Part shown: positions 1-64,000 of the stretch, in pieces
Position numbering within the stretch: the stretch's first letter is position 1
Layout of the letters: every line of letters begins with the position of its first letter
Source of the DNA: Candidatus Humimicrobiia bacterium
Lineage (GTDB): Bacteria; Actinomycetota; Humimicrobiia; JAHJRV01
Length of the DNA stretch: 64,000 bases
Assembly (NCBI GenBank): GCA_049647085.1
Contig: JBARXA010000016.1
Span: 310,593-374,592 of the forward strand
Direction: 5' to 3'
Translations under genes and position numbers: made by a program
Notes under the pieces: generated by a model
Told to the model about the DNA's origin: nothing
Seen by the model: only the letters and a program-made list of their open reading frames with translations
Databases searched by the model: none

Positions 1-1
1 T

Positions 2-267
2 ATCAACCAATCTCCAGAACCTGCACAATGGGTAAACTATGAAAGTGAGATATATCTGGAAGTAAGCAAGGGAGTTGAAGTTCCTAATGTAATTGGATTA
101 AAGGAAAATAAAGCTATAAATACACTTGAAGGACAAGGATTTATTGTAGACATCCAATATGGTACTTCTACTGAACCTGTTGACCCATCTGTAGTATATA
201 CACAAGAACCTGATCCATTCACTTATGTAGAATACAACTCAACTGTTATTATATATGTCCAGGAATA
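2..267 (+). CDS. C-terminal fragment of a PASTA-domain protein (Ser/Thr kinase- or PBP-like); 5' end lies outside the window
   Basis: Frame 2 is open from the window start to TAG at 265-267. Translation ...VEVPNVIGLKENKAINTLEGQGFIVDIQYGTSTEPVDPSVVYTQEP... fits the PASTA-domain pattern. Absent from the ORF track because no start codon is in the window. Confidence 0.5.
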
Positions 268-318
268 GGCTTAAAGTATCCTCTTAAGAATTTTAAATGA
301 GATTCTTTGTTTTGAAGT

Positions 319-1245
319 TTATGACCACATGTAGATAAGAAGAGCTATTTGAGTATGAAGTCTATTTTCTGCTTGATCAAAAACAACTGAACTTTCACCA
401 TCAATGACTTCAGAGATAACCTCTTCTCCCCTATGAGCAGGCAGGCAGTGCATGAAAATAGCATCATCTTTAGCAATAGACATTATATTTTGATTTACTT
501 GAAATGGTGAAAAGGCTCTTTCTTTTTCTTCTCTACTCTCTTCCTGACCCATACTTACCCATACATCTGTATATATTACATCGCTATCTAATGCTGCAAT
601 TTTTGGATCATAAGTTATAGTTATTTTGCATTTATTATTATCAGCAACTTCTTTTGCAGCTTCATAAACTTCTGTTTCTGGCTCATAACCGTGAGGACAT
701 GCTATATTTATATCAGCTCCAGACATTACTGCACCAATCATTAAAGAATGACAAACATTATTACCATCTCCCAAATAACCAATTTTCACATTTTTAATTT
801 CTCCCTTCTTCTCCTTTATAGTAAATAGGTCGGCAAGGGCTTGGCACGGATGATACATATCTGTTAGTGCATTTATAACTGGAATAGAAGCATTATTTGC
901 TAATTCTTCGACATCAGAATGAGAGTATGCTCTTATAACGATACCATCCAGATACCTTGAAAGAGTTTTTGCTGTATCAGATATGGTCTCTCCTCTTTTA
1001 AGCTGTAAATCTCTTGAACTAAGATATAATGATTTTCCATTTAACTTACTGATTGCTACCTCAAAAGAAACTCTGGTTCTTGTAGATGGTTTCTCAAAGA
1101 TCATTCCAATATTTTTTCCAGAAAGAATATTCTTATATTGAGAGATATCTTTCTTCTTCACTTTTTCAGTTAAATACAATATTTTACCTAATTCTTCACT
1201 ATCAATATCAAGTAAAGTAAGAAAATCTTTGCCTTTCTTTAACAT
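319..1245 (-). CDS. argF: ornithine carbamoyltransferase
   Basis: 308 aa with STRTR carbamoyl-phosphate motif, HCLPAHRGEE and DVWVSMG motifs. Confidence 0.9.
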   Translation of the reverse strand: MLKKGKDFLTLLDIDSEELGKILYLTEKVKKKDISQYKNILSGKNIGMIFEKPSTRTRVSFEVAISKLNGKSLYLSSRDLQLKRGETISDTAKTLSRYLDGIVIRAYSHSDVEELANNASIPVINALTDMYHPCQALADLFTIKEKKGEIKNVKIGYLGDGNNVCHSLMIGAVMSGADINIACPHGYEPETEVYEAAKEVADNNKCKITITYDPKIAALDSDVIYTDVWVSMGQEESREEKERAFSPFQVNQNIMSIAKDDAIFMHCLPAHRGEEVISEVIDGESSVVFDQAENRLHTQIALLIYMWS

Positions 1246-1267
1246 ATTCTCTCCCTTTAATGATTTT

Positions 1268-3676
1268 TTATTCTCTTATTTTTGCGCCTATTTTTTCTTT
1301 TAAAGCTTTTATAATTCTATTTGTAATTATATTTACCTCTCTATCAGTTAATGAACCTTTTGGATCTCTGAAAGATAGGTTAAATGCCATGCTCTTCTTC
1401 CCTTTTTCTATCTGCTCACCTCTATATATATCAAATAATCTTAATTCCTCAAGTTTTTTCCCACCTTCCTCTTTTACTATATCCGATATTTGAGACCAAT
1501 CAACCTGTTCATCAACTACAATGGCTAAATCAATTACACTTTTAGGATGTTTTATGATCTCTTGAAAGTACATACATCTCTGACTTTCTTCTATCAAAAT
1601 ATTACAATCCAGTTCCATTATATATACAGGCTTATCTAAATGAAAATTATTTTGAACCTCTGGATGAATTTGACCCAGTATTCCTAAATCTTTATTACCA
1701 ATTAATATCTTTGCACTCTTCCCAGGATGAAAGCTTTGATAAGTAAGTGGTAAGAATTTCAAATCCTTAATATAGAGTGATTCGCATATCTTTTCCAATA
1801 ATCCTTTTATTAAATAAAAATCTACTTCTTCAGCTTTTTCTAACCAATGAGATTGTTTTATTAAACCACACGTTGCTACCCCTAAATATAAAGGTTCATC
1901 TGGAAGAAATTGACCTTCTTTTGGACGGAATTTCTTTGCTAACTCAAATATATAAATACTTGTCTCACCCCTAAAAAGATTTATCCTTACAGTATTTAAA
2001 AGACTTGGAATAAGTGTAGTTCTCATTATTGTATGTTCCTTGGTAATTGGATTCTGAAGTTCTATGGCATTTCTCAATTGATCTTTTTCATCTAAACGAA
2101 GTAGATCAAAACTTTTTGGATGGTCAAATGAAAAATTCCAAACTTCATAAAAACCCTGTGATATCATTACACCTTTTAAGTTTCTAACTATGTTTTGCTC
2201 TCTATTTAATCCGCCTTTTTGACTATGTACTGGTAAAATAGCTTGAATATTATCAAAATTATGCATTCTGGCAACTTCCTCTATTAAGTCTATTTCACTT
2301 CTTAAATCAGTTCTAAATGTAGGTATCTGAACTTCTATCACTTTCCTATTAACTTCTTTTAATTTTTTCACCTTTAATTCAAGAGAGTTAAGTATCTCCT
2401 CCATTCTTTCTTGTTTAATATCTATTCCAATAATTTTATTAGCTCTTTCAGGTCTGAGTTTAACAGACCACTGAGAAACTGGATCGGGATAGATATCTAT
2501 TACTCCTTTAATAATATTCCCGTCTGTATAATTATTTATTAATTGAGCACATCTATTTAATGCAAATATTGTTGAATTCGGATCCAGTCCCTTCTCAAAT
2601 CTATTTGAAGCTTCAGTTCTAAGTCTTAACTTTTTGGAAGTTCTCATAATATTAGCTTGATTAAAATTGGCAGATTCTATTAATACTCTTTTAGTTGAAT
2701 AAGTAACTTCAGATTCAAGTCCTCCCATTACTCCAGCAATAGCTATGGGATATTCTTTATCAGCAATTACCAGCATCGATGAATCCAGATTTCTCAAATT
2801 GCCATCTAAATTTAATATCTTTTCTCCTTCTTTAGCTTTTCTAATTACAACCTTTTTCCCACTAATTTTTTCAAAATTGAATATATGTAAAGGTTGACCC
2901 GTTTCCCACATCACAAAATTAGAAATATCAGCTACACAATTTATTGGTCTTATTCCAATTGATTTTAGAAGAACTTGCATCCAGAGAGGTGTCTTCTTCA
3001 TTTTAATATCATCAACTATCTTAGTACTATATCTTGGACAAAGTTTTTTGTCTTCAACTGTAACCTCAACAATATCATCAATTTTTGGTCCTTTTTCTTC
3101 CAAGATAACCTCTGGAATTTTTAACGAACTATTAGAGAATGCAGCAACTTCTCGAGCAATACCAATTACTCCTAAACAATCAGGTCTAATAGGTATTATT
3201 TCCAAATCATAGATATAATCGTTTATCTCTAATATATCTGCTAAATCCTGACCTATTTTAAATGTATTATCTAAAATTAGTATAATGTCTTCTTCCTCGC
3301 CTAAGTCTAATTCTATCGAGGAACATAGCATTCCTTGTGAATTTATACCTTTTACCTCTCTTTTGTTGATATTTTGGTTCTTTATTTTTGAACCTACAAC
3401 TGCAACTGGTACAAGATCTCCTTCCTTTATATTATGCGCTCCACAAACAATGGATAGCTTCTCTTTTCCAATATCTACTTCACATAAAAGTAATTTTTCA
3501 CTATTGGGATGCGGCTTTATTTTTAGAATCTTTCCAACCAATACATTATTAAAAGTCGCTTTACGTAAAGTTACTGTTTCAACTCTTGTTCCTGATACAT
3601 TTAATGCCTCTGAAAGTTTTTGAGGTGATAAATCAAAATCTACATATTTTTTTAACCATTTATAAGGTATCTTCAA
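1268..3676 (-). CDS. pheT: phenylalanine--tRNA ligase beta subunit
   Basis: 802 aa, N-terminus MKIPYKWLKKYVDF typical of PheT; directly downstream of pheS. Confidence 0.93.
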   Translation of the reverse strand: MKIPYKWLKKYVDFDLSPQKLSEALNVSGTRVETVTLRKATFNNVLVGKILKIKPHPNSEKLLLCEVDIGKEKLSIVCGAHNIKEGDLVPVAVVGSKIKNQNINKREVKGINSQGMLCSSIELDLGEEEDIILILDNTFKIGQDLADILEINDYIYDLEIIPIRPDCLGVIGIAREVAAFSNSSLKIPEVILEEKGPKIDDIVEVTVEDKKLCPRYSTKIVDDIKMKKTPLWMQVLLKSIGIRPINCVADISNFVMWETGQPLHIFNFEKISGKKVVIRKAKEGEKILNLDGNLRNLDSSMLVIADKEYPIAIAGVMGGLESEVTYSTKRVLIESANFNQANIMRTSKKLRLRTEASNRFEKGLDPNSTIFALNRCAQLINNYTDGNIIKGVIDIYPDPVSQWSVKLRPERANKIIGIDIKQERMEEILNSLELKVKKLKEVNRKVIEVQIPTFRTDLRSEIDLIEEVARMHNFDNIQAILPVHSQKGGLNREQNIVRNLKGVMISQGFYEVWNFSFDHPKSFDLLRLDEKDQLRNAIELQNPITKEHTIMRTTLIPSLLNTVRINLFRGETSIYIFELAKKFRPKEGQFLPDEPLYLGVATCGLIKQSHWLEKAEEVDFYLIKGLLEKICESLYIKDLKFLPLTYQSFHPGKSAKILIGNKDLGILGQIHPEVQNNFHLDKPVYIMELDCNILIEESQRCMYFQEIIKHPKSVIDLAIVVDEQVDWSQISDIVKEEGGKKLEELRLFDIYRGEQIEKGKKSMAFNLSFRDPKGSLTDREVNIITNRIIKALKEKIGAKIRE

Positions 3677-3727
3677 TTCAAACTCCCATTTTATATTTAA
3701 TTAACTTTTAAACATTTATATTTATTA

Positions 3728-4768
3728 TTAAAATTGCTTTAAAAATCTTAGGTCATTTTCAAAAAATAGTCTCATATCACTTATTTTATATTTAAGCATA
3801 GCAATTCTTTCCACACCCATTCCAAATGCAAACCCGGTATATTCTTCTGAATCAATCCCTACATTCTCTAAAACATATGGATGAACCATTCCTGATCCTA
3901 AGATCTCAATCCATCCAGTTTTTTTACAAACTGAACAACCTTTTCCCATACATTCTTGACACTGTACTAACACTTCAGCACTCGGTTCCGTATAGGGAAA
4001 ATAGCTTGGAAGTAATCTTACCTTTGTACCTTCACCAAATACTTTTTCAGCAAAAACTTCTAAAGTTGCTTTTAAATGAGCCATTGAAATACCTCTGTCA
4101 ACCACAAGTCCTTCAATTTGTGTAAACATTGAAGAGTGAGTTGGATCTATATTATCTCTTCTATACACCCTACCAGGTGAAATAATATATATTGGTGGTT
4201 CATTTCTTTCCATAAATCTTATCTGAACAGGCGATGTATGAGTTCTTAGCGGCATCTTGTCTGTGATAAAAAGTGTATCCTGTAAAGTCCTTGCTGGATG
4301 ATCTGGTGGTATATTTAATGCTTTAAAATTATAATAATCCGACTCGACTTCTGGACCCTCTGCTACTTCATAACCCATTCCAATAAAAATGTCGATTATT
4401 TCATTAGTTGTTTTAGTTATCAAATGAAGTTTTCCTAATTGTAATTGCCTTCCAGGAAGAGTTATATCTATTTCTTCTTTAAGAATCTTTTCCACTACTT
4501 TTTTCTTTAAATTATTTTTTTTCTCGTTAATAATTTCTTCTATCCTTTTACTTGCTTCATTTGCTTTTTTCCCAACCAATGGTCTTTTATTTTTAGGCAT
4601 AGAACTGAGTGATCTTAAAATGTATGTTATTTTACCCTTTCTTCCTAAATATTGATAATATATTTTCTCAAGTTCATCAATGGTTGATGCTTTATCTGTT
4701 TCAACTAAACTATCTTTTAAGTATTTCTCTATATCCTCTATATAACTATCATCACCTTTTTTAATCAT
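3728..4768 (-). CDS. pheS: phenylalanine--tRNA ligase alpha subunit
   Basis: 346 aa class II aaRS core (FPYTEPSAEV, GFAFGMGVERIAML); RBS TAGGGGG upstream of the ATG. Confidence 0.93.
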   Translation of the reverse strand: MIKKGDDSYIEDIEKYLKDSLVETDKASTIDELEKIYYQYLGRKGKITYILRSLSSMPKNKRPLVGKKANEASKRIEEIINEKKNNLKKKVVEKILKEEIDITLPGRQLQLGKLHLITKTTNEIIDIFIGMGYEVAEGPEVESDYYNFKALNIPPDHPARTLQDTLFITDKMPLRTHTSPVQIRFMERNEPPIYIISPGRVYRRDNIDPTHSSMFTQIEGLVVDRGISMAHLKATLEVFAEKVFGEGTKVRLLPSYFPYTEPSAEVLVQCQECMGKGCSVCKKTGWIEILGSGMVHPYVLENVGIDSEEYTGFAFGMGVERIAMLKYKISDMRLFFENDLRFLKQF

Positions 4769-4880
4769 AAACTACCCCCTAAATCTTTAAATCTATATCC
4801 CTTTGCAATCTTTAATATTTTTTTCTATTTATGTTTAAGTATACCTCTTTTTACTCTGACCATTTATTTTATTTATTATT

Positions 4881-4908
4881 AAAAAACCCCTCGCCTTAGG
4901 ACGAAGGG
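4881..4908 (-). terminator. intrinsic terminator after rplT (possibly the terminator arm of a T-box-like attenuator for pheST)
   Basis: Minus-strand RNA CCCUUCGUCCUAAGGCGAGGGG forms a ~9-bp stem including G-U pairs, followed by UUUUUU. Confidence 0.6.
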
Positions 4909-4914
4909 TATTTC

Positions 4915-4934
4915 TCCATGGTACCACCTAAGTT
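4915..4934 (-). promoter_or_regulatory. T-box-like motif (AACUUAGGUGGUACCAUGG) immediately 5' of the terminator
   Basis: Resembles the T-box consensus AAUUAGGGUGGUACCGCG; the UGGU bulge matches a tRNA-Phe discriminator A. No Stem I or specifier loop identified. Confidence 0.3.
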
Positions 4935-4980
4935 GGTTTTTGAATAACCCACTCAGTGCTAAGTACTTAACTGTAAAAAA

Positions 4981-5340
4981 TTATGCTGAAATTTTTTCCT
5001 TTGCAATATCTACAAGTTTAGAAAAAGCTTTTGGGTCATTTACTGCAATCTCAGACAAAACCTTTCTATTTATATCTATTTCAGCAAGTCTAAGACCATT
5101 TATAAATCTTGAATAACTCAACCCATGTTCTCTAACAGCTGCATTAATTCTCATTATCCATAATCTTCTAAAATCCCTTTTTCTTCTTTTTCTATCCCGA
5201 TAAGCATATTTCATAGATCTTAAAACTTGAGTCTTCGCTACCCTATAATTCTTACTTTTTGAACCTCTATATCCCTTTGCAAGTTTCAGTATCTTTTTTT
5301 TCTTCTTATGTTTAAGTACACCTCTTTTTACTCTAGTCAT
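4981..5340 (-). CDS. rplT: 50S ribosomal protein L20
   Basis: MTRVKRGV... start with GGAG RBS 5 nt upstream; the ORF-track start at 5370 is 10 codons too long. Confidence 0.93.
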
Positions 5341-5366
5341 ATTAGCTCCATTAAATATATAAAAAA

Positions 5367-5561
5367 TCAAATACCTAATTTTTGTCTTGTTACTTTAGCG
5401 TCACACTTTTTTAGGGTTTTTTCTGTTTTTAAACGCCTTTTTCTTACAGATGACTTTTTCATCAACTTTTTACTCATTGTTGGACTTTTATGCACAATTT
5501 TTCCACTACCACTAATTTTAAATCTCTTTGCTGATCCCTTGTGAGTCTTCATCTTTGGCAA
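5367..5561 (-). CDS. rpmI: 50S ribosomal protein L35
   Basis: 64 aa, [15 protein letters not shown] matches the L35 N-terminus. Confidence 0.9.
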
Positions 5562-6093
5562 TTTCTTTCTCTCCTTTACTTTTTTTTCTGGTGGGGGCTA
5601 ATAACATTACCATATTCTTTCTATCTATAGCTGGAGAAGATTCTATCTCCCCTAATTCTTCAACTTCAAGAGCCACTCTATTTAATAATTCCCAACCTAT
5701 ATCAGTATGAGCTAACTCTCTTCCCCTAAATATCACACTTATCTTTACTTTAGCCCCTTTATTCAAAAATCTTTTAACATGTTTTATCTTTGTTTTTAAG
5801 TCGTGATCATTAATTTTAGGTTTTAACTTGATCTCTTTAATCACTATCTGTGTCTGTTTCTTCTTAGCCTTCTTCTTCATCAAATCCTGTTTGTATTTAT
5901 ACTTTCCAAAATCCATTATTTTACAAACTGGTGGTTTTGCATCTGATGCTACTTCTATTAAATCTAAGTCCATCTTATATGCTTGTTCTAAGGCTTGTTT
6001 TAATGAAACGATTCCCATCTGCTCTTTATCTGGTCCTATTAACCTAACAACATCAGCCCTTATTTCATCATTTATTTTTGGGAGCTTTATAAT
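5518..6093 (-). CDS. infC: translation initiation factor IF-3, probable AUU start
   Basis: The conserved IF-3 N-terminal segment (KINDEIRADVVRLIGPDKEQ) lies upstream of the track ATG, in frame, with no ATG/GTG/TTG before the upstream stop. ATT at 6091-6093 sits 6 nt after a GGAGGT Shine-Dalgarno. The C-terminal part matches IF-3 (PPVCKIMDFGKYKY). Confidence 0.85.
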   Translation of the reverse strand: MIKLPKINDEIRADVVRLIGPDKEQMGIVSLKQALEQAYKMDLDLIEVASDAKPPVCKIMDFGKYKYKQDLMKKKAKKKQTQIVIKEIKLKPKINDHDLKTKIKHVKRFLNKGAKVKISVIFRGRELAHTDIGWELLNRVALEVEELGEIESSPAIDRKNMVMLLAPTRKKSKGEKEIAKDEDSQGISKEI

Positions 6094-6202
6094 GTCTTTA
6101 CCTCCATAATTTACGAATTTAATTATTTAAGTTTTAGTACTAATTACGATTAGTAATTTTTATTCCTTCTGAACTTTTTTTGTTTTTACCTTTATCCTTT
6201 TT

Positions 6203-6236
6203 AATTTTAATATTAAAAATGGCGGCAGAAGCCGCC
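6203..6236 (-). terminator. intrinsic terminator downstream of thrS
   Basis: Hairpin GGCGGC-AGAA-GCCGCC (6221-6236) followed on the minus strand by AUUUUUAAUAUU. Confidence 0.6.
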
Positions 6237-6387
6237 CTTTAACTTAACTACCAAACTAATAACAACTATGCATTGTTTGGTGAGAAGATTTTTAGCTCCT
6301 GCTTAACAAATATAAAATTGTAGGTATTATACATATATTCTTTATTTTTGTCTACTAAAAAAAAATTAATTTGCTTTTACTACTTAT

Positions 6388-8382
6388 TTAATCATCTTTA
6401 TGACATACTTTACTTTTTGTAGATCTGTTTTTTAGTTCTAAGTCAATTTCTTTTAGGAATTTCTCAATTGGGATTGGTCCTAAGTCTAATTCTGATCTAC
6501 ATCTTACCGCCACACAATTTGTGCTAACCTCTTTATCTCCAATAACCAACATATATGGAATTTTCGTAACCTGTGCATCTCTAATTTTTTTGCTAACAGT
6601 TTCCATCCTGTCATCTAAATCAACTCTTACACCTATTTTTTGTAAATAATCCATTACTTTTAAAGAAAAGTTTTTATGTTCATCAGTAATTGGAATTAAT
6701 ATAACTTGAACAGGTGCAAGCCAGACTGGAAAAGCTCCCTTATAGTGTTCAACTAATATACCAAAAAATCTCTCAATGCTTCCTAATATAGTTCGATGAA
6801 TCATAACTGGGCGATGTTTTGCGTTATCCTCTCCAGTATAATGTAGATCAAAAGCTTCAGGCATGGCAAAATCAAGCTGAATAGTTCCACACTGCCAGGA
6901 TCTTCCTAATTTATCAAATATGTGAAAATCTATCTTTGGACCATAGAACGCACCTTCACCAGGATTTATTGTATATTCAACACCTTTATGGTCTAATGCA
7001 TCCTTTAGTGCTGATTCTGCTCTTTCCCATATATCCAAAGAACCCATATAATCATCTGGGCGAGTTGAAAGCTCTATTTTATATTCCTTAAATCCAAATT
7101 TATCATAAATATAAATTACAAAATCTATTGTCTCTATTAATTGCTGTTCAATTTGAGAAGGTAAACAGAAAATGTGAGCATCATCCTGAGTAAAACCTCT
7201 TACTCTAAACAGACCGTGAAGAACTCCTGACAATTCATATCTATGAACGATCCCCAACTCAGCCCATTTTAAAGGCATATCTTTGTATGAACGGGGTTTA
7301 GTTCTGTAAATTAATACACCTCCTGGACAATTCATTGGCTTTACAGCAAATTCTCTACCACTTTTCTCTAAAAAATACATAAGTTCTTTGTAATGATCCC
7401 AGTGACCAGACATCTGCCAAAGATTTTTATCTAAAAGTATTGGAGTTCCTACTTGCTCATATCCCCTTTTTAAAAGTTCTTCTTTCAGGAAATCTAATAT
7501 ACTGTTTATAATAATCATTCCTTTGGGATGAAAAAATGGAAAACCGGGTCCTTCTTTATGAAAACTGTATAAATCAAGTTCTTTACCTAATTTTCTATGG
7601 TCTATCTTTTTTGCTTCCTCTATTTTTTGTAAATGTTTTTCCAATTCTTCTTGAGTAGTAAATGCAGTTCCATATATTCTCTGAAGCATAGGATTCCTTT
7701 CGTCACCTCTCCAATACGCTCCAGCTATACTTAACAGCTTAAAAACCTTTACCTTTCCCGTTGATGGTAGATGTGGTCCCCTACAGAGGTCTATAAAATC
7801 ACCCTGTTCATATAAACTTACAATATCTTCCTTAATATCATCTATTAAATGCTGTTTATAAGTTTCACTGGAAAAAATTTTTTTTGCTTCTTCCTTGTTG
7901 ACTTCTTTTCTTATTATTGAGATATCTTTTTTCACAATCTCCTCCATTCTTTTTTCAATTTTTTCTAAATCTTCAGGTATAAAAGGTTTTTGAGGATCAA
8001 AATCATAGTAGAAACCATTTTTTATTGTTGGACCTATAGCTATTTTAACTCCAGGAAAAAGTTCATATACTGCATTCGCCATAACATGAGCTGTAGTATG
8101 TCTTAAAATGTTTAATCCATCCTCATCTTTATATGTAACTGGTTTTAAGACTGCATTTTCTGTTATTATGTGAGATAAATCCAATAATTTATCATTTATC
8201 CTTATAGCTACAACTTCATCGATGTTTGGTATATCAAATGACTCTAAAACCTCAATTGCACCCACATTCTTATGAAATTTTTTAACATTGTCTGGAGAAA
8301 TTTTTATTTCTATTAACTCATCATTTTTACATTTATCTGAATTATTGTTTGCTTTCATCTTCTTATATCCCCTCATAACCAA
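6388..8382 (-). CDS. thrS: threonine--tRNA ligase
   Basis: 664 aa with TGS, editing and class II core domains. The track start at 8382 is a TTG; the ATG at 8356-8358 preceded by AGGGGA is the more likely start. Confidence 0.93.
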   Translation of the reverse strand: MVMRGYKKMKANNNSDKCKNDELIEIKISPDNVKKFHKNVGAIEVLESFDIPNIDEVVAIRINDKLLDLSHIITENAVLKPVTYKDEDGLNILRHTTAHVMANAVYELFPGVKIAIGPTIKNGFYYDFDPQKPFIPEDLEKIEKRMEEIVKKDISIIRKEVNKEEAKKIFSSETYKQHLIDDIKEDIVSLYEQGDFIDLCRGPHLPSTGKVKVFKLLSIAGAYWRGDERNPMLQRIYGTAFTTQEELEKHLQKIEEAKKIDHRKLGKELDLYSFHKEGPGFPFFHPKGMIIINSILDFLKEELLKRGYEQVGTPILLDKNLWQMSGHWDHYKELMYFLEKSGREFAVKPMNCPGGVLIYRTKPRSYKDMPLKWAELGIVHRYELSGVLHGLFRVRGFTQDDAHIFCLPSQIEQQLIETIDFVIYIYDKFGFKEYKIELSTRPDDYMGSLDIWERAESALKDALDHKGVEYTINPGEGAFYGPKIDFHIFDKLGRSWQCGTIQLDFAMPEAFDLHYTGEDNAKHRPVMIHRTILGSIERFFGILVEHYKGAFPVWLAPVQVILIPITDEHKNFSLKVMDYLQKIGVRVDLDDRMETVSKKIRDAQVTKIPYMLVIGDKEVSTNCVAVRCRSELDLGPIPIEKFLKEIDLELKNRSTKSKVCHKDD

Positions 8383-8818
8383 TATTTAAATATTATTTAT
8401 TTGAACTATTTAAGAGATGTGTTTGCAACTCTTAATCTTTTTAAAAATATTCGTACATTGAAAACTAAAAATGATTAACAAGTTTTACTTTTTGTTTTAT
8501 TTAGAAGTTTGTTTATATGTTTTGTTTATAAATAATACCAAATTAGATGAATTATAAACAAGTTAAATTAACACTTTGTTTATTGTTCTTTATTTTTTCA
8601 ACCTAGCCTTAGCTTCACTAAGAGTAAGTTTTATCTTATCCCCGTTAAGAGGAAGGAAAGGAAATTTAAAATCAATAATTCACCAAAAGAAGGTGAAAAT
8701 TTTAATTAACAATCTATTATAATATACTCGGATTTTTTTATATTATAATGTATTAAGTTATTACTAAAAAAATTATTAAATACTAATTAACTAGATTAAA
8801 AAATATTGTGAAACTAAA

Positions 8819-9964
8819 TTGGAAAATAATTATTATGTTTTAGGTATAGATGAGGCAGGATATGGACCAGATATTGGTCCACTTGTTGTAACATCTTCAC
8901 TTTTTAGACTTAGTGAAAAATATCATTCAGAGAAATTTTGGGAGACTCTTTCTGAAATAGTCTCAAAAAAAACAAAAGAATTTCCAGAAAAAGTAATAGT
9001 TTCAGATAGTAAAGATATATTTAAAAATCATCCAAAAAATTATTTAATAGGTGAAACTACTACTTTGTGTTCTTACTGTCTCTTATATCCTGTGCCACTT
9101 AATTTTCAAGAATTCCTACAAAATATATTCTTAGATAACTTAGATTTATTTCAAAAAAGATGCAAAACTTTTAGCAAATACACATATAGAATGTGTTGGG
9201 GTAATAATGATTTTTTTTCTGAAGATCCTTTAAATTCTAAAAATTTAAATCCAAAACCCTATATTAATGATTTATTCCCAAAACTAAAAAAAGTTATAAA
9301 AAGTTCAGGAATTGATTTAATAGATATAAAAAGTATAGTTTTATGTCCACATTTATATAATAAATCAATTACTAAAAAAAGGAAGCTTTTTTTAAATTAC
9401 TTACAATTTGAGAGATTAATAGAAAATGCTTTAAAAAGGATTTTGATAAAAAATATTTCAGTTAAAGATAAAGAAGAGACAGAAAAGTTAGAAAAAAAAT
9501 ATAAAAAAGAAACTATAAATTTTAAAAAGAATGAGCAAAAGAATAATTTAAATTCAATTTTTGTAATTGCTGATAAGCTTGGATCAAAAAAATATTATAT
9601 TAATTATCTTAAAAGTGGATTGCTTGGAAATTTCAAAATAAAAATTTTGGAACAAAACAGAAATATATCTTCTTATGAGCTATCAAATAGTTTGGCAGTA
9701 AGAATATCATTTATAAAGGAAGGTGACAAAACCCACTTCCCCATTGCTTTATCTTCTGTTTTTTCAAAATACATTCGAGAGAGGTTTATTAAAAATATAA
9801 ATGAATTCTTTGCAACAAAAATTCAAAATTTAAAACCAACAAAGGGGTATGCATATAAAATAGAAAAATTTATTGAAGTTACAAATGATGTAAGAAAAAA
9901 ATATGATATTGCTACAAATTGTTTTTTAAGAAAAAGGGATAGTCTCTTGCGCTTATTTGATTAA
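8819..9964 (+). CDS. RNase HII-like protein with a large internal Lys/Asn-rich insertion
   Basis: N-terminal VLGIDEAGYGP and VSDSKDIF match RNase HII catalytic motifs; IFVIADKLGSK and GDKTHFPIALSSVFSK match the later motifs. About 180 aa of low-complexity sequence separates them. TTG start in the ORF track, no clear RBS. Confidence 0.45.
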   Translation: MENNYYVLGIDEAGYGPDIGPLVVTSSLFRLSEKYHSEKFWETLSEIVSKKTKEFPEKVIVSDSKDIFKNHPKNYLIGETTTLCSYCLLYPVPLNFQEFLQNIFLDNLDLFQKRCKTFSKYTYRMCWGNNDFFSEDPLNSKNLNPKPYINDLFPKLKKVIKSSGIDLIDIKSIVLCPHLYNKSITKKRKLFLNYLQFERLIENALKRILIKNISVKDKEETEKLEKKYKKETINFKKNEQKNNLNSIFVIADKLGSKKYYINYLKSGLLGNFKIKILEQNRNISSYELSNSLAVRISFIKEGDKTHFPIALSSVFSKYIRERFIKNINEFFATKIQNLKPTKGYAYKIEKFIEVTNDVRKKYDIATNCFLRKRDSLLRLFD

Positions 9965-10001
9965 TTAGATTCTTCCACTCCACTTAGATTGACAATCTGA
10001 T

Positions 10002-10796
10002 TTATTCTTTAAGGAAAGACCAGATTCCATCTAAAATCCAATCAGGTTTTATTTCTGATTTACTTACTTCTTCCCTGCTAACTACTCCTGTAAGTACTAA
10101 TGCAGTAGAAATACCTGCTATTTTACCTGCTAAAATATCTGTTTCTAATCTATCTCCAATAATTAATGTTTGTTCTTTATTACCATTAAATTTGGAAATG
10201 GCAATTTCCATAATATAAATATTTGGTTTTCCAATAACTTTTGCTTTTACTTCAGATGCAGTCTCAATAGATGAAACTATTGCTCCTGCTCCTGGAATTT
10301 CTCCCTCTGGGGTTGGAAATGTAGCATCATAATTTGTAGCAATAAAAATTGCGCCATTTCTAATGGCAAAATTGGCAATTTTCATCATTTCATAATTAAA
10401 ATCTGGGTCTTTTCCTATAATAACAAAATCAGCTAAATGTGCATCCTTACCATCGATTAAATTCAACCCTATTTTTCTAATCTCATCCTTTAAAGCTCTG
10501 GCTCCAATAACATATACTTTTTTACCTTCGATATTGTAGTTTTCATAAAGGTATTTTGCTGTAGCTGTTGATGAGGTTATTATTTTGTCATTATCCACTA
10601 TTATATTCATAGACTTTAATTTCTTCCTATAACCTTTGCTATTTCTTCCAGAGTTATTGGTCAAAAAAATAAATTTTTTATCTCTTTTTTTTAACTCATC
10701 AATAAATTCCTTGGCTTTATGGATAGGTTCATCCTGAATATATATAACTCCATCTAAATCTATTATAAAATTTTGAAATTTTTCTATTAATTTCAT
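10002..10796 (-). CDS. HAD-superfamily hydrolase, subfamily IIA (NagD-like sugar phosphatase)
   Basis: IIDLDGVIY N-terminal HAD motif I, FLTNNS motif II, GDRLETDI motif IV. Confidence 0.7.
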   Translation of the reverse strand: MKLIEKFQNFIIDLDGVIYIQDEPIHKAKEFIDELKKRDKKFIFLTNNSGRNSKGYRKKLKSMNIIVDNDKIITSSTATAKYLYENYNIEGKKVYVIGARALKDEIRKIGLNLIDGKDAHLADFVIIGKDPDFNYEMMKIANFAIRNGAIFIATNYDATFPTPEGEIPGAGAIVSSIETASEVKAKVIGKPNIYIMEIAISKFNGNKEQTLIIGDRLETDILAGKIAGISTALVLTGVVSREEVSKSEIKPDWILDGIWSFLKE

Positions 10797-10818
10797 CTTT
10801 AATAATCCTTTTGTATCA

Positions 10819-11574
10819 TTACAGGTCAGATAGAAATTTTCTTTTTTTCTTCTTTCTATTTAGAAATTCATTAACTATATAACTGGCAACCATTGTTGGG
10901 GTTGTACCAGGACCAAATCCAGCATCATATCCTAATTCTTTTGCAAGAGCATTAGAAATTCTTGGACCACCACAAATTAAGATAATCCTGTCCCTTATAC
11001 CCTCTTCTTTAAGTAATTCCAGAAGTTTTGATAAATTATATATATGAATATTTTTTTGAGTGATAATCTGAGAAATCCCAACTACATCTGCTTTTATACC
11101 CAATGCTTTCTTTATAAGCTCCTCTGACGGAACCTGGGAGCCTAAATTGATTGCATTGAAGAAATTATAACTTTCCAGACCATGATCTCCTGCAAAACCT
11201 TTTGCACTTAAAATAGCGTCTAATCCAACTGTATGAGCATCAGATTCAATTGCAGCTCCTACTATAGTTATCTTTCTTCCTATTTCATTTTTAACAATTT
11301 TCTCCATCTCTTCATGACTTAATATTTTGTATTCTTTAGCTTTAATCTTTATTTGGTCTATTTCTATCTTATGTTTGCAACTTCCATATATAACAAAAAA
11401 AGTAAAATTGGGATCAAGACTTTCCTGCTTAACAATTTTTGGTTTTATTATCCCCATTTTCTCACAATATTGAGTAGCTATAGCTGTAGCTTTATTATCA
11501 TTCTTTATCGGAAGCGTAAAACTAATTTGGACCATTCCATCATTTAAGCTATCACCATATGGTTTTATCTCCAT
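10819..11574 (-). CDS. kamE: lysine 5,6-aminomutase beta subunit (B12-binding)
   Basis: 251 aa with cobalamin-binding DxHxxG motif (ESDAHTVGLD); translationally close to kamD. Confidence 0.7.
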   Translation of the reverse strand: MEIKPYGDSLNDGMVQISFTLPIKNDNKATAIATQYCEKMGIIKPKIVKQESLDPNFTFFVIYGSCKHKIEIDQIKIKAKEYKILSHEEMEKIVKNEIGRKITIVGAAIESDAHTVGLDAILSAKGFAGDHGLESYNFFNAINLGSQVPSEELIKKALGIKADVVGISQIITQKNIHIYNLSKLLELLKEEGIRDRIILICGGPRISNALAKELGYDAGFGPGTTPTMVASYIVNEFLNRKKKKRKFLSDL

Positions 11575-11603
11575 AACTGAATACCCCCGTATTTAATAGC
11601 AAA

Positions 11604-13145
11604 TTAAACATTATTAAGCTCTTTGAAGAAAGGATTAAAATAGTCATCTTTCTTTTCTATTACGCCATCTAATCCTCTCCCGGAATTTGTATCCCTTTTT
11701 ATATCTGCAAAAATACCCTTTTCTATTGCTTTAAAAAGTCCAATATCATCAATCTCTTCAAGAAGATTAACTGCATTTTTCAATACCTGATTTGCTCTTT
11801 TAGCAATCTTGCTATCTTTATTAAAACTTATTTGTTCACCAAGATTTTTAGCACAGTTAAAAATGTATTTTGCATTTTTTATACTAATAAATCTATCCTG
11901 TAAAAATGGTGTATGAATAGCTTCAGTAGGCATACCTAAAAGCTGAATTCCCTGATTAGTTAAAATACCTGTAAAATTGAACATTCCATCTAAAAGATTA
12001 GAGAAGAATATATCACCTGTTTTATAAACTGTTGGTGGCATATATTTTATTGGATAATCTGGAAACAAGTCTCTTACAAGTTGCGCATGAGCTATTTCAT
12101 AAATAAGAGAATCCTCTAAATGTGGATTTATCTGAAATGCATGACCTAATCCTATCTGCTCAGCTTTCAATCCAGAGAAAAGAGCGAATTGTTCATTTAT
12201 TAATTGTGATGCAATTACAGTATGAACAGCTTCTATTGCATCAGCTGTTGTCAAATAGTTGTCTTCACCTGTATTAATAATTATACCTGCAGCTGCATTA
12301 ATCATTCTTGAAAAATATTGGTCTATAAATGTTCTTTTTGTATTTATCCCTCTAAAAATGATTCCATATAGACTGTCATTTAGCATCATGTCTAATCTCT
12401 CAAATGCCCCCATCACTGCAATCTCTGGCATAGCTAACCCTGAACAATAATTTACCTGTCTTATATATCTTCCTACCTCATCAGAAACTTCATCAAGAGC
12501 TTTTCTCATTACCTTAAAGTTTGCTTGAGTTGCATATGTTCCACCATAACCAGTTGTTGTTACACCATATGGAACATAATCCAGTAAGCTCTGAGCTGTA
12601 GAGCGAATTACCGCTATAACATCAGCACCTTCTCTAACTGCTGCTTTTGCTTGAACTACATCCTCATATATATTTCCAGTGGCTACAATGACATACAACC
12701 AGGGCTTTGAAGGATCCCCTAACTTTTCAATTAGCTCATATCTCTCTTTCTTTCTTTTTTTAATAACTAAACAGGCATTTTTTACTAATTTATTAATTTC
12801 AGGAATTACCTTTTCCTTCTCAAGCTTTGGTACTTTTTTTAAGTCAATTTCTTTTTGTGAAATCATCTCAGATAATTTTTGAGCATTCACATCATAAAAA
12901 CACATAGCATTAACAAAGGGATATAATATTCCAGAGCCAAGTTCATCTCTGAAACTGTCCACTACCATGTTTGGTAATGGAACATTATCTTTATTAACTC
13001 CATCAACACCTAAAAGTCTAATTGTTGCTCTTTCAATTGTAGTTGTAGAATTTTTATCAATAAAATTCTGAACTTTAGAAGCTATTCTGTTTGCATAATC
13101 CCTGGCTTTTTTCACCATATCTTTGTCCAAAATTAATTTAGCCAA
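11604..13145 (-). CDS. kamD: lysine 5,6-aminomutase alpha subunit
   Basis: 513 aa, size and sequence character of KamD, paired with a B12-binding small subunit. Confidence 0.75.
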   Translation of the reverse strand: MAKLILDKDMVKKARDYANRIASKVQNFIDKNSTTTIERATIRLLGVDGVNKDNVPLPNMVVDSFRDELGSGILYPFVNAMCFYDVNAQKLSEMISQKEIDLKKVPKLEKEKVIPEINKLVKNACLVIKKRKKERYELIEKLGDPSKPWLYVIVATGNIYEDVVQAKAAVREGADVIAVIRSTAQSLLDYVPYGVTTTGYGGTYATQANFKVMRKALDEVSDEVGRYIRQVNYCSGLAMPEIAVMGAFERLDMMLNDSLYGIIFRGINTKRTFIDQYFSRMINAAAGIIINTGEDNYLTTADAIEAVHTVIASQLINEQFALFSGLKAEQIGLGHAFQINPHLEDSLIYEIAHAQLVRDLFPDYPIKYMPPTVYKTGDIFFSNLLDGMFNFTGILTNQGIQLLGMPTEAIHTPFLQDRFISIKNAKYIFNCAKNLGEQISFNKDSKIAKRANQVLKNAVNLLEEIDDIGLFKAIEKGIFADIKRDTNSGRGLDGVIEKKDDYFNPFFKELNNV

Positions 13146-13260
13146 TTTAAACTCCTGATTTATGATAGATATTGAATTTATAATTTAAACTTATGTAATT
13201 TTTATTTTAAAAGAATAACAATAGCATTGTTAAGAAAATAAAGAATATTTTGAGCAAAAA

Positions 13261-13334
<74 letters not shown>

Positions 13335-13574
13335 TTCAAAAATATCAACTTTTTTCATATATTAAAATTATTTTAACATTTTAATACTAAATTTGCTATT
13401 TTCATCTTTACTAAATGTAGTAATTTATTAGAAATGACCCTGTTTTAACCCAATTGAAATGATCTTTTTTGTTAACTGATTTGTATTAATTTTATTCTCT
13501 CCATTTGTGTAATTCCTACTTTTAATATTAATTAGCATATGTTTTTATTTTTTTTGTCTTATTGACCTTTTTAT

Positions 13575-14108
13575 TTATTTCTTTAAAGCAAAAGCAAAAA
13601 GTTCATAAAGATACCAAAAAAATGTTAAGATTCCGAATATTATAGTAAGCCAGAGAATCCTTAAATGGTAAGGTATTTGAAAAAAAATTGCCAGACAACT
13701 TAAATGAACAATCACAATCATTATCTTACCAGCAAAAAAAGATGGAACAAACCATTTTCTCTTATTTAAAATAAAAATCAAATTTAAAATAAAACCAAAA
13801 ACTAATATGAAAATAGCAATTTTATAAAGATTTAAAGGAAAGTCTAACTTAAAAGTCAAGTATGTAAATATTGAATATACAAGTAGAGCATCAGCAGGTG
13901 CTTCTAACTTTTTTCCAAGCTCAGTTTCCTGTTTAAGTAATCTTGCTGAAAAACCATCCAGTTTATCAGATAGAATCGATATAATATATATAATTCCAAC
14001 TAGCCATTTATTTATATCTATAAAGGTAAAAAGTAAAATTAAAACACTTCCTAAAAAACGGCTTAGAGTAATTAAATTTGGAATTTTTAAAATATCCTTT
14101 TTCCCCAA
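13575..14108 (-). CDS. CDP-alcohol phosphatidyltransferase family protein (PgsA-like)
   Basis: 177 aa membrane protein with the D-x2-DG-x2-AR...G-x3-D motif (SDKLDGFSARLL...GKKLEAPADAL). Confidence 0.75.
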   Translation of the reverse strand: MGKKDILKIPNLITLSRFLGSVLILLFTFIDINKWLVGIIYIISILSDKLDGFSARLLKQETELGKKLEAPADALLVYSIFTYLTFKLDFPLNLYKIAIFILVFGFILNLIFILNKRKWFVPSFFAGKIMIVIVHLSCLAIFFQIPYHLRILWLTIIFGILTFFWYLYELFAFALKK

Positions 14109-14250
14109 ATTACCCCCTAATAATTATTTAATTTTACAAAAATCAAATTCTTTACTTTTTAAATCACTCCCTTATAAGTTAAATTCTTAATAAACAAATA
14201 TTTGACGCATAAACTAAAGTGATGGATATATTATATTTATTTAATAAAAA

Positions 14251-14327
14251 TGGTGGGCGTTAGAAGATTTGAACCTCTGACCCCTTCCGTGTCAAGGAAG
14301 TGCTCTCCCCCTGAGCTAAACGCCCAC
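14251..14327 (-). tRNA. tRNA-Val (GAC)
   Basis: 77 nt: acceptor GUGGGCG, anticodon stem CUUCC/GGAAG with loop UUGACAC, CCA encoded. Confidence 0.9.
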
Positions 14328-14407
14328 TCACATTTCAAAATATTCTAACACCAATGTATAAGAAATTTCAACTAATATAACTGTCATTCTAAATTAATTT
14401 CTATTGT

Positions 14408-14444
14408 GTCATTCTGAATGAAGTGAAGCGAAATGAAGAACCTC
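14408..14444 (+). repeat. solitary unit of the GTCATT...ATCTC repeat family
   Basis: GTCATTCTGAATGAAGTGAAGCGAAATGAAGAACCTC, related to the units at 19535, 21696, 26865, 39670 and 43486. Confidence 0.5.
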
Positions 14445-14461
14445 AGTAAAAAATATTTTTG

Positions 14462-15406
14462 TTATTTTTTAAGAATTTGGTGGATGTCTTTTACTCCCCC
14501 TAAGCTTTTTGCTTCCTTAACAGCATTTCTAATAGCTCTTGCTGTAACTTCTGCTGCTGCTGTTCCTATAACAACTGTAGGAGCTTTCTTTTTGCCAACA
14601 GACAATACAAAGGTTGTATCTCCGTCATATTCAGTATGGACAGGCGAAATTGCTCTTGCAAAACCATCATGTGCCATCTGTGCAACTTCTGTTGCAGATA
14701 CTTTGTCAAGAGAAACATTTGTAGTTATTACAACAATAGTTGTGTTTTCGCCAAATTTTGATACTATTTCTTCTCCCTCTAATACAATAGACTTACTATT
14801 TAAAAAGCCTTTTTCTGGATGATAAGCACCTGCTAATATTGAACCATTTTCTTTTATTATATCCCCAAAAGAATTTACAACAGCTATTGCAAAGATTTCG
14901 ATACCACCTGATAAATTAAGTATAGCCTTTCCAACTCCGGATTTTATCATAAATGAATTTCCTAAAACTTTTCCTACAGTGGCACCAGTACCAGCTCCAA
15001 CACTTCCAACTTCAAATCCTGATGATGAGGCATTTTGACAGGCAAAATAACCCTCTTTTTTTCCAGGACGAACTTTTTTATTACCTATGTTTAGATCAAA
15101 TAATATAGCAGTTGGAACAATGGGAACTTTTCCATGAGTAGTTTCAAATCCAATATTCTTCTCTTCTAAATATTTCATAACTCCATCAGCAGTAGAGAGA
15201 CCAAAAGCACTCCCTCCAGAGATGCAAATAGCATTTATTTTTTCAATCATACATGTTGGTTTTAAAAGATCAGTTTCCCTTGTTCCTGGAGCTCCTCCTC
15301 TTACATCTACACCACAAACTGCACCTTCTTCTGGGGTTAAAATTACTGTACATCCTGTAATTGCATCCTCATCTGTGTAATGCCCAACTCTAACTTCTGA
15401 TAACAT
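14462..15406 (-). CDS. peptidase family S58 (DmpA/L-aminopeptidase-like, Ntn hydrolase)
   Basis: Start reassigned to MLSEVRVGHY, which has AGGAGGAG immediately upstream; the track ORF adds 53 unsupported N-terminal residues. Confidence 0.7.
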   Translation of the reverse strand: MLSEVRVGHYTDEDAITGCTVILTPEEGAVCGVDVRGGAPGTRETDLLKPTCMIEKINAICISGGSAFGLSTADGVMKYLEEKNIGFETTHGKVPIVPTAILFDLNIGNKKVRPGKKEGYFACQNASSSGFEVGSVGAGTGATVGKVLGNSFMIKSGVGKAILNLSGGIEIFAIAVVNSFGDIIKENGSILAGAYHPEKGFLNSKSIVLEGEEIVSKFGENTTIVVITTNVSLDKVSATEVAQMAHDGFARAISPVHTEYDGDTTFVLSVGKKKAPTVVIGTAAAEVTARAIRNAVKEAKSLGGVKDIHQILKK

Positions 15407-15664
15407 ACTCCTCCTTCTTATTACTTTCTTAAATATGTTTAATATGTTCCTTATTGATAAGAATTTTAATAAAGATTTAAGAAAATTTCTGAATATTAAT
15501 AAAAATGAATATTTGATTTTAAAAAAATCTAAAAATTTTATTATTGAATAATTATCTAAAGACACAACTATTCATACTCCGTCTTAGAGAGGAAGGGAAA
15601 CTATTTTCACTCCTCACAATAATAATTTATTAGCTCAATATCTATATAAATAATATTAAAAAAG

Positions 15665-16489
15665 TCATGGGAGTCTAAAATATCTGATTGTTATAAATGT
15701 TAGAGAAAAAAATAATACCGTAAAAATAAAAGAAGTAAAATCGAGAATTTTTAATTTTTTTGCAATTCTTCTTGTTCTACCTTTTCCTCCTCTATAACAT
15801 CTTGACTCCATTGCTAAAACTAAGTCTTCTGCTCTTCCATAAGCACTTATAAATAATGGAATTAATAAACCTGACAGTTTTATAGCCCTAACTATAAAAT
15901 TACCTCTATCTAAGTCAGCTCCTCTTGCTATTTGAGCTTTCATTAACCTTTCTAATTCCTCAACTAAAGTTGGAACAAATCTAAAAGCTATTACACCAAC
16001 CATAATAATTTCATGAGATGGAAACTTTATTTTTTGCAAGGGAAGAATCAGCCTTTCCATTGCATCAGTAAAACTTATCATCTCAGTTGTAAGGAAAAAG
16101 ATAGATGAAATAAAATATATTAATATCGCTTTAAGCATCATAAAACAAGAGACCTTAATACCTAAAACAGAAATCTTTATAAAATTCCATTGAAAAAGTA
16201 TTTTACCAGGTTCTCCTATGTAAAAAATAATTTGAAAAATCAAAATTAATAATATTATTGGAAGAACTGGTTTTAACCCTTTTAAAATATAAAAAAATGA
16301 GCTATTAGATAACTTTATAATAAGTAGCAAAAATAAACCTATAAAAACAGTACCAGAGAAAGTTCTTATAAATGATATAAAAATTATAATGACAATTAAT
16401 AATATTATTTTTATTCTGGGATCAATTTTATGAATTAAAGAATCTCCCTCTCTATAAAATCCAAAAATTGTGTTCTTATACAATTCCAA
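15665..16489 (-). CDS. ecfT: ECF transporter transmembrane component EcfT
   Basis: 274-aa polytopic membrane protein with the EcfT coupling motif (ARGADLD) following two ECF ATPase genes. Confidence 0.8.
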   Translation of the reverse strand: MELYKNTIFGFYREGDSLIHKIDPRIKIILLIVIIIFISFIRTFSGTVFIGLFLLLIIKLSNSSFFYILKGLKPVLPIILLILIFQIIFYIGEPGKILFQWNFIKISVLGIKVSCFMMLKAILIYFISSIFFLTTEMISFTDAMERLILPLQKIKFPSHEIIMVGVIAFRFVPTLVEELERLMKAQIARGADLDRGNFIVRAIKLSGLLIPLFISAYGRAEDLVLAMESRCYRGGKGRTRRIAKKLKILDFTSFIFTVLFFSLTFITIRYFRLP

Positions 16490-16528
16490 TTTTTATTCTC
16501 CAATATAAAAAATTATTTATTTTGATTA

Positions 16529-17413
16529 TTAATCAATTTCTTTCTCGCTATTTTTATTTTTAAATATCTCAAATAGTGATTCTTCAAGCTGATTAATATT
16601 AATTATCTTTTCATCTACATTGATTCCTGATTTAATTAATTCATCCACTACCTCAATTACTGAAGGTAGGGTTAAACCGTAACTTAATAACTTCTCTCTT
16701 TTTATAAAAATATTTTCTGGTATATCAATCATTTCAATTTTTCCATCAACAAGAACAATTACTCTGTCTGCAAGTTCTACAACATCATTCATATTGCTGG
16801 AAACAAAAATTGTAGTTAATCCTAATTTGTCATGTAAAAATTTAATGGAATTTAGAAAATCCACTCTCCCTTTAGGATCTAAGCCAGCTGTAGGGTCATC
16901 TAATATTAAAATTTCTGGATCAAGAGCTAAAATTCCAGCAATTGCTACTTTCTTCTTCTCTCCCCCACTTAAACTGAAAATATATCTATAAAAAAAATCA
17001 TTCGGGTCTAAGCCAATAGTCGCTAATGCTTTTTTAATAGTTATCTCTATCACTTTCTCAGGAAAATTCATATTTTTTAAGCCAAATGCAATGTCATCTG
17101 CAACAGTCTCTTTAAAAAGTTGGCTATCAGGATGTTGAAATAACATGGCTACTTTCCTTCTCAATTCTTTTAAATTCAATCTACTATCTTTTGTGTCCTG
17201 TTCATCTATTATTACTCTGCCCTTTTTGGGAATAAATATCGCATTAAAATACTGAAGTAATGTAGATTTTCCCGATTGAGTTGGGCCAACAATGGCTAAT
17301 TTCTCACCTTCATATACATCAAAACTTAAACTATGAAGAACCTCCTTTTCAAAAGGAGTTCCTTGCATATATGAATGAAATAGATTCTCAACTTTTATAA
17401 TTGCTTTAGACAA
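16529..17413 (-). CDS. ecfA2: ECF transporter ATPase EcfA2
   Basis: ABC ATPase with Walker A GPTQSGKST, signature LSGGEKKK, Walker B ILILDDPT. Confidence 0.85.
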   Translation of the reverse strand: MSKAIIKVENLFHSYMQGTPFEKEVLHSLSFDVYEGEKLAIVGPTQSGKSTLLQYFNAIFIPKKGRVIIDEQDTKDSRLNLKELRRKVAMLFQHPDSQLFKETVADDIAFGLKNMNFPEKVIEITIKKALATIGLDPNDFFYRYIFSLSGGEKKKVAIAGILALDPEILILDDPTAGLDPKGRVDFLNSIKFLHDKLGLTTIFVSSNMNDVVELADRVIVLVDGKIEMIDIPENIFIKREKLLSYGLTLPSVIEVVDELIKSGINVDEKIININQLEESLFEIFKNKNSEKEID

Positions 17414-18222
17414 TTTACAAGCTCCTGAGTAGTTATTATTTGTAATGGAATAGAAATCCCTCTTTTATTTAATCTGGAAGAGATATCCGGGATTATAGGA
17501 ACATCTAAAGAAAGGCTTCTTAATATTTTTAATTTAGAAAAAATCTTTTTTGGTGAATCATCCAATACTATTTTTCCTTCAGACATAACAATTGCTCTAT
17601 CAGATTTCAATACTTCTTCCATCAAATGGGTTATGTATATTATTGTGACTTCTCTTTTTTTTCTAAGATTTAGTATCACTTCGAAAACTTCCTTTTTTCC
17701 TAATGGATCAAGCATAGAAGTGGGCTCATCAAAAATGATATACTTAGTTCCCATTGCCAATACTCCTGCAATTGTAACTTTTTGCTTTAGACCTATGGAA
17801 AGCATATGAGGAGGGTAATCTTGATACTTGCTCAAACCCATAAGTTCAATAGATTTATCAACCCTATTTTCAATTTCTACTCTATTAATACCTAAATTTT
17901 CTGGTCCAAAAGATATATCACTTCTAACTGTTGAGCAGATTATTTGATTTTCTGGATTCTGAAAAACCATTCCCACCTTTTTTCTAATATCCCATAAATT
18001 TTCCTTATTTCGAGTATCGATCCCATCAATTAATACTGAACCCTTTGTGGGTATTAAAATAGCATTTAGATGTTTAGCCAAAGTTGTTTTTCCAGAACCA
18101 TTTTGTCCTATTATGCTAACAAGCTCACCTTCCTTTATGGAAAGTGATACTGCTGTTAATGCTTTTTTGGGATTCTCAGATTCCTTATGATAGGTAAAAT
18201 GAAGATTGTTGATTTTTATCAT
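17395..18222 (-). CDS. ecfA1: ECF transporter ATPase EcfA1
   Basis: ABC ATPase with Walker A GQNGSGKTT and Walker B IIFDEPTS; overlaps ecfA2 by 19 nt. Confidence 0.85.
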   Translation of the reverse strand: MIKINNLHFTYHKESENPKKALTAVSLSIKEGELVSIIGQNGSGKTTLAKHLNAILIPTKGSVLIDGIDTRNKENLWDIRKKVGMVFQNPENQIICSTVRSDISFGPENLGINRVEIENRVDKSIELMGLSKYQDYPPHMLSIGLKQKVTIAGVLAMGTKYIIFDEPTSMLDPLGKKEVFEVILNLRKKREVTIIYITHLMEEVLKSDRAIVMSEGKIVLDDSPKKIFSKLKILRSLSLDVPIIPDISSRLNKRGISIPLQIITTQELVNCLKQL

Positions 18223-18292
18223 ATTATTAAAAAATAGATAACATAAAAAATATTAATATATTTCCCTCTCATTGGAATGATAATATTATTTA

Positions 18293-18874
18293 TTATTCAG
18301 TAGATTTAGCCCTAACCCCACGAGCACCTCTATAGATATCAATTGCATTTCCTATAATGAGTGTTATAATAGCTGCAATAATCGCTTCTATTATAGCTTG
18401 TGGTAATACTGAAATTAGAAAAACCCAGAAATTGCCTTTTCCAGTTAAGTGAATCATGCCAAGTACAAAAAAGGTATTGGTAAGTGAACCCATTATACCT
18501 GCTAATACTAATGCTAAACTTTTATTTATTTTCTTTGTAGTTGCATATACTAAATATGCCACTAATCCAATAAATAATCTTGGTAAAATAGCTACGAATG
18601 GATCACTAAAATAAGGATTTGGAGAAATTGTTGTCGCTATATAAAAACTAGCAAACCCAAAGATTCCGCCAACCAATATTCCGACAATTGGACCTTCAAG
18701 TACACCACCTAATATAGCGGGTATGTGCATAATTGTAGCGTGACCAGAAATATTTGGTACAGGAATGAAGCCAATGGGTAATGAACCAAATATGGGCAAT
18801 CCAAGTAATATTGCTATTGCTCCTAAAATTCCTGCCATTACAATCTTTCTTACTGTTAACTTCAAAAAAATCAT
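18293..18874 (-). CDS. ECF transporter substrate-specific (S) component, substrate unknown
   Basis: About 190-aa, 5-6 TM, Gly-rich membrane protein immediately upstream of ecfA1-ecfA2-ecfT. Confidence 0.6.
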   Translation of the reverse strand: MIFLKLTVRKIVMAGILGAIAILLGLPIFGSLPIGFIPVPNISGHATIMHIPAILGGVLEGPIVGILVGGIFGFASFYIATTISPNPYFSDPFVAILPRLFIGLVAYLVYATTKKINKSLALVLAGIMGSLTNTFFVLGMIHLTGKGNFWVFLISVLPQAIIEAIIAAIITLIIGNAIDIYRGARGVRAKSTE

Positions 18875-19000
18875 CCTTTCTATTAAATATTTCTGAAAAT
18901 AATAATATTTTATATTAAACGAATCTAAAATGTAAAAACAACTTTATATTATCTTAATAATTACTTAAAATTTATACAAACCAACTAATAACATTTTTTA

Positions 19001-19032
19001 ATGAAAAAACAAAAGAGCGGAAAGAACCGCTC
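19001..19032 (-). terminator. intrinsic terminator
   Basis: Hairpin GAGCGG-loop-CCGCUC followed on the minus strand by UUUUGUUUUUUC. Confidence 0.6.
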
Positions 19033-19127
19033 AATCTAAATATATTTAAAATTATTTTCTTCCAATTTAAATGTATAATTAATCGACTTTAATAAATAGT
19101 TAATTAACTTTTTCTGAAGTAAAAATA

Positions 19128-19415
19128 TTATTTTTCTTCTCTATCTTCGTAAAAAGAGATTATTTTCTCAATTCTTCTCTTTTCTTCATCAGTAAATATT
19201 GAATCAAAATCAAAGTATTTTATTTTATCTTTATCCTGCAATATTTTTTTAACATGAACTATCATCATACCACTTGGAGTCCATTTGCTTTCAGATATTA
19301 AATTATCCTTATCTAAATCAAATTTCAATGTTTCATCAATTTTAAACAATTGTTCAATTAATTTCCTAAAGAGTTCTGTATTAAATTCTGGTTTGTTTTC
19401 GTTTTCTCTTTTCAT
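19128..19415 (-). CDS. hypothetical small acidic/basic protein
   Basis: 95-aa ORF with its own downstream terminator; no recognisable motif. Confidence 0.4.
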   Translation of the reverse strand: MKRENENKPEFNTELFRKLIEQLFKIDETLKFDLDKDNLISESKWTPSGMMIVHVKKILQDKDKIKYFDFDSIFTDEEKRRIEKIISFYEDREEK

Positions 19416-19502
19416 ATTAATTCCCTAACATATTATTATCAATAATAGTTTATCACATTATAATTCTTTTTAGAAATTTAATTAAAAGATATTTTTTTTC
19501 AT

Positions 19503-19559
19503 GAAATTGCGGAGCCTGTTCCGATAGAGATTGCTCTCGAGCGAAGTGAAGGGATTGAG
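19503..19559 (+). repeat. copy of the repeat-family 5' segment plus one unit
   Basis: GAAATTGCGGAGCCTGTTCCGATAGAGATTGC aligns with GAGATTGCACAGCCTGTTGTGGGATAGATTGC at 26773. Confidence 0.55.
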
Positions 19560-19625
19560 TATTAACCTAACTTTTTAACAATACATATTATTTTATTGTA
19601 CATTAGATTATTTAAAATCCCAGAT

Positions 19626-20741
19626 TTATTCTAAAACATCATCTATTGGTGTATATGCAAGTCCATGGGCATCAGCTACTGGTTTATTTGTTACTTTTCC
19701 TTTACAAACATTTAATCCTTTTTTCAATACATGATCTTCTTTTAATGCTTTCTGCCATCCTTTATTTGCAATCTGTAGTGCATATGATAAAGTTTCATTT
19801 GTTAGTGCAAATGTTGAAGTTCTTGAGAAGGCAGCTGGAATATTTGTAACACAATAATGAACAACTCCCTCCTCAATATAGATTGGATCAGAATGTGAGG
19901 TTGGTCTTGCAGTCTCAACGCTTCCACCCTGATCAATATCCACACATACTATAACAGATCCTGGTTTCATAGATTTTACCATTTGCTTTGTTACTACTTT
20001 TGGAGTTTTTGCTCCAACTATATATATACAAGCGATCAATATATCGGCATCTTTTACAGCTTGTGTAATGTTAAATAAATTTGATTTTAATGTCGAAACA
20101 TTTTCCGGCATTATTTCTTCTAAATAGCGTAATTTTCTTGTAATTTTATCTAAAATAGTAACCTTTGCACCTAAACCAGCAGCAACTTTTGCAGCATTAC
20201 GACCTACCATACCACCACCTAATATAACAATATGTGCTGGTTCAACTCCAGATACACCACTAGGCAAAATTCCTCTTCCACCTTGTGCCTTACTTAAATA
20301 GAAAGCTCCAATAAATGATGCCATTCTTCCTGAAACTTCACTCATAGGAGTTAAAAGTGGAGTTTCCCCATCATCAGTCTCTATGGTCTCATAAGCAATA
20401 CAAATCGCTTTTCTTTCCATCATAACTTTAGTAAGAGCCTCACCTGAAGCAAAATGAAAATATGTAAAAACTATTTGGTTTTCTTTAATCAATTCAAATT
20501 CTTGAGGAAGAGGCTCCTTTATTTTCATAATCATATCTGCTTTGTCAAAAACCTCTTTAGCAGTATCTAATATTTCAGCTCCTACTTCTTTATATTCATC
20601 ATCACTAATACCGCTTCCTATACCAGCACTTTTTTGAATAAATACTTTGTGCCCAGCATTAATTAGCTCAGTTGTACCAGCTGGTGTCAACGCTACTCTA
20701 TATTCATTATCTTTAATTTCTTTAGGAACACCTATGATCAT
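19626..20741 (-). CDS. ald: alanine dehydrogenase
   Basis: 371 aa; MIIGVPKEIKDNEYRVALTPAG N-terminus and NAD-binding GGGMVG motif. Confidence 0.88.
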   Translation of the reverse strand: MIIGVPKEIKDNEYRVALTPAGTTELINAGHKVFIQKSAGIGSGISDDEYKEVGAEILDTAKEVFDKADMIMKIKEPLPQEFELIKENQIVFTYFHFASGEALTKVMMERKAICIAYETIETDDGETPLLTPMSEVSGRMASFIGAFYLSKAQGGRGILPSGVSGVEPAHIVILGGGMVGRNAAKVAAGLGAKVTILDKITRKLRYLEEIMPENVSTLKSNLFNITQAVKDADILIACIYIVGAKTPKVVTKQMVKSMKPGSVIVCVDIDQGGSVETARPTSHSDPIYIEEGVVHYCVTNIPAAFSRTSTFALTNETLSYALQIANKGWQKALKEDHVLKKGLNVCKGKVTNKPVADAHGLAYTPIDDVLE

Positions 20742-21040
20742 TATTTAACCTGCCTTTCTAATTAATTATTATAATTTTAATAATTATAAATCTAAAATAT
20801 TTCACCTCCCATCTTGAATTGTTTATTGAACTAATTCATAATTTTCAAAAATCTAGTTTAAAATAAATTTCAGTTAATCAATTACTTATATCATATAAAT
20901 AAAATATGTAACACCTCCAACGACTAAAGCTGTTGGGTTTCTTTCTAATTTATTCCTAAATTTAAAAATTTAATTTTAAAAAGCTGAATGTTAAAAGAAA
21001 CACTTAGTTCTTTTTGGACTCTTCTTAATTCTTTTTGTAA

Positions 21041-21259
21041 TTATTGTTCGGTAACTTCCCGCTTAACATCAAAAGATATTTGAACTTTTACTCTATATTC
21101 AATAATTTTTCCCTCTTCAACCTTTGCCCAGGAATTTATCACATCTACTCTGTCAATACCCCTGATTGTATGTGATGCATCTGTAATTGCATTTCTCGCA
21201 GCATCACTCCAACTTCTAAAAGAGGAGCCTTCAAGTGTAATAAATTTTTTTACTGCCAT
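21041..21259 (-). CDS. dodecin-family flavin-binding protein
   Basis: MAVKKFITLEGSS...AITDASHTIRGIDRVDVINSWAKVEEGKIIEYRVKVQISF has the dodecin pattern. Start placed at the ATG 6 nt after AAGGAGGT; the track start at 21277 lies within the RBS. Confidence 0.6.
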   Translation of the reverse strand: MAVKKFITLEGSSFRSWSDAARNAITDASHTIRGIDRVDVINSWAKVEEGKIIEYRVKVQISFDVKREVTEQ

Positions 21260-21464
21260 TTTCATACCTCCTTGCATATTAAAATGATTAAGTTATTTAA
21301 AGATATTTTTACATAATTATTGATTCTATTTAAATATAATTATTATTAAATATTTTAAAAAAAGCAATTTTTATTAATTGAAAAAAGAAAAAATTTGAAT
21401 CAGTAATGTTACTACTATATTTTAAAACTAAAATTATTTATGATATCTAAAAAATATTTAGTAA

Positions 21465-21673
21465 GAGATTGCACAGTTTATTCCTTCCCCTTTCCTTCAT
21501 TCCGTTCAAGTACAGACTTTACACTCGAGCTTCAATTCCCCTCCCTTTATGGGAGGGGGTAGGGGGAGGGTTTGATGGAGATTGCCACGCCACCTTCAGT
21601 GGCTCGCAATGACAACCGGGATCTTGTTCGCAATGACAGTCAGGAACTTGCTCCGAACAGGCTGTGCAATCTC
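21465..21673. repeat. MITE-like element with 12-bp perfect terminal inverted repeats (GAGATTGCACAG / CTGTGCAATCTC)
   Basis: The terminal motif recurs at 26773 and in variant form at 19503; the interior contains the GC-rich hairpin/G4 element and GCAATGAC units. Confidence 0.55.
21533..21570 (-). repeat. GC-rich 38-nt hairpin/G4-motif repeat, copy 1 (reverse orientation)
   Basis: Exact reverse complement of the 38-mer at 62598-62635; the plus strand reads GGGAGGGGGTAGGGGGAGGG. Confidence 0.8.
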
Positions 21674-21695
21674 ATTAAAAATAGATTTTAGACTA

Positions 21696-21731
21696 TGTCA
21701 TTGCGAGGAGCGTTAGCGACATGGCAATCTC
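21696..21731 (+). repeat. unit of the GTCATTGCGAG...GCAATCTC repeat family
   Basis: GTCATTGCGAGGAGCGTTAGCGACATGGCAATCTC. Confidence 0.6.
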
Positions 21732-21788
21732 ATTTAAATTTATTATATTTAACATTTTGTTTTAGTAACAACAAAATTAAAACTTCTA

Positions 21789-21817
21789 TTGACCTTTTAA
21801 TATAATTCTTATAGAAT
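21789..21817 (+). promoter_or_regulatory. candidate sigma-70-type promoter (TTGACC, 17-nt spacer, TAGAAT) about 300 nt upstream of the APC permease
   Basis: Hexamer match by eye only. Confidence 0.3.
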
Positions 21818-22112
21818 TACAATATAAATTTAATACAATTAATATTAAAATCATTATTAATTTTATATTAATAGTTCTATTTTAAGCAACAAATTCAAAT
21901 ACATATTCGTCAAAAACCAAAATATGAACTCAAATATTGAGCAGGAATCTACTAAAGTAAGATTATCAAAATCAATATAATACTCAATAATAATATAATT
22001 GATAATCTACTAAAGAAAGGAGGCATATAGAGAATTAATTTTTTATTTGAAAGATTATTCTTTCAAATCACCTCTTGTATAAATATTTTATTAATGTTAG
22101 GAGGTTATTTTT

Positions 22113-23807
22113 ATGCAAGAAGAAAAAAAGTTATTTACTAGAAAAGCTACAGGATTAGTACGAGAAATAGGAGTTGGAACTGCAGTTCTTATAGCTATTG
22201 CTAATGTTGTTGGGTTGGGATGGCAAAAAAGAGTATTTCAGGCAACAGGTTGGGCTCCGGTTGGTGAGAGTAAATTTCTTCTTGGAATTCATCCAGTTGT
22301 AATGGCGTTCGCTATTACCGGAATAATTATTTTGGTATCATTGTACTGTTTTTCAATGTTATCAGCTGCTATGCCAAGATCGGGTGGTGGATACATATTC
22401 ATTTCCAGAATTCTAAATCCAGGCCTTGGGTTTGTAGCTACATGGTTACAGTTCTTTGCTGTTGCTGTTTCTTATGGATTAATAGCTGTTGCAACAATGG
22501 AAGCTGTCTGGCTTTTTGCAGGATTAGCTGGTGTTACACTTCCTGGATGGCTTACTAGTCCTATTGGATTATTCTTGTGGGGTGTATTAGTACTTGTAAT
22601 CTTTAGTGGTATCGCATTCTATGGAATAAAATTGACTGGAAAATTACTTCAATGGCTATTCTGGATTCCAGCATTTATATTAGTGATTGTATATATACTA
22701 TTCATTATTGCAACTCCAGGAACTATGGAGACAGGTGTTCAATCACTATTTGGTGCTAATGCTGCTGAGTATACACAAGCAGCTATTGATCAGGGAATGG
22801 CAGATACAGCAGCAGGAAATACCTACTGGGGAGCAGTTGGAACTGCAATGTTAGCAGCTTATTGGGCTTATATTGGTTATGCTGCTGCTTCATTTGTTGC
22901 TGGTGAGGTAAAAGAAGCACACAAGAGTTTACCAAAAGCTATGTTTACATCTGGATTAGTTATTATTGGTATCTATATGACTATTTCAACACTAATGGCA
23001 AGAGCTGCAATGATGGCTGGAAAAGTTGGAGATTTCTCGTTGATGTCAGCTATAGGATATCTTAATTTCGGAGGAGGAAGCTTTGCAGATGCTGGCTTAA
23101 ACTCAATTGGTGGATGGATGCCAGTTATTGGTGCAATATCAGCTGCAGGACGTGGATTTGGAGCAGGATTTATGTGGATACTGATATTATTTGCAGCTTT
23201 ATGGGTTGCTAATGACATTCCACCCTTCATTTTGACATCTTCAAGAATGATATTTGCTATGGCTTTTGATAGAGTTTTACCTGATAAATTAGCAAAAGTT
23301 AATGAGAAATGGCATTCACCAGTAAACGCAATTATTTTTGTGTCACTTGTTGCAATATTTGGTTGTGCTGCTGAAGCTGATCTTTTTGGAAAGAGCGGTA
23401 TATACTTAGGTGAATTCATACACTCAATCATAAATCCTGGTGGAGCTATTGCAGCGACTGACATATGGGATGCAATATTCTTCTTAGTTGTATGTATTGC
23501 AGCATTTTATTTCCCAATAAAAAAGCCTGATATATTTGAGAGGTCACCATTTAGAGCTAGTAAAACAGTTACTCAAATAATTGCAGCCCTGGCAATAATA
23601 GGAAATCTTATTGCTTTATGGGTATTCGCTACTAATGAACATGCGTGGAATCTTTTGAAAATAGACAGTTTGAGAGCTGCAATGCCATTCTTGTTCACAA
23701 TTTTCCTTATCGCTTTAGGGTTAGGAATCTACTTGTACTACAGTAATAAAGCCAAGTCAACAGGTGTTGAGCTAACTACAATATTTACGGAAATTCCTCC
23801 AGATTAA
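22113..23807 (+). CDS. APC-superfamily amino acid permease
   Basis: 564 aa, about 12 TM segments, Gly/Ala-rich helices typical of amino acid/polyamine/organocation transporters; TAGGAGGT RBS. Confidence 0.8.
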   Translation: MQEEKKLFTRKATGLVREIGVGTAVLIAIANVVGLGWQKRVFQATGWAPVGESKFLLGIHPVVMAFAITGIIILVSLYCFSMLSAAMPRSGGGYIFISRILNPGLGFVATWLQFFAVAVSYGLIAVATMEAVWLFAGLAGVTLPGWLTSPIGLFLWGVLVLVIFSGIAFYGIKLTGKLLQWLFWIPAFILVIVYILFIIATPGTMETGVQSLFGANAAEYTQAAIDQGMADTAAGNTYWGAVGTAMLAAYWAYIGYAAASFVAGEVKEAHKSLPKAMFTSGLVIIGIYMTISTLMARAAMMAGKVGDFSLMSAIGYLNFGGGSFADAGLNSIGGWMPVIGAISAAGRGFGAGFMWILILFAALWVANDIPPFILTSSRMIFAMAFDRVLPDKLAKVNEKWHSPVNAIIFVSLVAIFGCAAEADLFGKSGIYLGEFIHSIINPGGAIAATDIWDAIFFLVVCIAAFYFPIKKPDIFERSPFRASKTVTQIIAALAIIGNLIALWVFATNEHAWNLLKIDSLRAAMPFLFTIFLIALGLGIYLYYSNKAKSTGVELTTIFTEIPPD

Positions 23808-23846
23808 AATTCTGGTTGTTACAAACATACTATTGAAATTCGATAT

Positions 23847-23885
23847 ATCAGCTCCTGTTTAAAGCAGGAGCTGATTATCATTTAA
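23847..23885 (+). terminator. probable terminator of the permease gene
   Basis: 11-bp perfect stem ATCAGCTCCTG / CAGGAGCTGAT with a 7-nt loop; the following T-run is weak. Confidence 0.45.
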
Positions 23886-24024
23886 ATATTATAATAAATA
23901 GATAAATAAGAATAAAATAACATATTTAATATATAAAGTGAGGTCTTGTTAAACAGTTTTGCCTCGTTATATTCAGGACAGGATCTAAATAAAGCTAAGG
24001 AACTACAAAAAAACTGGAAAATAT

Positions 24025-24519
24025 ATGAAAAGAGTAATTGATTTAAGAAACTTTATAGATAATATAGAAAATCAATTAATTAAAGGAAGAGGAAAGTGGA
24101 TTGCGGAGTTCAATGAATCATTTATAAACTATTCACTTGATAATTTTGTTTTTCCATTAGTTGTTAGAGGACAAACAAGAAGTAAAGGTTTTTTACTCTC
24201 GAGATTTTTTGCTTACTTTGCCATGCCAAACTATTTGGTGTCATGCTTTGTATATCCCTCAGAAATAAATTCATATCTAAAAAAAGAGAAACTAAAAATA
24301 TTACTTATAGAGATATCTAAAATGATGAAGAAGAACAATGTAAAATGGTCCTGGCTTATCATCCCAAAAGAGGGTGAATTTAATCAAAGAATAATAAAGT
24401 GGGTTGAAAAAAATGACCTTTCTAATATTGGTATTGCTTTAGTAAACTTAAATACTAAAAATATTTTAACTAATAATTCAGTTATAGGAAGAAAAATAAA
24501 AACTATTTTAAAATTCTAA
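24025..24519 (+). CDS. hypothetical protein
   Basis: 164-aa ORF; its stop overlaps the start of the next gene (ATGA). Confidence 0.4.
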   Translation: MKRVIDLRNFIDNIENQLIKGRGKWIAEFNESFINYSLDNFVFPLVVRGQTRSKGFLLSRFFAYFAMPNYLVSCFVYPSEINSYLKKEKLKILLIEISKMMKKNNVKWSWLIIPKEGEFNQRIIKWVEKNDLSNIGIALVNLNTKNILTNNSVIGRKIKTILKF

Positions 24520-24950
24520 TGAAGAAAATATCAAAAATAAATTTTGGAGACTTAGGTAAATCATTCTCTATCTTTTTTATTCTTATAGTGACATTACGGA
24601 TTATTACAAATTTCTTATTCACAAAGATTATAATCGTAGAGTGGTGGATTTTAACAATAGAGCTAATTTTAGCTGCTATTGTATCCTATTTGTATTATAG
24701 ACTTAAATATCACCCCACCTTTAGTTATGACAAAGAAAGTTTAATTTTAGAAATTGGTAAGGAAAAAATATCCTCAAAATGGAAAGATTTTAAATTTATC
24801 TCTTTGTATTATAGCGGTTTAGGGAAAACTTCTTTAAGATTATATATAAACGATATCTATAAAGATGATTATATTGAAATCCCAGTCTCTGATTTAGGAC
24901 TTTCTCCAAAAGAATTTAGAGAAGAAGTTTCGAAATTAATTTCAATATAA
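24519..24950 (+). CDS. hypothetical membrane protein (2 predicted TM helices plus soluble C-terminal domain)
   Basis: 143 aa; hydrophobic stretches at about residues 15-35 and 40-60; translationally coupled to the upstream ORF. Confidence 0.4.
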   Translation: MKKISKINFGDLGKSFSIFFILIVTLRIITNFLFTKIIIVEWWILTIELILAAIVSYLYYRLKYHPTFSYDKESLILEIGKEKISSKWKDFKFISLYYSGLGKTSLRLYINDIYKDDYIEIPVSDLGLSPKEFREEVSKLISI

Positions 24951-24951
24951 A

Positions 24952-25899
24952 TTAACCTTCTACTCTCTGGAGTCTAAGTATTTTATCACCTTCAATTTCT
25001 ACCAAATAACCTTTAAATATACCCTCTCCATATTCACTTCCTGGATTGAAACATACAGTCCTACCAATTTTTATATATCCTGGGCTTTCATGAATGTGTC
25101 CATGAAGTCCTACTAATGGTTGGTATTTTTCAATAATTTTTCTAACAGCATGACTTCCTACTGGTATCTCCCGAGGTTTACCACCTATAACTATTATATT
25201 TAAATCTTTATCTACCATTGGTGCATAATCAAGATAAGAATCATATGGTGGACAGTGGATGCAAAATACAGCAGTCTCTAAATTCTTAACTTTAGCTACT
25301 ACCTTCTCCAATTTCTCCTCCATCTCTTCCTCTGAGCATTCTCTTGGTGAATCAAAAGGAGTAGGATTTGTCCAACCAAAACAGAGAACTTCGTGCTCTC
25401 CATCTAAGTCAACCACCTCTTCCTCACCAAATGTAATTCTTGGATCTTTCTTAATTACTTCATCAATAGCAAACTTATCATCATTTCCAGGACTCATTAT
25501 AACCTTGCACTTATCAGGTACTCTATCCGATATTAATGTTAACCAATGTTCAACAATATCACATTCTAATTTTTCGAATAAATTTTCCCTGTATTCCTCA
25601 TTATTTCCTATTTTGACACTTTCCTCCGGAGTAGTTCTATACGGAAGATATGAAGCCATTCTTACTTTTTTTTCATATTCAGGTAATTCTTCTTCAGATA
25701 GAATATACTCTCTTCCTAAAAGATGTGAAGTATATTTCCCGTCCTCCCTTTTTATAATTGGAACCATTATTTTACCAGTCATATCTCCACTTAAAACAAG
25801 AGCATCCAAATCATAAATCTTTGCAGTATTCAGAAACTTTCTCCAGACTGTTTCTGAACCATGCAAATCTGTTGCGAACATAAATCTTGTTTTAGCCAT
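24952..25899 (-). CDS. metallophosphoesterase (calcineurin-like phosphoesterase)
   Basis: Motifs ATDLHGS, LSGDMTG, GNDD and GHIHES match the dimetal phosphoesterase signature. Confidence 0.75.
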   Translation of the reverse strand: MAKTRFMFATDLHGSETVWRKFLNTAKIYDLDALVLSGDMTGKIMVPIIKREDGKYTSHLLGREYILSEEELPEYEKKVRMASYLPYRTTPEESVKIGNNEEYRENLFEKLECDIVEHWLTLISDRVPDKCKVIMSPGNDDKFAIDEVIKKDPRITFGEEEVVDLDGEHEVLCFGWTNPTPFDSPRECSEEEMEEKLEKVVAKVKNLETAVFCIHCPPYDSYLDYAPMVDKDLNIIVIGGKPREIPVGSHAVRKIIEKYQPLVGLHGHIHESPGYIKIGRTVCFNPGSEYGEGIFKGYLVEIEGDKILRLQRVEG

Positions 25900-25901
25900 T
25901 T

Positions 25902-26669
25902 TTACCTCCCCACTTCTTCAACTTCTTTATACCATTTTTTCTTTATACCAACCTTAGACCTTATTTTCCATTTCAGGCTTTTAGGTTCACCTTCTATTCT
26001 TTCAAGTATTTTATCAATTCTATCTGCAACTATTTTTCCATTTTCATCCGTCAGAGATTCAAATTCACCAAGGAAATCTTTAACTTTTTTAAGGTTGGTC
26101 GTCACTGTATAATAATACCCCCAATCTTTTGATAAGAGCTTAGATATATAGTTCATGTTTACTGTTTCTTCTTCCTTATCTCCAACATCATGCTCGAGTA
26201 GCATTATAATAGTATCTTTGATATCCTTTGGATTTATCTCTACTATCTGCATCTTTTCTAATAATATATCAGTTAGAGTGATGGTAGGGTCATCCAATTC
26301 CAATCTATTTCTAAAATCAACCTTATGGCACATATCTAACTCATTAAAAAAGATATCTACTTGCCAACCTTTTTCATCACTCCAGTAGATTTGTCTTTTT
26401 TTACCATATAATGCAAAAAATCTTGGATTTATTGGTTCATAACCTAAGTCTTTAAAAAACTCTCTCATTCCTTCTCTAAACTTTCCATATGTCATTAAAT
26501 CTATATCAGTAAGTGGTCTCTTCATTTCATCATATAGATACCTATATTTTGGACTATGATTTTTTACTGCAATTGAACCCAATAATCTAAAAATTATCCC
26601 TTTTTCTTTGCCTTTTTCAATTATCTTAAATGCTTCTTCAACAAAAGCTTTGTCTCTTTCAGGATCCAT
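25902..26669 (-). CDS. hypothetical protein, possible nucleotidyltransferase fold
   Basis: LLGS...LTDIDL followed by QVDIFF resembles the GS/DxD/D pattern of Pol-beta-type nucleotidyltransferases, but the spacing is atypical. 2-nt gap to the downstream phosphoesterase. Confidence 0.35.
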   Translation of the reverse strand: MDPERDKAFVEEAFKIIEKGKEKGIIFRLLGSIAVKNHSPKYRYLYDEMKRPLTDIDLMTYGKFREGMREFFKDLGYEPINPRFFALYGKKRQIYWSDEKGWQVDIFFNELDMCHKVDFRNRLELDDPTITLTDILLEKMQIVEINPKDIKDTIIMLLEHDVGDKEEETVNMNYISKLLSKDWGYYYTVTTNLKKVKDFLGEFESLTDENGKIVADRIDKILERIEGEPKSLKWKIRSKVGIKKKWYKEVEEVGR

Positions 26670-26772
26670 AACCCCTCCTATTTTTATTAATTATATCAGT
26701 AAAATTTAAAGAATCAATATATTGCATTACCTTTTATCACAATTACAAAATGTTAAAAATAATAAATATAAA

Positions 26773-26913
26773 TGAGATTGCACAGCCTGTTGTGGGATAG
26801 ATTGCTTCGCTTACGCTCGCAATGACATACTAGAATCTCGCTCCTCGCAATGACACATTGTCAACATATATTTTTATCATTGCGAGCAAGCTCCTGGTTG
26901 TCATTCAGGAGAG
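26773..26913. repeat. cluster of GAGATTGCACAG / GCAATGAC / GTCATTGCGAG repeat units
   Basis: Starts with GAGATTGCACAGCCTGTT, identical to the terminal repeat of the element at 21465-21673, followed by at least three GCAATGAC/GTCATTGC units in both orientations. Abuts the 3' end of the aldolase gene. Confidence 0.6.
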
Positions 26914-27542
26914 CTTTCCTTTAATATCTTTTCTAAAGCTCTTACTTGCTTATCTGATAGAATTTTAGGTTCACCTACCTGAAGAGCTTTATGATAAATT
27001 TTTGCTGATTCTTCTACTAATATCGCAATTAAAACTGCATTCGATAATGAAGAGCCTATTGTTAAAACTCCATGACTTTCTAAAAGAACTGCTGATCTAT
27101 TAGAAAGTTTTTTGAGTGATTTTTTTGCCAATTCTATTGAACCAGGAAGTGCAAAATCCACAACGGGAATATCTCCACCTACTGAAAAGAAAGTCTCAAT
27201 ATGTATAAGAGGAATGCTCTTTTTAAGTACAGCAAAGCATGCGGCATATGGAGAATGCGTATGAGCAATTCCAAAGATATCCTCCCTATTTTTATAAATT
27301 TTTAAATGAATGGGAGTCTCATATGATGGTTTATTTTTACCTTCCACTTTATTTCCATTTATATCTAAAACTACAATGTCATCTGGATTTAAAAATTCCC
27401 TGAATACTCCATGTGGAGTAACAAAAATATATCCCGTTTCTTTATCCCTCAAACTAAAATTACCAGTTGTTGGGACAACTAATCCTAATTTTTCAGATTT
27501 TTGAGCCCAGAAAATAACTTCATTTTTTAAATCTTCATACAT
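26901..27542 (-). CDS. class II aldolase/adducin-family protein (fuculose-phosphate aldolase / ribulose-5-phosphate 4-epimerase-like)
   Basis: 213 aa with the HTHSPYA metal-binding motif. Confidence 0.75.
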   Translation of the reverse strand: MYEDLKNEVIFWAQKSEKLGLVVPTTGNFSLRDKETGYIFVTPHGVFREFLNPDDIVVLDINGNKVEGKNKPSYETPIHLKIYKNREDIFGIAHTHSPYAACFAVLKKSIPLIHIETFFSVGGDIPVVDFALPGSIELAKKSLKKLSNRSAVLLESHGVLTIGSSLSNAVLIAILVEESAKIYHKALQVGEPKILSDKQVRALEKILKESSPE

Positions 27543-27590
27543 TTTTCCCGGAATACCCTTTCTTTATTTAATAAAAATTTTTTTAATAAA

Positions 27591-27644
27591 GTAGGGCAAT
27601 CCTTTAGGGTTGCATTATCAAGCAAGACTAAAGTCTTACCCTAC
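27591..27644 (-). other. structured element: closing stem GTAGGG/CCCTAC enclosing two hairpins, followed by a U-tract on the minus strand
   Basis: Hairpins GCAAUCC-UUUA-GGGUUGC and AAGAC-UAAA-GUCUU inside a 6-bp closing stem, between tRNA-Leu and the aldolase start. Confidence 0.4.
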
Positions 27645-27704
27645 AAATAAATATATTCAGTCTTGTACTACATAATTAATAGTTAAAAAATCCACTTAAA
27701 AAAG

Positions 27705-27792
27705 TGGTGTCGGAGGGGGGACTTGAACCCCCACGAGCTACTCACTCACAAGGTCCTCAACCTTGAGCGTCTACCAATTCCGCCACTCCGAC
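27705..27792 (-). tRNA. tRNA-Leu (GAG)
   Basis: 88 nt with long variable arm; anticodon stem CAAGG/CCUUG, loop UUGAGGA; CCA encoded. Confidence 0.88.
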
Positions 27793-27827
27793 ACAAATTA
27801 ATTATATCAAAATAATTTTGTATTGAT

Positions 27828-29582
27828 TTATTTTTCAATCCAGACTGTGTAAAAATATGGACCTGTAAAAGGATTGGATTGATAACCTTTCACCCATGGT
27901 CTAATTAAAATATTTCTTGAGCCATAATATAATGGAACTATCGGGAACTCGCCTGGATACTTATCTTCATCACTTTTGTCACCAAAAGCAATTTTTGAAG
28001 CCTTTTTATATAATTCGACCTGTTTGTCCAAATCATCAAATATCACAGCATTTGTTACTAATTCATCAAATTCATCATTTTTCCACCCAGTATAATTGTT
28101 AGGTGATCTACTATGCAATTCTATAAATAACCAATTACTTACATGAGGATAATCAGGTATCTTTTCCATTAGATACATATCAATAACTATAGTACTTCCA
28201 TATATGTCATGGATTGTATCAAAATATGTTTCAGAATCCATTTCAATTAAATCAACTTCTAAATTTAAATTTTTAGACAACATACTCTTTATAGATTTAA
28301 CTAATATCTCATTCTCCCCTGACTCCTCATAAACAAATTTTAAAGGTCTATTCCCTTTATTATTTGAGCTTTCATCAGTTGGTTGAAGAGCTTCAACAAG
28401 AATTTTTTTTGCTTTTTCAACATCAAAATCAATTCCTATTGTTTCATCATGTCCTAAAACTTGAGATGGGATAAATTGATTTGCTACTATTTGATTTTTC
28501 CAAGATATATAATTTTTTAATTCATTCTTATTTATAGCTAATGCTATTGCTTTTCTAATTAGTGGATTATTACCTGGTTCATGTCTAGTATTAAAACCTA
28601 TGTAATAAGTTGAAATTCTTGGTTCAGTTAATAACTGACTTTTAATTAAAGGGGTAGAAATAATTTCCTCCAACTTATCGGATGGAATTCCAGATTGCCA
28701 TCCCCAAGTTCCATCTATCTTCCCCTCCTCATAAACAGATAATTCTGTATATTTATCCTTGCATAAAAATATATTGATAGTGTTAAGTTTTGGTGAACCT
28801 TCAAAATAATTAGGATTTGCTTTCAAAACAATCTTTTCATCATGCTCCCAATTTTTTAAAATAAAAGGACCATTTGTTACTAAATTCTTAATATTTGTCC
28901 AATTTTCCTTATATTTTTCAACTACAGATTCAGGAACTGGCTTTGTTATCCAGGTAGAGGTTATATAAGTAAAATAATTAACAGGACCTTTTAACTTGAT
29001 TTCTAATACATTATCACTTTTAGCCTCGATGCCAAGAGCATCTGAATCTAATTCGCCTTTATTAAATTCTTTAGCACCTTCTATATCAAAAAATAGGTAA
29101 GCATGAGGAGAGTTAATTTCTGGGGAAAGTGTTCTTTTCCATGAATAAACAAAATCATGTGCTGTAATATTATCACCATTAGTCCAATAAGCATCTTCTC
29201 TTATTGTAAATGTAATAATAGTTCCATCATCTGAAATTTCCCAATTTTCAGCAATACAGGGTGAAACAGACAAATCTGGCTCAAGCTTTGTAAGACCAAC
29301 AAAAATTTGATTAATTATATTAATAGAAGCTCTGCTATTAGCTAAATTTGGATCAATCGTTAAAGGTTCTTCGTTAAAACATAAATTTAGAATTTGCTCA
29401 GACTCAAGCTTTAATTCTTCACTTATTTTTGTAGATTCTAAAGGAATTTCTTTACCAGTTTTTGCTTCTTTAAGAAAATCTTTTCTAATTTTTTCTATTT
29501 GTGCACATCCAACAAAAGATAAAAAAGAAACAATTAAACATATTAAGATTGATATTTTAAAAATTTTATTTAATTTATTCAT
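27828..29582 (-). CDS. ABC transporter substrate-binding lipoprotein, family 5 (OppA/DppA-like)
   Basis: 584 aa; signal peptide with lipobox FVGC; family-5 SBP architecture. Confidence 0.8.
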   Translation of the reverse strand: MNKLNKIFKISILICLIVSFLSFVGCAQIEKIRKDFLKEAKTGKEIPLESTKISEELKLESEQILNLCFNEEPLTIDPNLANSRASINIINQIFVGLTKLEPDLSVSPCIAENWEISDDGTIITFTIREDAYWTNGDNITAHDFVYSWKRTLSPEINSPHAYLFFDIEGAKEFNKGELDSDALGIEAKSDNVLEIKLKGPVNYFTYITSTWITKPVPESVVEKYKENWTNIKNLVTNGPFILKNWEHDEKIVLKANPNYFEGSPKLNTINIFLCKDKYTELSVYEEGKIDGTWGWQSGIPSDKLEEIISTPLIKSQLLTEPRISTYYIGFNTRHEPGNNPLIRKAIALAINKNELKNYISWKNQIVANQFIPSQVLGHDETIGIDFDVEKAKKILVEALQPTDESSNNKGNRPLKFVYEESGENEILVKSIKSMLSKNLNLEVDLIEMDSETYFDTIHDIYGSTIVIDMYLMEKIPDYPHVSNWLFIELHSRSPNNYTGWKNDEFDELVTNAVIFDDLDKQVELYKKASKIAFGDKSDEDKYPGEFPIVPLYYGSRNILIRPWVKGYQSNPFTGPYFYTVWIEK

Positions 29583-29730
29583 AACTCTTTTGAATATACT
29601 ACAGAAAAAGTTTTAAAAGTTAATAAAATAGAAATGTTTTGCTTTCAAAGAGGGAGATATGTGTTGCCCTACATATTAAAATAAATTCTTTTAAAAAGTT
29701 AGCATTAAATTATTATTGGAAATCCATTAA

Positions 29731-31560
29731 TTAAATAATTTGAGACCAATATAAAATTATAGTTAGAAATCCATCAGTAAATATAAAAATTATAAAGGCT
29801 ACTATTAGGGATTTTGCTTCAGATTTCTTTAGATATATAAATAATGTAGCTAAACTAACAAGAAAAATTATTATAGGTAATGTCCAAATCCAAATACTAA
29901 TAAATTCAGCAGGAATTAAATCTAAAAATGGTGGAAATAATAGATATGAAGGTGTAATTAGTAGTTTTGCTAAATAATATAAAATTATTGTAACAATTAA
30001 AACTATCTTTGTTTTTCCTAAATTAAGACTATCTTCCCCTCCCGTAACTATATAAAATATCCCTATCAAAATAAGTGAGACAAGTCCCCAGGGAATCACT
30101 AACAAGATGAATATAGATGCACCAAATAAATGAAATATAGTATCAGTTATCCCAATAACTATATCTATAGGAGTTAAAAAATCAAGATTTTTTCTTATAT
30201 CTGATGAAGTACCAGCAAAAAATACTTTATGTTGACCCACTTTTAATTTATCAAGCCATGTTAAATAAATGTTGTTATCCTTATCAATCAAAATTTTAGG
30301 TGAAAACGAAAAATGGTCAGTTTTATTTGTTAGTTGATAACCTAATGGTTCACCATCTCTATAAACAACTAATGCTAATTGCATTTTTCCTTTGTTTTTT
30401 TCAAAAACTTTTAAATCACAAACTAATAATAATTTTGACCTTTGTCCTACTGATACACCTGGCATACTTACATAATCTGTAGAGGGAAACCCTGTAAAAA
30501 TATCTTCTGGTATTAGAGAAATACTGTCAACTTTTCCTCTTTCTTTATCTTTTTGCTCTTGAGTAAAATCAATTTTCCTTTCTCCTATCTGAAGAGAATC
30601 TGTTTTTGATAAATATGGTAAGCTTATTCTTTTTGATGATTGAAATGATGGTTTATTTATAGGAAATGTTAAATAACTTATGTGTGCACTTCCAGCAGAT
30701 AAACCAGACCTGAATTCAGTTGACCAAAAAACATAGACATAATTATTATCTAATCCAATTATAGGTTCAGAGAGAACTTTTCCAGTACTAATAACAAAAT
30801 CTCCAACTTTTACTTTTTCTTCTAATTTGCTTTTTTTAACATCAAAAGTTGAATAATATATATCATTTCTATCGCCAAGTATAGATTGAAGCCAAATCAA
30901 ATGGATATTTCCCAACTTATCTATTTGAAAACTTGGTGATTTTCCTTCAGATATTATTAGACTATTTTCTGATGTAATATCACCTTTGCTATTTAGTTGG
31001 GTATAATAAATTCCTTTCTGGTCTTTCTCTTCACCTTCCCAAAAAATTTCAACATTTCCGCCCTTGTTTAACCCAATTTTATAATTTTTAACTTCTGATT
31101 CAGCAATTGAAATTAATTTAGGTTCAGTTAATTTATCACCATTAGAATCCAGTAGAATGTGAAATAAACATGTATTATCTTGATACTTATCTAACCATGT
31201 AAGATATAGATTTTTATGACTATCTAATAAAATCTGTGAATTTTTGGGGTTAACAAAATTAAAATCAAGAAATTTTTGTAATAATATATCTGCTTTACTG
31301 TTTAATTTAGTAAAATTTAAAAGTCTTTTATCAGCTTTTTTAGCGCTCCAAATCAGATATAAATTTTTATCTTCATTATCAATCTGAATTGAGACTGGAA
31401 TACCTGAAATTGTTTTACCTAAGTTCTTCCCACGACTCCAATCCAATGAAATTTTTTTACTTAGTGGTGAAGTGATGTTTAATCTTGCAAAAATAACAAT
31501 TATGATAACAATTGCTAAGATGATTATGTAAGGTAAGTATTTTTTTAACCTTTTATTCAT
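29731..31560 (-). CDS. hypothetical membrane protein: N-terminal anchor, repeat-containing extracytoplasmic domain, C-terminal polytopic domain
   Basis: 609 aa; recurring NLYLIW / NLYLTWLD / NIHLIWLQ / YVYVFWST / NIYLTWLD motifs suggest a beta-propeller-like repeat domain; 4-5 TM helices at the C-terminus. Confidence 0.45.
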   Translation of the reverse strand: MNKRLKKYLPYIIILAIVIIIVIFARLNITSPLSKKISLDWSRGKNLGKTISGIPVSIQIDNEDKNLYLIWSAKKADKRLLNFTKLNSKADILLQKFLDFNFVNPKNSQILLDSHKNLYLTWLDKYQDNTCLFHILLDSNGDKLTEPKLISIAESEVKNYKIGLNKGGNVEIFWEGEEKDQKGIYYTQLNSKGDITSENSLIISEGKSPSFQIDKLGNIHLIWLQSILGDRNDIYYSTFDVKKSKLEEKVKVGDFVISTGKVLSEPIIGLDNNYVYVFWSTEFRSGLSAGSAHISYLTFPINKPSFQSSKRISLPYLSKTDSLQIGERKIDFTQEQKDKERGKVDSISLIPEDIFTGFPSTDYVSMPGVSVGQRSKLLLVCDLKVFEKNKGKMQLALVVYRDGEPLGYQLTNKTDHFSFSPKILIDKDNNIYLTWLDKLKVGQHKVFFAGTSSDIRKNLDFLTPIDIVIGITDTIFHLFGASIFILLVIPWGLVSLILIGIFYIVTGGEDSLNLGKTKIVLIVTIILYYLAKLLITPSYLLFPPFLDLIPAEFISIWIWTLPIIIFLVSLATLFIYLKKSEAKSLIVAFIIFIFTDGFLTIILYWSQII

Positions 31561-31645
31561 TTTTCAATCTTTAAATAAAAAAAACTCCAAGTTACCATTA
31601 TGACCAGGACATTTTTATAATTATCTTCTAATTTTATAGATAATT

Positions 31646-32644
31646 TTATTCACCTCTTAAGCGAGGGTCAAAAGCATCCCTTAAACCATCACCTAAGAAG
31701 TTAAATGCTAAAGTAGTAAGTACCAGCGCTATAGCAGGAACAAAAGTTTGAAATGGATAAGATCTAAGTCCTTGAACACCCTCTGATATCATAATTCCCC
31801 AACTTGCTGTAGGAGGTTCAACACCTAAACCAATGAAGCTTAGAAATGCTTCCAGAAATATATAACCTGGGATTGCTAAGGTTTCATTTACTATACACGG
31901 ACCAAGTATGTTTGGTAACAGGTGACGAAAAATGATTCTTGTATTACTTGCCCCCACTGCTCTTGCTGCTTCAACAAACTCTTTTTCTTTATATGATAGA
32001 ACCTGACCACGAGCTAATCTTGCCATATCTATCCAGTTGAGAAGTCCGATTGCAATAAATAAAAATAGCATTCCACCCATTTGAGAGTTAGCTTTAATTA
32101 AGATTCCCATTAAACCAGTAGCTTCTTCTCTTCTTGCAAATGCTTTAAAAACTACCTGCATCAATATTATAAATACAGTAAATGGGAAGGCATAAAGATA
32201 ATCTACAACTCTCATCATTATATTATCAACTATTCCACCAAAATATCCTGATATAAGTCCATAAGCAGTCCCAATTACAAGACTAACAATTGAAGCTACA
32301 AAAGCAATTGAAAGTGAAATTCTGGCACCATATAGTGTACGACTTAATAAATCCCTTCCTAAATAATCTGCTCCTAACAAAAACTTACCACCAGGTGGGG
32401 CATTATTTTCAATTAAACTTGTTTTTGCGAAATGATACGGTGCAATTAATGGTTTTATTTCCTGTTTTGTTATCAGAGCTATTAAACTGTTGTCTGTAAA
32501 TAAAGCAACTAAGATAATTAAAATTATAAAAATTCCACCACCAACTGCAAACTTATTTTTCAATAATTGCCTGAAAGCAGCTTGTGTTGGGCTTCTTTCT
32601 TTACTTCTTCTTAATACTAATTCCTGAGTAGCTTCTGTTGTCAT
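31646..32644 (-). CDS. peptide ABC transporter permease (OppC/DppC family)
   Basis: 332 aa, 6 TM, binding-protein-dependent transport permease motif region. Confidence 0.85.
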   Translation of the reverse strand: MTTEATQELVLRRSKERSPTQAAFRQLLKNKFAVGGGIFIILIILVALFTDNSLIALITKQEIKPLIAPYHFAKTSLIENNAPPGGKFLLGADYLGRDLLSRTLYGARISLSIAFVASIVSLVIGTAYGLISGYFGGIVDNIMMRVVDYLYAFPFTVFIILMQVVFKAFARREEATGLMGILIKANSQMGGMLFLFIAIGLLNWIDMARLARGQVLSYKEKEFVEAARAVGASNTRIIFRHLLPNILGPCIVNETLAIPGYIFLEAFLSFIGLGVEPPTASWGIMISEGVQGLRSYPFQTFVPAIALVLTTLAFNFLGDGLRDAFDPRLRGE

Positions 32645-32654
32645 TTTTCACCTC

Positions 32655-33629
32655 TTATCTATACCTAATTCTTGGATCTAACCATGCATATGTTATATCA
32701 ACTAATAGATTAGCTATTACTAAAACTATAGCAAGAATTAGTAGTACCCCTTGAGTTATTGCATAGTCTCTATTTCCAATACTTTGTATAAAAATTTTTC
32801 CCATTCCTGGAATACCAAATATATGTTCAACTATGAAAGTTCCTGTTAAAAGAGCTGCAAATAATGGACCAAGTATTGTCACAACTGGAATAAGACTATT
32901 TTTTAACGCATGCCCTATTATTACCATTCTTTCAGAAAGTCCTTTTGCTCTTGCTGTTCTTATGTAATCCTCTCTTATAACTTGAAGTAGACTAGCTCTT
33001 GTTAATCTTGCAATTCCAGCTGAAAATGCAGTACCTAAAGCAAATACTGGTAAAATTGCATGTTTTATGAAGTTTGCATCAAGTTTTGGTATAAATCCTA
33101 AAAAAAATGGGGGTAATGCTCCCCACCTTGCTACTGGTAACCATCCAAGTTTTAAAGCAATCAACCATATCAATAATGGACCAAGTACCATATTAGGAAC
33201 TGATCTAAAAACAACTGCAAAAAATGTAGCAGTATAATCAATAAAAGAGTTTTGTTTTAGTGCTGCAATAGTTCCTGTTGGAATACCAATAATTATTGCT
33301 AAAGCCAGGGAAAGCATTCCAAGTTGAGCAGAAATAGGAAATGTTTCTTTCAAGATTTCATTTACTGTTCTACCTCTATATCTAAATGATGGTCCAAAAT
33401 CACCTTTACTAATCAGGTCCCATATATAATCTATAAATTGTTTCCATATAGGGTCATTAAGATGATATTTCTCTTCTAAATTTGCAACTACTTGTGGTGG
33501 TAAACTTCTATCTCCAGCAAAATCAAAGGGGCCTCCAGGCATTATTCTTACCAAAAGAAAAGTTGTAAGAATTACCCCTAAAACTACAGGAATAAATAAT
33601 AATATTCTCCTGATTATATATTTTGTCAT
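32655..33629 (-). CDS. peptide ABC transporter permease (OppB/DppB family)
   Basis: 324 aa, 6 TM, EAA-loop region typical of OppB/DppB. Confidence 0.85.
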   Translation of the reverse strand: MTKYIIRRILLFIPVVLGVILTTFLLVRIMPGGPFDFAGDRSLPPQVVANLEEKYHLNDPIWKQFIDYIWDLISKGDFGPSFRYRGRTVNEILKETFPISAQLGMLSLALAIIIGIPTGTIAALKQNSFIDYTATFFAVVFRSVPNMVLGPLLIWLIALKLGWLPVARWGALPPFFLGFIPKLDANFIKHAILPVFALGTAFSAGIARLTRASLLQVIREDYIRTARAKGLSERMVIIGHALKNSLIPVVTILGPLFAALLTGTFIVEHIFGIPGMGKIFIQSIGNRDYAITQGVLLILAIVLVIANLLVDITYAWLDPRIRYR

Positions 33630-33771
33630 TTTCTATCACCAGATAAGTTTAACAGAAAAAAAATTTTGAATATAAAATTCTAATTCTAATATAAAAATTA
33701 ATTTTTATATTAAATATTATAAAATATAAAAACTATAAAAAATATATTATTAATTAGTAACTTAATATTGT

Positions 33772-33804
33772 AATATTGGCGGGTAATAATTACCCGCCAA
33801 TATT
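33772..33804. other. near-perfect 33-nt palindrome (AATATTGGCGGGTAAT-A-ATTACCCGCCAATATT) between the binding-protein and permease genes
   Basis: Seen directly; candidate intra-operon stem-loop, processing or stability element. Confidence 0.5.
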
Positions 33805-33855
33805 TTTGCATACTTTAACCATGCAATTTATCTGAAGTAAGACTTATTATCTATC

Positions 33856-35682
33856 TTACCCCCCTATAGCTGCCTTTTTGGCTTCCATGTCAATATTCCA
33901 TAGATGATGATCCTCTTCTCCAGATTTTTTAAATGTACGAGTTACCCATGGTTTAGTTGTTGAAATACTAGTATAGAAGTAGATTGGCGCAAAAGCAGTT
34001 TCAACATTATTTAGCTCTATTTCTGCTTGTTTATAAAGTTCTTTTCTCTTCTCAGGATCAGGTTCCAATTGAGCTTGCTTGGTTAATTTATCAAATTCTA
34101 ACTCCTCAACCTCAGTACAGGTTGGATCCAAACATCCTCTTCTTAACCTGTTGGCACCAGCTGAACTGTTGAATACCTCATGCACCCAGTTATTCTGATC
34201 ATAGTAGTCAGCACACCATCCCATTCTAAAAATATGTGGTGCATCTTCTAATGGAGTAGTTTTACCTACAGTTGTAAGATATACTGCCCATTCCTGAGTC
34301 TCTATTTTAACTTCAACACCCAATACATCCTTCCACATAGATTGTATTGCTGCAGCTATTCTTGCATGACCTTCACTTACATTATGCATCAAGATTATAT
34401 CTCCTAATCCCTCACCATTAGGATATCCCGCTTCTGCTAAGTATTCCCTTGCTTTTTCTGGATCATACATAATTCCCACATCTGGGTCACCTGCAGTATT
34501 ACCAAAAATTTCAACAGTTGCAAAAGAGTTTGCTGGTATCTGCTCACCTTTTGTTACAGTGTCAATTAATGTTTGTCTATCAATTGCTGCTGAGAATGCT
34601 TTTCTAACTAAATCATTATCAAATGGTGGTTTATTATTTACAAATCCATAGTAATAGGTACAAGCTACTGGAGCAATTCTTAACTCTTTACTTAGCACTG
34701 GGTCCGCCTTTACTCTGTCCATCTCTGGAAGAGGAGGAGAAGCTACATCTAATTCATTGTTTTCATACATAGCAAAGGAAGTAGATGCTTCCTCAATGCA
34801 ATATGCAATTATTTTTTCAATTTGTACATCTGCTGCTTCAGGATGGAATGGATTTTTTAACAAAGTGTAGTGATCACCATGATACCATTCAGTTTGGACA
34901 AAAGGACCACATTGCCATTTAAAGCATGGCTCTGTCCATTTAGCTCCATTTGGTCCTTCAATACAAGCTTGTGGCATTGGATTAGCCTGTGGCATTGTTA
35001 CAATTCCTGGAAACCAAGGAGCAGGATTCTCAAGAGTAAATTCTACAGTATAATCATCAATAGCCTTAACTCCAATAGTGTCTAAAAGCTCTGGTGTTAT
35101 TTCCTCTTCAGTAGTATTAATTGCTTCTGCATTTTTAATTCCATAGACAAGATATGCATAGGTTGAAGCTGTTACTGGATTAATTGTTCTTTTTACTCCG
35201 TATACAACATCATTAGCTGTAACTGGAATAGGATTTCCATCCTCATCTAAAACTTGCTCTATTTCATCAGTCTGGCAATTATATTGAACCCAATATATAT
35301 CATCTCTCAGTTTAAATGTCCAGGTTAAGCCATCTTCGGATGCTTCCCATTCTGTAGCGAATTCAGGAATTATATTCCAATCTTCATCATAACCAGTAAG
35401 AGCTGTGTTGGTGTCTTTAATCATTTGGTGTGAAGTTGTATCTGTACATAACGCAGGATCTCCAGTTGGGGGCTCTGTATCTGCATTATATACATAAGTT
35501 ACTATTTCTTCCTCTTCTGGGGGTGGTGCTTCTGTAGTTTCCTCAGGAGTAGTTTCTTCTTCTGCTACAGGTGCTGCTGGAGGGCAACCAATAAATGTGA
35601 GTGACAGTGATGCAACAGTTGTAAGAGCTACAACCGTCAAAATTATTTTTTTAAGAAAATTCATTAAAAACCTCCTTATCAA
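33856..35682 (-). CDS. ABC transporter substrate-binding lipoprotein, family 5 (OppA-like), with acidic Pro/Glu/Thr-rich linker
   Basis: 608 aa; lipobox FIGC followed by PPAAPVAEEETTPEETTEAPPPEEEEI; noticeably higher GC than neighbouring genes. Confidence 0.8.
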   Translation of the reverse strand: MIRRFLMNFLKKIILTVVALTTVASLSLTFIGCPPAAPVAEEETTPEETTEAPPPEEEEIVTYVYNADTEPPTGDPALCTDTTSHQMIKDTNTALTGYDEDWNIIPEFATEWEASEDGLTWTFKLRDDIYWVQYNCQTDEIEQVLDEDGNPIPVTANDVVYGVKRTINPVTASTYAYLVYGIKNAEAINTTEEEITPELLDTIGVKAIDDYTVEFTLENPAPWFPGIVTMPQANPMPQACIEGPNGAKWTEPCFKWQCGPFVQTEWYHGDHYTLLKNPFHPEAADVQIEKIIAYCIEEASTSFAMYENNELDVASPPLPEMDRVKADPVLSKELRIAPVACTYYYGFVNNKPPFDNDLVRKAFSAAIDRQTLIDTVTKGEQIPANSFATVEIFGNTAGDPDVGIMYDPEKAREYLAEAGYPNGEGLGDIILMHNVSEGHARIAAAIQSMWKDVLGVEVKIETQEWAVYLTTVGKTTPLEDAPHIFRMGWCADYYDQNNWVHEVFNSSAGANRLRRGCLDPTCTEVEELEFDKLTKQAQLEPDPEKRKELYKQAEIELNNVETAFAPIYFYTSISTTKPWVTRTFKKSGEEDHHLWNIDMEAKKAAIGG

Positions 35683-35991
35683 TTTTATACATGAAAAACA
35701 TTAATTTTCTATAAAATCACCTCCCATTCATTTTTTAATTGCTACTTCTAATTTAAGATATGCAACTTCTGTTATTTATTATAAATTACTATATTTCTAT
35801 GTAACCTAAATTTTTATTTAGTTAAATATTAAATAATAATAAAATAATTGTCAACTAAAAATTATAGCATTCAAATTATACTTTATTTTATTTTTGATTA
35901 TTACTCACTTTAAAAATTATATATATATATTTTTATTTCTTCAACTAATATTATAAATTAATTATTATAAATTATACTAAAAAATATTTAA

Positions 35992-36972
35992 TCAAACTCG
36001 ATGACAGGCCACCCAATGTTCAGTGCTTATTTCCTTATATTCGGGTTCTTCCTCCTTGCAAATATCCATCACTACCGGACAGCGTGTATTGAAATTGCAT
36101 CCTTTTGGTGGATTAACAGGGCTTGGTACATCGCCCTTTAAGATTATTCTTTTTCTCTTTTCCTCAACAATAGGATCTGGTATCGGAACTGCTGAAAGTA
36201 ATGCTTCTGTATATGGGTGTTTTGGATTTTTATAGAGTTCAATACTTTCTGTTGATTCTACTAATTTTCCTAAATACATAACAGCAACTCTATCACTTAT
36301 ATGTCTAACAACTGATAAGTCATGAGCTATAACGAGATATGTTAAGTTAAATTCATTTTGAAGATCTTCTAACAAATTCATTATCTGAGCTTGAATTGAT
36401 ACATCTAATGCTGAAATTGGTTCATCACAAACAATAAAGGATGGATTTAATGCTAATGCTCTTGCAACCCCAATTCTTTGCCTTTGACCTCCAGAAAATT
36501 CGTGTGGATAACGGGTTATAAAATAAGGATTTAAACCTACAATTTTTAACAACTCTCTTACTCTTTTTTTAAGTTTTTTACCCTTTGCAACATTATGAAC
36601 AAATAATGGTTCTCCTATAATGTCACCAACCATAAGTCTGGGATTTAGTGATGCATATGGATCCTGGAAAATTATTTGCATTTTTCTTCGCATTTTTCTC
36701 AGTTTCTCTCCACTTATTTTACAGAGATTCTCACCTTCAAAAAGGACATCACCTGCAGTGGGTTTCTCAAGCTGTAAAATAACTCTTCCAGTTGTGGTTT
36801 TCCCACAACCACTCTCACCTACTAAACCAAGAGTTTCACCTCTTTTAACATAAAAACTAATTCCATCTACTGCTTTAACATCTCCAACGTGGCGTTGAAT
36901 AACTATTCCTGTAGTTACTGGAAAATATTTCTTTAAATTTTTAACCTCAAGTAAGACATTATCCTTTTTCAA
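35992..36972 (-). CDS. oppF: peptide ABC transporter ATP-binding protein (OppF-like)
   Basis: Walker [10 protein letters not shown], signature FSGGQRQR, Walker B IVCDEPIS; C-terminal oligopeptide-transporter extension. Confidence 0.85.
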
Positions 36973-36973
36973 T

Positions 36974-37969
36974 CTAAGCCACCTCCTTTTGAGTAGCAGT
37001 TTCTATATCTATCCAACATGCTATTCTATGATCGGGTGCAACTGTCCTTAGTTCGGGATTCTCTTTAAAACATTTATCAATCCTATAAGTACATCTTGGA
37101 ACAAAAGGACAGCATTCTGGCATATCTATCAAATCAGGTGGTGATCCTTCAATAGATGTTAATCTTTTTCTATGAATTTCATCAAGTCTTGGAATTGAAC
37201 CCAATAAACCTAATGTATAAGGATGCTTTGGATCACCATAAACATCTTTGCATGATGCAGTTTCAACAAAATATCCTGCATACATGACATTTACCCTATC
37301 AGCCAATCCTGCAATTATTCCTAAATCATGAGTTATCCAGATAACTGCTGTTCCTAATTCATCACTCAATCTCTTAACAATATCTATTACCTGTGCTTGT
37401 ATTGTAACATCAAGTGCAGTTGTCGGCTCATCAGCAATAATTAATTGAGGATTACAAGCAAGTGCCATAGCAATCATTGCCCTCTGTCTCATTCCACCAG
37501 AAAATTGATGCGGATAATCGTTAATTCTATCTACAGCTTCTGAAATTCCAACCATATCTAATAGTTCAATTACTTTATTTCTCGCTTTTTTCATAGTCAT
37601 TTTCATATGCAATTGTAAGACTTCACTTATCTGCTTATTTATTGTTAATACAGGATTAAGCGATGTCATAGGATCCTGAAAAATCATTGCAATCTTTTTT
37701 CCCCTAATCTTTCTTATCTTATCCATATTCATTTTCATAAGTTCTTTGCCTTCAAATAAAACTTCTCCAGAAATTATCTTTCCAGGTGGTGTGCGAATCA
37801 AACGCATAGTAGAAAGAACAGAGACAGTTTTTCCACAACCACTCTCACCTACTATCCCAAGAGTCTCTCCCTTGTTTACATGGAAATCAACACCATTTAC
37901 AGCAAATACTGCTCCATCTGGAGTATAGAATCTTGTAGTTAAGTTTTTTACATCTAATAATGGTTCCAT
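36974..37969 (-). CDS. oppD: peptide ABC transporter ATP-binding protein (OppD-like)
   Basis: Walker A GESGCGKT, signature FSGGMRQR, Walker B IIADEPTT; C-terminal Cys-containing extension. Confidence 0.85.
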
Positions 37970-38023
37970 AAATTTCCTTTATCCTTATAAAACTAATAAA
38001 TATTTTTATTTAATTTAATATTA

Positions 38024-38254
38024 TTACAGTATTATATTTAATAAAATTGTGGTAATAGCGAATATTATTGATGCAGCAACTGTTATCCTATTTAAATTCT
38101 TTTCGACAATACTTGAGCTAGTAGCTGGGCCTAAAATCTCACCAAATGTAGCTGACATTCCTCCACCCTTTCCAGCATGAAGAAGAATCAGAAGAATTAA
38201 AGCTAAACAAATTACAGAATGAATTATGATTATTACAGTTGACAAAGTAGTCAT
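38024..38254 (-). CDS. secG: preprotein translocase subunit SecG
   Basis: 76 aa, two TM helices flanking a Gly-rich loop (LLHAGKGGGMSATFG). Confidence 0.75.
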   Translation of the reverse strand: MTTLSTVIIIIHSVICLALILLILLHAGKGGGMSATFGEILGPATSSSIVEKNLNRITVAASIIFAITTILLNIIL

Positions 38255-38535
38255 TTTTTAGTAACTCCTTATTGATTATAAATTATTATTTTGACTTTAA
38301 AATAATCTAATTAAGTATTATAATTTTGATTTTAAAAACCTTCTCAACAAAAACATTTTACAATTGTAAACTATTTTTAAAAATTTTAAAATATAAAACA
38401 TTAAAAAAATTATTCAATAAAATATTCTCTGTATTAGATTTTTCAATCTTTTTATGTCATTCAGACACTGTCCTGGGTAAAATTAGTTTGATTTATTAAT
38501 TTTATAATAATACTCATTCTAAACAGAAATATTTT

Positions 38536-40200
38536 TTAATCAAGTTCTTTCAGTCTTTTATACGCAACAGTGCCACCATTACCTGCTTCATAAACTGTTT
38601 TGAAATTTTCCTTATATTTTTCAATTATCGGGTACACATACTTCATAAACCGTTCATTTGTTTTATCCTGTATTATAAAATCAGATTTATTCAAATACTT
38701 TTTTTGTTTTTGTTCATCATCACTATATGGAAATGATATCGTCTCTCTATTAGTTATAATATAAACTAAGAAATTACTCCTGCTAAGTATTGAACTGCCA
38801 TCATAAGAATTTTCCTTTAACCAATACATTGCATCATAGAAATTCTCCCATGATTTACCATATATAAATTTTTTATTATTTTTATAATCAAGACTCTTAT
38901 TTATTACTAAATATCCACCATAGATACTTCCAGTTAAAAATATAATAAAAGTTAGTATTAAAACTGTTGATGCAAATATTTTAATTATTTTTTTTGTTGA
39001 AATTTTTAGTATTATCTCTTTAAAAAACAAGACCCCACTTGAAAAAAGAATGATTAAAATAGGAATTACGCAAACCGTAAGTCTTTCTGATTGCCATGGC
39101 CACATATGAAGACCGATAAAATAAAGTATTAAATATATTGTATAAATATATTTCTTCTTTTTCAAGAAATAAATAATTCCTAAAATAACTAAGATTATAG
39201 AAAGTAAAATTGCAATAAAATATAAATCTTTAATTTTTAATATTTCAAAAAAATTTGAAATATTCCCTTTTAAAATATCTTTTAAGCCATTTGTCAGTTG
39301 CGAAAAAACTGCTTTAAAATAATAATCGAAATTTGATTTTGCTCTTTCAAAAAATTTTATAAAATCTATATTTCCTTCGGAATAGTCACTGAGATTGACC
39401 TTGAAAAACTCACTTACATAGCTAACTTTATTTGAAATCATTGCTCTTAAGTTCCACAAAATAACTGGTACTAATGTAAATACAAAATAAATTCCTGATC
39501 TAATTTTGTTCTCACTTAAAAAGATTTGTATAAATATTGCAAGGATGATGAAAATACCAATTGGTCTGATTAAAAATGTAAATATTGAAAAAAATATCAA
39601 TAAAATAAAATTAAGATTGAGATGCTTTTTTATTCTCTCAAATAAATTATTTTTATCCTCAGAATGTTTGTCATTGTCATCCTGAGCATAGCGAAGGATC
39701 TCAAAATTAAGATTTAACCTACTACTTTCATTCTCAGAATAATTACTCTTACTATTGTTTAAGTATTTAATATTACTTTCTTCGCTAATCTCTCTATAAT
39801 TTAAGTTATAAAAATATAAAGTGATAAGAAGAAAAAGATTATATACAGTCTCTGTCATTACTTTTGATGAGAAACTTAGAAGTTCAGGATGAGTTATAAA
39901 AAAAATTGATGCCAGCAATAAAGTTAATCTATCCAGATCCTTTTTTGCTACAAGATAGAAAAATAATACTGAAAGAATAAAACATGAAACTACAATTATT
40001 TTAGATACTATTAAAATATTTGATTCAATAAATTTAGAACCTAAAATAAAATAAAAAAATGATAATATAAGTGGAAAACCTGGATATGCCTTGTAATCAG
40101 GAGGATTTTCTGGATAATTTATTAATTTAAATCCAATTCCTTGAGAAATGGATTTTCCAAGTATCATATATCTTGCATTATCACCAAAACAAGATAACAC
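38536..40200 (-). CDS. glycosyltransferase family 39/83-like membrane protein (ArnT/PMT-like); 5' end uncertain
   Basis: Polytopic membrane protein with a DNARY-type motif near the N-terminus. A predicted TM helix lies in frame upstream of the track ATG with no ATG; contains an in-frame repeat-family insert. Confidence 0.55.
   Translation of the reverse strand: MLSCFGDNARYMILGKSISQGIGFKLINYPENPPDYKAYPGFPLILSFFYFILGSKFIESNILIVSKIIVVSCFILSVLFFYLVAKKDLDRLTLLLASIFFITHPELLSFSSKVMTETVYNLFLLITLYFYNLNYREISEESNIKYLNNSKSNYSENESSRLNLNFEILRYAQDDNDKHSEDKNNLFERIKKHLNLNFILLIFFSIFTFLIRPIGIFIILAIFIQIFLSENKIRSGIYFVFTLVPVILWNLRAMISNKVSYVSEFFKVNLSDYSEGNIDFIKFFERAKSNFDYYFKAVFSQLTNGLKDILKGNISNFFEILKIKDLYFIAILLSIILVILGIIYFLKKKKYIYTIYLILYFIGLHMWPWQSERLTVCVIPILIILFSSGVLFFKEIILKISTKKIIKIFASTVLILTFIIFLTGSIYGGYLVINKSLDYKNNKKFIYGKSWENFYDAMYWLKENSYDGSSILSRSNFLVYIITNRETISFPYSDDEQKQKKYLNKSDFIIQDKTNERFMKYVYPIIEKYKENFKTVYEAGNGGTVAYKRLKELD
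39670..39702. repeat. repeat-family unit inserted in-frame within the glycosyltransferase CDS
   Basis: GTCATTGTCATCCTGAGCATAGCGAAGGATCTC; 33 nt, encodes EILRYAQDDND in a low-complexity loop. Confidence 0.5.
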
Positions 40201-40338
40201 TGGATTAAATGCTAAAATAGCTAAGAATAATGCTAAAAGAAGTATAAATATTAACTCAAGGTTTATTCTTTTAATTTATAGCTCACCTTTCTAAATAATC
40301 AAAATCTTTTTAAGTACTGATTAATATTATTTAAGTTT

Positions 40339-41130
40339 TTATAATTTTTTCAAACTTTTTTTATAATTTACAATATCAATAAAGTCCTGTGCATTTAAAC
40401 TTGCACCACCGACTAATACTCCATCTATCTCAGGTTGAACCATAATCGGTACAATATTAAAAGGTTTTACGCTCCCACCGTATTGGATTCTTATTTTTTC
40501 AGAAATTATTGGAGAAAATAGTCTACTTATTCTTTGTCTTATGAATGAAATCATGAAATTAGCATCTTCAGGAGTTGATGTTTTTCCTGTTCCAATTGCC
40601 CATATTGGCTCATAGGCAATAACAATATTTTGAATATAATCTTTATTTAAACCCTTCAAACAATTGTTCAATTGTTCCCTAACATATTGCTTCTGTCTTC
40701 CTAGTTCTCTAATTTTAAGAGGTTCTCCAACACAAAGGATAGGGTTTATATTGACATCGAGTGCTTTTTTTAATTTTTTATTTATTAATTCATCAATTTC
40801 ATCAAAATATTGCCTTCTCTCAGAGTGACCAATTATGACATATTCAACATTAAGCGCTTTCAACATAACTGGTGATATCTCACCTGTAAATGGACCTTCT
40901 GACATATAATGCATATTCTGAGCCCCTAATTTTATCTTCATCTTATCAGCTTCTATAACAGTCTTAATGCTTCTTATTGCTGTAAAAGGAGGAATAACAA
41001 CGACCTCAGCATCTTGATCTTTATCTATGCCATAATTTATTTCCTGAACAAGTTTAACTCCCTTAAGATGAGTCTTAAACATCTTCCAATTTCCTGCTAT
41101 TATTGGTCTTCTAATTTTTTCATTTACCAT
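40339..41130 (-). CDS. tpiA: triosephosphate isomerase
   Basis: IAGNWKM N-terminal motif, GHSERR active-site region. Confidence 0.93.
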   Translation of the reverse strand: MVNEKIRRPIIAGNWKMFKTHLKGVKLVQEINYGIDKDQDAEVVVIPPFTAIRSIKTVIEADKMKIKLGAQNMHYMSEGPFTGEISPVMLKALNVEYVIIGHSERRQYFDEIDELINKKLKKALDVNINPILCVGEPLKIRELGRQKQYVREQLNNCLKGLNKDYIQNIVIAYEPIWAIGTGKTSTPEDANFMISFIRQRISRLFSPIISEKIRIQYGGSVKPFNIVPIMVQPEIDGVLVGGASLNAQDFIDIVNYKKSLKKL

Positions 41131-41158
41131 TTATTTCCCTATTCTTAAAATTAACATT

Positions 41159-42343
41159 TTATTTGTTATTTAATGCTTCTACTGCTGGTAGTTTTACACC
41201 TTCAAGAAATTTTAATGATGCACCACCACCAGTTGTAATGTAACTGATTTTATCTGCAACCCTATACTTTTTTACTGCTGCTATTGTATCTCCTCCACCC
41301 ACTACAGTTTTTGCTTTACTTTCTATAACTGCGTAAGCAATTTCCTTTGTTCCTTTTTCAAACGATTCCCACTCAAATACTCCCATAGGACCATTCCACA
41401 AAATAGTTTTTGCTTTTAATATCTCTTCTTTATATTTATCGATTGTCCCTGAACCAATATCTAATCCTAACCAATCCTCAGGAATCTCTTCTATATTTAC
41501 TGTTTTAAAAATTGAATCATGTTTGAATTCTTTAGCCACAACAACATCCTCTGGCAACATGAATTTCTTTCCCTTATCTTTACATTCATCTAAAACTTGC
41601 TTACAGTATTCAAGCATCTCCTCTTCTAGTAAGGAATTCCCAATTTCAAAACCTATAGATTTTAGGAATGTATAACACATTCCACCTCCTGCAATCACAG
41701 TGTCAACAACATTTAAAAGATTCCTAACAACTCCAATTTTGTCTGAGATTTTACTGCCTCCTAAAATTACAACAAAGGGATGTTTTGGTTTTTTAAGTAG
41801 AGAAGAAAGTGTTCTTAGTTCTTTTTCCAATAAAAGACCCGTTACGGATGGTATATATTTACAAATACCTACCATAGATGCATGTTTTCTGTGTGAAGTG
41901 CCAAAAGCATCATTTACATATATATCTGCAAGTTCTGCAAGTTCTCTTGAGAAATTATCGTCATTACTTTTTTCACGCTGGTCAAATCTCAGATTCTCTA
42001 AAAGTAAAATATCACCGCTTTTTAAATCTTTTACCTCATTTTTAACCTTATCAGAAATAACATAATCCATCTTCTTTATTTCTTTATTAAGATGTTTCCC
42101 TAAAGCTATTGCCACAGGATCCATTTTTAGTTTTTCAACAAACTTTCCTTTAGGTCTTCCAAGATGTGATGCAAGAATAATTTTCGCATTATTTTTTATT
42201 AGATAATCAATTGTTGGTAAAGATAATATTATTCTAGTTTCATCAGTGATATTACCTTCATCATCTAAAGGGACATTTAAATCTTCTCTAACAAAAACTG
42301 TCTTATTTTCAATATCAATATCCCTTATGGATTTCTTATTCAT
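41159..42343 (-). CDS. pgk: phosphoglycerate kinase
   Basis: 394 aa; VREDLNVPLD N-terminal motif and ASHLGRPKG. Confidence 0.93.
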   Translation of the reverse strand: MNKKSIRDIDIENKTVFVREDLNVPLDDEGNITDETRIILSLPTIDYLIKNNAKIILASHLGRPKGKFVEKLKMDPVAIALGKHLNKEIKKMDYVISDKVKNEVKDLKSGDILLLENLRFDQREKSNDDNFSRELAELADIYVNDAFGTSHRKHASMVGICKYIPSVTGLLLEKELRTLSSLLKKPKHPFVVILGGSKISDKIGVVRNLLNVVDTVIAGGGMCYTFLKSIGFEIGNSLLEEEMLEYCKQVLDECKDKGKKFMLPEDVVVAKEFKHDSIFKTVNIEEIPEDWLGLDIGSGTIDKYKEEILKAKTILWNGPMGVFEWESFEKGTKEIAYAVIESKAKTVVGGGDTIAAVKKYRVADKISYITTGGGASLKFLEGVKLPAVEALNNK

Positions 42344-42382
42344 ACAATAATCCTTAAAATTTGTATTAAATATAATTTGGAA

Positions 42383-43387
42383 TTAGTAACCTTTTTTTGC
42401 AATGTATTTGATAAGGTCATTTACTCTCTTTGAGTAAGCCATTTCATTATCATACCATCCAAGAACTTTCACCATATTACCAATTACCATAGTTGCTAAT
42501 GAATCATAGACTGAAGAATATAAATTCCCTATTACATCACATGAAACTAATGGTTCATCACTATATTGTAAAAATCCCTTAAGAGGTGGTTCTTCTGATG
42601 CTTTTTTCATAGCTTGGTTTACTTCTTCAACTGTCACATCTCTTTCTAAGAAAGCTACAAAATCAACTATTGAACCATCATGGACTGGAACTCTCATAGC
42701 CATTCCATCCATTTTACCCTTGAGTTCTGGTATAACTAAAGTTGTTGCAATAGCTGCCCCTGTCGTTGTTGGAATTATATTCATTGCTGCTGATCTGGCT
42801 CTTCTCTTATCTTTGTGTGGACCATCTACCAAATTTTGGTCACTAGTGTATGCATGAATCGTTGTCATAAAACCTTTCTGGATTCCAAAATTCTCATTTA
42901 GAACTTTCGCTAATGGGGCAATACAATTTGTAGTACAAGATGCACCGGATATAATATTATGATTTTCTGGGTCATACATTTCATGATTAACTCCCATTAC
43001 TAAAGTAATATCAGGATTTGTTGCTGGTGCACTTATTATTACTTTCTTTGCTCCAGCATCCAGATGCTTTTTTGCATCTTCTCTCTTTCTAAAAAATCCT
43101 GTTGATTCTATTACAATATCTACTCCTAATTCATCCCAGGGAAGTTGTGCTGGATCTCTAACACAAAGAGCTTTTACTTCTCTATCACGAATAAAGATTT
43201 TATCACCTTTGACTTCTACATTTGCTATTCTCCCATGCGTTGAATCATACTCTAACAAGAATGCTAAAACCTCGGGAGTAGTGATATCATTAACAGCTAC
43301 AAAATCTATTTCCTTGTCATCTATTCCAGCTTTAAAAACACATCTTCCAATTCTTCCAAATCCATTTATACCAACTCTTATTGCCAT
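42383..43387 (-). CDS. gap: glyceraldehyde-3-phosphate dehydrogenase
   Basis: INGFGRIGR NAD-binding motif, ASCTTNC catalytic cysteine motif. Confidence 0.93.
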   Translation of the reverse strand: MAIRVGINGFGRIGRCVFKAGIDDKEIDFVAVNDITTPEVLAFLLEYDSTHGRIANVEVKGDKIFIRDREVKALCVRDPAQLPWDELGVDIVIESTGFFRKREDAKKHLDAGAKKVIISAPATNPDITLVMGVNHEMYDPENHNIISGASCTTNCIAPLAKVLNENFGIQKGFMTTIHAYTSDQNLVDGPHKDKRRARSAAMNIIPTTTGAAIATTLVIPELKGKMDGMAMRVPVHDGSIVDFVAFLERDVTVEEVNQAMKKASEEPPLKGFLQYSDEPLVSCDVIGNLYSSVYDSLATMVIGNMVKVLGWYDNEMAYSKRVNDLIKYIAKKGY

Positions 43388-43485
43388 TTAATTTTCTCCT
43401 TTCTTTTAAAAATGTTTATTTTAAATTTAAAAATTAATATTAAGGAAAATCTTATCATTTTACCAGATTCTTTAATATATTTGAT

Positions 43486-43520
43486 GAGATTGCTTCGTCG
43501 CTTACGCTCCTCGCAATGAC
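43486..43520 (-). repeat. 35-nt unit of the GTCATTGCGAG...GCAATCTC family (reverse orientation)
   Basis: Plus strand GAGATTGCTTCGTCGCTTACGCTCCTCGCAATGAC; between gap and whiA. Confidence 0.6.
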
Positions 43521-43561
43521 AAATAAATAACAGATATCATCTATAGGGTTTCTAATATTTT

Positions 43562-44500
43562 TTATAGGCTTTCTACTATTTTTTGTATCCTTCTTAATCT
43601 ATTATTAACTGCAGATTTTGAAATTATTTTCGAACCCAGTTTCCCCAACTCTAATAAAGATGCTTGAGGATACTCAAGTCTAATATAAGAAATTTCCCTA
43701 AGAGCTTCTGGAAGCAAATCAAGACCTATAGAATTATCTATTTTTATAATATTATCAATCTGTTTATAAGATGCTTTTATAGTTTTATTAAGATTTGCTG
43801 CTTCAAAATTAACAATTCTTTTTATATAACTTTTCGCTTCTTTTAATACTTTAATGCTTTCCAAATTTAAAACTGTTCCATGAGCTCCAATTAATTTAAG
43901 AAAATTAAAAATATCCTCACTCTTTTTTAGATAAACAACAAAAAATCCTCTTCTTTTGTATATCTTAGGATTAATATGAAATCTGTTAAGAATTTTTAAT
44001 ATATATTTTGCATCATCTTGGCTGTTAGTTAAGATCTCTAAATGATATCCACTTTCTGGTTTTGATATATAACCTCTACTATAAAAACAGCTTCTTAAAA
44101 AAGATATTTTACAACATTTTTTCCTGATAAAATCTGAAGATATTTTATCTCTTACCTCAAAGTTATCATCTAAATATTTTAACATCTTTAGAAACTTAGC
44201 TGTTTTTTTCTGAAAAGGTATCTCTATAAAATATCTCTTTCTTTTGTTCCTGTAACTATTAAATTTTATATAAGTATTTATTTCTTCTTTAAATAGCTTT
44301 TTAATTAAAGTGATTATTTTCCGAGCAACTGAAGCATTTTCTGTTCTTATCTTTATACCAAAATTCTGTTTTTCTTTTTTTATACGCCCGGACATTCTTA
44401 TCGCAACATATAGTTCTGCTTTTTGACAGCAAATCTTTTTTGGTATTTCCCGAGCTAATTCATCCTTTACGCAAGATGAGAAACTTTTAATTTTCCCCAT
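43562..44500 (-). CDS. whiA: DNA-binding protein WhiA
   Basis: 312 aa; N-terminal CVKDELA motif and C-terminal HTH region characteristic of WhiA; adjacent to rapZ. Confidence 0.8.
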   Translation of the reverse strand: MGKIKSFSSCVKDELAREIPKKICCQKAELYVAIRMSGRIKKEKQNFGIKIRTENASVARKIITLIKKLFKEEINTYIKFNSYRNKRKRYFIEIPFQKKTAKFLKMLKYLDDNFEVRDKISSDFIRKKCCKISFLRSCFYSRGYISKPESGYHLEILTNSQDDAKYILKILNRFHINPKIYKRRGFFVVYLKKSEDIFNFLKLIGAHGTVLNLESIKVLKEAKSYIKRIVNFEAANLNKTIKASYKQIDNIIKIDNSIGLDLLPEALREISYIRLEYPQASLLELGKLGSKIISKSAVNNRLRRIQKIVESL

Positions 44501-45369
44501 TATTGTAAATCCCTATGATCAATTATAAGTTCATAACCTTGCTCTTTTAAAAAATCAAAAATTTCTTTAGCAATCACTACAGATCTATGTCTTCCCCCTG
44601 TACAACCTATTGCAATTTTTAAATAATTCTTTCCCTCTAAAATATAATTAGGAATTGTATAAGATAATAACTTACTAAAAATTTTTAAAAATTTCTCTGT
44701 CTCTTTTTTACTCATAACAAAATCATAAACTTCCTTATCCAACCCACTTTTTAATTTCAATGATTCTACATAATTAGGATTAGGTAAAAAACGAACATCC
44801 ATCACTAAGTCAGCATCCCATGGAATCCCTAAACTATATCCAAAAGATACTACCTGTATCTGCATTCTTTCTCTTTCAAGACCTGATATAATAGTATTAT
44901 TTATCCTATTTTTAAGCTCCATCGGAGTGAGATGAGATGTATCAATTACAATATTAGCTGTCTCTCTTAAAAATTTCATTCTTTCCTTTTCAATACGAAT
45001 TCCCTTTAATACATTAGCATTTTTTACTAATGGGTGAGTTCTTCTTGTTTCTTTAAATCTCTTAACTAAAGTCTCATCACCTGCCCATAAGAAAAGAATC
45101 TGATAATCTATATTTTTTTTATTTAAGTCTTTTAATACATTAGGTAGTTGATCAAAAAAATCCCTGCTACGGACATCTATAACAAGTGCTAATTTATCAA
45201 TTTTACTTCCTGGAAGTGAACATATATTTATTAAATCTAAAAATAAGGATGATGGCAGATTATCTATACAAAAATAGCCTGCATCTTCAAAGCATCTCAT
45301 AGCTAAGGTTCTACCTGCGCCAGAGAGTCCTGTTATTATTATTGTTTTTAAACCTTCACTTTTTTCCAT
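44500..45369 (-). CDS. rapZ: RNase adapter protein RapZ (YvcJ-like P-loop NTPase)
   Basis: Walker A GLSGAGRT near the N-terminus; C-terminal GCTGGRHRS motif. Confidence 0.8.
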   Translation of the reverse strand: MEKSEGLKTIIITGLSGAGRTLAMRCFEDAGYFCIDNLPSSLFLDLINICSLPGSKIDKLALVIDVRSRDFFDQLPNVLKDLNKKNIDYQILFLWAGDETLVKRFKETRRTHPLVKNANVLKGIRIEKERMKFLRETANIVIDTSHLTPMELKNRINNTIISGLERERMQIQVVSFGYSLGIPWDADLVMDVRFLPNPNYVESLKLKSGLDKEVYDFVMSKKETEKFLKIFSKLLSYTIPNYILEGKNYLKIAIGCTGGRHRSVVIAKEIFDFLKEQGYELIIDHRDLQ

Positions 45370-45386
45370 AATTATTTCCTGTAATA

Positions 45387-45806
45387 TTATTTTTGCTTAT
45401 CTTTTAATAATTTATATAAAACAGAATTTATAATACTTATTGCCAGTGCTCCAAGAAAATATCCCCAGAAGCCAAATACAGAAAATCCCTCAACGAAGTG
45501 ATCCACAATCCAGAGCATTGCAGCATTTATTATTAAAGAAAAAAGACCTAATGTTAAAATATTTATAGGAAGTGTTAAAACCTTAACTATAGGTCTGATT
45601 ATTAAATTTACTAATGCCAAAACAATTGCTGTGAAAAGGGCTGATAATAGTTTAGCATTACCTTCACCCTCAAGATGAATCATATTATCAGGAAATATAT
45701 AAGTAACTATAATAATCGCGAGAGTTAAAGTTATTATCCTGATTAACATATTTTTCATAAGCAATTCTCCTCGCTTTTTTACCATTATAGTAATGTTGTT
45801 ATTCAA
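45387..45806 (-). CDS. small membrane protein (phage-holin-4-like family)
   Basis: About 4 TM helices; start may be the internal MKNMLIRI. Confidence 0.45.
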   Translation of the reverse strand: MNNNITIMVKKRGELLMKNMLIRIITLTLAIIIVTYIFPDNMIHLEGEGNAKLLSALFTAIVLALVNLIIRPIVKVLTLPINILTLGLFSLIINAAMLWIVDHFVEGFSVFGFWGYFLGALAISIINSVLYKLLKDKQK

Positions 45807-45855
45807 AAATTAAGTATATCATATTAATTAAAATTAAATGATAGTCAAAATAGGA

Positions 45856-47763
45856 TTAAAAGCGGTGAAAATGTCTATATATTCTTTGAGCGACTTTAGA
45901 AGGTATTCCTTTAATATCATATAGTTCTTGAAGTGTTGCTTTTGCAACATATTCTGCTGAACTAAAATGTTTAATCAATTTTGCTTTTCTTTTTGGACCA
46001 ACTCCATAAATTTTATCAAGAATTGATGTTATCATATCTTTGTTTCTAAGATTTCTGTGATAAGAAATGGCAAAGCGATGAGCTTCATCTCTAATATTTT
46101 TTAAAAGTAAGAGCGCTGATGAATTTTTTTTAAGTATGAGAGGATATTTCTTGTTTAATAAATGTATTTTATCAGGTTTTTTAGATAGTCCAATAACAAA
46201 GATATTTTCTAAACCTAATTCTTTTAAAACTCTTTTTGTAATTTGCAGTTGACCCTTTCCACCATCTATTATCACAAGATCAGGGATCAAATCAAATGCA
46301 TTAAATTCTTTATATTCCTTTTTATAAACTTTATTATCTTTTTTATATTTGTAGGTTTTTTCATCTATCTTATATGGATATACTAACTTTTTAAATCTTC
46401 TCTCAATTACTTCACTTATCATATGAAGATCGTCTTTAACAGATATATTTTTTATTTTAAATCTCCTATATTGTGATTTCTTACAAATACCATTTAAAAA
46501 TACAACCATTGAGCCAACAGAATGAGAACCTGCTAATGTTGATATATCATAACATTCAATCCTGTAAGGAATTGAACTAAGACTTAATCTATTTTTTAAT
46601 GAAACAAGTGCATCTTTCTCCCTCATTTTTTTTAGCTTTTCCTTGTTCAGAAATTGCTTAATTTCAATTTCAGCATTTTTTTCTGCTAACTCTACTAATC
46701 TTCTTTTCTCCCCTCTTCTCGGAATCTTTATGTCAATATATATTTCCTTTTTCATGCTCAACCAATTTTTTATGATCTCCATTTCATAAATATTTGTTGA
46801 TAAAATAATCTCCTTAGGATATCTAAAAGCTGAATTATAATACTGTTTGATAAAGAGAGTAAGGAGCTCGCTTTTATCAAACTCTGATGTCTTTTCTAAA
46901 ATAAAGCAATCTTTACCTAATAAAAATCCCTCTCTTATTGTAAAAAGTTCAACACATGCTATGTCTTCGTTTAATACAATAGCTAATATATCAATATCCA
47001 GTCTTTGTATTGTTGCAACTTTTTGTTTCTGAGTAAGTTCATTTATTGCAATAAATTGATCTCTATATCTTGCAGCATCCTCAAATCTTTTTTCACTTGA
47101 TGCTAACTTCATAGATTTCTCTAAACCTTGCTTGATTTCTTTTCTTCTTCCATTAAGAAATTGAATGATTATATTTATTATTTCTTTATATTCTGTTTTT
47201 TTTACTTTCCCGGTACACGGAGCTAAGCATCTATTTATATGATAATTCAGACACGGTGAACCAGTCTTTTTTCCTGGCTTTGATCCTTTACAACTTCTAA
47301 TTTTAAATTTTTTATGAATCATATCCAAGATTTTTCTGACATTTTGAGGTCTTGTATGGGGACCAAAATAGATATATTTTGGATTGGATGTTTTTCGTGT
47401 AAAAAATACCCGAGGATAATCTTCTAAAATAGAGATAGCAATATAGGGATATCTCTTATCATCTTTTAAATTCACATTATATTTTGGTCTGTGTTCTTTT
47501 ATCAAAGTACTTTCAAGTATTAATGCTTCAACTTCATTATCAGTCACGATGAAATCTAATTTGTCTGCATGAGATAGCATATCAGTTATCTTTGTAGGTA
47601 GTTTTTGAGACTTTTGAAAATAGCTTTTAATCCGTTTCTTTAAGGACTTAGCTTTACCAATATATAAGACTTCCTCTAAAGAATCATAGAATATATAAAC
47701 ACCTGGTTTATCAGGTAAATAATTTAGACTTTCTTTTATCTTTATTGGAGCTTTTCTAAACAT
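45856..47763 (-). CDS. uvrC: excinuclease ABC subunit C
   Basis: 635 aa; N-terminal GIY-YIG region (PGVYIFYD...LYIGKA), C-terminal HhH. Confidence 0.93.
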
Positions 47764-50581
47764 TTAATAAATCCTTTAAATACATACCTGTATAAGATTT
47801 TTTATTTTTTGCAACTTCTTCTGGTGTACCTTCAGCTACTATCCATCCCCCTTCATCACCACCTTCTGGTCCAAGATCAATTATATAATCAGCTGTTTTT
47901 ATTACATCTAAATTATGTTCAATAACAATTACTGTATTTCCCTTATCAACTAATCTGTTTAATACTTTGAGTAGTTTCTTTATATCATCAAAATGAAGTC
48001 CTGTTGTTGGTTCATCCAATATATAAATAGTTCTACCTGTAGCAATTTTTGATAGTTCCTTAGAAATTTTTACTCTTTGAGCTTCTCCCCCTGAGAGTGT
48101 GGTAGCAGATTGACCCAATTTTATATATCCAAGACCAACATCATCAACTAATTGTAATTTTCTTTTTATTCTTGGAATGTTTTTAAAAAACTCTAATGCT
48201 TTTTTAACACTCATATCTAAAACTTCTGAAATATTTTTTCCTTTAAAAGTTACATCTAAAGTTTCATTATTGTACCTTTTTCCCTTACATACATCACAGG
48301 TTACATATATATCAGGCAGAAAATGCATCTCTATTTTAATATTCCCATCACCCCTGCATGCCTCACATCTTCCACCCTTTACATTAAAACTGAATCTACC
48401 TTTTTTATAACCTCTAATTTTTGCTTCTTGAGTCTCCGCAAAGACCTCTCTGATAGGAGTAAATACTCCTGTATATGTTGAAGGATTTGATCTTGGAGTT
48501 CTTCCAATTGGTGATTGGTCAATCTCAATTACTTTATCAATATTTTCTATACCTTTAATGTCTTTGTGCTTACCAGGTTTAAACTTTGACCTGCTATGTA
48601 ATCTATTCATTAGTGCTCTATATAAAATTTCATCAACTAATGTGCTTTTTCCTGAACCCGAAACTCCAGTTATACAAATAAATTTACCAAGTTTAAAAGA
48701 AACATCTATTTCTTTTAAATTATGTTCTTTTGCACCTAATATAACCAAATCTCCTTTATATTCAATTCTTCTCTTATTTGGAACATTGATCTTTTTCTTA
48801 CCACTTAAATACTGTCCAGTTATAGAGGTAGGTTCATTTTTAATATCTTCTATAGTTCCAAGTACAACAACATCCCCGCCACGCTCTCCAGCCCCAGGAC
48901 CTAAATCAACTATAAAATCTGCCTGGTTAATGGTTTCTCTATCATGTTCTATCACAATTAAAGTATTTCCTAAGTCTCTTAATCTTTTTAATGTTTCAAG
49001 AAGTCTCTTATTATCCCTGTTGTGAAGACCTATACTTGGTTCATCAAGAATATATAAAACCCCAATCAAACTTGTTCCAATTTGGGTAGCTAACCTTATT
49101 CTCTGAGCTTCCCCACCGGAAAGACTTCTTGTTTCTCTGTCAAGCGTTAGGTAGTTTAAACCCACATTTTCCATAAAGGCTAATCTTTCTTTTATTTCTT
49201 TTAATATTCTTCTTGCTATTATCTTTTCTTTATTTGTTAATTTAAGATTCTCAATAAAAGATTTGCACTTGGAAACACACATTTGGGTTAGTTCATAAAC
49301 ATTTTTTCCACCAACTGTTACTGCTAAGCTTTCAGGTCTAAGTCTTGCACCATTACATTCAGGACATGGGCTTATGCTCATATATTCTTCAATTTTTTCC
49401 CTACTATATTCAGACTTTGTCTCTGTGTATCTTCTTTCTAAATTATTAATTACACCTTCTACAGAAGTAGGCCATCTTACTACTGTTCCATTATATCTTT
49501 CATACTCAACAAGCACTCTTTCCCCTGGTAAACCATACAAAATTATATTTTGTATATTATTATCTAAATCACTAAATGGTGTTGAAAGACCAAAATTATA
49601 TTTTTTAGAAAGAGCCTTTATATACATTGGAAAAAAGGCTGATGAACTATCTCTCCATAATTTAATAGCTCCCTGTGATAAACTTAGATTTTTATCAGGT
49701 ACTACTAAATCTGGATCTATTTCTTGTTTAAAACCCAACCCATCACAATAAGTACAAGCACCAATAGGACTATTAAAAGAAAACATCCTTGGAGAAAGTT
49801 CCTCAAAGCTTATACCACAATCAAGACAAGCAAATTTTTGAGAAAATATCAAATTTTCTCCATCAATTATCTGAATATAGACTATCCCATCTGATTCCCT
49901 TAATGCTGTTTCAATCGAATCAGCGACTCTTTTTCTTATATTGGATTTAGACACCAATCTATCTATTACTATTTCAATATCATGTTTTTTATATTTTTCC
50001 AAAAGAATCTCATCTTCCAAACTTTTTAGCTCTCTATCCACTCTAACTCTTACATAACCCTTCCTTCTTATCTGATCAAATAGATTTTTATATTCCCCTT
50101 TTCGACCCTTAATTACTGGTGATAGAATCATATATTTTGTACCTTTAGAAAGTTTTAAAACCTTATCTATTATCTGTTGTGGTGATTGTTGAGATATTTC
50201 TTTCCCACATATATGACAATGAGGCTCTCCAATTCGAGCATAAAGTAATCTAATATAATCATATATTTCAGTTATAGTCCCCACAGTTGAACGAGGATTT
50301 TTAGTAGCACCTTTCTGGTCAATTGAAATAGCAGGAGAAAGACCTTCAATATAATCAACATCAGGTTTTTCCATCTGCTCAAGAAATTGTCTTGCGTAAG
50401 CAGAAAGAGATTCTACATACCTTCTCTGACCTTCAGCATAAATGGTGTCAAATGCAAGACTGGATTTACCAGAACCACTGATACCAGTTATTACAATCAT
50501 CTTATCTCTTGGAAGATCTAAATTTATATTTTTTAAATTGTGCTCACGAGCACCTCTTATAATAAGCTTCTTCTCTTTCAT
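47756..50581 (-). CDS. uvrA: excinuclease ABC subunit A
   Basis: 941 aa; tandem ABC ATPase modules, zinc-finger cysteines, [12 protein letters not shown]-terminus. Confidence 0.95.
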
Positions 50582-52559
50582 ATCCTTTTATTTGTTTTTT
50601 TAATTCTTTTATTTGGTCTCTTAAAACTGCTGCGTATTCAAAATTTAATTCTTCAGCAGCAAGTTTCATTTCTTCTTCAAGTCCCAATATTATTTTTGGT
50701 ATTTCATCAGGTAATATTTTTCCTGGTTTCATTATTTTTTCTTTTATCATTATTTTTTCAGCTACCTTAGTTGCCATTAATATATCTGATATCTTCTTGT
50801 GAATTGTTTGAGGTTCTATATTATTCTCTTCATTAAATACTAATTGAATATCTCTTCTTCTGTTAGTTTCATCTATTGCTCTCTTCATTGACCTTGTTAT
50901 ATTATCAGCATACATTATAACTTTACCTCTGATATTTCTTGATGCTCTACCAATAGTTTGGATAAGTGATGTTTCTGATCTTAAAAATCCCTCTTTATCA
51001 GCGTCCAATATAGCAACAAGAGAAACCTCCGGAAGATCCAAGCCTTCTCTAAGAAGATTTATTCCAACTAATACATCAAAGTCTCCTTTTCTCAACTCTC
51101 TTATAATTTTTACCCTCTCTAAAGTACCTATTTCTGAATGAAGATATCTTGATTTAATACTCATATCAAGAAAATAATCAGTCAAATTTTCAGCCATTCT
51201 TTTTGTTAAAGTTGTAATTAAAACCCTCTCATTTTGTGTGGTTCTTTTCTTAATTTCCGTCATCAAATTATCAATTTGACCTGTTGTTTTTCTAACTTCA
51301 ACTTTCGGGTCAACAAGTCCTGTAGGTCTAATTATCTGCTCAACAACCTGACTACTATTTTCAATTTCAAAATCCCTAGGGGTTGCTGAAACAAATATTA
51401 CCTGGTTTATTGCATTTAAAAATTCTTTCATCCTTAAAGGACGATTATCAAGAGCTGATGGTAGTCTAAATCCATATTCAATAAGTGTTTCTTTCCGAGA
51501 CCTATCCCCATGATACATCCCATTTATCTGAGGAACTGCTATATGGGACTCATCAATAAATGTTATAAAATCATCCGGAAAATAATTTAGTAGTGTAGAT
51601 GGAGTAGCTCCTGGTTCTCTTCCTGAAAAATATCTTGAGTAATTCTCAATTCCTTTACAGTATCCGATTTCTTTTAACATCTCCAAATCATATTTTGTTC
51701 TCATCCTTAATCTCTGAACTTCAAGCAATTTATCCTGAGATTTTAATTCCTTTAATCTATCATCTAAATCCTTCTCAATTTCGAATAAAATCTCTTCCAT
51801 TCTTTTTGGTTCAATAACAAAATGAGTTGCTGGTGAAATCATAATAATTGCTATTTTTTCAATTATTTCGCCAGTTAAATAATTAAATTTACATATTTCC
51901 TTTATATCATCACCAAATAATTCAATTCTAATAGCATAATCATTATAGGGTGGGAATATATCTACTATATCTCCTTTTACTCTGAATGTCCCAGGACTAA
52001 AGTCAATATCGTTTCTTTGATACTTTATTTTGACAAGTTTTAATAATATTTCATCCCTTTCATATTTTTCACCCTTAGATAAAATAAGAGTTTTCTCCTT
52101 ATATAGAGATGGTGAACCTAAGTTAAATATACATGAAACACTTGCTACAATAATTACATCTCTTCTTGTAAGTAATGCATTTGTTGATGAAAGTCTAAGT
52201 CTTTCCAATTGCTCATTTATAGATGCGTCTTTCTCAATGTAAGTATCTGTAGTTGGCACATAAGCCTCAGGTTGATAATAATCATAGTAACTAACAAAAT
52301 AATGAACTGAATTTTTGGGGAAAAATTCTTTAAATTCATTACAGAGTTGAGCAGCCAATGTTTTATTAGGAGACATTACCAAGACAGGTCTATTTACACT
52401 GTTTATTATCTGAGCCATTGTATAAGTCTTTCCAGACCCGGTAACTCCAAGTAAGGTTTGAAATCTATCACCTTTATATAAGCCTTCAACAAGCTTATTT
52501 ATTGCTGTAGGTTGATCTCCTTGAGGCTTGTAATTTGATATTAATTCAAAGTCTGACAT
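50544..52559 (-). CDS. uvrB: excinuclease ABC subunit B
   Basis: 671 aa; helicase motifs (GVTGSGKT), C-terminal UVR domain; overlaps uvrA by 38 nt. Confidence 0.95.
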
Positions 52560-52588
52560 TTTAAAAAATTAGATATATTATTATAAGA

Positions 52589-53239
52589 TTATGTTTTAGA
52601 TTGGATAAGTCTACAAAATATTCCTATTTTTCTTCTTAAATCATTTATACCTTTATCATTGTTTATAATATGATGTACTTTATCCTTTGGAATAATTAAA
52701 TTTTGCCCTTCTACTCTTAATTTAGCTTCTTCTCTTGACAAATTCATTTTAGATATTACTCTTTCTATTCTTAAATCCATTGGACAGGTTACATATAAGA
52801 TTTCATCACATCTATTATATAAATTAGTTCTAAAAAGAAGTGGGGCTTCTATTACAACAATTCTTTCACCTTCTTTTTGAGTTCTTTTAATCTTCTTGCT
52901 TGTTGGTTTTGAAGTTTCTTCCAACTTTTCTTTTTTATAAAGAATTTTTTCAATTTCTTTCACTATTTGAGGAAGCATTATCTCATTTAATTTCTCCAAT
53001 TTATTCCTATTTGAAAAAACAATATTTGCTAACTTTTTTCTGTTTAATCTTCCATTTCTGTAAAGTATTTTCTTACCAAAGAATTTAACTAATTCTGATT
53101 TAGTAGCAGATTTTGAGGAGACAGTCTTTGCAATATCATCAGAATATATAACATCTGCTCCTAAATCTTCTAACATTTTAGCAACTGTAGTTTTTCCTGT
53201 TCCAATTTCCCCAACCAAACACATAAGTTTCATATTCAT
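52589..53239 (-). CDS. coaE: dephospho-CoA kinase
   Basis: P-loop GEIGTGKTT near the N-terminus, typical CoaE length with a short Lys-rich insertion. Confidence 0.75.
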   Translation of the reverse strand: MNMKLMCLVGEIGTGKTTVAKMLEDLGADVIYSDDIAKTVSSKSATKSELVKFFGKKILYRNGRLNRKKLANIVFSNRNKLEKLNEIMLPQIVKEIEKILYKKEKLEETSKPTSKKIKRTQKEGERIVVIEAPLLFRTNLYNRCDEILYVTCPMDLRIERVISKMNLSREEAKLRVEGQNLIIPKDKVHHIINNDKGINDLRRKIGIFCRLIQSKT

Positions 53240-53295
53240 CCTTAAAATTACATATTTTTATATTTCATTTTAAATTTTAAACCTCTTTGAATTTA

Positions 53296-53333
53296 AGAGC
53301 AAATTAAATATGCTCTGGAATAATACCAGAGCA
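53296..53333 (-). terminator. intrinsic terminator downstream of rpsA
   Basis: 9-bp perfect stem AUGCUCUGG / CCAGAGCAU with a 7-nt loop, followed on the minus strand by AUUUAAUUUGCUC. Confidence 0.5.
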
Positions 53334-53418
53334 TACAATTTATAAATTCAGCTAATTTAATTTTATTATATTTATGTCAAGATATTAGATTTTGTTATTT
53401 ATCTATTAAAATTTATAA

Positions 53419-54765
53419 TTATTTATCTTTTATTTCTCCTGATTTATCTTCTTTAGCTTTTTTCTCTTCTTTTACTGATTTATCTTCTTTAGTATATTCT
53501 ACTTCTTCTTCATCTCTTATTTTTTCTTTATGATGTTTAGCTTTTTCTTTAATCTTTTCTTTCTCTTCAGTTAGTTTAATTTCTTCTTCAACTTTTATTT
53601 CCTTTTCAATAGGTCTGGCTATTGGTTTGGGTTCCTCACCCTCTTTTTTCTCTCTTGGAGCCTGCCTTATACTCAAACCAATTCTTCTTTTATCAAAATC
53701 TATATCGATAATTTTTACTTTTATTTTATCGTCAATATTTACAACTTCTTCTGGTTTTTCTACACTATAAACAGCAATTTCTGAGATATGAACCAATCCC
53801 TCAATTCCATCTTCAATCTGCACAAATGCTCCAAATGGTACTATTTTTATAACCTTTCCATCAACCACATCACCGATAGCATATTTTTTTGTTAATTCCA
53901 TCCAGGGATCAATCTGTGTTTGTTTAAGTCCCAAAGCTACTCTCTTTTTCTCCTTGTCTACTTCCAAAATGACGACTTCAACTTCATCTCCGATCTTTAC
54001 TATCTCAGATGGATGGTTCACATGTCCCCATGAAAGTTCTGAAATATGTATTAAACCATCGACTCCGCCTAAATCAACAAACGCTCCAAAATCCAAAATA
54101 TTAGAAATTACTCCTTTTTTAACTTGACCTACCTTCACGTTCTTAATAAAGGTATCTCTTAATTTCTTTTTTTCAATTTCAAGATAGGCTTTTCTAGAAA
54201 TGATAACATTATTTTTTTGCCTGTCAATATTAATCACTTTACATATAACTTCTTTGTTTAAATATGCATTAAAATCTGTTACCTTTTTTAAATCAATCAA
54301 AGAACCTGGAAGGAAGGCTCTCATACCAATATCCACAATCAATCCACCTCTTACTAAATCTATAACCACTCCTTTAATTAACTTGTCTTCTCTATAAGCT
54401 TCTTCTATCTTCTCCAGAGCTCTTTGAGTTTCTGCTCTTTTTTTTGAAAGGATTAATCTTCCATCTTGATCTTCCTTTTGAAGAACTAATACTTCAATCT
54501 CATCATTTACACTTATAATTTCATGAGGTTCCAAATCATATCTTACTGATAACTCCCTTGGCGGGATAACTCCTTCAGATTTATACCCAACATCAACTAA
54601 AACTTCATCTTTATTAACTTTCACAACTGTCCCTTTTACAATATCTCCCTCTTCAAAAGATACTATTGTTATTTCATAGTTTGGTACAATTTCACCTTTC
54701 TCATTAACAGTCAAATACTGTTTTTCTTCCTCAGATAAGTTATTTAATATTTTATTTTTCTCCAC
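53419..54765 (-). CDS. rpsA: 30S ribosomal protein S1 with Lys/Glu-rich C-terminal tail
   Basis: 448 aa; four S1 (OB-fold) repeats, then about 80 aa of KE-rich low-complexity sequence. Confidence 0.8.
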   Translation of the reverse strand: MEKNKILNNLSEEEKQYLTVNEKGEIVPNYEITIVSFEEGDIVKGTVVKVNKDEVLVDVGYKSEGVIPPRELSVRYDLEPHEIISVNDEIEVLVLQKEDQDGRLILSKKRAETQRALEKIEEAYREDKLIKGVVIDLVRGGLIVDIGMRAFLPGSLIDLKKVTDFNAYLNKEVICKVINIDRQKNNVIISRKAYLEIEKKKLRDTFIKNVKVGQVKKGVISNILDFGAFVDLGGVDGLIHISELSWGHVNHPSEIVKIGDEVEVVILEVDKEKKRVALGLKQTQIDPWMELTKKYAIGDVVDGKVIKIVPFGAFVQIEDGIEGLVHISEIAVYSVEKPEEVVNIDDKIKVKIIDIDFDKRRIGLSIRQAPREKKEGEEPKPIARPIEKEIKVEEEIKLTEEKEKIKEKAKHHKEKIRDEEEVEYTKEDKSVKEEKKAKEDKSGEIKDK

Positions 54766-54886
54766 TAATAATTCCTCCTAAAAAAATTTTCTATAATATA
54801 CTACTAACTATAAAAAAAATGCAAGTATTATTGCAATTTTTTATATAAAAAATATTATATTTTGCAGGTAATTATATAATAAAAAT

Positions 54887-57559
54887 CTACATATACCAGT
54901 TAGTTCCAATTTTTATATCTACTTTTAGCCTTACTTTAAGCGGGTAAGCATTTTCCATTCTCTCTCTTATAACATTTATAATTTCTTCCTTTTCATCAGT
55001 TGGTACTTCTAATAGAAGTTCATCATGAACTTGCAATACTATTTTTGATTTATAATTTTTATTTAATATTTCTTTATATATATCTATCATAGCTATCTTT
55101 ATAATATCTGCAGCACTACCCTGAATTGGTGTATTAATGGCAAACCTCTCTCCAAGCTGCCTAATTTTGGGATTTCTTGATTTCAATTCTGGAATGTATC
55201 TCCGCCTACCTAAAATTGTTGTAACATATCCTTTATTTAATGCTTCCTCAATAATATCATCTATATATTCTTTAACTTGTGGATATTGATCAAAATATTG
55301 CTCTATATAATTTTCTGCTTCATCCTCCAAAATGTTAAGTCTTTTAGCTAAACCAAATTTTGTCATACCATAAATTATTCCAAAATTTATTGCTTTTGCT
55401 GACCTTCTTAGTGTAGGAGTAACCTCATCCATTTTTACATTAAAAAGTTGAGAAGCAGTAAGTCTGTGAAAATCAACATCTCTTTCAAAAGAATTAATTA
55501 GATTTTCATCTTCAGATAAATGAGCAAGAATTCGAAGTTCAACCTGTGAATAGTCGGCTTCCAATAAAATATGATTCTCGTTAACTATAAATGCTTTTCT
55601 TGTCTCCCTACCCAGGTCAGTTCTTATAGGGATATTTTGAAGATTGGGATCGCTGCTTGATAATCTACCAGTAACAGTACCAGTCTGATGAAACGTTGTA
55701 TGAATTCTTCCATCAAGACCACTAACCAATGAAGGTAAGGCATCTATATATGTTGATTTCAATTTTGATAATTCCCTGTAATCTATTATTTCTCTTATTA
55801 TTGGGTGTTTATCCTCCAATTTTTTTAAAATTGAAAAACCTGTTGCATAACCAGTTTTTGTTTTTTTAAATGGTGTGAGCTTTAGTTTTTCAAAGAGAAT
55901 TTTTCCCAATTGTTGAGGAGAATTTATATTAAAATTTTGACCAGCAAGCTTATAAATTTTTCCAGTAACTTTTGATATTTTTTCCTGGTAACTATTTGTT
56001 AACTTATTTAGATAACTAACATCTACCTTAATACCCCATAATTCCAACCTTGCCAAAACCTCTATCAGTGGAATTTCAACTTTATAAAAAAGTTTCTCAA
56101 TATCTTGAGAAATAAGTGCAGTTTCTAATATTTTTTTTAAAGCAAGTAATACACTTGTTCTTCTTCCCTCTACCTCCGACATCTTTTGAATCCAATCTTT
56201 ATCCTGAATTAATCCTAACTGACCAGAAGTTTCTGCTCTTTCAAAATCAGATGCAATATAACCGAAATATTTTTGAATAATTTCTGAAAGTTTATGCTCT
56301 CTAAAATGAGGATTTAATAGATAAGATGCAATATAACTATCAAAAATGAGTCCTTGTAGCCTAATACCTTTTTTAAATAGTATCTTTAATTGGTACTTGG
56401 CATTATGCATTATTTTTTTAATATTTTTATTTATTAAAATCGGTTTTAATAAATTAAAAAATCTATCCTCTTTTTCCTTACTATCAATATGAATATAAAA
56501 GGATACATCTGGTTTAATAGAGATAGCTATTCCAGTACAATCATTATTACTACCTAAAAATTGAATTGAAATTTCTTTTAAATTTTTTATCTTCTCAATT
56601 AAATTTATAAGCTCGCCTTCCTCAACTATAAGTTTAGTTCTACTTTGAAACTTATTTTCATCCTTTAATGATTTTTCCATTAAATTCATTTTTTTAATTT
56701 TCTCCCACAATTTTCTAAACTCAAGATACTCAAAAAGCTCATAAACTTTTTTTTCATCAAATTTTTTTAATTTGCATTTTTCAATATCTATTCTAATAGG
56801 GCTATTACAATCTATTGTTGCTAAATTCTTACTTAAGATAGCCATTTCAGAATCTTGTTTTAGTTTTTCTTTAATTTTCTCAGCGGGTATTTCATCTACT
56901 CTATCTAATATCTGCTCTAAAAAACCAAATTCATTTATAAGTTTAGCTGCACTCTTTTTTCCAATACCAGAGATACCTGGAATGTTATCTATTTTGTCAC
57001 CAATCAAACCAAAATAATCTGCAATATAGTTTGGACCTATACCATATTTATCAATTACTTCCTCAGGACCGTAAATATTAACATCTGAAATTCCCTTTAC
57101 AGTAAATATTACCTTTACATTCTCAGATACTAATTGAAGTGCATCTTTATCTCCAGTTACTATTAAAACCTCGATTCCTTTATCCTTAGCTTGTGTAGTT
57201 AAAGTACCAAGTAAATCATCTGCTTCATAACCCTCTACTTGATATTTAGGAATATTGAAAACGTCCAATACTCTATATATTAAATTAAACTGACTTGCCA
57301 AATCCTCTGGCATTTTTTCCCTATCAGATTTATAGTCTTTAAATATCTTATGTCTGAATGTTGGTTTTTTACTATCAAAAGCAACTGCCAACATAGTAGG
57401 TTTATTATCATTTATTATTTTAAGTAACATATTTGTAAAACCATAAACTGAATTAGTTATAATACCAGATATTGTCATAATACTATCAGGAAGGGCAAAA
57501 AAGGCTCTGTATGCTAAACTATTTCCATCTATAATTATAAATTTATCTTTCTTTTTCAT
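54887..57559 (-). CDS. polA: DNA polymerase I
   Basis: 890 aa; 5'-3' exonuclease N-terminus (IIDGNSLAYRAFFA), polymerase motifs A (DYSQVELRILAH) and B (RRSAKAINFGIIYG). Confidence 0.95.
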   Translation of the reverse strand: MKKKDKFIIIDGNSLAYRAFFALPDSIMTISGIITNSVYGFTNMLLKIINDNKPTMLAVAFDSKKPTFRHKIFKDYKSDREKMPEDLASQFNLIYRVLDVFNIPKYQVEGYEADDLLGTLTTQAKDKGIEVLIVTGDKDALQLVSENVKVIFTVKGISDVNIYGPEEVIDKYGIGPNYIADYFGLIGDKIDNIPGISGIGKKSAAKLINEFGFLEQILDRVDEIPAEKIKEKLKQDSEMAILSKNLATIDCNSPIRIDIEKCKLKKFDEKKVYELFEYLEFRKLWEKIKKMNLMEKSLKDENKFQSRTKLIVEEGELINLIEKIKNLKEISIQFLGSNNDCTGIAISIKPDVSFYIHIDSKEKEDRFFNLLKPILINKNIKKIMHNAKYQLKILFKKGIRLQGLIFDSYIASYLLNPHFREHKLSEIIQKYFGYIASDFERAETSGQLGLIQDKDWIQKMSEVEGRRTSVLLALKKILETALISQDIEKLFYKVEIPLIEVLARLELWGIKVDVSYLNKLTNSYQEKISKVTGKIYKLAGQNFNINSPQQLGKILFEKLKLTPFKKTKTGYATGFSILKKLEDKHPIIREIIDYRELSKLKSTYIDALPSLVSGLDGRIHTTFHQTGTVTGRLSSSDPNLQNIPIRTDLGRETRKAFIVNENHILLEADYSQVELRILAHLSEDENLINSFERDVDFHRLTASQLFNVKMDEVTPTLRRSAKAINFGIIYGMTKFGLAKRLNILEDEAENYIEQYFDQYPQVKEYIDDIIEEALNKGYVTTILGRRRYIPELKSRNPKIRQLGERFAINTPIQGSAADIIKIAMIDIYKEILNKNYKSKIVLQVHDELLLEVPTDEKEEIINVIRERMENAYPLKVRLKVDIKIGTNWYM

Positions 57560-57631
57560 AAATGTAAAAATAATTGCTTGATAATTGTTTATCTACTGTA
57601 TAAAATTTAATTAATATAAAAAATTAATAAT

Positions 57632-57720
57632 GCCGAAGTGGCGGAATTGGTAGACGCGCTGGATTCAAAATCCAGTGAGTTTTAATACTCATGTGGGTTC
57701 GATTCCCACCTTCGGCACCA
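57632..57720 (+). tRNA. tRNA-Leu (CAA)
   Basis: 89 nt: acceptor GCCGAAG, anticodon stem CUGGA/UCCAG with loop UUCAAAA, long variable arm, CCA encoded. Confidence 0.9.
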
Positions 57721-57779
57721 AGGTCAAACTTTTTTAGTGATACGAAGCACCACCCACCAATATTAACTTTGGTTCCATT

Positions 57780-60700
57780 TTAGCTTTCCATTTTAACAGT
57801 TCCCTTTTCACCCAAAAAGTTATTAATTTCATCTAAAAATTCTTCTGATTGAGTTACACTTAGAGAACTACCTAATTTAAAGGTTTTTAAAGATTTATCA
57901 GATTTTAATTTGATGATAACATTAGATGGACCTGGGTTATTTAATAGAATCCTTCTAAGCCTGTGCAAAAAATGATCATTTATACTATTTAAATCCAACT
58001 CTATAACCAAATTTGGTTTAACCTTTTTAGATGCAGGTTTCTTATGTTTTAACTCTATTTCTTCAATTTCACTTGCTATCAACTTCGCTTGGTCCTCTTT
58101 TATATCAACTCTACCCTTGATTCCTATTATCACATCTTCTATAAGAAATTCATGAAATTTTTTAAGTACAGAGGGAAAAATTATAACTTCTATAGAGTTG
58201 CTAATATCTTCTAAGGTTAGAAAAAGCATTATTTCTCCTTTTTTAGTTGTAATTCTCTTAATCTTAGAAACAACTCCTGCAATTTTTATTAAGCTTTTAT
58301 CTGTAAACTTTTTAATTTCACTAATCTGACAATCACTGTATTTATCCAATTGATGCTCATAACCAATTAATGGATGGTCTGAAACATATAATCCCAACAT
58401 CTCTTTCTCGTATGCTAACAACTTCTTCCGAGAAAATTCTGTTCTTTTCTCAGGTAAAGCTGTAATTAGTGCATCCTTAAGAGTTGTGTCAGCATCAAAA
58501 AGAGAAAATTGACCTATTTCTTTATTACTTCTTATAGTAAGGACATGAGAGACAATTCTTTTATAATTTTTTATAAGTGATTGTCTTGTTAGTCCCAACG
58601 AGTCAAATGCTCCAGCCTTTATCAGGCTTTCTAATGTCTTTTTATTTAAGACAACAGGATCCACCATACTACAAAAATCTACAAATGATTTAAACTTTCC
58701 TTTATCTTTTCTATTAGATACTATATTTTGAATAACATTATCTCCCACATTTTTTACTGCAGATAATCCAAACCTTATTTTATTTCCCACCACTGTGAAG
58801 TTAGAAAAGCTTTCATTAACATCAGGGGGTAATATTTTAATTCCAAGTCTTCTACATTCATTTACATACCGGGCTACTTTTTCCTGATCTTCCATCCTGA
58901 CAGTAAGTAATGCAGCCATAAATACAACAGGGAAATTTGCTTTTAGATATGCAGTTTGATAGGAGATTAAAGCATAAGCAGCAGAGTGTGATTTATTAAA
59001 CCCATACTCCGCAAATAATAGTAACAAATCAAAAATTTTCTGAGCTGCTCCCCTGTTTATCCCATTTTTCAAAGCTCCATCAAGGAATTTATCTCTCTGT
59101 TTGGATAATACTCTTCTCTTCTTTTTACTTATAGCACCTCTTAAAATATCAGCTTCTGCCATGGTAAAATTTGCCATTTTTGATGCAATTTCCATAACCT
59201 GTTCCTGATAAACAATAATTCCGTAAGTTGTATCCAGGATAGATTCTAATGATGGGTGTGAGTATCTTATTTTTGTTTTTCCCTTTTTTGCTTCTACAAA
59301 ATCTTTAACCATTCCACTTTGCAGTGGACCAGGTCTATAAAGTGCAAGTAATGCAATCAGGTCTTCAATGCAATTTGGCTGTAAATCTATCATCAGATTT
59401 CTCATTCCTGAACTTTCAAGCTGAAAAATACCAATCGTTTCTCCATGACTTATCATTGAAAATGTCTTTTTATCCTGTAAATCAATCTCATTTAAGTTAA
59501 TTTCTATCTCATTGGTATGCTTTATTATTTCAAGGGTTTTGTCAATAAGGGTTAAAGTTTTTAGTCCTAAAAAATCCATCTTTAAAAGTCCAATTCTTTG
59601 CACATCATCCATTTTATATTGAGTAACAACTTCACCATTTCCTTTTCTTTGTAAAGGAGTGTACTCAGTCAAATCCTCGTCAGATATAACAACACCAGCT
59701 GCATGAATAGAATCCTGTCTTGAAAGTCCCTCTAAAGCCATGGCTGTATCCAGTATCTTCTTAACTTCCTCATCTTTTTGATAAAAATCTCTTAATTCTG
59801 GAACAGTATTAATAGATTTATCAATAGTTATTCCTATTCCCACAGGAATCATCTTTGCTACTTTATCAACCTTTCCATATGGAACACCAAAAACTCTACC
59901 TGCATCACGAGTTGCTGCTCTTGCAGCCATTGTCCCAAAAGTTATAAGCTGAGCTACTTTATTTCTTCCATACTTGCTAACAACATAATCAATGACTTCA
60001 TTTCTTCTTTCATAACAGAAATCTATGTCAATATCCGGAAGACTTTTTCTATGCGGATTCAAGAATCGCTCAAAAAGCAGACCGTATTCTATTGGATCAA
60101 TATCAGTTATTCCAAGACAGTATGAAACTATACTTCCAGCTGCTGACCCTCTCCCAGGTCCTACTCTTATACCACTTCTTTTAGCGTAGTTTACAAAGTC
60201 CCAAACAATTAAAAAATATCCAGAATATCCCATATCTTTTATAACAATAAGTTCTCGTTCCAATCTATCTTTTATCTCATCTGTGGGATCAGAATATCTC
60301 TTATTAAATCCTTCTCTGCAGATTTCTTCCAGGTAACTATCTAAATTATAATTTTCTGGAACTTTATAGGCTGGTAGTAAATCTAAATTTAATGGTATTT
60401 CTAAATTACATTTTTCTGAAATTTCTATGCTATTTTTTAGAACCTCGGGAATATCTTTGAAAATATCAAACATTTCCTCTTTGGATTTAAAATAAAATTC
60501 AGGAGTGGAAAAACGAAGTCTTTCTTTATCATCTAAAGTAGTTCTTGTTTGAATACAGAGTAAAACATCATGAGCAGTATGGTTTTCTTTATTTAGGTAG
60601 TGAGCATCATTGGTTGCCACTAAAGGAATATTTAATTTCTCTGACATTTTAATTAATTTTGGGTTTAAAATCTTTTGTTCTTCTAAACCTTGATCCTGAA

Positions 60701-61241
60701 TTTCCAAATAAAAATTCTCTTTACCAAAGATCTCACAAAACTTTGAAGCAGATTCAATTGCTTCATTAATTCTATCTTCTAAAATCAACCTCGGAATATT
60801 ACCTGAAATACAACCAGATAGAGCAATAAGTCCTGAACTATGCTCATTTAGGAGTTCGTAATCAATTCTAGGTTTGTAATAATATCCTTCAAAATAACTC
60901 TTGGTAATAAGCTTCATCAGGTTTTTATAACCTTGGATATCTTTAGCTAAAAGAGTTAGATGATTAGACTTTTCCTCTCTTTTAGATTTATTAAATCTGG
61001 AATTTATTGCAACATAAAATTCACATCCAATTATAGGTTTAATATTTACCTCTTTTGCTAAGTTATAAAATTCTATAGCACCATACATGTTGCCATGGTC
61101 AGTTATAGCTACCGAGTGCATATTAAACTCTTTGGCTTTTGAAATTAAATTCGGTATCTTTATTGCTCCATCCAGTAAAGAGAATTCTGTATGAGTATGA
61201 AGATGAATAAAATCTGGAATATTTTTTGCCAATTTAAGCAC
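57780..61241 (-). CDS. dnaE: DNA polymerase III subunit alpha
   Basis: 1153 aa; N-terminal PHP domain (HLHTHTEFSLLDG), polymerase core, OB fold. Confidence 0.95.
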   Translation of the reverse strand: MLKLAKNIPDFIHLHTHTEFSLLDGAIKIPNLISKAKEFNMHSVAITDHGNMYGAIEFYNLAKEVNIKPIIGCEFYVAINSRFNKSKREEKSNHLTLLAKDIQGYKNLMKLITKSYFEGYYYKPRIDYELLNEHSSGLIALSGCISGNIPRLILEDRINEAIESASKFCEIFGKENFYLEIQDQGLEEQKILNPKLIKMSEKLNIPLVATNDAHYLNKENHTAHDVLLCIQTRTTLDDKERLRFSTPEFYFKSKEEMFDIFKDIPEVLKNSIEISEKCNLEIPLNLDLLPAYKVPENYNLDSYLEEICREGFNKRYSDPTDEIKDRLERELIVIKDMGYSGYFLIVWDFVNYAKRSGIRVGPGRGSAAGSIVSYCLGITDIDPIEYGLLFERFLNPHRKSLPDIDIDFCYERRNEVIDYVVSKYGRNKVAQLITFGTMAARAATRDAGRVFGVPYGKVDKVAKMIPVGIGITIDKSINTVPELRDFYQKDEEVKKILDTAMALEGLSRQDSIHAAGVVISDEDLTEYTPLQRKGNGEVVTQYKMDDVQRIGLLKMDFLGLKTLTLIDKTLEIIKHTNEIEINLNEIDLQDKKTFSMISHGETIGIFQLESSGMRNLMIDLQPNCIEDLIALLALYRPGPLQSGMVKDFVEAKKGKTKIRYSHPSLESILDTTYGIIVYQEQVMEIASKMANFTMAEADILRGAISKKKRRVLSKQRDKFLDGALKNGINRGAAQKIFDLLLLFAEYGFNKSHSAAYALISYQTAYLKANFPVVFMAALLTVRMEDQEKVARYVNECRRLGIKILPPDVNESFSNFTVVGNKIRFGLSAVKNVGDNVIQNIVSNRKDKGKFKSFVDFCSMVDPVVLNKKTLESLIKAGAFDSLGLTRQSLIKNYKRIVSHVLTIRSNKEIGQFSLFDADTTLKDALITALPEKRTEFSRKKLLAYEKEMLGLYVSDHPLIGYEHQLDKYSDCQISEIKKFTDKSLIKIAGVVSKIKRITTKKGEIMLFLTLEDISNSIEVIIFPSVLKKFHEFLIEDVIIGIKGRVDIKEDQAKLIASEIEEIELKHKKPASKKVKPNLVIELDLNSINDHFLHRLRRILLNNPGPSNVIIKLKSDKSLKTFKLGSSLSVTQSEEFLDEINNFLGEKGTVKMES

Positions 61242-61392
61242 CTTTTAGAAAATAAATTAAAAGTCTCACTTTTTAATTTAGTGAAGTTATAAGTTATTAA
61301 AAATTAAATTACATTTAAGAATTAAATTAGTACAATATTGTCTTAATAATAACACAATAAAAAAAGCATTTATTAGAATTTTAAATATACAC

Positions 61393-61488
61393 CCTCCCCC
61401 TACCCCCTCCCATAAAGGGAGGGGAATCATAAGAGAAGTTCTCATTACCCCTCATATAAAGGGAGGGGAATCATAAGAGAAGTTCTCC
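61393..61488 (+). repeat. GC-rich hairpin/G4-motif repeat, copy 2, followed by a tandem partial duplication
   Basis: CCCTCCCCCTACCCCCTCCCATAAAGGGAGGGGAAT, then a roughly 45-nt unit (TAAAGGGAGGGGAATCATAAGAGAAGTTCTC...) repeated about twice. Confidence 0.8.
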
Positions 61489-61627
61489 TTACCTCTCCTA
61501 TAAAGACATTCTATATCAAATGAAAAATAAGTATTAAACTGTTAAAAAATAAAAATATTTGAGTCATACCTTGAAAATTTAATAAGAGAGGAATTGAGTA
61601 AAAATATAAATTTTTTTTAAATCTTAT

Positions 61628-62509
61628 TTATCGGGTGTACATTTTGCAAAAATTTATACTTCTTTTAAGTCGATCTTTAACTCTTCTTTTACTCCAAATG
61701 TTAAGTGCTATAGGAGAAATTTCTAAAGTTAGAAAATTGTTATAACTATTTTTTAAAATAAATTTTAAAAATTCTTTTAGTGGTATTTTTCCAATATAAG
61801 GTGGTTCATGTTTCCTTCTTTTAGTGTTGCTTATATGGATATTTATTACTCTGGATTTAAGAATATTAAAGCTATCTTCAATATTATAGCTTTTTAATCC
61901 ATGATGAGTTGTATCGAAAGTGATGAATAAATTGTGTTTCAAAACATAGTTTATTAGAACCTTTGGATCAGTAAAATGTCTCTTTCCCAAATTAACTCTT
62001 CTATCTAAAACAGTTTCAACTGTAATTAATGGTTCTAAATTGCTTTCTCTAAATTGTTTATTTAAATTTTTACTTTCATTTTTTATTTTTTCAAATTTAC
62101 TTAATTTGTAAAATGATCCCTGCTTAATCTTCGAGATAGCTTCAAGAAACTGTTTTGAATAATTATCCCACCATGGATATGAATTATCAGACCTTAGAAA
62201 AATAGGTAAATGAATAGTTACTAATTTACATCGTAGCTGACTTGCAATATTAAAGGTTAATTCTAAAGTTTTCTTAACTCCAAGTTTCCAATAAATCATA
62301 AAAAGAGGTTGGTGAACTGTATAGACTGGCAAATTATAATGATTTATAAGATTATTAAGTTTAAGAATATTTTTTTCTATATCCCCTTTTAAGCAGTTGT
62401 TATCTATAACCAACTCTAATCCATCAAATCCCACATCCTTTGCTATAGAGAAAACTTCTTTATGTGAATATGGATATAAAGAAGCTGTCGATAGTAGAAT
62501 TTTTAACAT
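61628..62509 (-). CDS. sugar phosphate isomerase/epimerase (xylose-isomerase-like TIM barrel)
   Basis: 293 aa; family assignment from overall sequence pattern, low specificity. Confidence 0.55.
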   Translation of the reverse strand: MLKILLSTASLYPYSHKEVFSIAKDVGFDGLELVIDNNCLKGDIEKNILKLNNLINHYNLPVYTVHQPLFMIYWKLGVKKTLELTFNIASQLRCKLVTIHLPIFLRSDNSYPWWDNYSKQFLEAISKIKQGSFYKLSKFEKIKNESKNLNKQFRESNLEPLITVETVLDRRVNLGKRHFTDPKVLINYVLKHNLFITFDTTHHGLKSYNIEDSFNILKSRVINIHISNTKRRKHEPPYIGKIPLKEFLKFILKNSYNNFLTLEISPIALNIWSKRRVKDRLKRSINFCKMYTR

Positions 62510-62597
62510 AATTATTAATCTATTTTAATTTAAATTTAATATTTTAAAATCTAAGAGTTCTAATAGATTTGTGGCATGGTTTCGAAGACATTTCAAA

Positions 62598-62635
62598 CCC
62601 TCCCCCTACCCCCTCCCATAAAGGGAGGGGAATTG
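62598..62635 (+). repeat. GC-rich hairpin/G4-motif repeat, copy 3
   Basis: CCCTCCCCCTACCCCCTCCCATAAAGGGAGGGGAATTG, identical to the reverse complement of 21533-21570. Confidence 0.8.
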
Positions 62636-62680
62636 AGTGAAACGAAGAGAGAAACTATGCCCAAATCTTCCAAAAGTTAT

Positions 62681-64000
62681 TTATTTCAGTTTTTTCTTTA
62701 ATAATTCATTAACTAATTTAGGATTTGCTTTACCTTTTGTTTTTTTCATAACCTGACCTACAAGAAAGGTAAAGACCTGCATTTTTCCTGATAAATATTG
62801 TGTAACAATTTCTGGATTCTCTTTTAAAACCTGCTCAATGATATCTGTTAATTTATCAATATCACTTATTTGCTTAAGCCCCTTTTGTTTCACGATTTCT
62901 TCTGGCATCTTTCCTGTTTTAAACATTTCTTCAAAAATAGATTTAGCGATTTTACCACTAATTTTTCCTGCTTCTATCATTTTTAACATCCCAATTAAGT
63001 GATTTGGACTTATCTTACAATTCTCTATCTTAATTTGCTTCTGATTTAGTAAATATAAAAGATCTCTTATAATCCAATTACTAATTATTTTTGGATATGA
63101 GTAAATTTTTACGCAGGATTCAAAGAAGTCAGCCATGCTTTTGGTTGAAGTTATAATTTCTACATCATTATCAGAGATATCGTACTGCTTCTTAATTCTA
63201 TCAGCTCTAATAGATGGAAGTTCAGGAACTGTCTTTTTTATTTCATCTACCCATTCTCTGCTTATTTCTATTGGAACCAGATCAGGCTCTGGAAAATACC
63301 TATAATCCTGTGCTTCTTCTTTTATTCTCATTGGTTTCGTGGTCATTGTTTGTGAATCAAAATGCCTTGTCTCTAAGTGAAGTTTTTTACCTTTAGATAG
63401 AATTTCCCTCTGTCTTTTAATTTCATAACTCAATCCTTTTTCTAAAAATTTAAATGAATTGAGATTTTTGAGTTCTGTTCTTGCTTCTGAATATTTGTCT
63501 TCAATTTTTCTTACTGAAATATTAGTATCAATTCTAAATTTACCTTCTTCCATATTGCAATCACTTACTTCAAGATATTCAAGTATCTTTTTTAGAAGCA
63601 TTACATAAGCTCTTGCCTGTGTTACATTTTTTATGTCAGGAGCAGAAACAATTTCTAAAAGTGGGATCCCACATCTATTAAAATCAAGTCCACTTCCGGT
63701 TGCTTCACTTATTCTACCGGTCTCGCCAAAATGTAATAACTTAGCTGTATCTTCCTCCATATGAACTCTACTTATTCCTATCCTTTTTACTTTACCATTT
63801 AATTTGATATCAAGATATCCATTTAAACCTACCGGTAAGTCATATTGTGATATTTGATATCCTTTTGGTAAATCAGGATAAAAATAGTTCTTACGATGAA
63901 ATTGAGTAAAATTAGCAATTTCACAATTCAGAGCTAATGCTACTTTTATTGTATAATCAACTGCTTTTTTGTTTATAACTGGAAGTGTTCCTGGATGACC
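62681..64000 (-). CDS. gatB: aspartyl/glutamyl-tRNA(Asn/Gln) amidotransferase subunit B; 5' end beyond the window
   Basis: The track ORF (62681-63760) starts at an internal Met; the frame stays open to the window edge and encodes the conserved GatB N-terminal region (GHPGTLPVINKKAV...RKNYFYPDLPKGYQISQ). Confidence 0.88.
   Translation of the reverse strand, partial: GHPGTLPVINKKAVDYTIKVALALNCEIANFTQFHRKNYFYPDLPKGYQISQYDLPVGLNGYLDIKLNGKVKRIGISRVHMEEDTAKLLHFGETGRISEATGSGLDFNRCGIPLLEIVSAPDIKNVTQARAYVMLLKKILEYLEVSDCNMEEGKFRIDTNISVRKIEDKYSEARTELKNLNSFKFLEKGLSYEIKRQREILSKGKKLHLETRHFDSQTMTTKPMRIKEEAQDYRYFPEPDLVPIEISREWVDEIKKTVPELPSIRADRIKKQYDISDNDVEIITSTKSMADFFESCVKIYSYPKIISNWIIRDLLYLLNQKQIKIENCKISPNHLIGMLKMIEAGKISGKIAKSIFEEMFKTGKMPEEIVKQKGLKQISDIDKLTDIIEQVLKENPEIVTQYLSGKMQVFTFLVGQVMKKTKGKANPKLVNELLKKKLK

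Follow-up and report, generated by a model that had tools for sequence, protein, structure and literature searches.

A TGTC-tagged palindromic repeat unit read in frame within a hypervariable loop of a membrane protein gene of a Humimicrobiia bacterium

Results

The unit and its host gene

In the 64-kb stretch of DNA analysed here (64,000 nucleotides of a Candidatus Humimicrobiia contig, hereafter the window), the sequence GTCATTGTCATCCTGAGCATAGCGAAGGATCTC is found at positions 39670-39702 of the plus strand, inside a minus-strand ORF spanning 38536..40200 whose frame reads it as EILRYAQDDND. Location, frame and translation agree with an earlier note on this DNA, which had described the 33 nt as one repeat unit. 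The sequence is present as described, but the repeat proper comprises only the 27 nt of positions 39676-39702, translated by the host gene, antisense to the unit, as EILRYAQDD, and the first 6 nt are extra. The features of the locus and the related units of the window are collected in Table 1.

Table 1. Features of the host locus and related repeat units in the 64-kb window
Feature	Position	Strand	Remarks
Canonical unit, TGTC-tagged palindromic repeat	39676..39702	+	27 nt; hairpin fold, covariance model, translation
GTCATT, partial direct duplication of tag and first stem bases	39670..39675	+	encodes N-D
Host gene, multi-pass membrane protein (source labels GT39 or RgtA-like)	38536..40275	-	38536..40200 in the ORF list
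Hypervariable loop coding region, allele U, 68 aa, FYNLNYREISEE...KKHLNLN	39610..39813	-	translation; contains the unit
U-type flanks of the unit, ...TTAAATCTTAATTTT and AATGACAAACATTCTGA			
Long-variant unit GTCATTGCGAGGAGCGTAAGCGACGAAGCAATCTC, intergenic	43486..43520	-	R1 16.5 bits, E 0.036
Long-variant unit, intergenic, in mosaic repeat cluster 21440-21740	21697..21731	+	R1 E 0.12
Long-variant unit GTCATTGCGAGCCACTGAAGGTGGCGTGGCAATCTC, intergenic	21578..21613	-	R1 E 0.12
29-nt unit GTCATTGCGAGCGTAAGCGAAGCAATCTA, intergenic, half-units on its flanks	26798..26826	-	R1 E 1.1
Degenerate unit GTCATTCTGAATGAAGTGAAGCGAAATGAAGAACCTC, intergenic, adjoins tRNA gene	14408..14444	+	R1

The true start of the host gene is probably an ATT codon at position 40275, which brings back the first transmembrane helix. 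Searches of the window protein against Pfam, NCBIfam and PDB profiles returned zero matches. The label "GT39/83-like" given to it previously finds a partial echo in a short-loop orthologue (P0017), which matched PMT_2 with 23.8 bits (E 6e-5), below the cut-off of 26.1; the names themselves come from the source annotation, and the GT-C glycosyltransferase identity of the protein is weakly supported. Insertion of the unit probably keeps the host protein from matching its Pfam family. An AlphaFold model computed with 16 sequences had a mean pLDDT of 45.7 and a pTM of 0.34, values too low to support a comparison of folds or to place the loop.

The canonical unit is laid out as GTC-ATCCT-GA-GC-ATA-GC-GA-AGGAT-CTC, that is, a tag, a 5-bp stem, a tandem G·A, GC/GC, a triloop and a CTC tail. 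A T precedes the unit, so that the tag reads TGTC. The stem opens with A-T followed by T-A (GTC-AT...AT-CTC) and counts 9 positions: 5 bp, two non-pairs (G·A/A·G, positions 6-7) and 2 bp. The triloop, ATA, is non-canonical, and the 3 nt of the tail are unpaired. The G+C content of the unit is 52%, against 24% in the surrounding stretch. When the window was scanned with R1, a covariance model trained solely on copies from unrelated viral and genomic contigs, the unit scored 45.9 bits (E 5.7e-10 for 64 kb), the runner-up match reaching E = 0.036, and it agrees with the world-wide family consensus at all conserved positions. No second copy of the sequence occurs in the window at up to 3 mismatches. 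Neither strand of the window unit region folds better than shuffled sequence; the mRNA, which holds the antisense strand and thus U·C mismatches instead of G·A, has a predicted fold of -7.5 kcal/mol (z -0.49).

The GTCATT hexamer beside the unit repeats the unit's own first five bases and may represent either a family-typical stutter or chance in an Asn/Asp-rich loop. Among the family matches listed, GTCAT lies within 45 nt upstream of 32/288 units and downstream of 11/288, a roughly 3-fold difference, and none of the other units has it at a 6-nt distance.

Related units in the window are of a different subtype

The window contains in total one canonical unit, about five variant units and several half-units. 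The claim that the sequence belongs to a dispersed repeat family is upheld, both by the R1 score and by the other local members, which are intergenic. The long variants measure 35 nt and have an ATTGC stem, whereas the canonical in-gene unit measures 27 nt and has an ATCCT stem, so that they constitute different subtypes. GTCATTGCGAGGAGCGTAAGCGACGAAGCAATCTC, for example, has the tag, the tail and the beginning of the outer stem of the canonical unit combined with a different inner hairpin. The long variants also begin their stem with A-T/T-A; their detection did not impose this constraint on the inner part. Local intergenic copies are mostly degenerate and their clusters combine whole units with half units in a mosaic; a half-unit, TGTCATTCT, lies 24 nt upstream of the degenerate unit that adjoins the tRNA gene. 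Rfam at gathering score detected only tRNAs in the whole window, and a permissive Rfam scan of the repeat cluster gave only noise. In about 210 kb of DNA of this lineage (64 kb of this genome and about 145 kb from relatives), there is no canonical copy besides the orthologous site.

A paired-stem family with a wide distribution

A search pattern was derived from the window unit, leaving stem and loop free and fixing the AT stem start and the CTC tail. Among the matches listed, viral contigs contributed more than 120 stretches, and over 120 came from GTDB genomes of about 15 bacterial phyla and from one archaeal MAG, the hosts having G+C contents of 33-70%. Sporomusa malonica DSM 5090 and Hymenobacter cyanobacteriorum are two of the cultured carriers. 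About 30% of the viral matches listed come from a single lineage of tailed phages that have portal and capsid genes in common; this lineage inflates the viral counts and does not account for the genome matches. A few copies occur in annotated phage records (human faecal phages, Helicobacter canis prophages), where they bear no feature annotation.

The stems of these copies covary. Among the matches listed, the three free stem pairs are all Watson-Crick in 168/189 27-mers, in 12 complementary stem versions; 97% of cells are paired, compared with 12-51% when the partners are slid, and double-sided changes occupy 45 cells against 12 in shuffles. The tandem G·A/A·G mismatch at stem positions 6-7 is conserved across the family (hereafter the GA family). 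Loops are GNA in 88% of the matches listed and count 3 nt in 189/293 copies, those of the 28-mers having 3 or 4, and the base at -1 is T in 225/293 copies (77%) and C in 57/293 (19%).

According to crude gene calls around the matches listed, co-directional genes flank 59 units, convergent genes 21 and divergent genes 8. Orientation relative to transcription is unbiased among the matches listed (31 sense, 28 antisense). At least 10 loci among the genome matches listed carry inverted doublets, and at the L196 locus a hairpin resembling the CGTC-2 repeats (see Discussion) stands beside a family unit. When 1,997 neighbouring ORFs were clustered all against all, two-component and SDR paralogues were the only recurrent neighbours in genome loci. 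No transposase was detected among the ten window ORFs scanned or near any copy, and RAYT (Y1 transposase) was found neither in these window ORFs nor as a recurrent neighbour.

Units also occur within genes elsewhere. By crude gene calls, 6-12% of the units among the matches listed are situated in ORFs of at least 300 aa; there are 26 such units, 7 of which share the EILRxAQxD frame. Pfam-verified hosts of in-frame units are a terminase, a portal protein and a Type ISP restriction enzyme. In the portal homologues L127, L101 and L100, arrays of units stand in frame at one codon, where the other full-length portal homologues in the alignment, except L125, have no insertion. In a phage protein family, the unit is present in 3 members and absent from close homologues, and at one site it displays a compensatory stem difference, ATTCT/AGAAT versus ATCCT/AGGAT.

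The unit belongs to one allele of a hypervariable loop

The unit lies in the most variable part of the host gene, which encodes, as the earlier note had supposed, a low-complexity loop. Loop length ranges from 17 to 101 aa among the orthologues, which form four allele classes; at least four alleles are present, and the unit is confined to one of them (U). The alleles differ as whole cassettes, the U loop exceeding the short alleles (L008, L135, P0015) by about 45 aa, and the classes that have no unit (H2, long and short) are just as variable in length. Elsewhere in the U loop the coding sequence is AT-rich and of low complexity, as in the other alleles, and a second repeat-like fragment, GAGATTAGCGAAGAA, is found near the 5' end of the loop. 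Outside the loop the host gene is under purifying selection (dN/dS 0.13-0.22). Together with the range of loop lengths accepted, this value supports the tolerance at the protein level that had been proposed.

The earlier note had called for alignment with orthologues, reasoning that the same residues in repeat-free relatives would make the resemblance to the repeat coincidental. Orthologues devoid of the unit do exist, among them the closest, P0005/L003, at a dS of 0.08 outside the loop, so that this refuting outcome was not observed. The distant L004 (dS 0.74) has a decayed unit of 23.2 bits, with a C to A change in the stem and GTC changed to GTT in the tag. Four allele lineages, whose loops diverge by as much as 15% and whose genes diverge by a dS of up to 0.74, have the unit at the identical position. 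Its divergence, taken over only 27 nt and four alleles, equals that of its flanks (0.148 versus 0.147). Changes are concentrated in the triloop, and the stem is intact in 3/4 of the U alleles, which fits weak constraint as well as neutrality. Since the unit is absent from the closest orthologue, decayed in a distant one and diverging like its flanks, the insertion is old. The tree of the gene outside the loop is incongruent with the loop state, and the presence of the U allele in distant strains together with its absence from the closest one suggests spread by homologous recombination of the loop segment. An exact empty site, with the U flanks but lacking the unit, was not found among 18 orthologous proteins and 10 JGI loci; the unit may therefore have come within a longer segment.

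Discussion

We consider it likely that the unit is an old REP-type element, carried as a tolerated passenger that is read in frame and spread with the loop allele by recombination. A REP-type palindromic copy would have become fixed in the DNA encoding a length-variable loop of a membrane protein; with a length of 27 nt and antisense frame 0 free of stop codons, it is read through by the gene. That the loop takes 17-101 residues and that the unit drifts at the rate of its flanks would both agree with a tolerated passenger. Between strains, it would move as part of the U loop allele by homologous recombination rather than by fresh transposition. Its first arrival may have been a REP-like insertion, dependent on a single-strand hairpin, beside a tag-like GTCAT/CCATY, presumably catalysed in trans by a putative enzyme.

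The main competitor to this reading, possible although we rate it as rather unlikely, is that a segment of about 130 nt, making up most of the U loop, was captured together with the unit through recombination, either illegitimate or homologous, with a mosaic intergenic repeat cluster or foreign DNA as possible sources. The lack of an exact empty site among the orthologues examined, the extra length and cassette-like differences of the U loop, the second repeat-like fragment, the mosaic structure of local clusters and the incongruence between loop state and gene tree, which indicates that recombination acts here, are all compatible with such a capture. However, the clean insertions at a single codon, relative to many homologues, in phage portal and tail-like proteins indicate that no long carrier is needed, the rest of the U loop resembles that of the other alleles in composition, and donor sequence was not found. 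It is improbable that the unit is itself functional, as a recombination or replication-slippage hot spot from which the loop variants arise, a DNA hairpin bound by protein, or a regulatory hairpin in the mRNA. Its location in the most variable part of the gene, the mostly intact stems and the compensatory stem difference of the phage family could be invoked for such a role, but alleles without the unit vary equally in length, the unit diverges like its flanks, the mRNA strand has U·C mismatches and an unremarkable fold, and the family shows no bias in orientation.

The earlier note had deduced recent mobility from the in-frame copy. Recent, ongoing movement of an active repeat family would account for the identity of the window copy to the world-wide consensus at conserved positions, but we regard it as very improbable: site and flanks are shared across a loop difference of 15% and a dS of 0.74, the L004 copy has decayed, divergence is equal to that of the flanks, and about 210 kb from this lineage contain no further canonical copy, the local intergenic copies being of a different and mostly degenerate subtype. 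As for chance resemblance or an assembly artefact, for which nothing speaks except the short length of the unit, its probability is negligible given the E value in the window and the recovery of the same unit in independent assemblies (NCBI, JGI, ENA and Logan).

The proposed old REP-type passenger has several counterparts among known systems. Ogata et al. reportedly described, in 2000, the RPE-1 Rickettsia palindromic elements, in frame within protein-coding genes. Like the window unit, these are palindromic repeats that are tolerated in frame in functional genes and add a peptide segment, but they measure about 100-150 bp and are genus-restricted, whereas the window unit measures 27 nt and its family crosses phyla. 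Structurally, Hirao and colleagues are said to have found that DNA mini-hairpins of the d(GCGAAGC) type, with a GNA triloop, are unusually stable as single strands; the family core, GC-GNA-GC with sheared-type G·A pairs, is presumably that motif. The mini-hairpin is, however, a structural motif and not a genetic element, and the loop of the window copy is ATA.

The closest resemblance is to the CGTC-tagged REPs, whose families CGTC-1 to -4 include Neisseria dRS3 and Rickettsia RPE-4/RPE-6 (Di Nocera et al. 2013, BMC Genomics 14:522, PMC3733652). These CGTC/TGTC-tagged REPs have stems that start with AT, lack a dedicated transposase and have documented in-gene copies, such as the in-frame VIPAKAGI of a Chlorobium membrane protein (PMC3733652). 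The GA family shares with them an unpaired tag at one end (often TGTC), the A-T/T-A stem start (uninformative for the scanned copies, where the search pattern imposed it), about 9 stem positions, alternative complementary stem sub-families and frequent inverted dimers, as well as a location mainly between co-directional or convergent genes, no dedicated transposase nearby and occasional in-frame gene copies. It differs in that the continuous 8-9 bp stem is broken by the conserved tandem G·A, the loop counts 3 nt (GNA) instead of 4-5 nt, and the range extends over far more phyla plus phage contigs. Both have a short unpaired tail, which is CTC in the GA family, a sequence set by the search pattern, and CCA in the CGTC-tagged REPs. 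The GA family can be placed within the CGTC/TGTC-tagged REP superfamily (Di Nocera et al. 2013). As repeats with more than one stem mismatch were dropped from that survey (PMC3733652), the GA family was probably removed by its filter, and none of the in-gene peptides listed there matches it. The GA-mismatched variant appears to be undescribed; Rfam has no entry for it, and a full-text literature search with its DNA words and encoded peptides returned primers only, or nothing.

A similar comparison can be made with the GTAG-tagged REP/REPIN elements, which owe their mobility to RAYT transposases (Bertels and Rainey 2011, PMC3116915; Messing et al. 2012, PMC3479197). Both are short hairpins with an unpaired tag and frequent inverted doublets, and a single-strand DNA hairpin is the presumed substrate. 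By contrast, REPINs bear a GTAG tag, are associated with RAYT, and are largely lineage-specific and vertically inherited, whereas the GA family is TGTC-tagged, showed no RAYT beside any copy and keeps one sequence across phyla.

At the locus itself, these results add a case of a small palindromic repeat tolerated in a flexible loop, of which Rickettsia RPEs and tagged REPs had provided earlier examples, and they call for caution in annotation, since the insertion probably masks the protein's Pfam match. We only tentatively propose that the GA-mismatched, GNA-triloop, TGTC-tagged REPs form an undescribed class, cross-phylum and near-constant in sequence (27-28 nt), whose members land at tag-like sites, stutter and add peptides to proteins. 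Such a class would range over about 15 bacterial phyla, CPR bacteria, possibly archaea, and tailed phages with only compensatory stem changes, and it would be characterised by repeated landing at nCCATy / GTCAT, in-frame half-unit arrays and added peptides in portal proteins, terminases and restriction enzymes. If true, this would imply a widely shared mobilising activity, host- or phage-borne, acting on a single-stranded DNA hairpin. Were the family truly mobile across such a range, its enzyme would help to explain the spread of CGTC-type REPs, and in-frame copies would serve as dated markers of insertion events.

A tagged palindromic unit is read through in a membrane-protein gene

The 33 nt singled out in the earlier note were found within a minus-strand ORF and, as that note had claimed, read EILRYAQDDND in its frame. 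In the fold of the shown strand (GTC-ATCCT-GA-GC-ATA-GC-GA-AGGAT-CTC), a 5-bp stem is followed by a symmetric G·A/A·G internal loop and then by a 2-bp GC clamp capped by a 3-nt loop, so that the repeat proper is a 27-nt unit, the leading GTCATT being a repetition of the unit's own first bases. Its length of 27 nt and the absence of a stop codon in that frame explain why the host gene reads through the unit. No second match to the 33 nt with up to 3 mismatches was found in the window.

The GT39/83-like label given to the host gene is backed by the source annotation of its homologues, called GT39 or RgtA-like, and not by the window protein itself, for which profile searches against Pfam, NCBIfam and PDB gave no match. 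Since a short-loop orthologue (P0017) has a sub-threshold PMT_2 match spanning the loop site, the long loop may be what breaks this match in the window protein. The gene probably starts at an ATT preceded at 7 nt by a good ribosome-binding site (AAAGGTGAG). With this start the protein gains 25 residues (IKRINLELIFILLLALFLAILAFNP), which correspond to the first transmembrane helix of the orthologues, encoded there from ATG. ORF callers shorten the gene by starting it at a GTG or at an ATG further in.

The unit belongs to a widespread, covarying family

A search pattern was designed from the window unit, with the loop and the inner three pairs of the stem unconstrained (GTCATNNNGAGCN{3,4}GCGAN{3,4}ATCTC); its fixed positions are therefore circular, whereas covariation, loop preference and tag base are not. 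Over 120 stretches of viral contigs matched it, as did over 120 in GTDB species genomes, with a chance expectation, by our arithmetic, of about 70 matches in the 596-Gb genome collection (18 fixed bases, 4 length combinations, 2 strands). Complementary stems would not be expected of matches by chance, and those found have them. Among the matches listed, the three free pairs were all Watson-Crick in 168 of 189 27-mers, with 12 different complementary stem versions (including ATTCT/AGAAT, ATCCT/AGGAT, ATTCC/GGAAT and ATGTT/AACAT), the loop was GNA in 88%, and the base preceding GTC was T in 77% and C in 19%. Pair counting gave 97% of cells paired compared to 12-51% with slid partners, and double-sided changes in 45 cells compared to 12 ± 4 in shuffles. 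The covariance model R1, trained on 47 distinct foreign 27-mers only, scored the window unit at 45.9 bits (E = 5.7e-10) and the long variants of the window only at E 0.04-0.1.

The G+C content of the host contigs ranges from 33 to 70%. Record titles among the matches listed name Acidobacteriota, Chloroflexota, Bacteroidota, Nitrospirota, Omnitrophota, Planctomycetota, Verrucomicrobiota, Bdellovibrionota, Desulfobacterota, Pseudomonadota, Campylobacterota, Bacillota, Gemmatimonadota, Abditibacteriota and Saccharibacteria; one further record is titled Nanoarchaeota MAG, a putative archaeal carrier, MAG contamination being possible. The unit is a member of a genuine family with a very wide distribution.

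About 30% of the viral-contig matches listed come from one tailed-phage lineage (L010, L017, L029 and about 30 other loci) having portal, SU10/GP7-like capsid and other genes in common, in which units lie between structural genes, 10-40 nt upstream of ribosome-binding sites. Seven tandem 105-nt repeats with one unit each (ATGTT/AACAT type), non-coding in all frames, occupy 3523-4260 of a Bacteroidaceae MAG locus (L152). At 2670-2815 of L196 (binned as Nanoarchaeota, putatively archaeal, 37% G+C), the unit adjoins a GTCATGCTGAACTTGTTTCAGCATC hairpin that is of the CGTC-2 type known from the literature.

Within the window, a structural scan and a repeat finder located related units, all intergenic, having the tag, first stem bases and tail in common with the in-gene unit, several of them within mosaic clusters of whole and half units. 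The elements of these mosaics occur in both orientations, and the clusters resemble the mosaic repeat clusters described for Neisseria. A second hairpin family, rich in G+C, consists of CCCCTCCCATAAAGGGAGGGG extended by GGTAGGGGGAGGG. Copies of it lying 41 kb apart are 100% complementary across 44 nt; in phage contigs, similar 'ctctcccttgatgggagagg...' modules adjoin units of the main family.

Positions of the unit, its host gene and repeat elements in the window
Feature	Position	Strand	Remarks
33 nt of the earlier note	39670-39702	+	
27-nt unit	39676-39702	+	
Host-gene ORF	38536..40200	-	554 aa
Probable host-gene start, ATT	40275	-	
Residues added by this probable start	40201-40275	-	
Long-variant unit	43486-43520	-	GTCATTGC...GCAATCTC around a different inner hairpin
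Long-variant unit	21697-21731	+	same form
Long-variant unit	21578-21613	-	same form
Related unit	26798-26826	-	
Degenerate related copy	14408-14444		
Mosaic intergenic regions	21440-21740, 26770-26905, 14380-14445, 19500-19560		composed of whole units, of half-units made of GTCATTGCGAGC and about 10 nt, and of a further module
Further module, ACAGGCTGTGCAATCTCAT	21659-21680		
Reverse complement of this module	26774-26792, 21456-21475		
CCCCTCCCATAAAGGGAGGGG family	21532-21575, 61391-61491, 62593-62653		
ORF, xylose-isomerase-like TIM barrel	61628-62509		bracketed by two tandem 44-nt CCCCTCCCATAAAGGGAGGGG-family copies and a third copy

In-frame copies and genomic placement

In viral contigs, 42 of 141 units lie within ORFs of at least 120 aa, compared to 75% of random positions (crude ORF caller), so that units are depleted from genes, not excluded. 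Among the matches listed in both collections, 26 units are located well within ORFs of 300 aa or longer, and seven of these share the antisense frame of the window copy (EILRFAQND, EILRCAQND, EMLRCAQHD and others). Pfam confirmed three hosts: a large terminase, in which the unit lies between the N and C domains, a portal protein of SPP1 type and a restriction-modification enzyme of Type ISP. Related portal ORFs, 23 in number, were aligned, two of which are fragments not covering the site. In L127 (333-1814), L101 (295-1764) and L100 (528-1997), one and the same codon is the site of in-frame arrays that combine whole with half units at a 24-nt period and differ from gene to gene. Portal L125 carries an unrelated 8-residue insertion at this codon, and the remaining full-length homologues lack any insertion and show nCCATy, resembling the tag GTCAT; this suggests a hot spot for insertion at a sequence similar to the tag. 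In another family of phage proteins, the unit lies at one site of a variable loop in three members (L019 1-1671, L118 10423-12528 and L074 3-1229) and close homologues are without it. These three units differ by a compensatory stem change (ATTCT/AGAAT versus ATCCT/AGGAT), and the 3' half is partly duplicated in L074, a pattern that reflects either separate insertion events or evolution inside a gene that preserved the structure. Across the family, in-frame copies are a general feature.

Intergenic units with co-directional neighbours are sense in 31 cases and antisense in 28, and this unbiased orientation argues against an RNA role. Convergent gaps hold 21 units and divergent gaps 8, and inverted doublets 8-80 nt apart occur at at least 10 genome loci. 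Apart from common paralogues, no recurrent protein family was found beside the units in genome loci. Conserved are an unpaired tag and a GC-GNA-GC core that has tandem G·A flanks on one strand only, features typical of stable single-stranded DNA hairpins and REP-type substrates.

The insertion is probably old and lies on a loop allele

The 18 close homologue clusters of the host protein (68-100% identity) align as a well-conserved multi-pass membrane protein with a single hypervariable segment. The unit sits in this segment, which bears out its proposed loop location. DNA of 17 orthologous loci defined four loop classes, 17 to 101 residues long. In the U class (window, L129/L130, L001/L002, L005/L131 and L004) the unit occupies the same position between the same flanks; the H2 class (L003, L007, L133, L134, L136-138), the long class (L006/L132) and the short loops (L008, L135, P0015) are without it. 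The alignment with orthologues advised in the earlier note thus yields unit-free relatives, including L003, the closest to the window outside the loop (dS 0.08). With dN/dS values of 0.13-0.22 outside the loop, the host gene is therefore functional in all loop classes.

The identification as a repeat-family unit inside a gene stands, and the recent mobility read from it does not: U alleles up to dS 0.74 apart outside the loop (window and L004) carry the unit at the same site, in L004 the tag and one stem pair are gone (R1 score down to 23.2 bits), and divergence per site between window and L004 is equal in the unit (0.148) and in the rest of the loop (0.147). The stem is intact in three U-class lineages, and the triloops (ATA, ACC and ACT on the unit strand) are none of them the canonical GNA. 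U alleles are not grouped together in trees of the N-terminal, middle and C-terminal protein parts, and about 210 kb of lineage DNA contain no canonical 27-nt unit outside this orthologous site. The simplest reading of these comparisons is an old insertion borne by a single loop allele, which is exchanged among strains by recombination. No allele with U flanks and without the unit was found among the 17 loci, so the exact insertion boundaries are unreadable. The unit may have come alone or, less probably, within a longer captured segment. By either route, the evidence supports a passive role of the window copy: it entered or was brought into a loop tolerating large length changes, is read through by the host gene and has drifted since its arrival.

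Relation to CGTC-tagged REPs

CGTC-tagged REPs, whose tag is often TGTC, have 8-9 bp stems beginning A-T, T-A, 4-5 nt loops and short CCA tails, form dimers and lie between co-directional and convergent ORFs without a dedicated transposase; Neisseria dRS3 and Rickettsia RPE-4/6 are members of this group (Di Nocera et al. 2013, PMC3733652). The present family resembles them in tag, AT start, overall size, dimer habit, genomic placement and absence of a transposase, and the window feature is therefore classed as a tagged REP that lies within a gene and is read through by it. By contrast, the family's conserved G·A interruption and 3-nt GNA loop set it apart, as does its CTC tail, which the search pattern fixed. 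The pipeline of that study rejected palindromes with more than one stem mismatch, and bulged members were possibly missed according to its authors. As noted above, the MAG contig L196 has a CGTC-2-like hairpin adjacent to a unit of the present family. The present sub-family appears to be an undescribed variant. In-gene read-through is already known for related repeats: Additional file 3 of PMC3733652 lists in-gene REPs with peptides such as VIPAKAGI (Chlorobium membrane protein) and VIAGLDPAI (ABC transporter), among which the peptide of the present family has no match. The finding itself is of modest interest, the family behind it of more.

What the first reader, a model, noticed from the sequence alone, without database searches (positions are those of the whole stretch)
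61393..61488. GC-rich 38-nt hairpin plus G-quadruplex-motif repeat, three copies in 5' leaders
CCCTCCCCCTACCCCCTCCCATAAAGGGAGGGGAATTG occurs at 61393-61427 and 62598-62635, and as its exact reverse complement at 21533-21570. In a roughly 30% GC genome three near-identical GC-rich 38-mers cannot be chance. Each copy has a perfect 8-bp hairpin (CCCCTCCC / GGGAGGGG, loop ATAAA), and the opposite strand carries four G-runs (GGGAGGGGGTAGGGGGAGGG) fitting the canonical G4 pattern. In all three cases the G-run strand is the sense strand of the next downstream gene (APC permease, sugar-phosphate isomerase, dnaE). GGGAGGGG is also a Shine-Dalgarno-like string that the hairpin would sequester. This copy is followed by a tandem partial duplication of a roughly 45-nt unit containing the palindrome GAGAAGTTCTC.
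Basis: seen in the sequence. Interest (0 to 1): 0.6.

Follow-up and report, generated by a model that had tools for sequence, protein, structure and literature searches.

The report
Hairpin repeat partnered with DUF559 nucleases
The GC-rich 38-mer is real, but rather than a gene-specific G-quadruplex switch it is a solo copy of a small hairpin repeat found in many bacterial phyla, whose full-length form is a tiny DUF559 endonuclease gene flanked by inverted copies of the same repeat, a pairing I found no description of.

Summary
There are three copies (21533-21570 minus strand, 61392-61429, 62598-62635), a partial fourth in a 44-nt tandem duplication, an 8-bp hairpin and four G-runs; none is expected by chance.

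The copies lie between genes, 47-200 nt after one stop codon and 88-542 nt before the next start. They are too far away to mask a ribosome site. Hairpins are predicted to beat the G-quadruplex.

The 38-mer is a cassette. In related metagenome contigs it sits in the loop of a 53-55-nt AT-rich hairpin repeat that also exists empty. In a 99.3-99.6% identical strain the 62.6-kb copy is replaced by a different repeat.

The same architecture (C-arm, spacer, C-arm, loop, G-arm) occurs in at least six phyla. There it abuts or flanks ~115-aa DUF559 (Vsr-like PD-(D/E)XK) nuclease genes: 10 of 13 genes lie within 150 nt, against 0 of 20000 permutations. About two thirds of 139 diverse DUF559 proteins end in a translated copy of the repeat.

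The closest precedents are REP/RAYT and NTS/Ssn. The window's second repeat, GTCATTGCGAGG..GCAATCTC, is an Ssn-type motif.

No DUF559 gene was found in the window or in about 190 kb of relatives' contigs. The nuclease's role in this genome is therefore inferred, not shown.

The parts
62597..62633 (+). Module A, copy 3 (C-rich strand on +): C1 CCCTCCCCC, spacer TA, C2 CCCCCTCCC, loop ATAAA, G-arm GGGAGGGG, then AAT
   Evidence: I1, I5; hairpin
62565..62668 (+). Composite element: an AT-rich base hairpin with module A inserted in its loop. Left stem 62565-62583 AGATTTGTGGCATGGTTTC; right stem 62651-62668 GAAACTATGCCCAAATCT
   Evidence: Folds with z = -6.0 to -6.6. Empty base hairpins occur in L125, L128 and L139. 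Positions 62545-62638 are replaced by other modules in the 99.3-99.6% identical strain L126
61391..61427 (+). Module A, copy 2 (C-rich strand on +), without the base-hairpin left stem
   Evidence: I5. The orthologous copy in L126 is identical
61404..61491 (+). Tandem 44-nt duplication (61404-61447 and 61448-61491, 93% identical): C2-loop-G plus the linker AATCATAAGAGAAGTTCTC. The second unit holds a degenerate hairpin, CCCCTCATATAAAGGGAGGGG
   Evidence: D2. The linker recurs in L125, L128, L129, L132, L134 and L139
21535..21571 (-). Module A, copy 1 (C-rich strand on -)
   Evidence: I1, I5
21446..21692 (.). Mosaic repeat cluster bounded by 38-nt imperfect inverted arms (21446-21483 and 21655-21692). 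It contains module A and Ssn-type motifs
   Evidence: I12; sequence; identical arrangement in L136
21578..21613 (-). Ssn-related motif (SRM/NTS-like hairpin) GAGATTGCCACGCCACCTTCAGTGGCTCGCAATGAC, directly next to module A
   Evidence: consensus from PMC11893778
21696..21733 (+). Ssn-related motif TGTCATTGCGAGGAGCGTTAGCGACATGGCAATCTCAT
   Evidence: I6; PMC11893778
43484..43521 (-). Ssn-related motif between whiA and gap, the reverse complement of the 21696 copy at 89%
   Evidence: I6

Best explanation
The 38-mer ('module A') is a solo, non-autonomous copy of a small structured repeat family with three arms: C-arm, 2-5-nt spacer, C-arm, pentaloop, G-arm. The family's full-length form is a 0.45-0.55-kb unit made of one DUF559 (Vsr-like, PD-(D/E)XK) endonuclease gene bracketed by inverted copies of the repeat.

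Shown:
- The module is a discrete cassette found in unrelated sequence contexts.
- In this lineage (Candidatus Humimicrobiia, Actinomycetota) it sits in the loop of an AT-rich hairpin repeat that also exists empty.
- It is gained, lost or swapped between near-identical strains.
- The same architecture, often with the same 21-nt core, flanks DUF559 genes in several phyla.
- In Bacteroidales, short inverted pairs are internally deleted copies of the DUF559 unit.

Inferred, by analogy with REP/RAYT and NTS/Ssn:
- The DUF559 nuclease recognises the folded repeat, probably as single-stranded or extruded DNA, and cuts at or beside it.
- This drives copying of the cassette into exposed sites such as hairpin loops and homogenises the copies.
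- In the autonomous unit the upstream G-arms also serve as the nuclease gene's ribosome-binding site, which the C-arm can mask.
- In the window the solo copies are passengers in intercistronic spacers. Their strong structure may incidentally affect mRNA processing or stability.
For: Cassette behaviour:
- Three exact copies lie in different flanks.
- 16 further loci from related low-GC contigs carry the exact 36-mer.
- Filled base hairpins are 100-140 nt and empty ones 53-55 nt.
- At an orthologous site, window 62545-62638 differs from L126 8257-8406 although 9.6 kb around it is 99.3-99.6% identical.
- Logan contigs carrying the 293-aa gene end exactly in the repeats.

Cross-phylum family:
- The 21-nt core hit more than 118 loci in Desulfuromonadales, Bacteroidales, Nitrospirota, Ignavibacteria, Planctomycetota, Omnitrophota and others.
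- Nearly all of them also carry the upstream C-arm, which was not part of the search pattern.

Nuclease link:
- tblastn found 13 DUF559 genes in 867 kb of those loci. 10 lie within 150 nt of the core, against 0 of 20000 permutations.
- The Pfam DUF559 match has E = 2e-34.
- The genes are bracketed by inverted modules, and their ORF ends read into the module.
- An independent test used three DUF559 proteins chosen for lacking a tell-tale tail (Scalindua and two MAG contigs). All three have C-loop-G-G immediately before the start codon, and two have C-C-loop-G after the stop.
- 84 of 115 close homologues and 92 of 139 representatives of 50%-identity clusters end in translated module sequence, for example HPPLTPPIKGGE and SPSPQPSPTRGEG.
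- 54 of those 139 representatives begin with ..SPLVGEGQGGG.
- Arm sequences differ between units while pairing is kept: CCCCTCCC/GGGAGGGG, CCCTCGCCC/GGGCGAGGG, CCCCCCTTTG/CAAAGGGGGG.
- Bacteroidales inverted pairs share 77-90 nt of subterminal sequence with the 546-bp unit.

Precedent in the same lineage: a GIY-YIG gene flanked by inverted Ssn-type motifs is inserted between uvrB and uvrA in L121, whereas those two genes overlap in the window.
Against: - No DUF559 gene is present in the 64-kb window or in about 190 kb of relatives' contigs, even with a profile HMM. A partner nuclease in this genome is therefore unproven.
- No nuclease activity on the repeat has been shown for any DUF559 protein. 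The closest solved structure, 3HRL, is uncharacterised.
- Adjacency could mean that the nuclease gene homes into pre-existing repeats rather than spreading them.
- The exact-pattern searches bias the sample towards identical copies.
- The strong sense-strand bias in this lineage (about 12:1) could reflect a host function rather than passive carriage.
- Only about 7% of the module copies in the sampled loci lie next to a DUF559 gene.
Confidence: 0.6

Rival explanations
1. One reading: a cis-acting RNA switch in 5-prime leaders. A G-quadruplex on the sense strand competes with a hairpin that masks a Shine-Dalgarno-like GGGAGGGG, tuning translation of dnaE, the TIM-barrel gene and the permease.
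For: - Four G-runs and the hairpin are present.
- The G-rich strand is sense at 3 of 3 window sites and about 12 of 13 sites in relatives.
- The four C/G tracts are conserved across phyla.
- In autonomous units the G-arms do lie at ribosome-site distance from the DUF559 start codon.
Against: - The distances to start codons are 88, 150 and 542 nt.
- The downstream genes are functionally unrelated, and the same cassette is present or absent between near-identical strains.
- Hairpins are predicted to be more stable than the quadruplex.
- Across phyla orientation is mixed, 44 C-sense against 27 G-sense, and copies occur between convergent genes and even in frame inside an ORF.
- There is no Rfam family match.
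Confidence: 0.08
2. A host-selected structural element. It would be a REP-like intercistronic hairpin that blocks 3-prime exonucleases, directs RNase processing, or terminates or attenuates transcription, and it would be kept for that reason whatever its origin.
For: - It is intercistronic between co-directional genes, with a strong sense-strand bias in this lineage.
- The composite structures are very stable, z = -5 to -6.6.
- The copy at 61392 scores as terminator-like on the sense strand.
- REPs are known to have such effects (background in PMC3733652 and PMC2817692).
Against: - Only 1 of 3 copies has a T-rich tail.
- Presence or absence and cassette swapping between 99.3-99.6% identical strains argue against a site-specific requirement.
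- The orientation bias could equally come from strand-specific insertion coupled to replication, in a genome whose genes are almost all co-oriented.
- This rival is not exclusive of the main explanation.
Confidence: 0.22
3. A classical REP/REPIN mobilised by a RAYT (IS200-like Y1 transposase), or a MITE derived from a DDE insertion sequence.
For: - It is a short extragenic imperfect palindrome found in mosaic clusters like BIMEs.
- The window copy contains GTAG on the G-strand.
- Inverted pairs occur in Bacteroidales.
- The composite has 18-19-nt inverted termini.
Against: - The GTAG lies in the variable spacer and is not conserved elsewhere, where the spacer reads TAA, CAG, TTA or TTAAT.
- The gene found between and next to the repeats is DUF559, not a Y1 transposase or a DDE transposase.
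- No target-site duplication is evident.
- No transposase is present in the window.
Confidence: 0.07

Closest known systems
NTS/SRM repeats with Ssn (GIY-YIG) single-strand nucleases (Chenal et al. 2025, PMC11893778)
   Same: - A ~100-aa single-domain nuclease gene is bracketed by inverted hairpin repeats.
- The same repeats are dispersed in tens to hundreds of solo copies, mostly extragenic and directional.
- Repeat and nuclease occur as many co-varying pairs across phyla.
- The architecture is IS-like.
- The window itself carries SRM-type motifs next to module A, and a relative has an SRM-GIY-YIG-SRM insertion between uvrB and uvrA.
   Different: - The nuclease fold differs: PD-(D/E)XK Vsr-like DUF559 instead of GIY-YIG.
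- The repeat differs: C/G-tract arms with a third, duplicated arm and no GTCATT..AATC frame.
- Biochemical activity is demonstrated for Ssn but not for DUF559.
REP/BIME/REPIN elements with RAYT transposase-like proteins (PMC2817692, PMC3116915, PMC3733652)
   Same: - They are short GC-rich extragenic palindromes arranged in mosaic clusters.
- Singlets and inverted doublets both occur.
- A small gene flanked by the repeats is the presumed mobilising enzyme.
- They cause assembly breaks and strain polymorphism.
   Different: - There is no conserved GTAG or CGTC head.
- The partner is not a HUH/Y1 enzyme.
- A nearly identical core occurs in several phyla, whereas REP sequences are usually lineage-specific.
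Small dispersed repeats of cyanobacteria (Elhai et al. 2008; recalled from memory, cited in PMC5861425 and PMC3116915)
   Same: - They are very small (about 21-27 nt) structured units.
- They are found nested inside other repeats and hairpins.
- They are inferred to be mobile without an identified enzyme.
   Different: - They are confined to one cyanobacterial subgroup.
- No nuclease partner has been proposed.
- I did not test sequence relatedness.
EDxHD / Vsr-like homing endonucleases (I-Bth0305I, PMC3239194; free-standing genes in fractured-gene loci, PMC2677866)
   Same: - They belong to the same DUF559/Vsr superfamily.
- They are selfish free-standing genes.
- Hairpins immediately upstream of the start codon are proposed to mask the ribosome site.
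   Different: - Those genes home into single specific sites in phage genes, introns or inteins.
- They are not tied to a dispersed genomic repeat family.
Bacterial G-quadruplex regulatory motifs
   Same: The complement carries four G-tracts with 1-nt outer loops, resembling the c-MYC type (from memory).
   Different: - A complementary C-arm is built into the same strand and is predicted to win.
- The position relative to genes is inconsistent.

Membership tests
DUF559-flanking three-arm hairpin repeats (family defined operationally here) | Architecture: C-arm, 2-5-nt spacer, C-arm, 4-5-nt loop, complementary G-arm | tested here: met
   All three window copies have it. The same layout occurs in nearly all of 155 cross-phylum copies, although only C2-loop-G was searched for.
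DUF559-flanking three-arm hairpin repeats (family defined operationally here) | Sequence identity of the core with copies that directly abut DUF559 genes | tested here: met
   The exact 21-mer CCCCTCCCATAAAGGGAGGGG lies 22-145 nt from DUF559 ORFs in L022, L055, L070, L088, L094, L103, L024, L083, L099 and L118. Protein tails such as HHPPLTPPIKGGEN are translations of it.
DUF559-flanking three-arm hairpin repeats (family defined operationally here) | A partner DUF559 gene in the same genome | tested here: inconclusive
   None was found in the window or in L121-L139 by tblastn or a profile HMM. This covers only about 250 kb, and the source contig is 426 kb.
SRM/NTS repeats of Ssn nucleases | (C/T)GTCATT - stem - loop - stem - AATC frame | tested here: not met
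   The 38-mer has no such frame. The neighbouring repeats at 21578-21613, 21696-21733 and 43484-43521 do have it.
SRM/NTS repeats of Ssn nucleases | Flanks a cd10448-type GIY-YIG gene | tested here: not met
   Genes next to module A-type repeats are DUF559. The GIY-YIG gene in L121 is flanked by SRMs, not by module A.
REP / REPIN (RAYT-associated) | 20-40-nt imperfect palindrome, extragenic and multicopy | tested here: met
REP / REPIN (RAYT-associated) | Conserved GTAG or CGTC tetranucleotide at one end of the palindrome | tested here: not met
   GTAG occurs only because the window's spacer is TA/CTA. Other lineages have TAA, CAG, TTA or TTAAT.
REP / REPIN (RAYT-associated) | A Y1 (RAYT) gene flanked by the repeat | tested here: inconclusive
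   No such gene was seen next to modules, and the flanked gene is DUF559. A Y1_Tnp ORF lies 1.3 kb from one DUF559 unit in L145 and L146 and was not analysed. No genome-wide test was possible.
Canonical G-quadruplex motif | Four runs of at least 3 G with loops of 1-7 nt | tested here: met
   GGGAGGGGGTAGGGGGAGGG. The four tracts are conserved across phyla.
Canonical G-quadruplex motif | The quadruplex is the favoured fold in its native context | tested here: not met
   In the ViennaRNA RNA model, the proximal hairpin is -19.0, the distal hairpin -20.2 and the isolated G4 -14.5 kcal/mol. This is in silico only.
Canonical G-quadruplex motif | Quadruplex formation in vitro or in vivo | not testable with these tools
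   Needs CD, thioflavin T or K+/Li+ assays.
SD-sequestering leader / riboregulator | The masked SD-like string lies at ribosome-site distance from the regulated start codon | tested here: not met
   The distances are 88, 150 and 542 nt in the window and 60-109 nt in relatives. The feature is met only for DUF559 genes themselves.
Intrinsic terminator | GC-rich hairpin followed directly by a U-tract | tested here: not met
   Only the 61392 copy is scored as terminator-like. The 62598 and 21533 copies are not.
MITE | Terminal inverted repeats plus target-site duplication, and a related autonomous IS | tested here: inconclusive
   The composite at 62565-62668 has 18-19-nt inverted termini. No duplication is evident and no transposase was identified.
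Any curated RNA family (Rfam 15) | Covariance-model match | tested here: not met
   Only four tRNAs reach gathering score. Nothing credible appears up to E = 10 (best 0.27) around the copies.

The most novel reading that the evidence does not exclude
DUF559 proteins of this clade would be a third, structurally unrelated class of small nucleases, after the HUH RAYTs and the GIY-YIG Ssn enzymes. Each would recognise its own three-arm C/G-rich hairpin repeat, probably as single-stranded or extruded DNA. Each would create, spread and homogenise these repeats across bacterial phyla. The clade comprises 13,023 clusters at 50% identity with E <= 1e-10. The 'PSPxPSPxxGEG' tails that litter DUF559 annotations would be the footprints of this partnership. 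The solo copies in this Humimicrobiia genome would be its non-autonomous progeny.
Probability: 0.45. Interest if true: 0.85.

Novelty: new variant of a known kind. Interest (0 to 1): 0.7.

Why it matters
If DUF559 nucleases act on these repeats, four things follow.
- A very large protein family of unknown function gets a testable role.
- A widespread class of GC-rich 'junk' hairpins and spurious Pro/Gly-rich ORF tails in genome annotation gets an origin.
- It would show that the arrangement 'small nuclease gene plus its own hairpin repeat' has evolved at least three times from different folds.
- As with Ssn, such enzymes could become programmable structure- or sequence-specific DNA tools.

For this window the practical message is narrower. 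The 38-mer should be annotated as a dispersed repeat cassette that breaks short-read assemblies and varies between strains, not as a dedicated regulator of dnaE, the TIM-barrel gene or the permease.

Tried and rejected
- Rfam, at gathering score and at permissive E-values: no family.
- Literature searches by sequence strings found only Pseudomonas REPs and unrelated primers. REP survey papers do not list the motif. No paper in the library links DUF559 to repeats.
- Intramolecular triplex (C1 as Hoogsteen strand): dropped. CCCTCCC is mirror-symmetric, so 'mirror' and 'direct' repeats cannot be told apart, and Bacteroidales copies carry A instead of T in C1.
- Intrinsic terminator: only 1 of 3 copies qualifies.
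- Phage vector: only 2 hits in 2.9 million viral contigs.
- Transposase in the window: none among the ORFs scanned.
- DUF559 in the window or its relatives: none by tblastn or profile HMM.
- Retrieving the source contig through the exact UvrB protein failed.
- Strand choice from G-U versus C-A mismatches in the base hairpin: too few informative positions.

Full report
**1. The observation**

The 38-mer CCCTCCCCCTACCCCCTCCCATAAAGGGAGGGGAATTG occurs exactly at 62598-62635 (plus strand) and 21533-21570 (minus strand). It occurs with two mismatches in its last three bases at 61392-61429. Shuffles give 0.00 expected matches. Thirty-seven bases are identical in all three copies, and 44 are identical between 21532-21575 and 62593-62636.

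The window is 30% GC. The 8-bp stem CCCCTCCC/GGGAGGGG with loop ATAAA is present, and so are the four G-runs on the complement. The copy at 61392 is followed by a 44-nt tandem duplication (61404-61447 and 61448-61491, 93% identical) that contains GAGAAGTTCTC (D2).

**2. Gene context in the window**

- dnaE is 57780-61241 (minus strand).
- A xylose-isomerase-like TIM-barrel gene is 61628-62509 (minus).
- gatB starts at 62681 (minus).
- Alanine dehydrogenase is 19626-20741 (minus).
- An amino-acid permease is 22113-23807 (plus).

The two copies near 62 kb lie between co-directional genes. They are 47 and 200 nt after the upstream stop codon and 88 and 150 nt before the next start. The third copy lies in a 1.37-kb divergent spacer, 542 nt before the permease start. 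The best promoter-like matches fall between it and the gene.

None of the copies is at ribosome-binding-site distance from a start codon. Only the 61392 copy scores as terminator-like. Rfam has no match at any threshold.

On the G-rich strand two alternative hairpins are nearly isoenergetic: the C-arm pairs with the nearer G-arm (-19.0 kcal/mol) or the farther one (-20.2). Both are predicted to be more stable than the isolated quadruplex (-14.5 kcal/mol).

**3. Source organism**

UvrB of the window is 100% identical to a protein of an NCBI MAG named Candidatus Humimicrobiia bacterium, on a 426-kb contig. This is a class of Actinomycetota. WhiA has only metagenomic close relatives. Short-read (Logan) contigs that carry the 293-aa TIM-barrel protein are 1.1 kb long, and both of their ends fall inside the repeats. 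That is what a multicopy element does to an assembly graph.

**4. The 38-mer is a cassette inside mosaic repeats**

A metagenome scan with the exact 36-mer returned 16 low-GC loci. In most of them the module sits between the two halves of an AT-rich inverted repeat, AGCTTTGTGGTATAGTTTC ... GAAACTATACCCAAAGCT. The window copy at 62598 belongs to such a composite, 62565-62668.

The same base hairpin also exists empty, at 53-55 nt (L125 at 6896, L128 at 3562, L139 at 197). It also exists filled with other GC-rich modules. Filled elements of 100-140 nt carry module A alone, or module A plus the linker AATCATAAGAGAAGTTCTCCTT and a second hairpin of similar design. The composites fold far better than shuffles (z = -5.3 to -6.6).

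The 21533 copy lies in a 247-nt mosaic (21446-21692) bounded by imperfect inverted arms (I12).

Locus L126 comes from a strain 99.3-99.6% identical to the window over 9.6 kb. Its flanks are identical at the gatB/TIM-barrel spacer. However, window 62545-62638 (left stem plus module A) is replaced there by three modules of a different family. The cassette therefore turns over on a strain time scale.

**5. Orientation**

In the low-GC lineage, among co-directional gene pairs, the G-rich strand is the sense strand at about 12 distinct sites against 1. It cannot separate a transcriptional cause from strand-specific insertion coupled to replication, because almost all genes in the window are co-oriented.

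Across phyla no such rule holds: 44 copies are C-sense, 27 G-sense, 19 lie between convergent genes and 8 between divergent genes. ORF calling in the GC-rich genomes is crude.

**6. The family is spread over many phyla**

The hits are in Geobacter and other Desulfuromonadales, rumen and gut Bacteroidales, Ca. Magnetobacterium and other Nitrospirota, Ignavibacteria, Planctomycetota, Omnitrophota, Spirochaetia and others. Their GC backgrounds are very different.

Nearly every hit also has the upstream C-arm, which I did not search for: ACCCTCCCC plus 2-5 nt, or GACCCACCCCC plus 3 nt in Bacteroidales. In Bacteroidales the copies often come as inverted pairs about 75-190 nt apart (mostly 100-140). 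In Desulfuromonadales they are often followed by a mirror-image module, CCCTCTCCCC-TTGT-GGGAGAGGG-CTA-GGGAGAGGGG. Viral contigs hold only two copies.

**7. The partner gene**

Some Bacteroidales pairs lie about 480 nt apart. Between them is a 126-aa ORF that matches Pfam DUF559 with E = 2e-34. This is the Vsr-like PD-(D/E)XK family, which also contains the EDxHD homing endonuclease I-Bth0305I.

A tblastn search with this ORF over all fetched loci found 13 DUF559 genes in 867 kb. Ten lie within 150 nt of the core, against none of 20000 random placements. The hosts are Bacteroidales, Ignavibacteria, Desulfuromonadales and other Deltaproteobacteria, and Nitrospirota.

- In Bacteroidales the unit is 5'-[C1-C2-loop-G]-gene-[C-loop-G2-G1]-3', about 520-550 bp with 45-bp inverted ends.
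- Elsewhere it is usually 5'-[C-loop-G2-G1]-gene-[C1-C2-loop-G]-3'.
- The G-arms end 4-10 nt before the start codon.
- The ORF runs into C1, and the stop codon often lies in the spacer or the loop.

Three DUF559 proteins were picked because their sequences showed no such tail. They come from Ca. Scalindua rubra and from two unrelated MAG contigs. Their DNA shows the same arrangement.

Most homologues end in translated module sequence, for example IPSP*, HHPPLTPPIKGGEN, PLSPALSHKERGS, SPSPQPSPTRGEGV. This holds for 84 of 115 close homologues and 92 of 139 representatives of 50%-identity clusters. Fifty-four of those 139 start with ..SPLVGEGQGGG-type heads. The clade has 13,023 clusters at E <= 1e-10.

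Arm sequences differ from unit to unit while pairing is preserved. That is what co-evolving repeat and enzyme pairs would look like. Bacteroidales short pairs share 77-90 nt of subterminal sequence with the 546-bp unit, so they are internally deleted derivatives. Contigs carrying these genes are typically under 2.5 kb, again a sign of multicopy flanks.

**8. Precedent, and the second repeat of the window**

The other GC-rich repeat of the window is TGTCATTGCGAGGAGCGTTAGCGACATGGCAATCTCAT (21696-21733, 43484-43521, 21578-21613). It has the frame of the NTS / Ssn-related motif, CGTCATT-stem-loop-stem-AATC. That motif was described in 2025 together with the GIY-YIG single-strand nucleases that it flanks and that cut beside it (PMC11893778).

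In relative L121 a 95-aa GIY-YIG gene bracketed by inverted copies of this motif is inserted between uvrB and uvrA. In the window those two genes overlap. So the lineage demonstrably hosts one 'small nuclease plus own hairpin repeat' system. Module A looks like the repeat of a second system with an unrelated nuclease fold.

**9. Mechanism: shown and inferred**

Shown:
- cassette behaviour, nesting in hairpin loops and strain polymorphism;
- cross-phylum conservation of the architecture;
- a tight and general physical association with DUF559 genes;
- the autonomous / deleted-derivative relationship in Bacteroidales.

Inferred:
- The nuclease recognises the folded repeat and cuts at or near it. 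Ssn and RAYT both act on single-stranded hairpins (PMC11893778, PMC3479197 title and abstract).
- This promotes copying of the cassette into exposed single-stranded sites and homogenises the copies.
- The upstream arms double as a maskable ribosome site. This was proposed for hairpins before Vsr-like homing endonuclease genes (PMC2677866).

The alternative direction of causality is that the nuclease gene homes into pre-existing repeats. It is not excluded.

**10. Main weakness**

No DUF559 gene is present in the window or in about 190 kb of relatives' contigs, and I could not reach the rest of the genome. The closest solved structure is N. gonorrhoeae 3HRL (E = 3e-23), an uncharacterised structural-genomics entry. 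No DUF559 activity on such repeats is documented in the library searched.

**11. Verdict**

The feature is real. The G-quadruplex / leader-riboswitch reading is largely unsupported. The best-supported identity is a solo cassette of a pan-bacterial hairpin-repeat family partnered with DUF559 nucleases. This is a new variant of the REP/RAYT and NTS/Ssn kind.

Noticed in passing
window 21578-21613, 21696-21733, 43484-43521 (partial copies at 21614-21637 and 26734-26781): A second GC-rich repeat family, GTCATTGCGAGG..GCAATCTC, matches the frame of the NTS/Ssn-related motifs of GIY-YIG single-strand nucleases (PMC11893778). It clusters with module A.
   Followed up: partly
L121 3011-3678, against window 50544-50581: In a relative (about 80-88% nucleotide identity) a 95-aa GIY-YIG gene flanked by inverted Ssn-type motifs, plus a 22-nt tandem array, is inserted between uvrB and uvrA. 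In the window the two genes overlap, so this is an empty site.
   Followed up: yes
window 62545-62638, against L126 8257-8406: A strain 99.3-99.6% identical over 9.6 kb has three Ssn-type modules where the window has the left stem of the base hairpin plus module A. The flanks are identical.
   Followed up: yes
window 20591-22168, against L136 (BART01000229.1): A 99.4-99.7% identical marine-sediment contig has roughly 20972-22168 inverted, plus an inverted duplicate of 20591-20971 (the alaDH 5-prime end). It is either a real invertible spacer that would flip the 21533 copy or a chimeric foldback assembly.
   Followed up: no
L001 and L002 (window 61469-62567 and 61469-62545): Short-read contigs carrying the TIM-barrel gene stop exactly inside the repeats on both sides, showing that the elements break assemblies.
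   Followed up: yes
L098 8-1207: A 399-aa nitrogenase-like ORF of a deltaproteobacterial MAG reads in frame through a pair of modules (..EALPLTPSHKGRGDEFAPSPLV..). This is reminiscent of Rickettsia palindromic elements inside genes.
   Followed up: no
L145 and L146 1-231: A Y1_Tnp (IS200/RAYT-like) ORF and a type I restriction S subunit lie just upstream of one DUF559 unit that is surrounded by many hairpin modules. L145 and L146 diverge inside a module loop.
   Followed up: no
window 4818-4857 and 5295-5334: A 40-nt direct repeat (93% identical) lies around the L20 gene of the infC-rpmI-rplT cluster.
   Followed up: no
window 8819-9964 (+) and 38536-40200 (-): Two long ORFs lie in 23-25% GC stretches and have essentially no family match. 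The 381-aa ORF matches RNase HII only over residues 8-26. The 554-aa ORF has no Pfam hit, and its homologues in relatives also have none.
   Followed up: no
whole window: The source is a Candidatus Humimicrobiia (Actinomycetota) MAG with only 30% GC. WhiA's nearest named relatives are Bacillota at 39% identity. Nearly all genes are on the minus strand, and GC skew is monotonic.
   Followed up: partly
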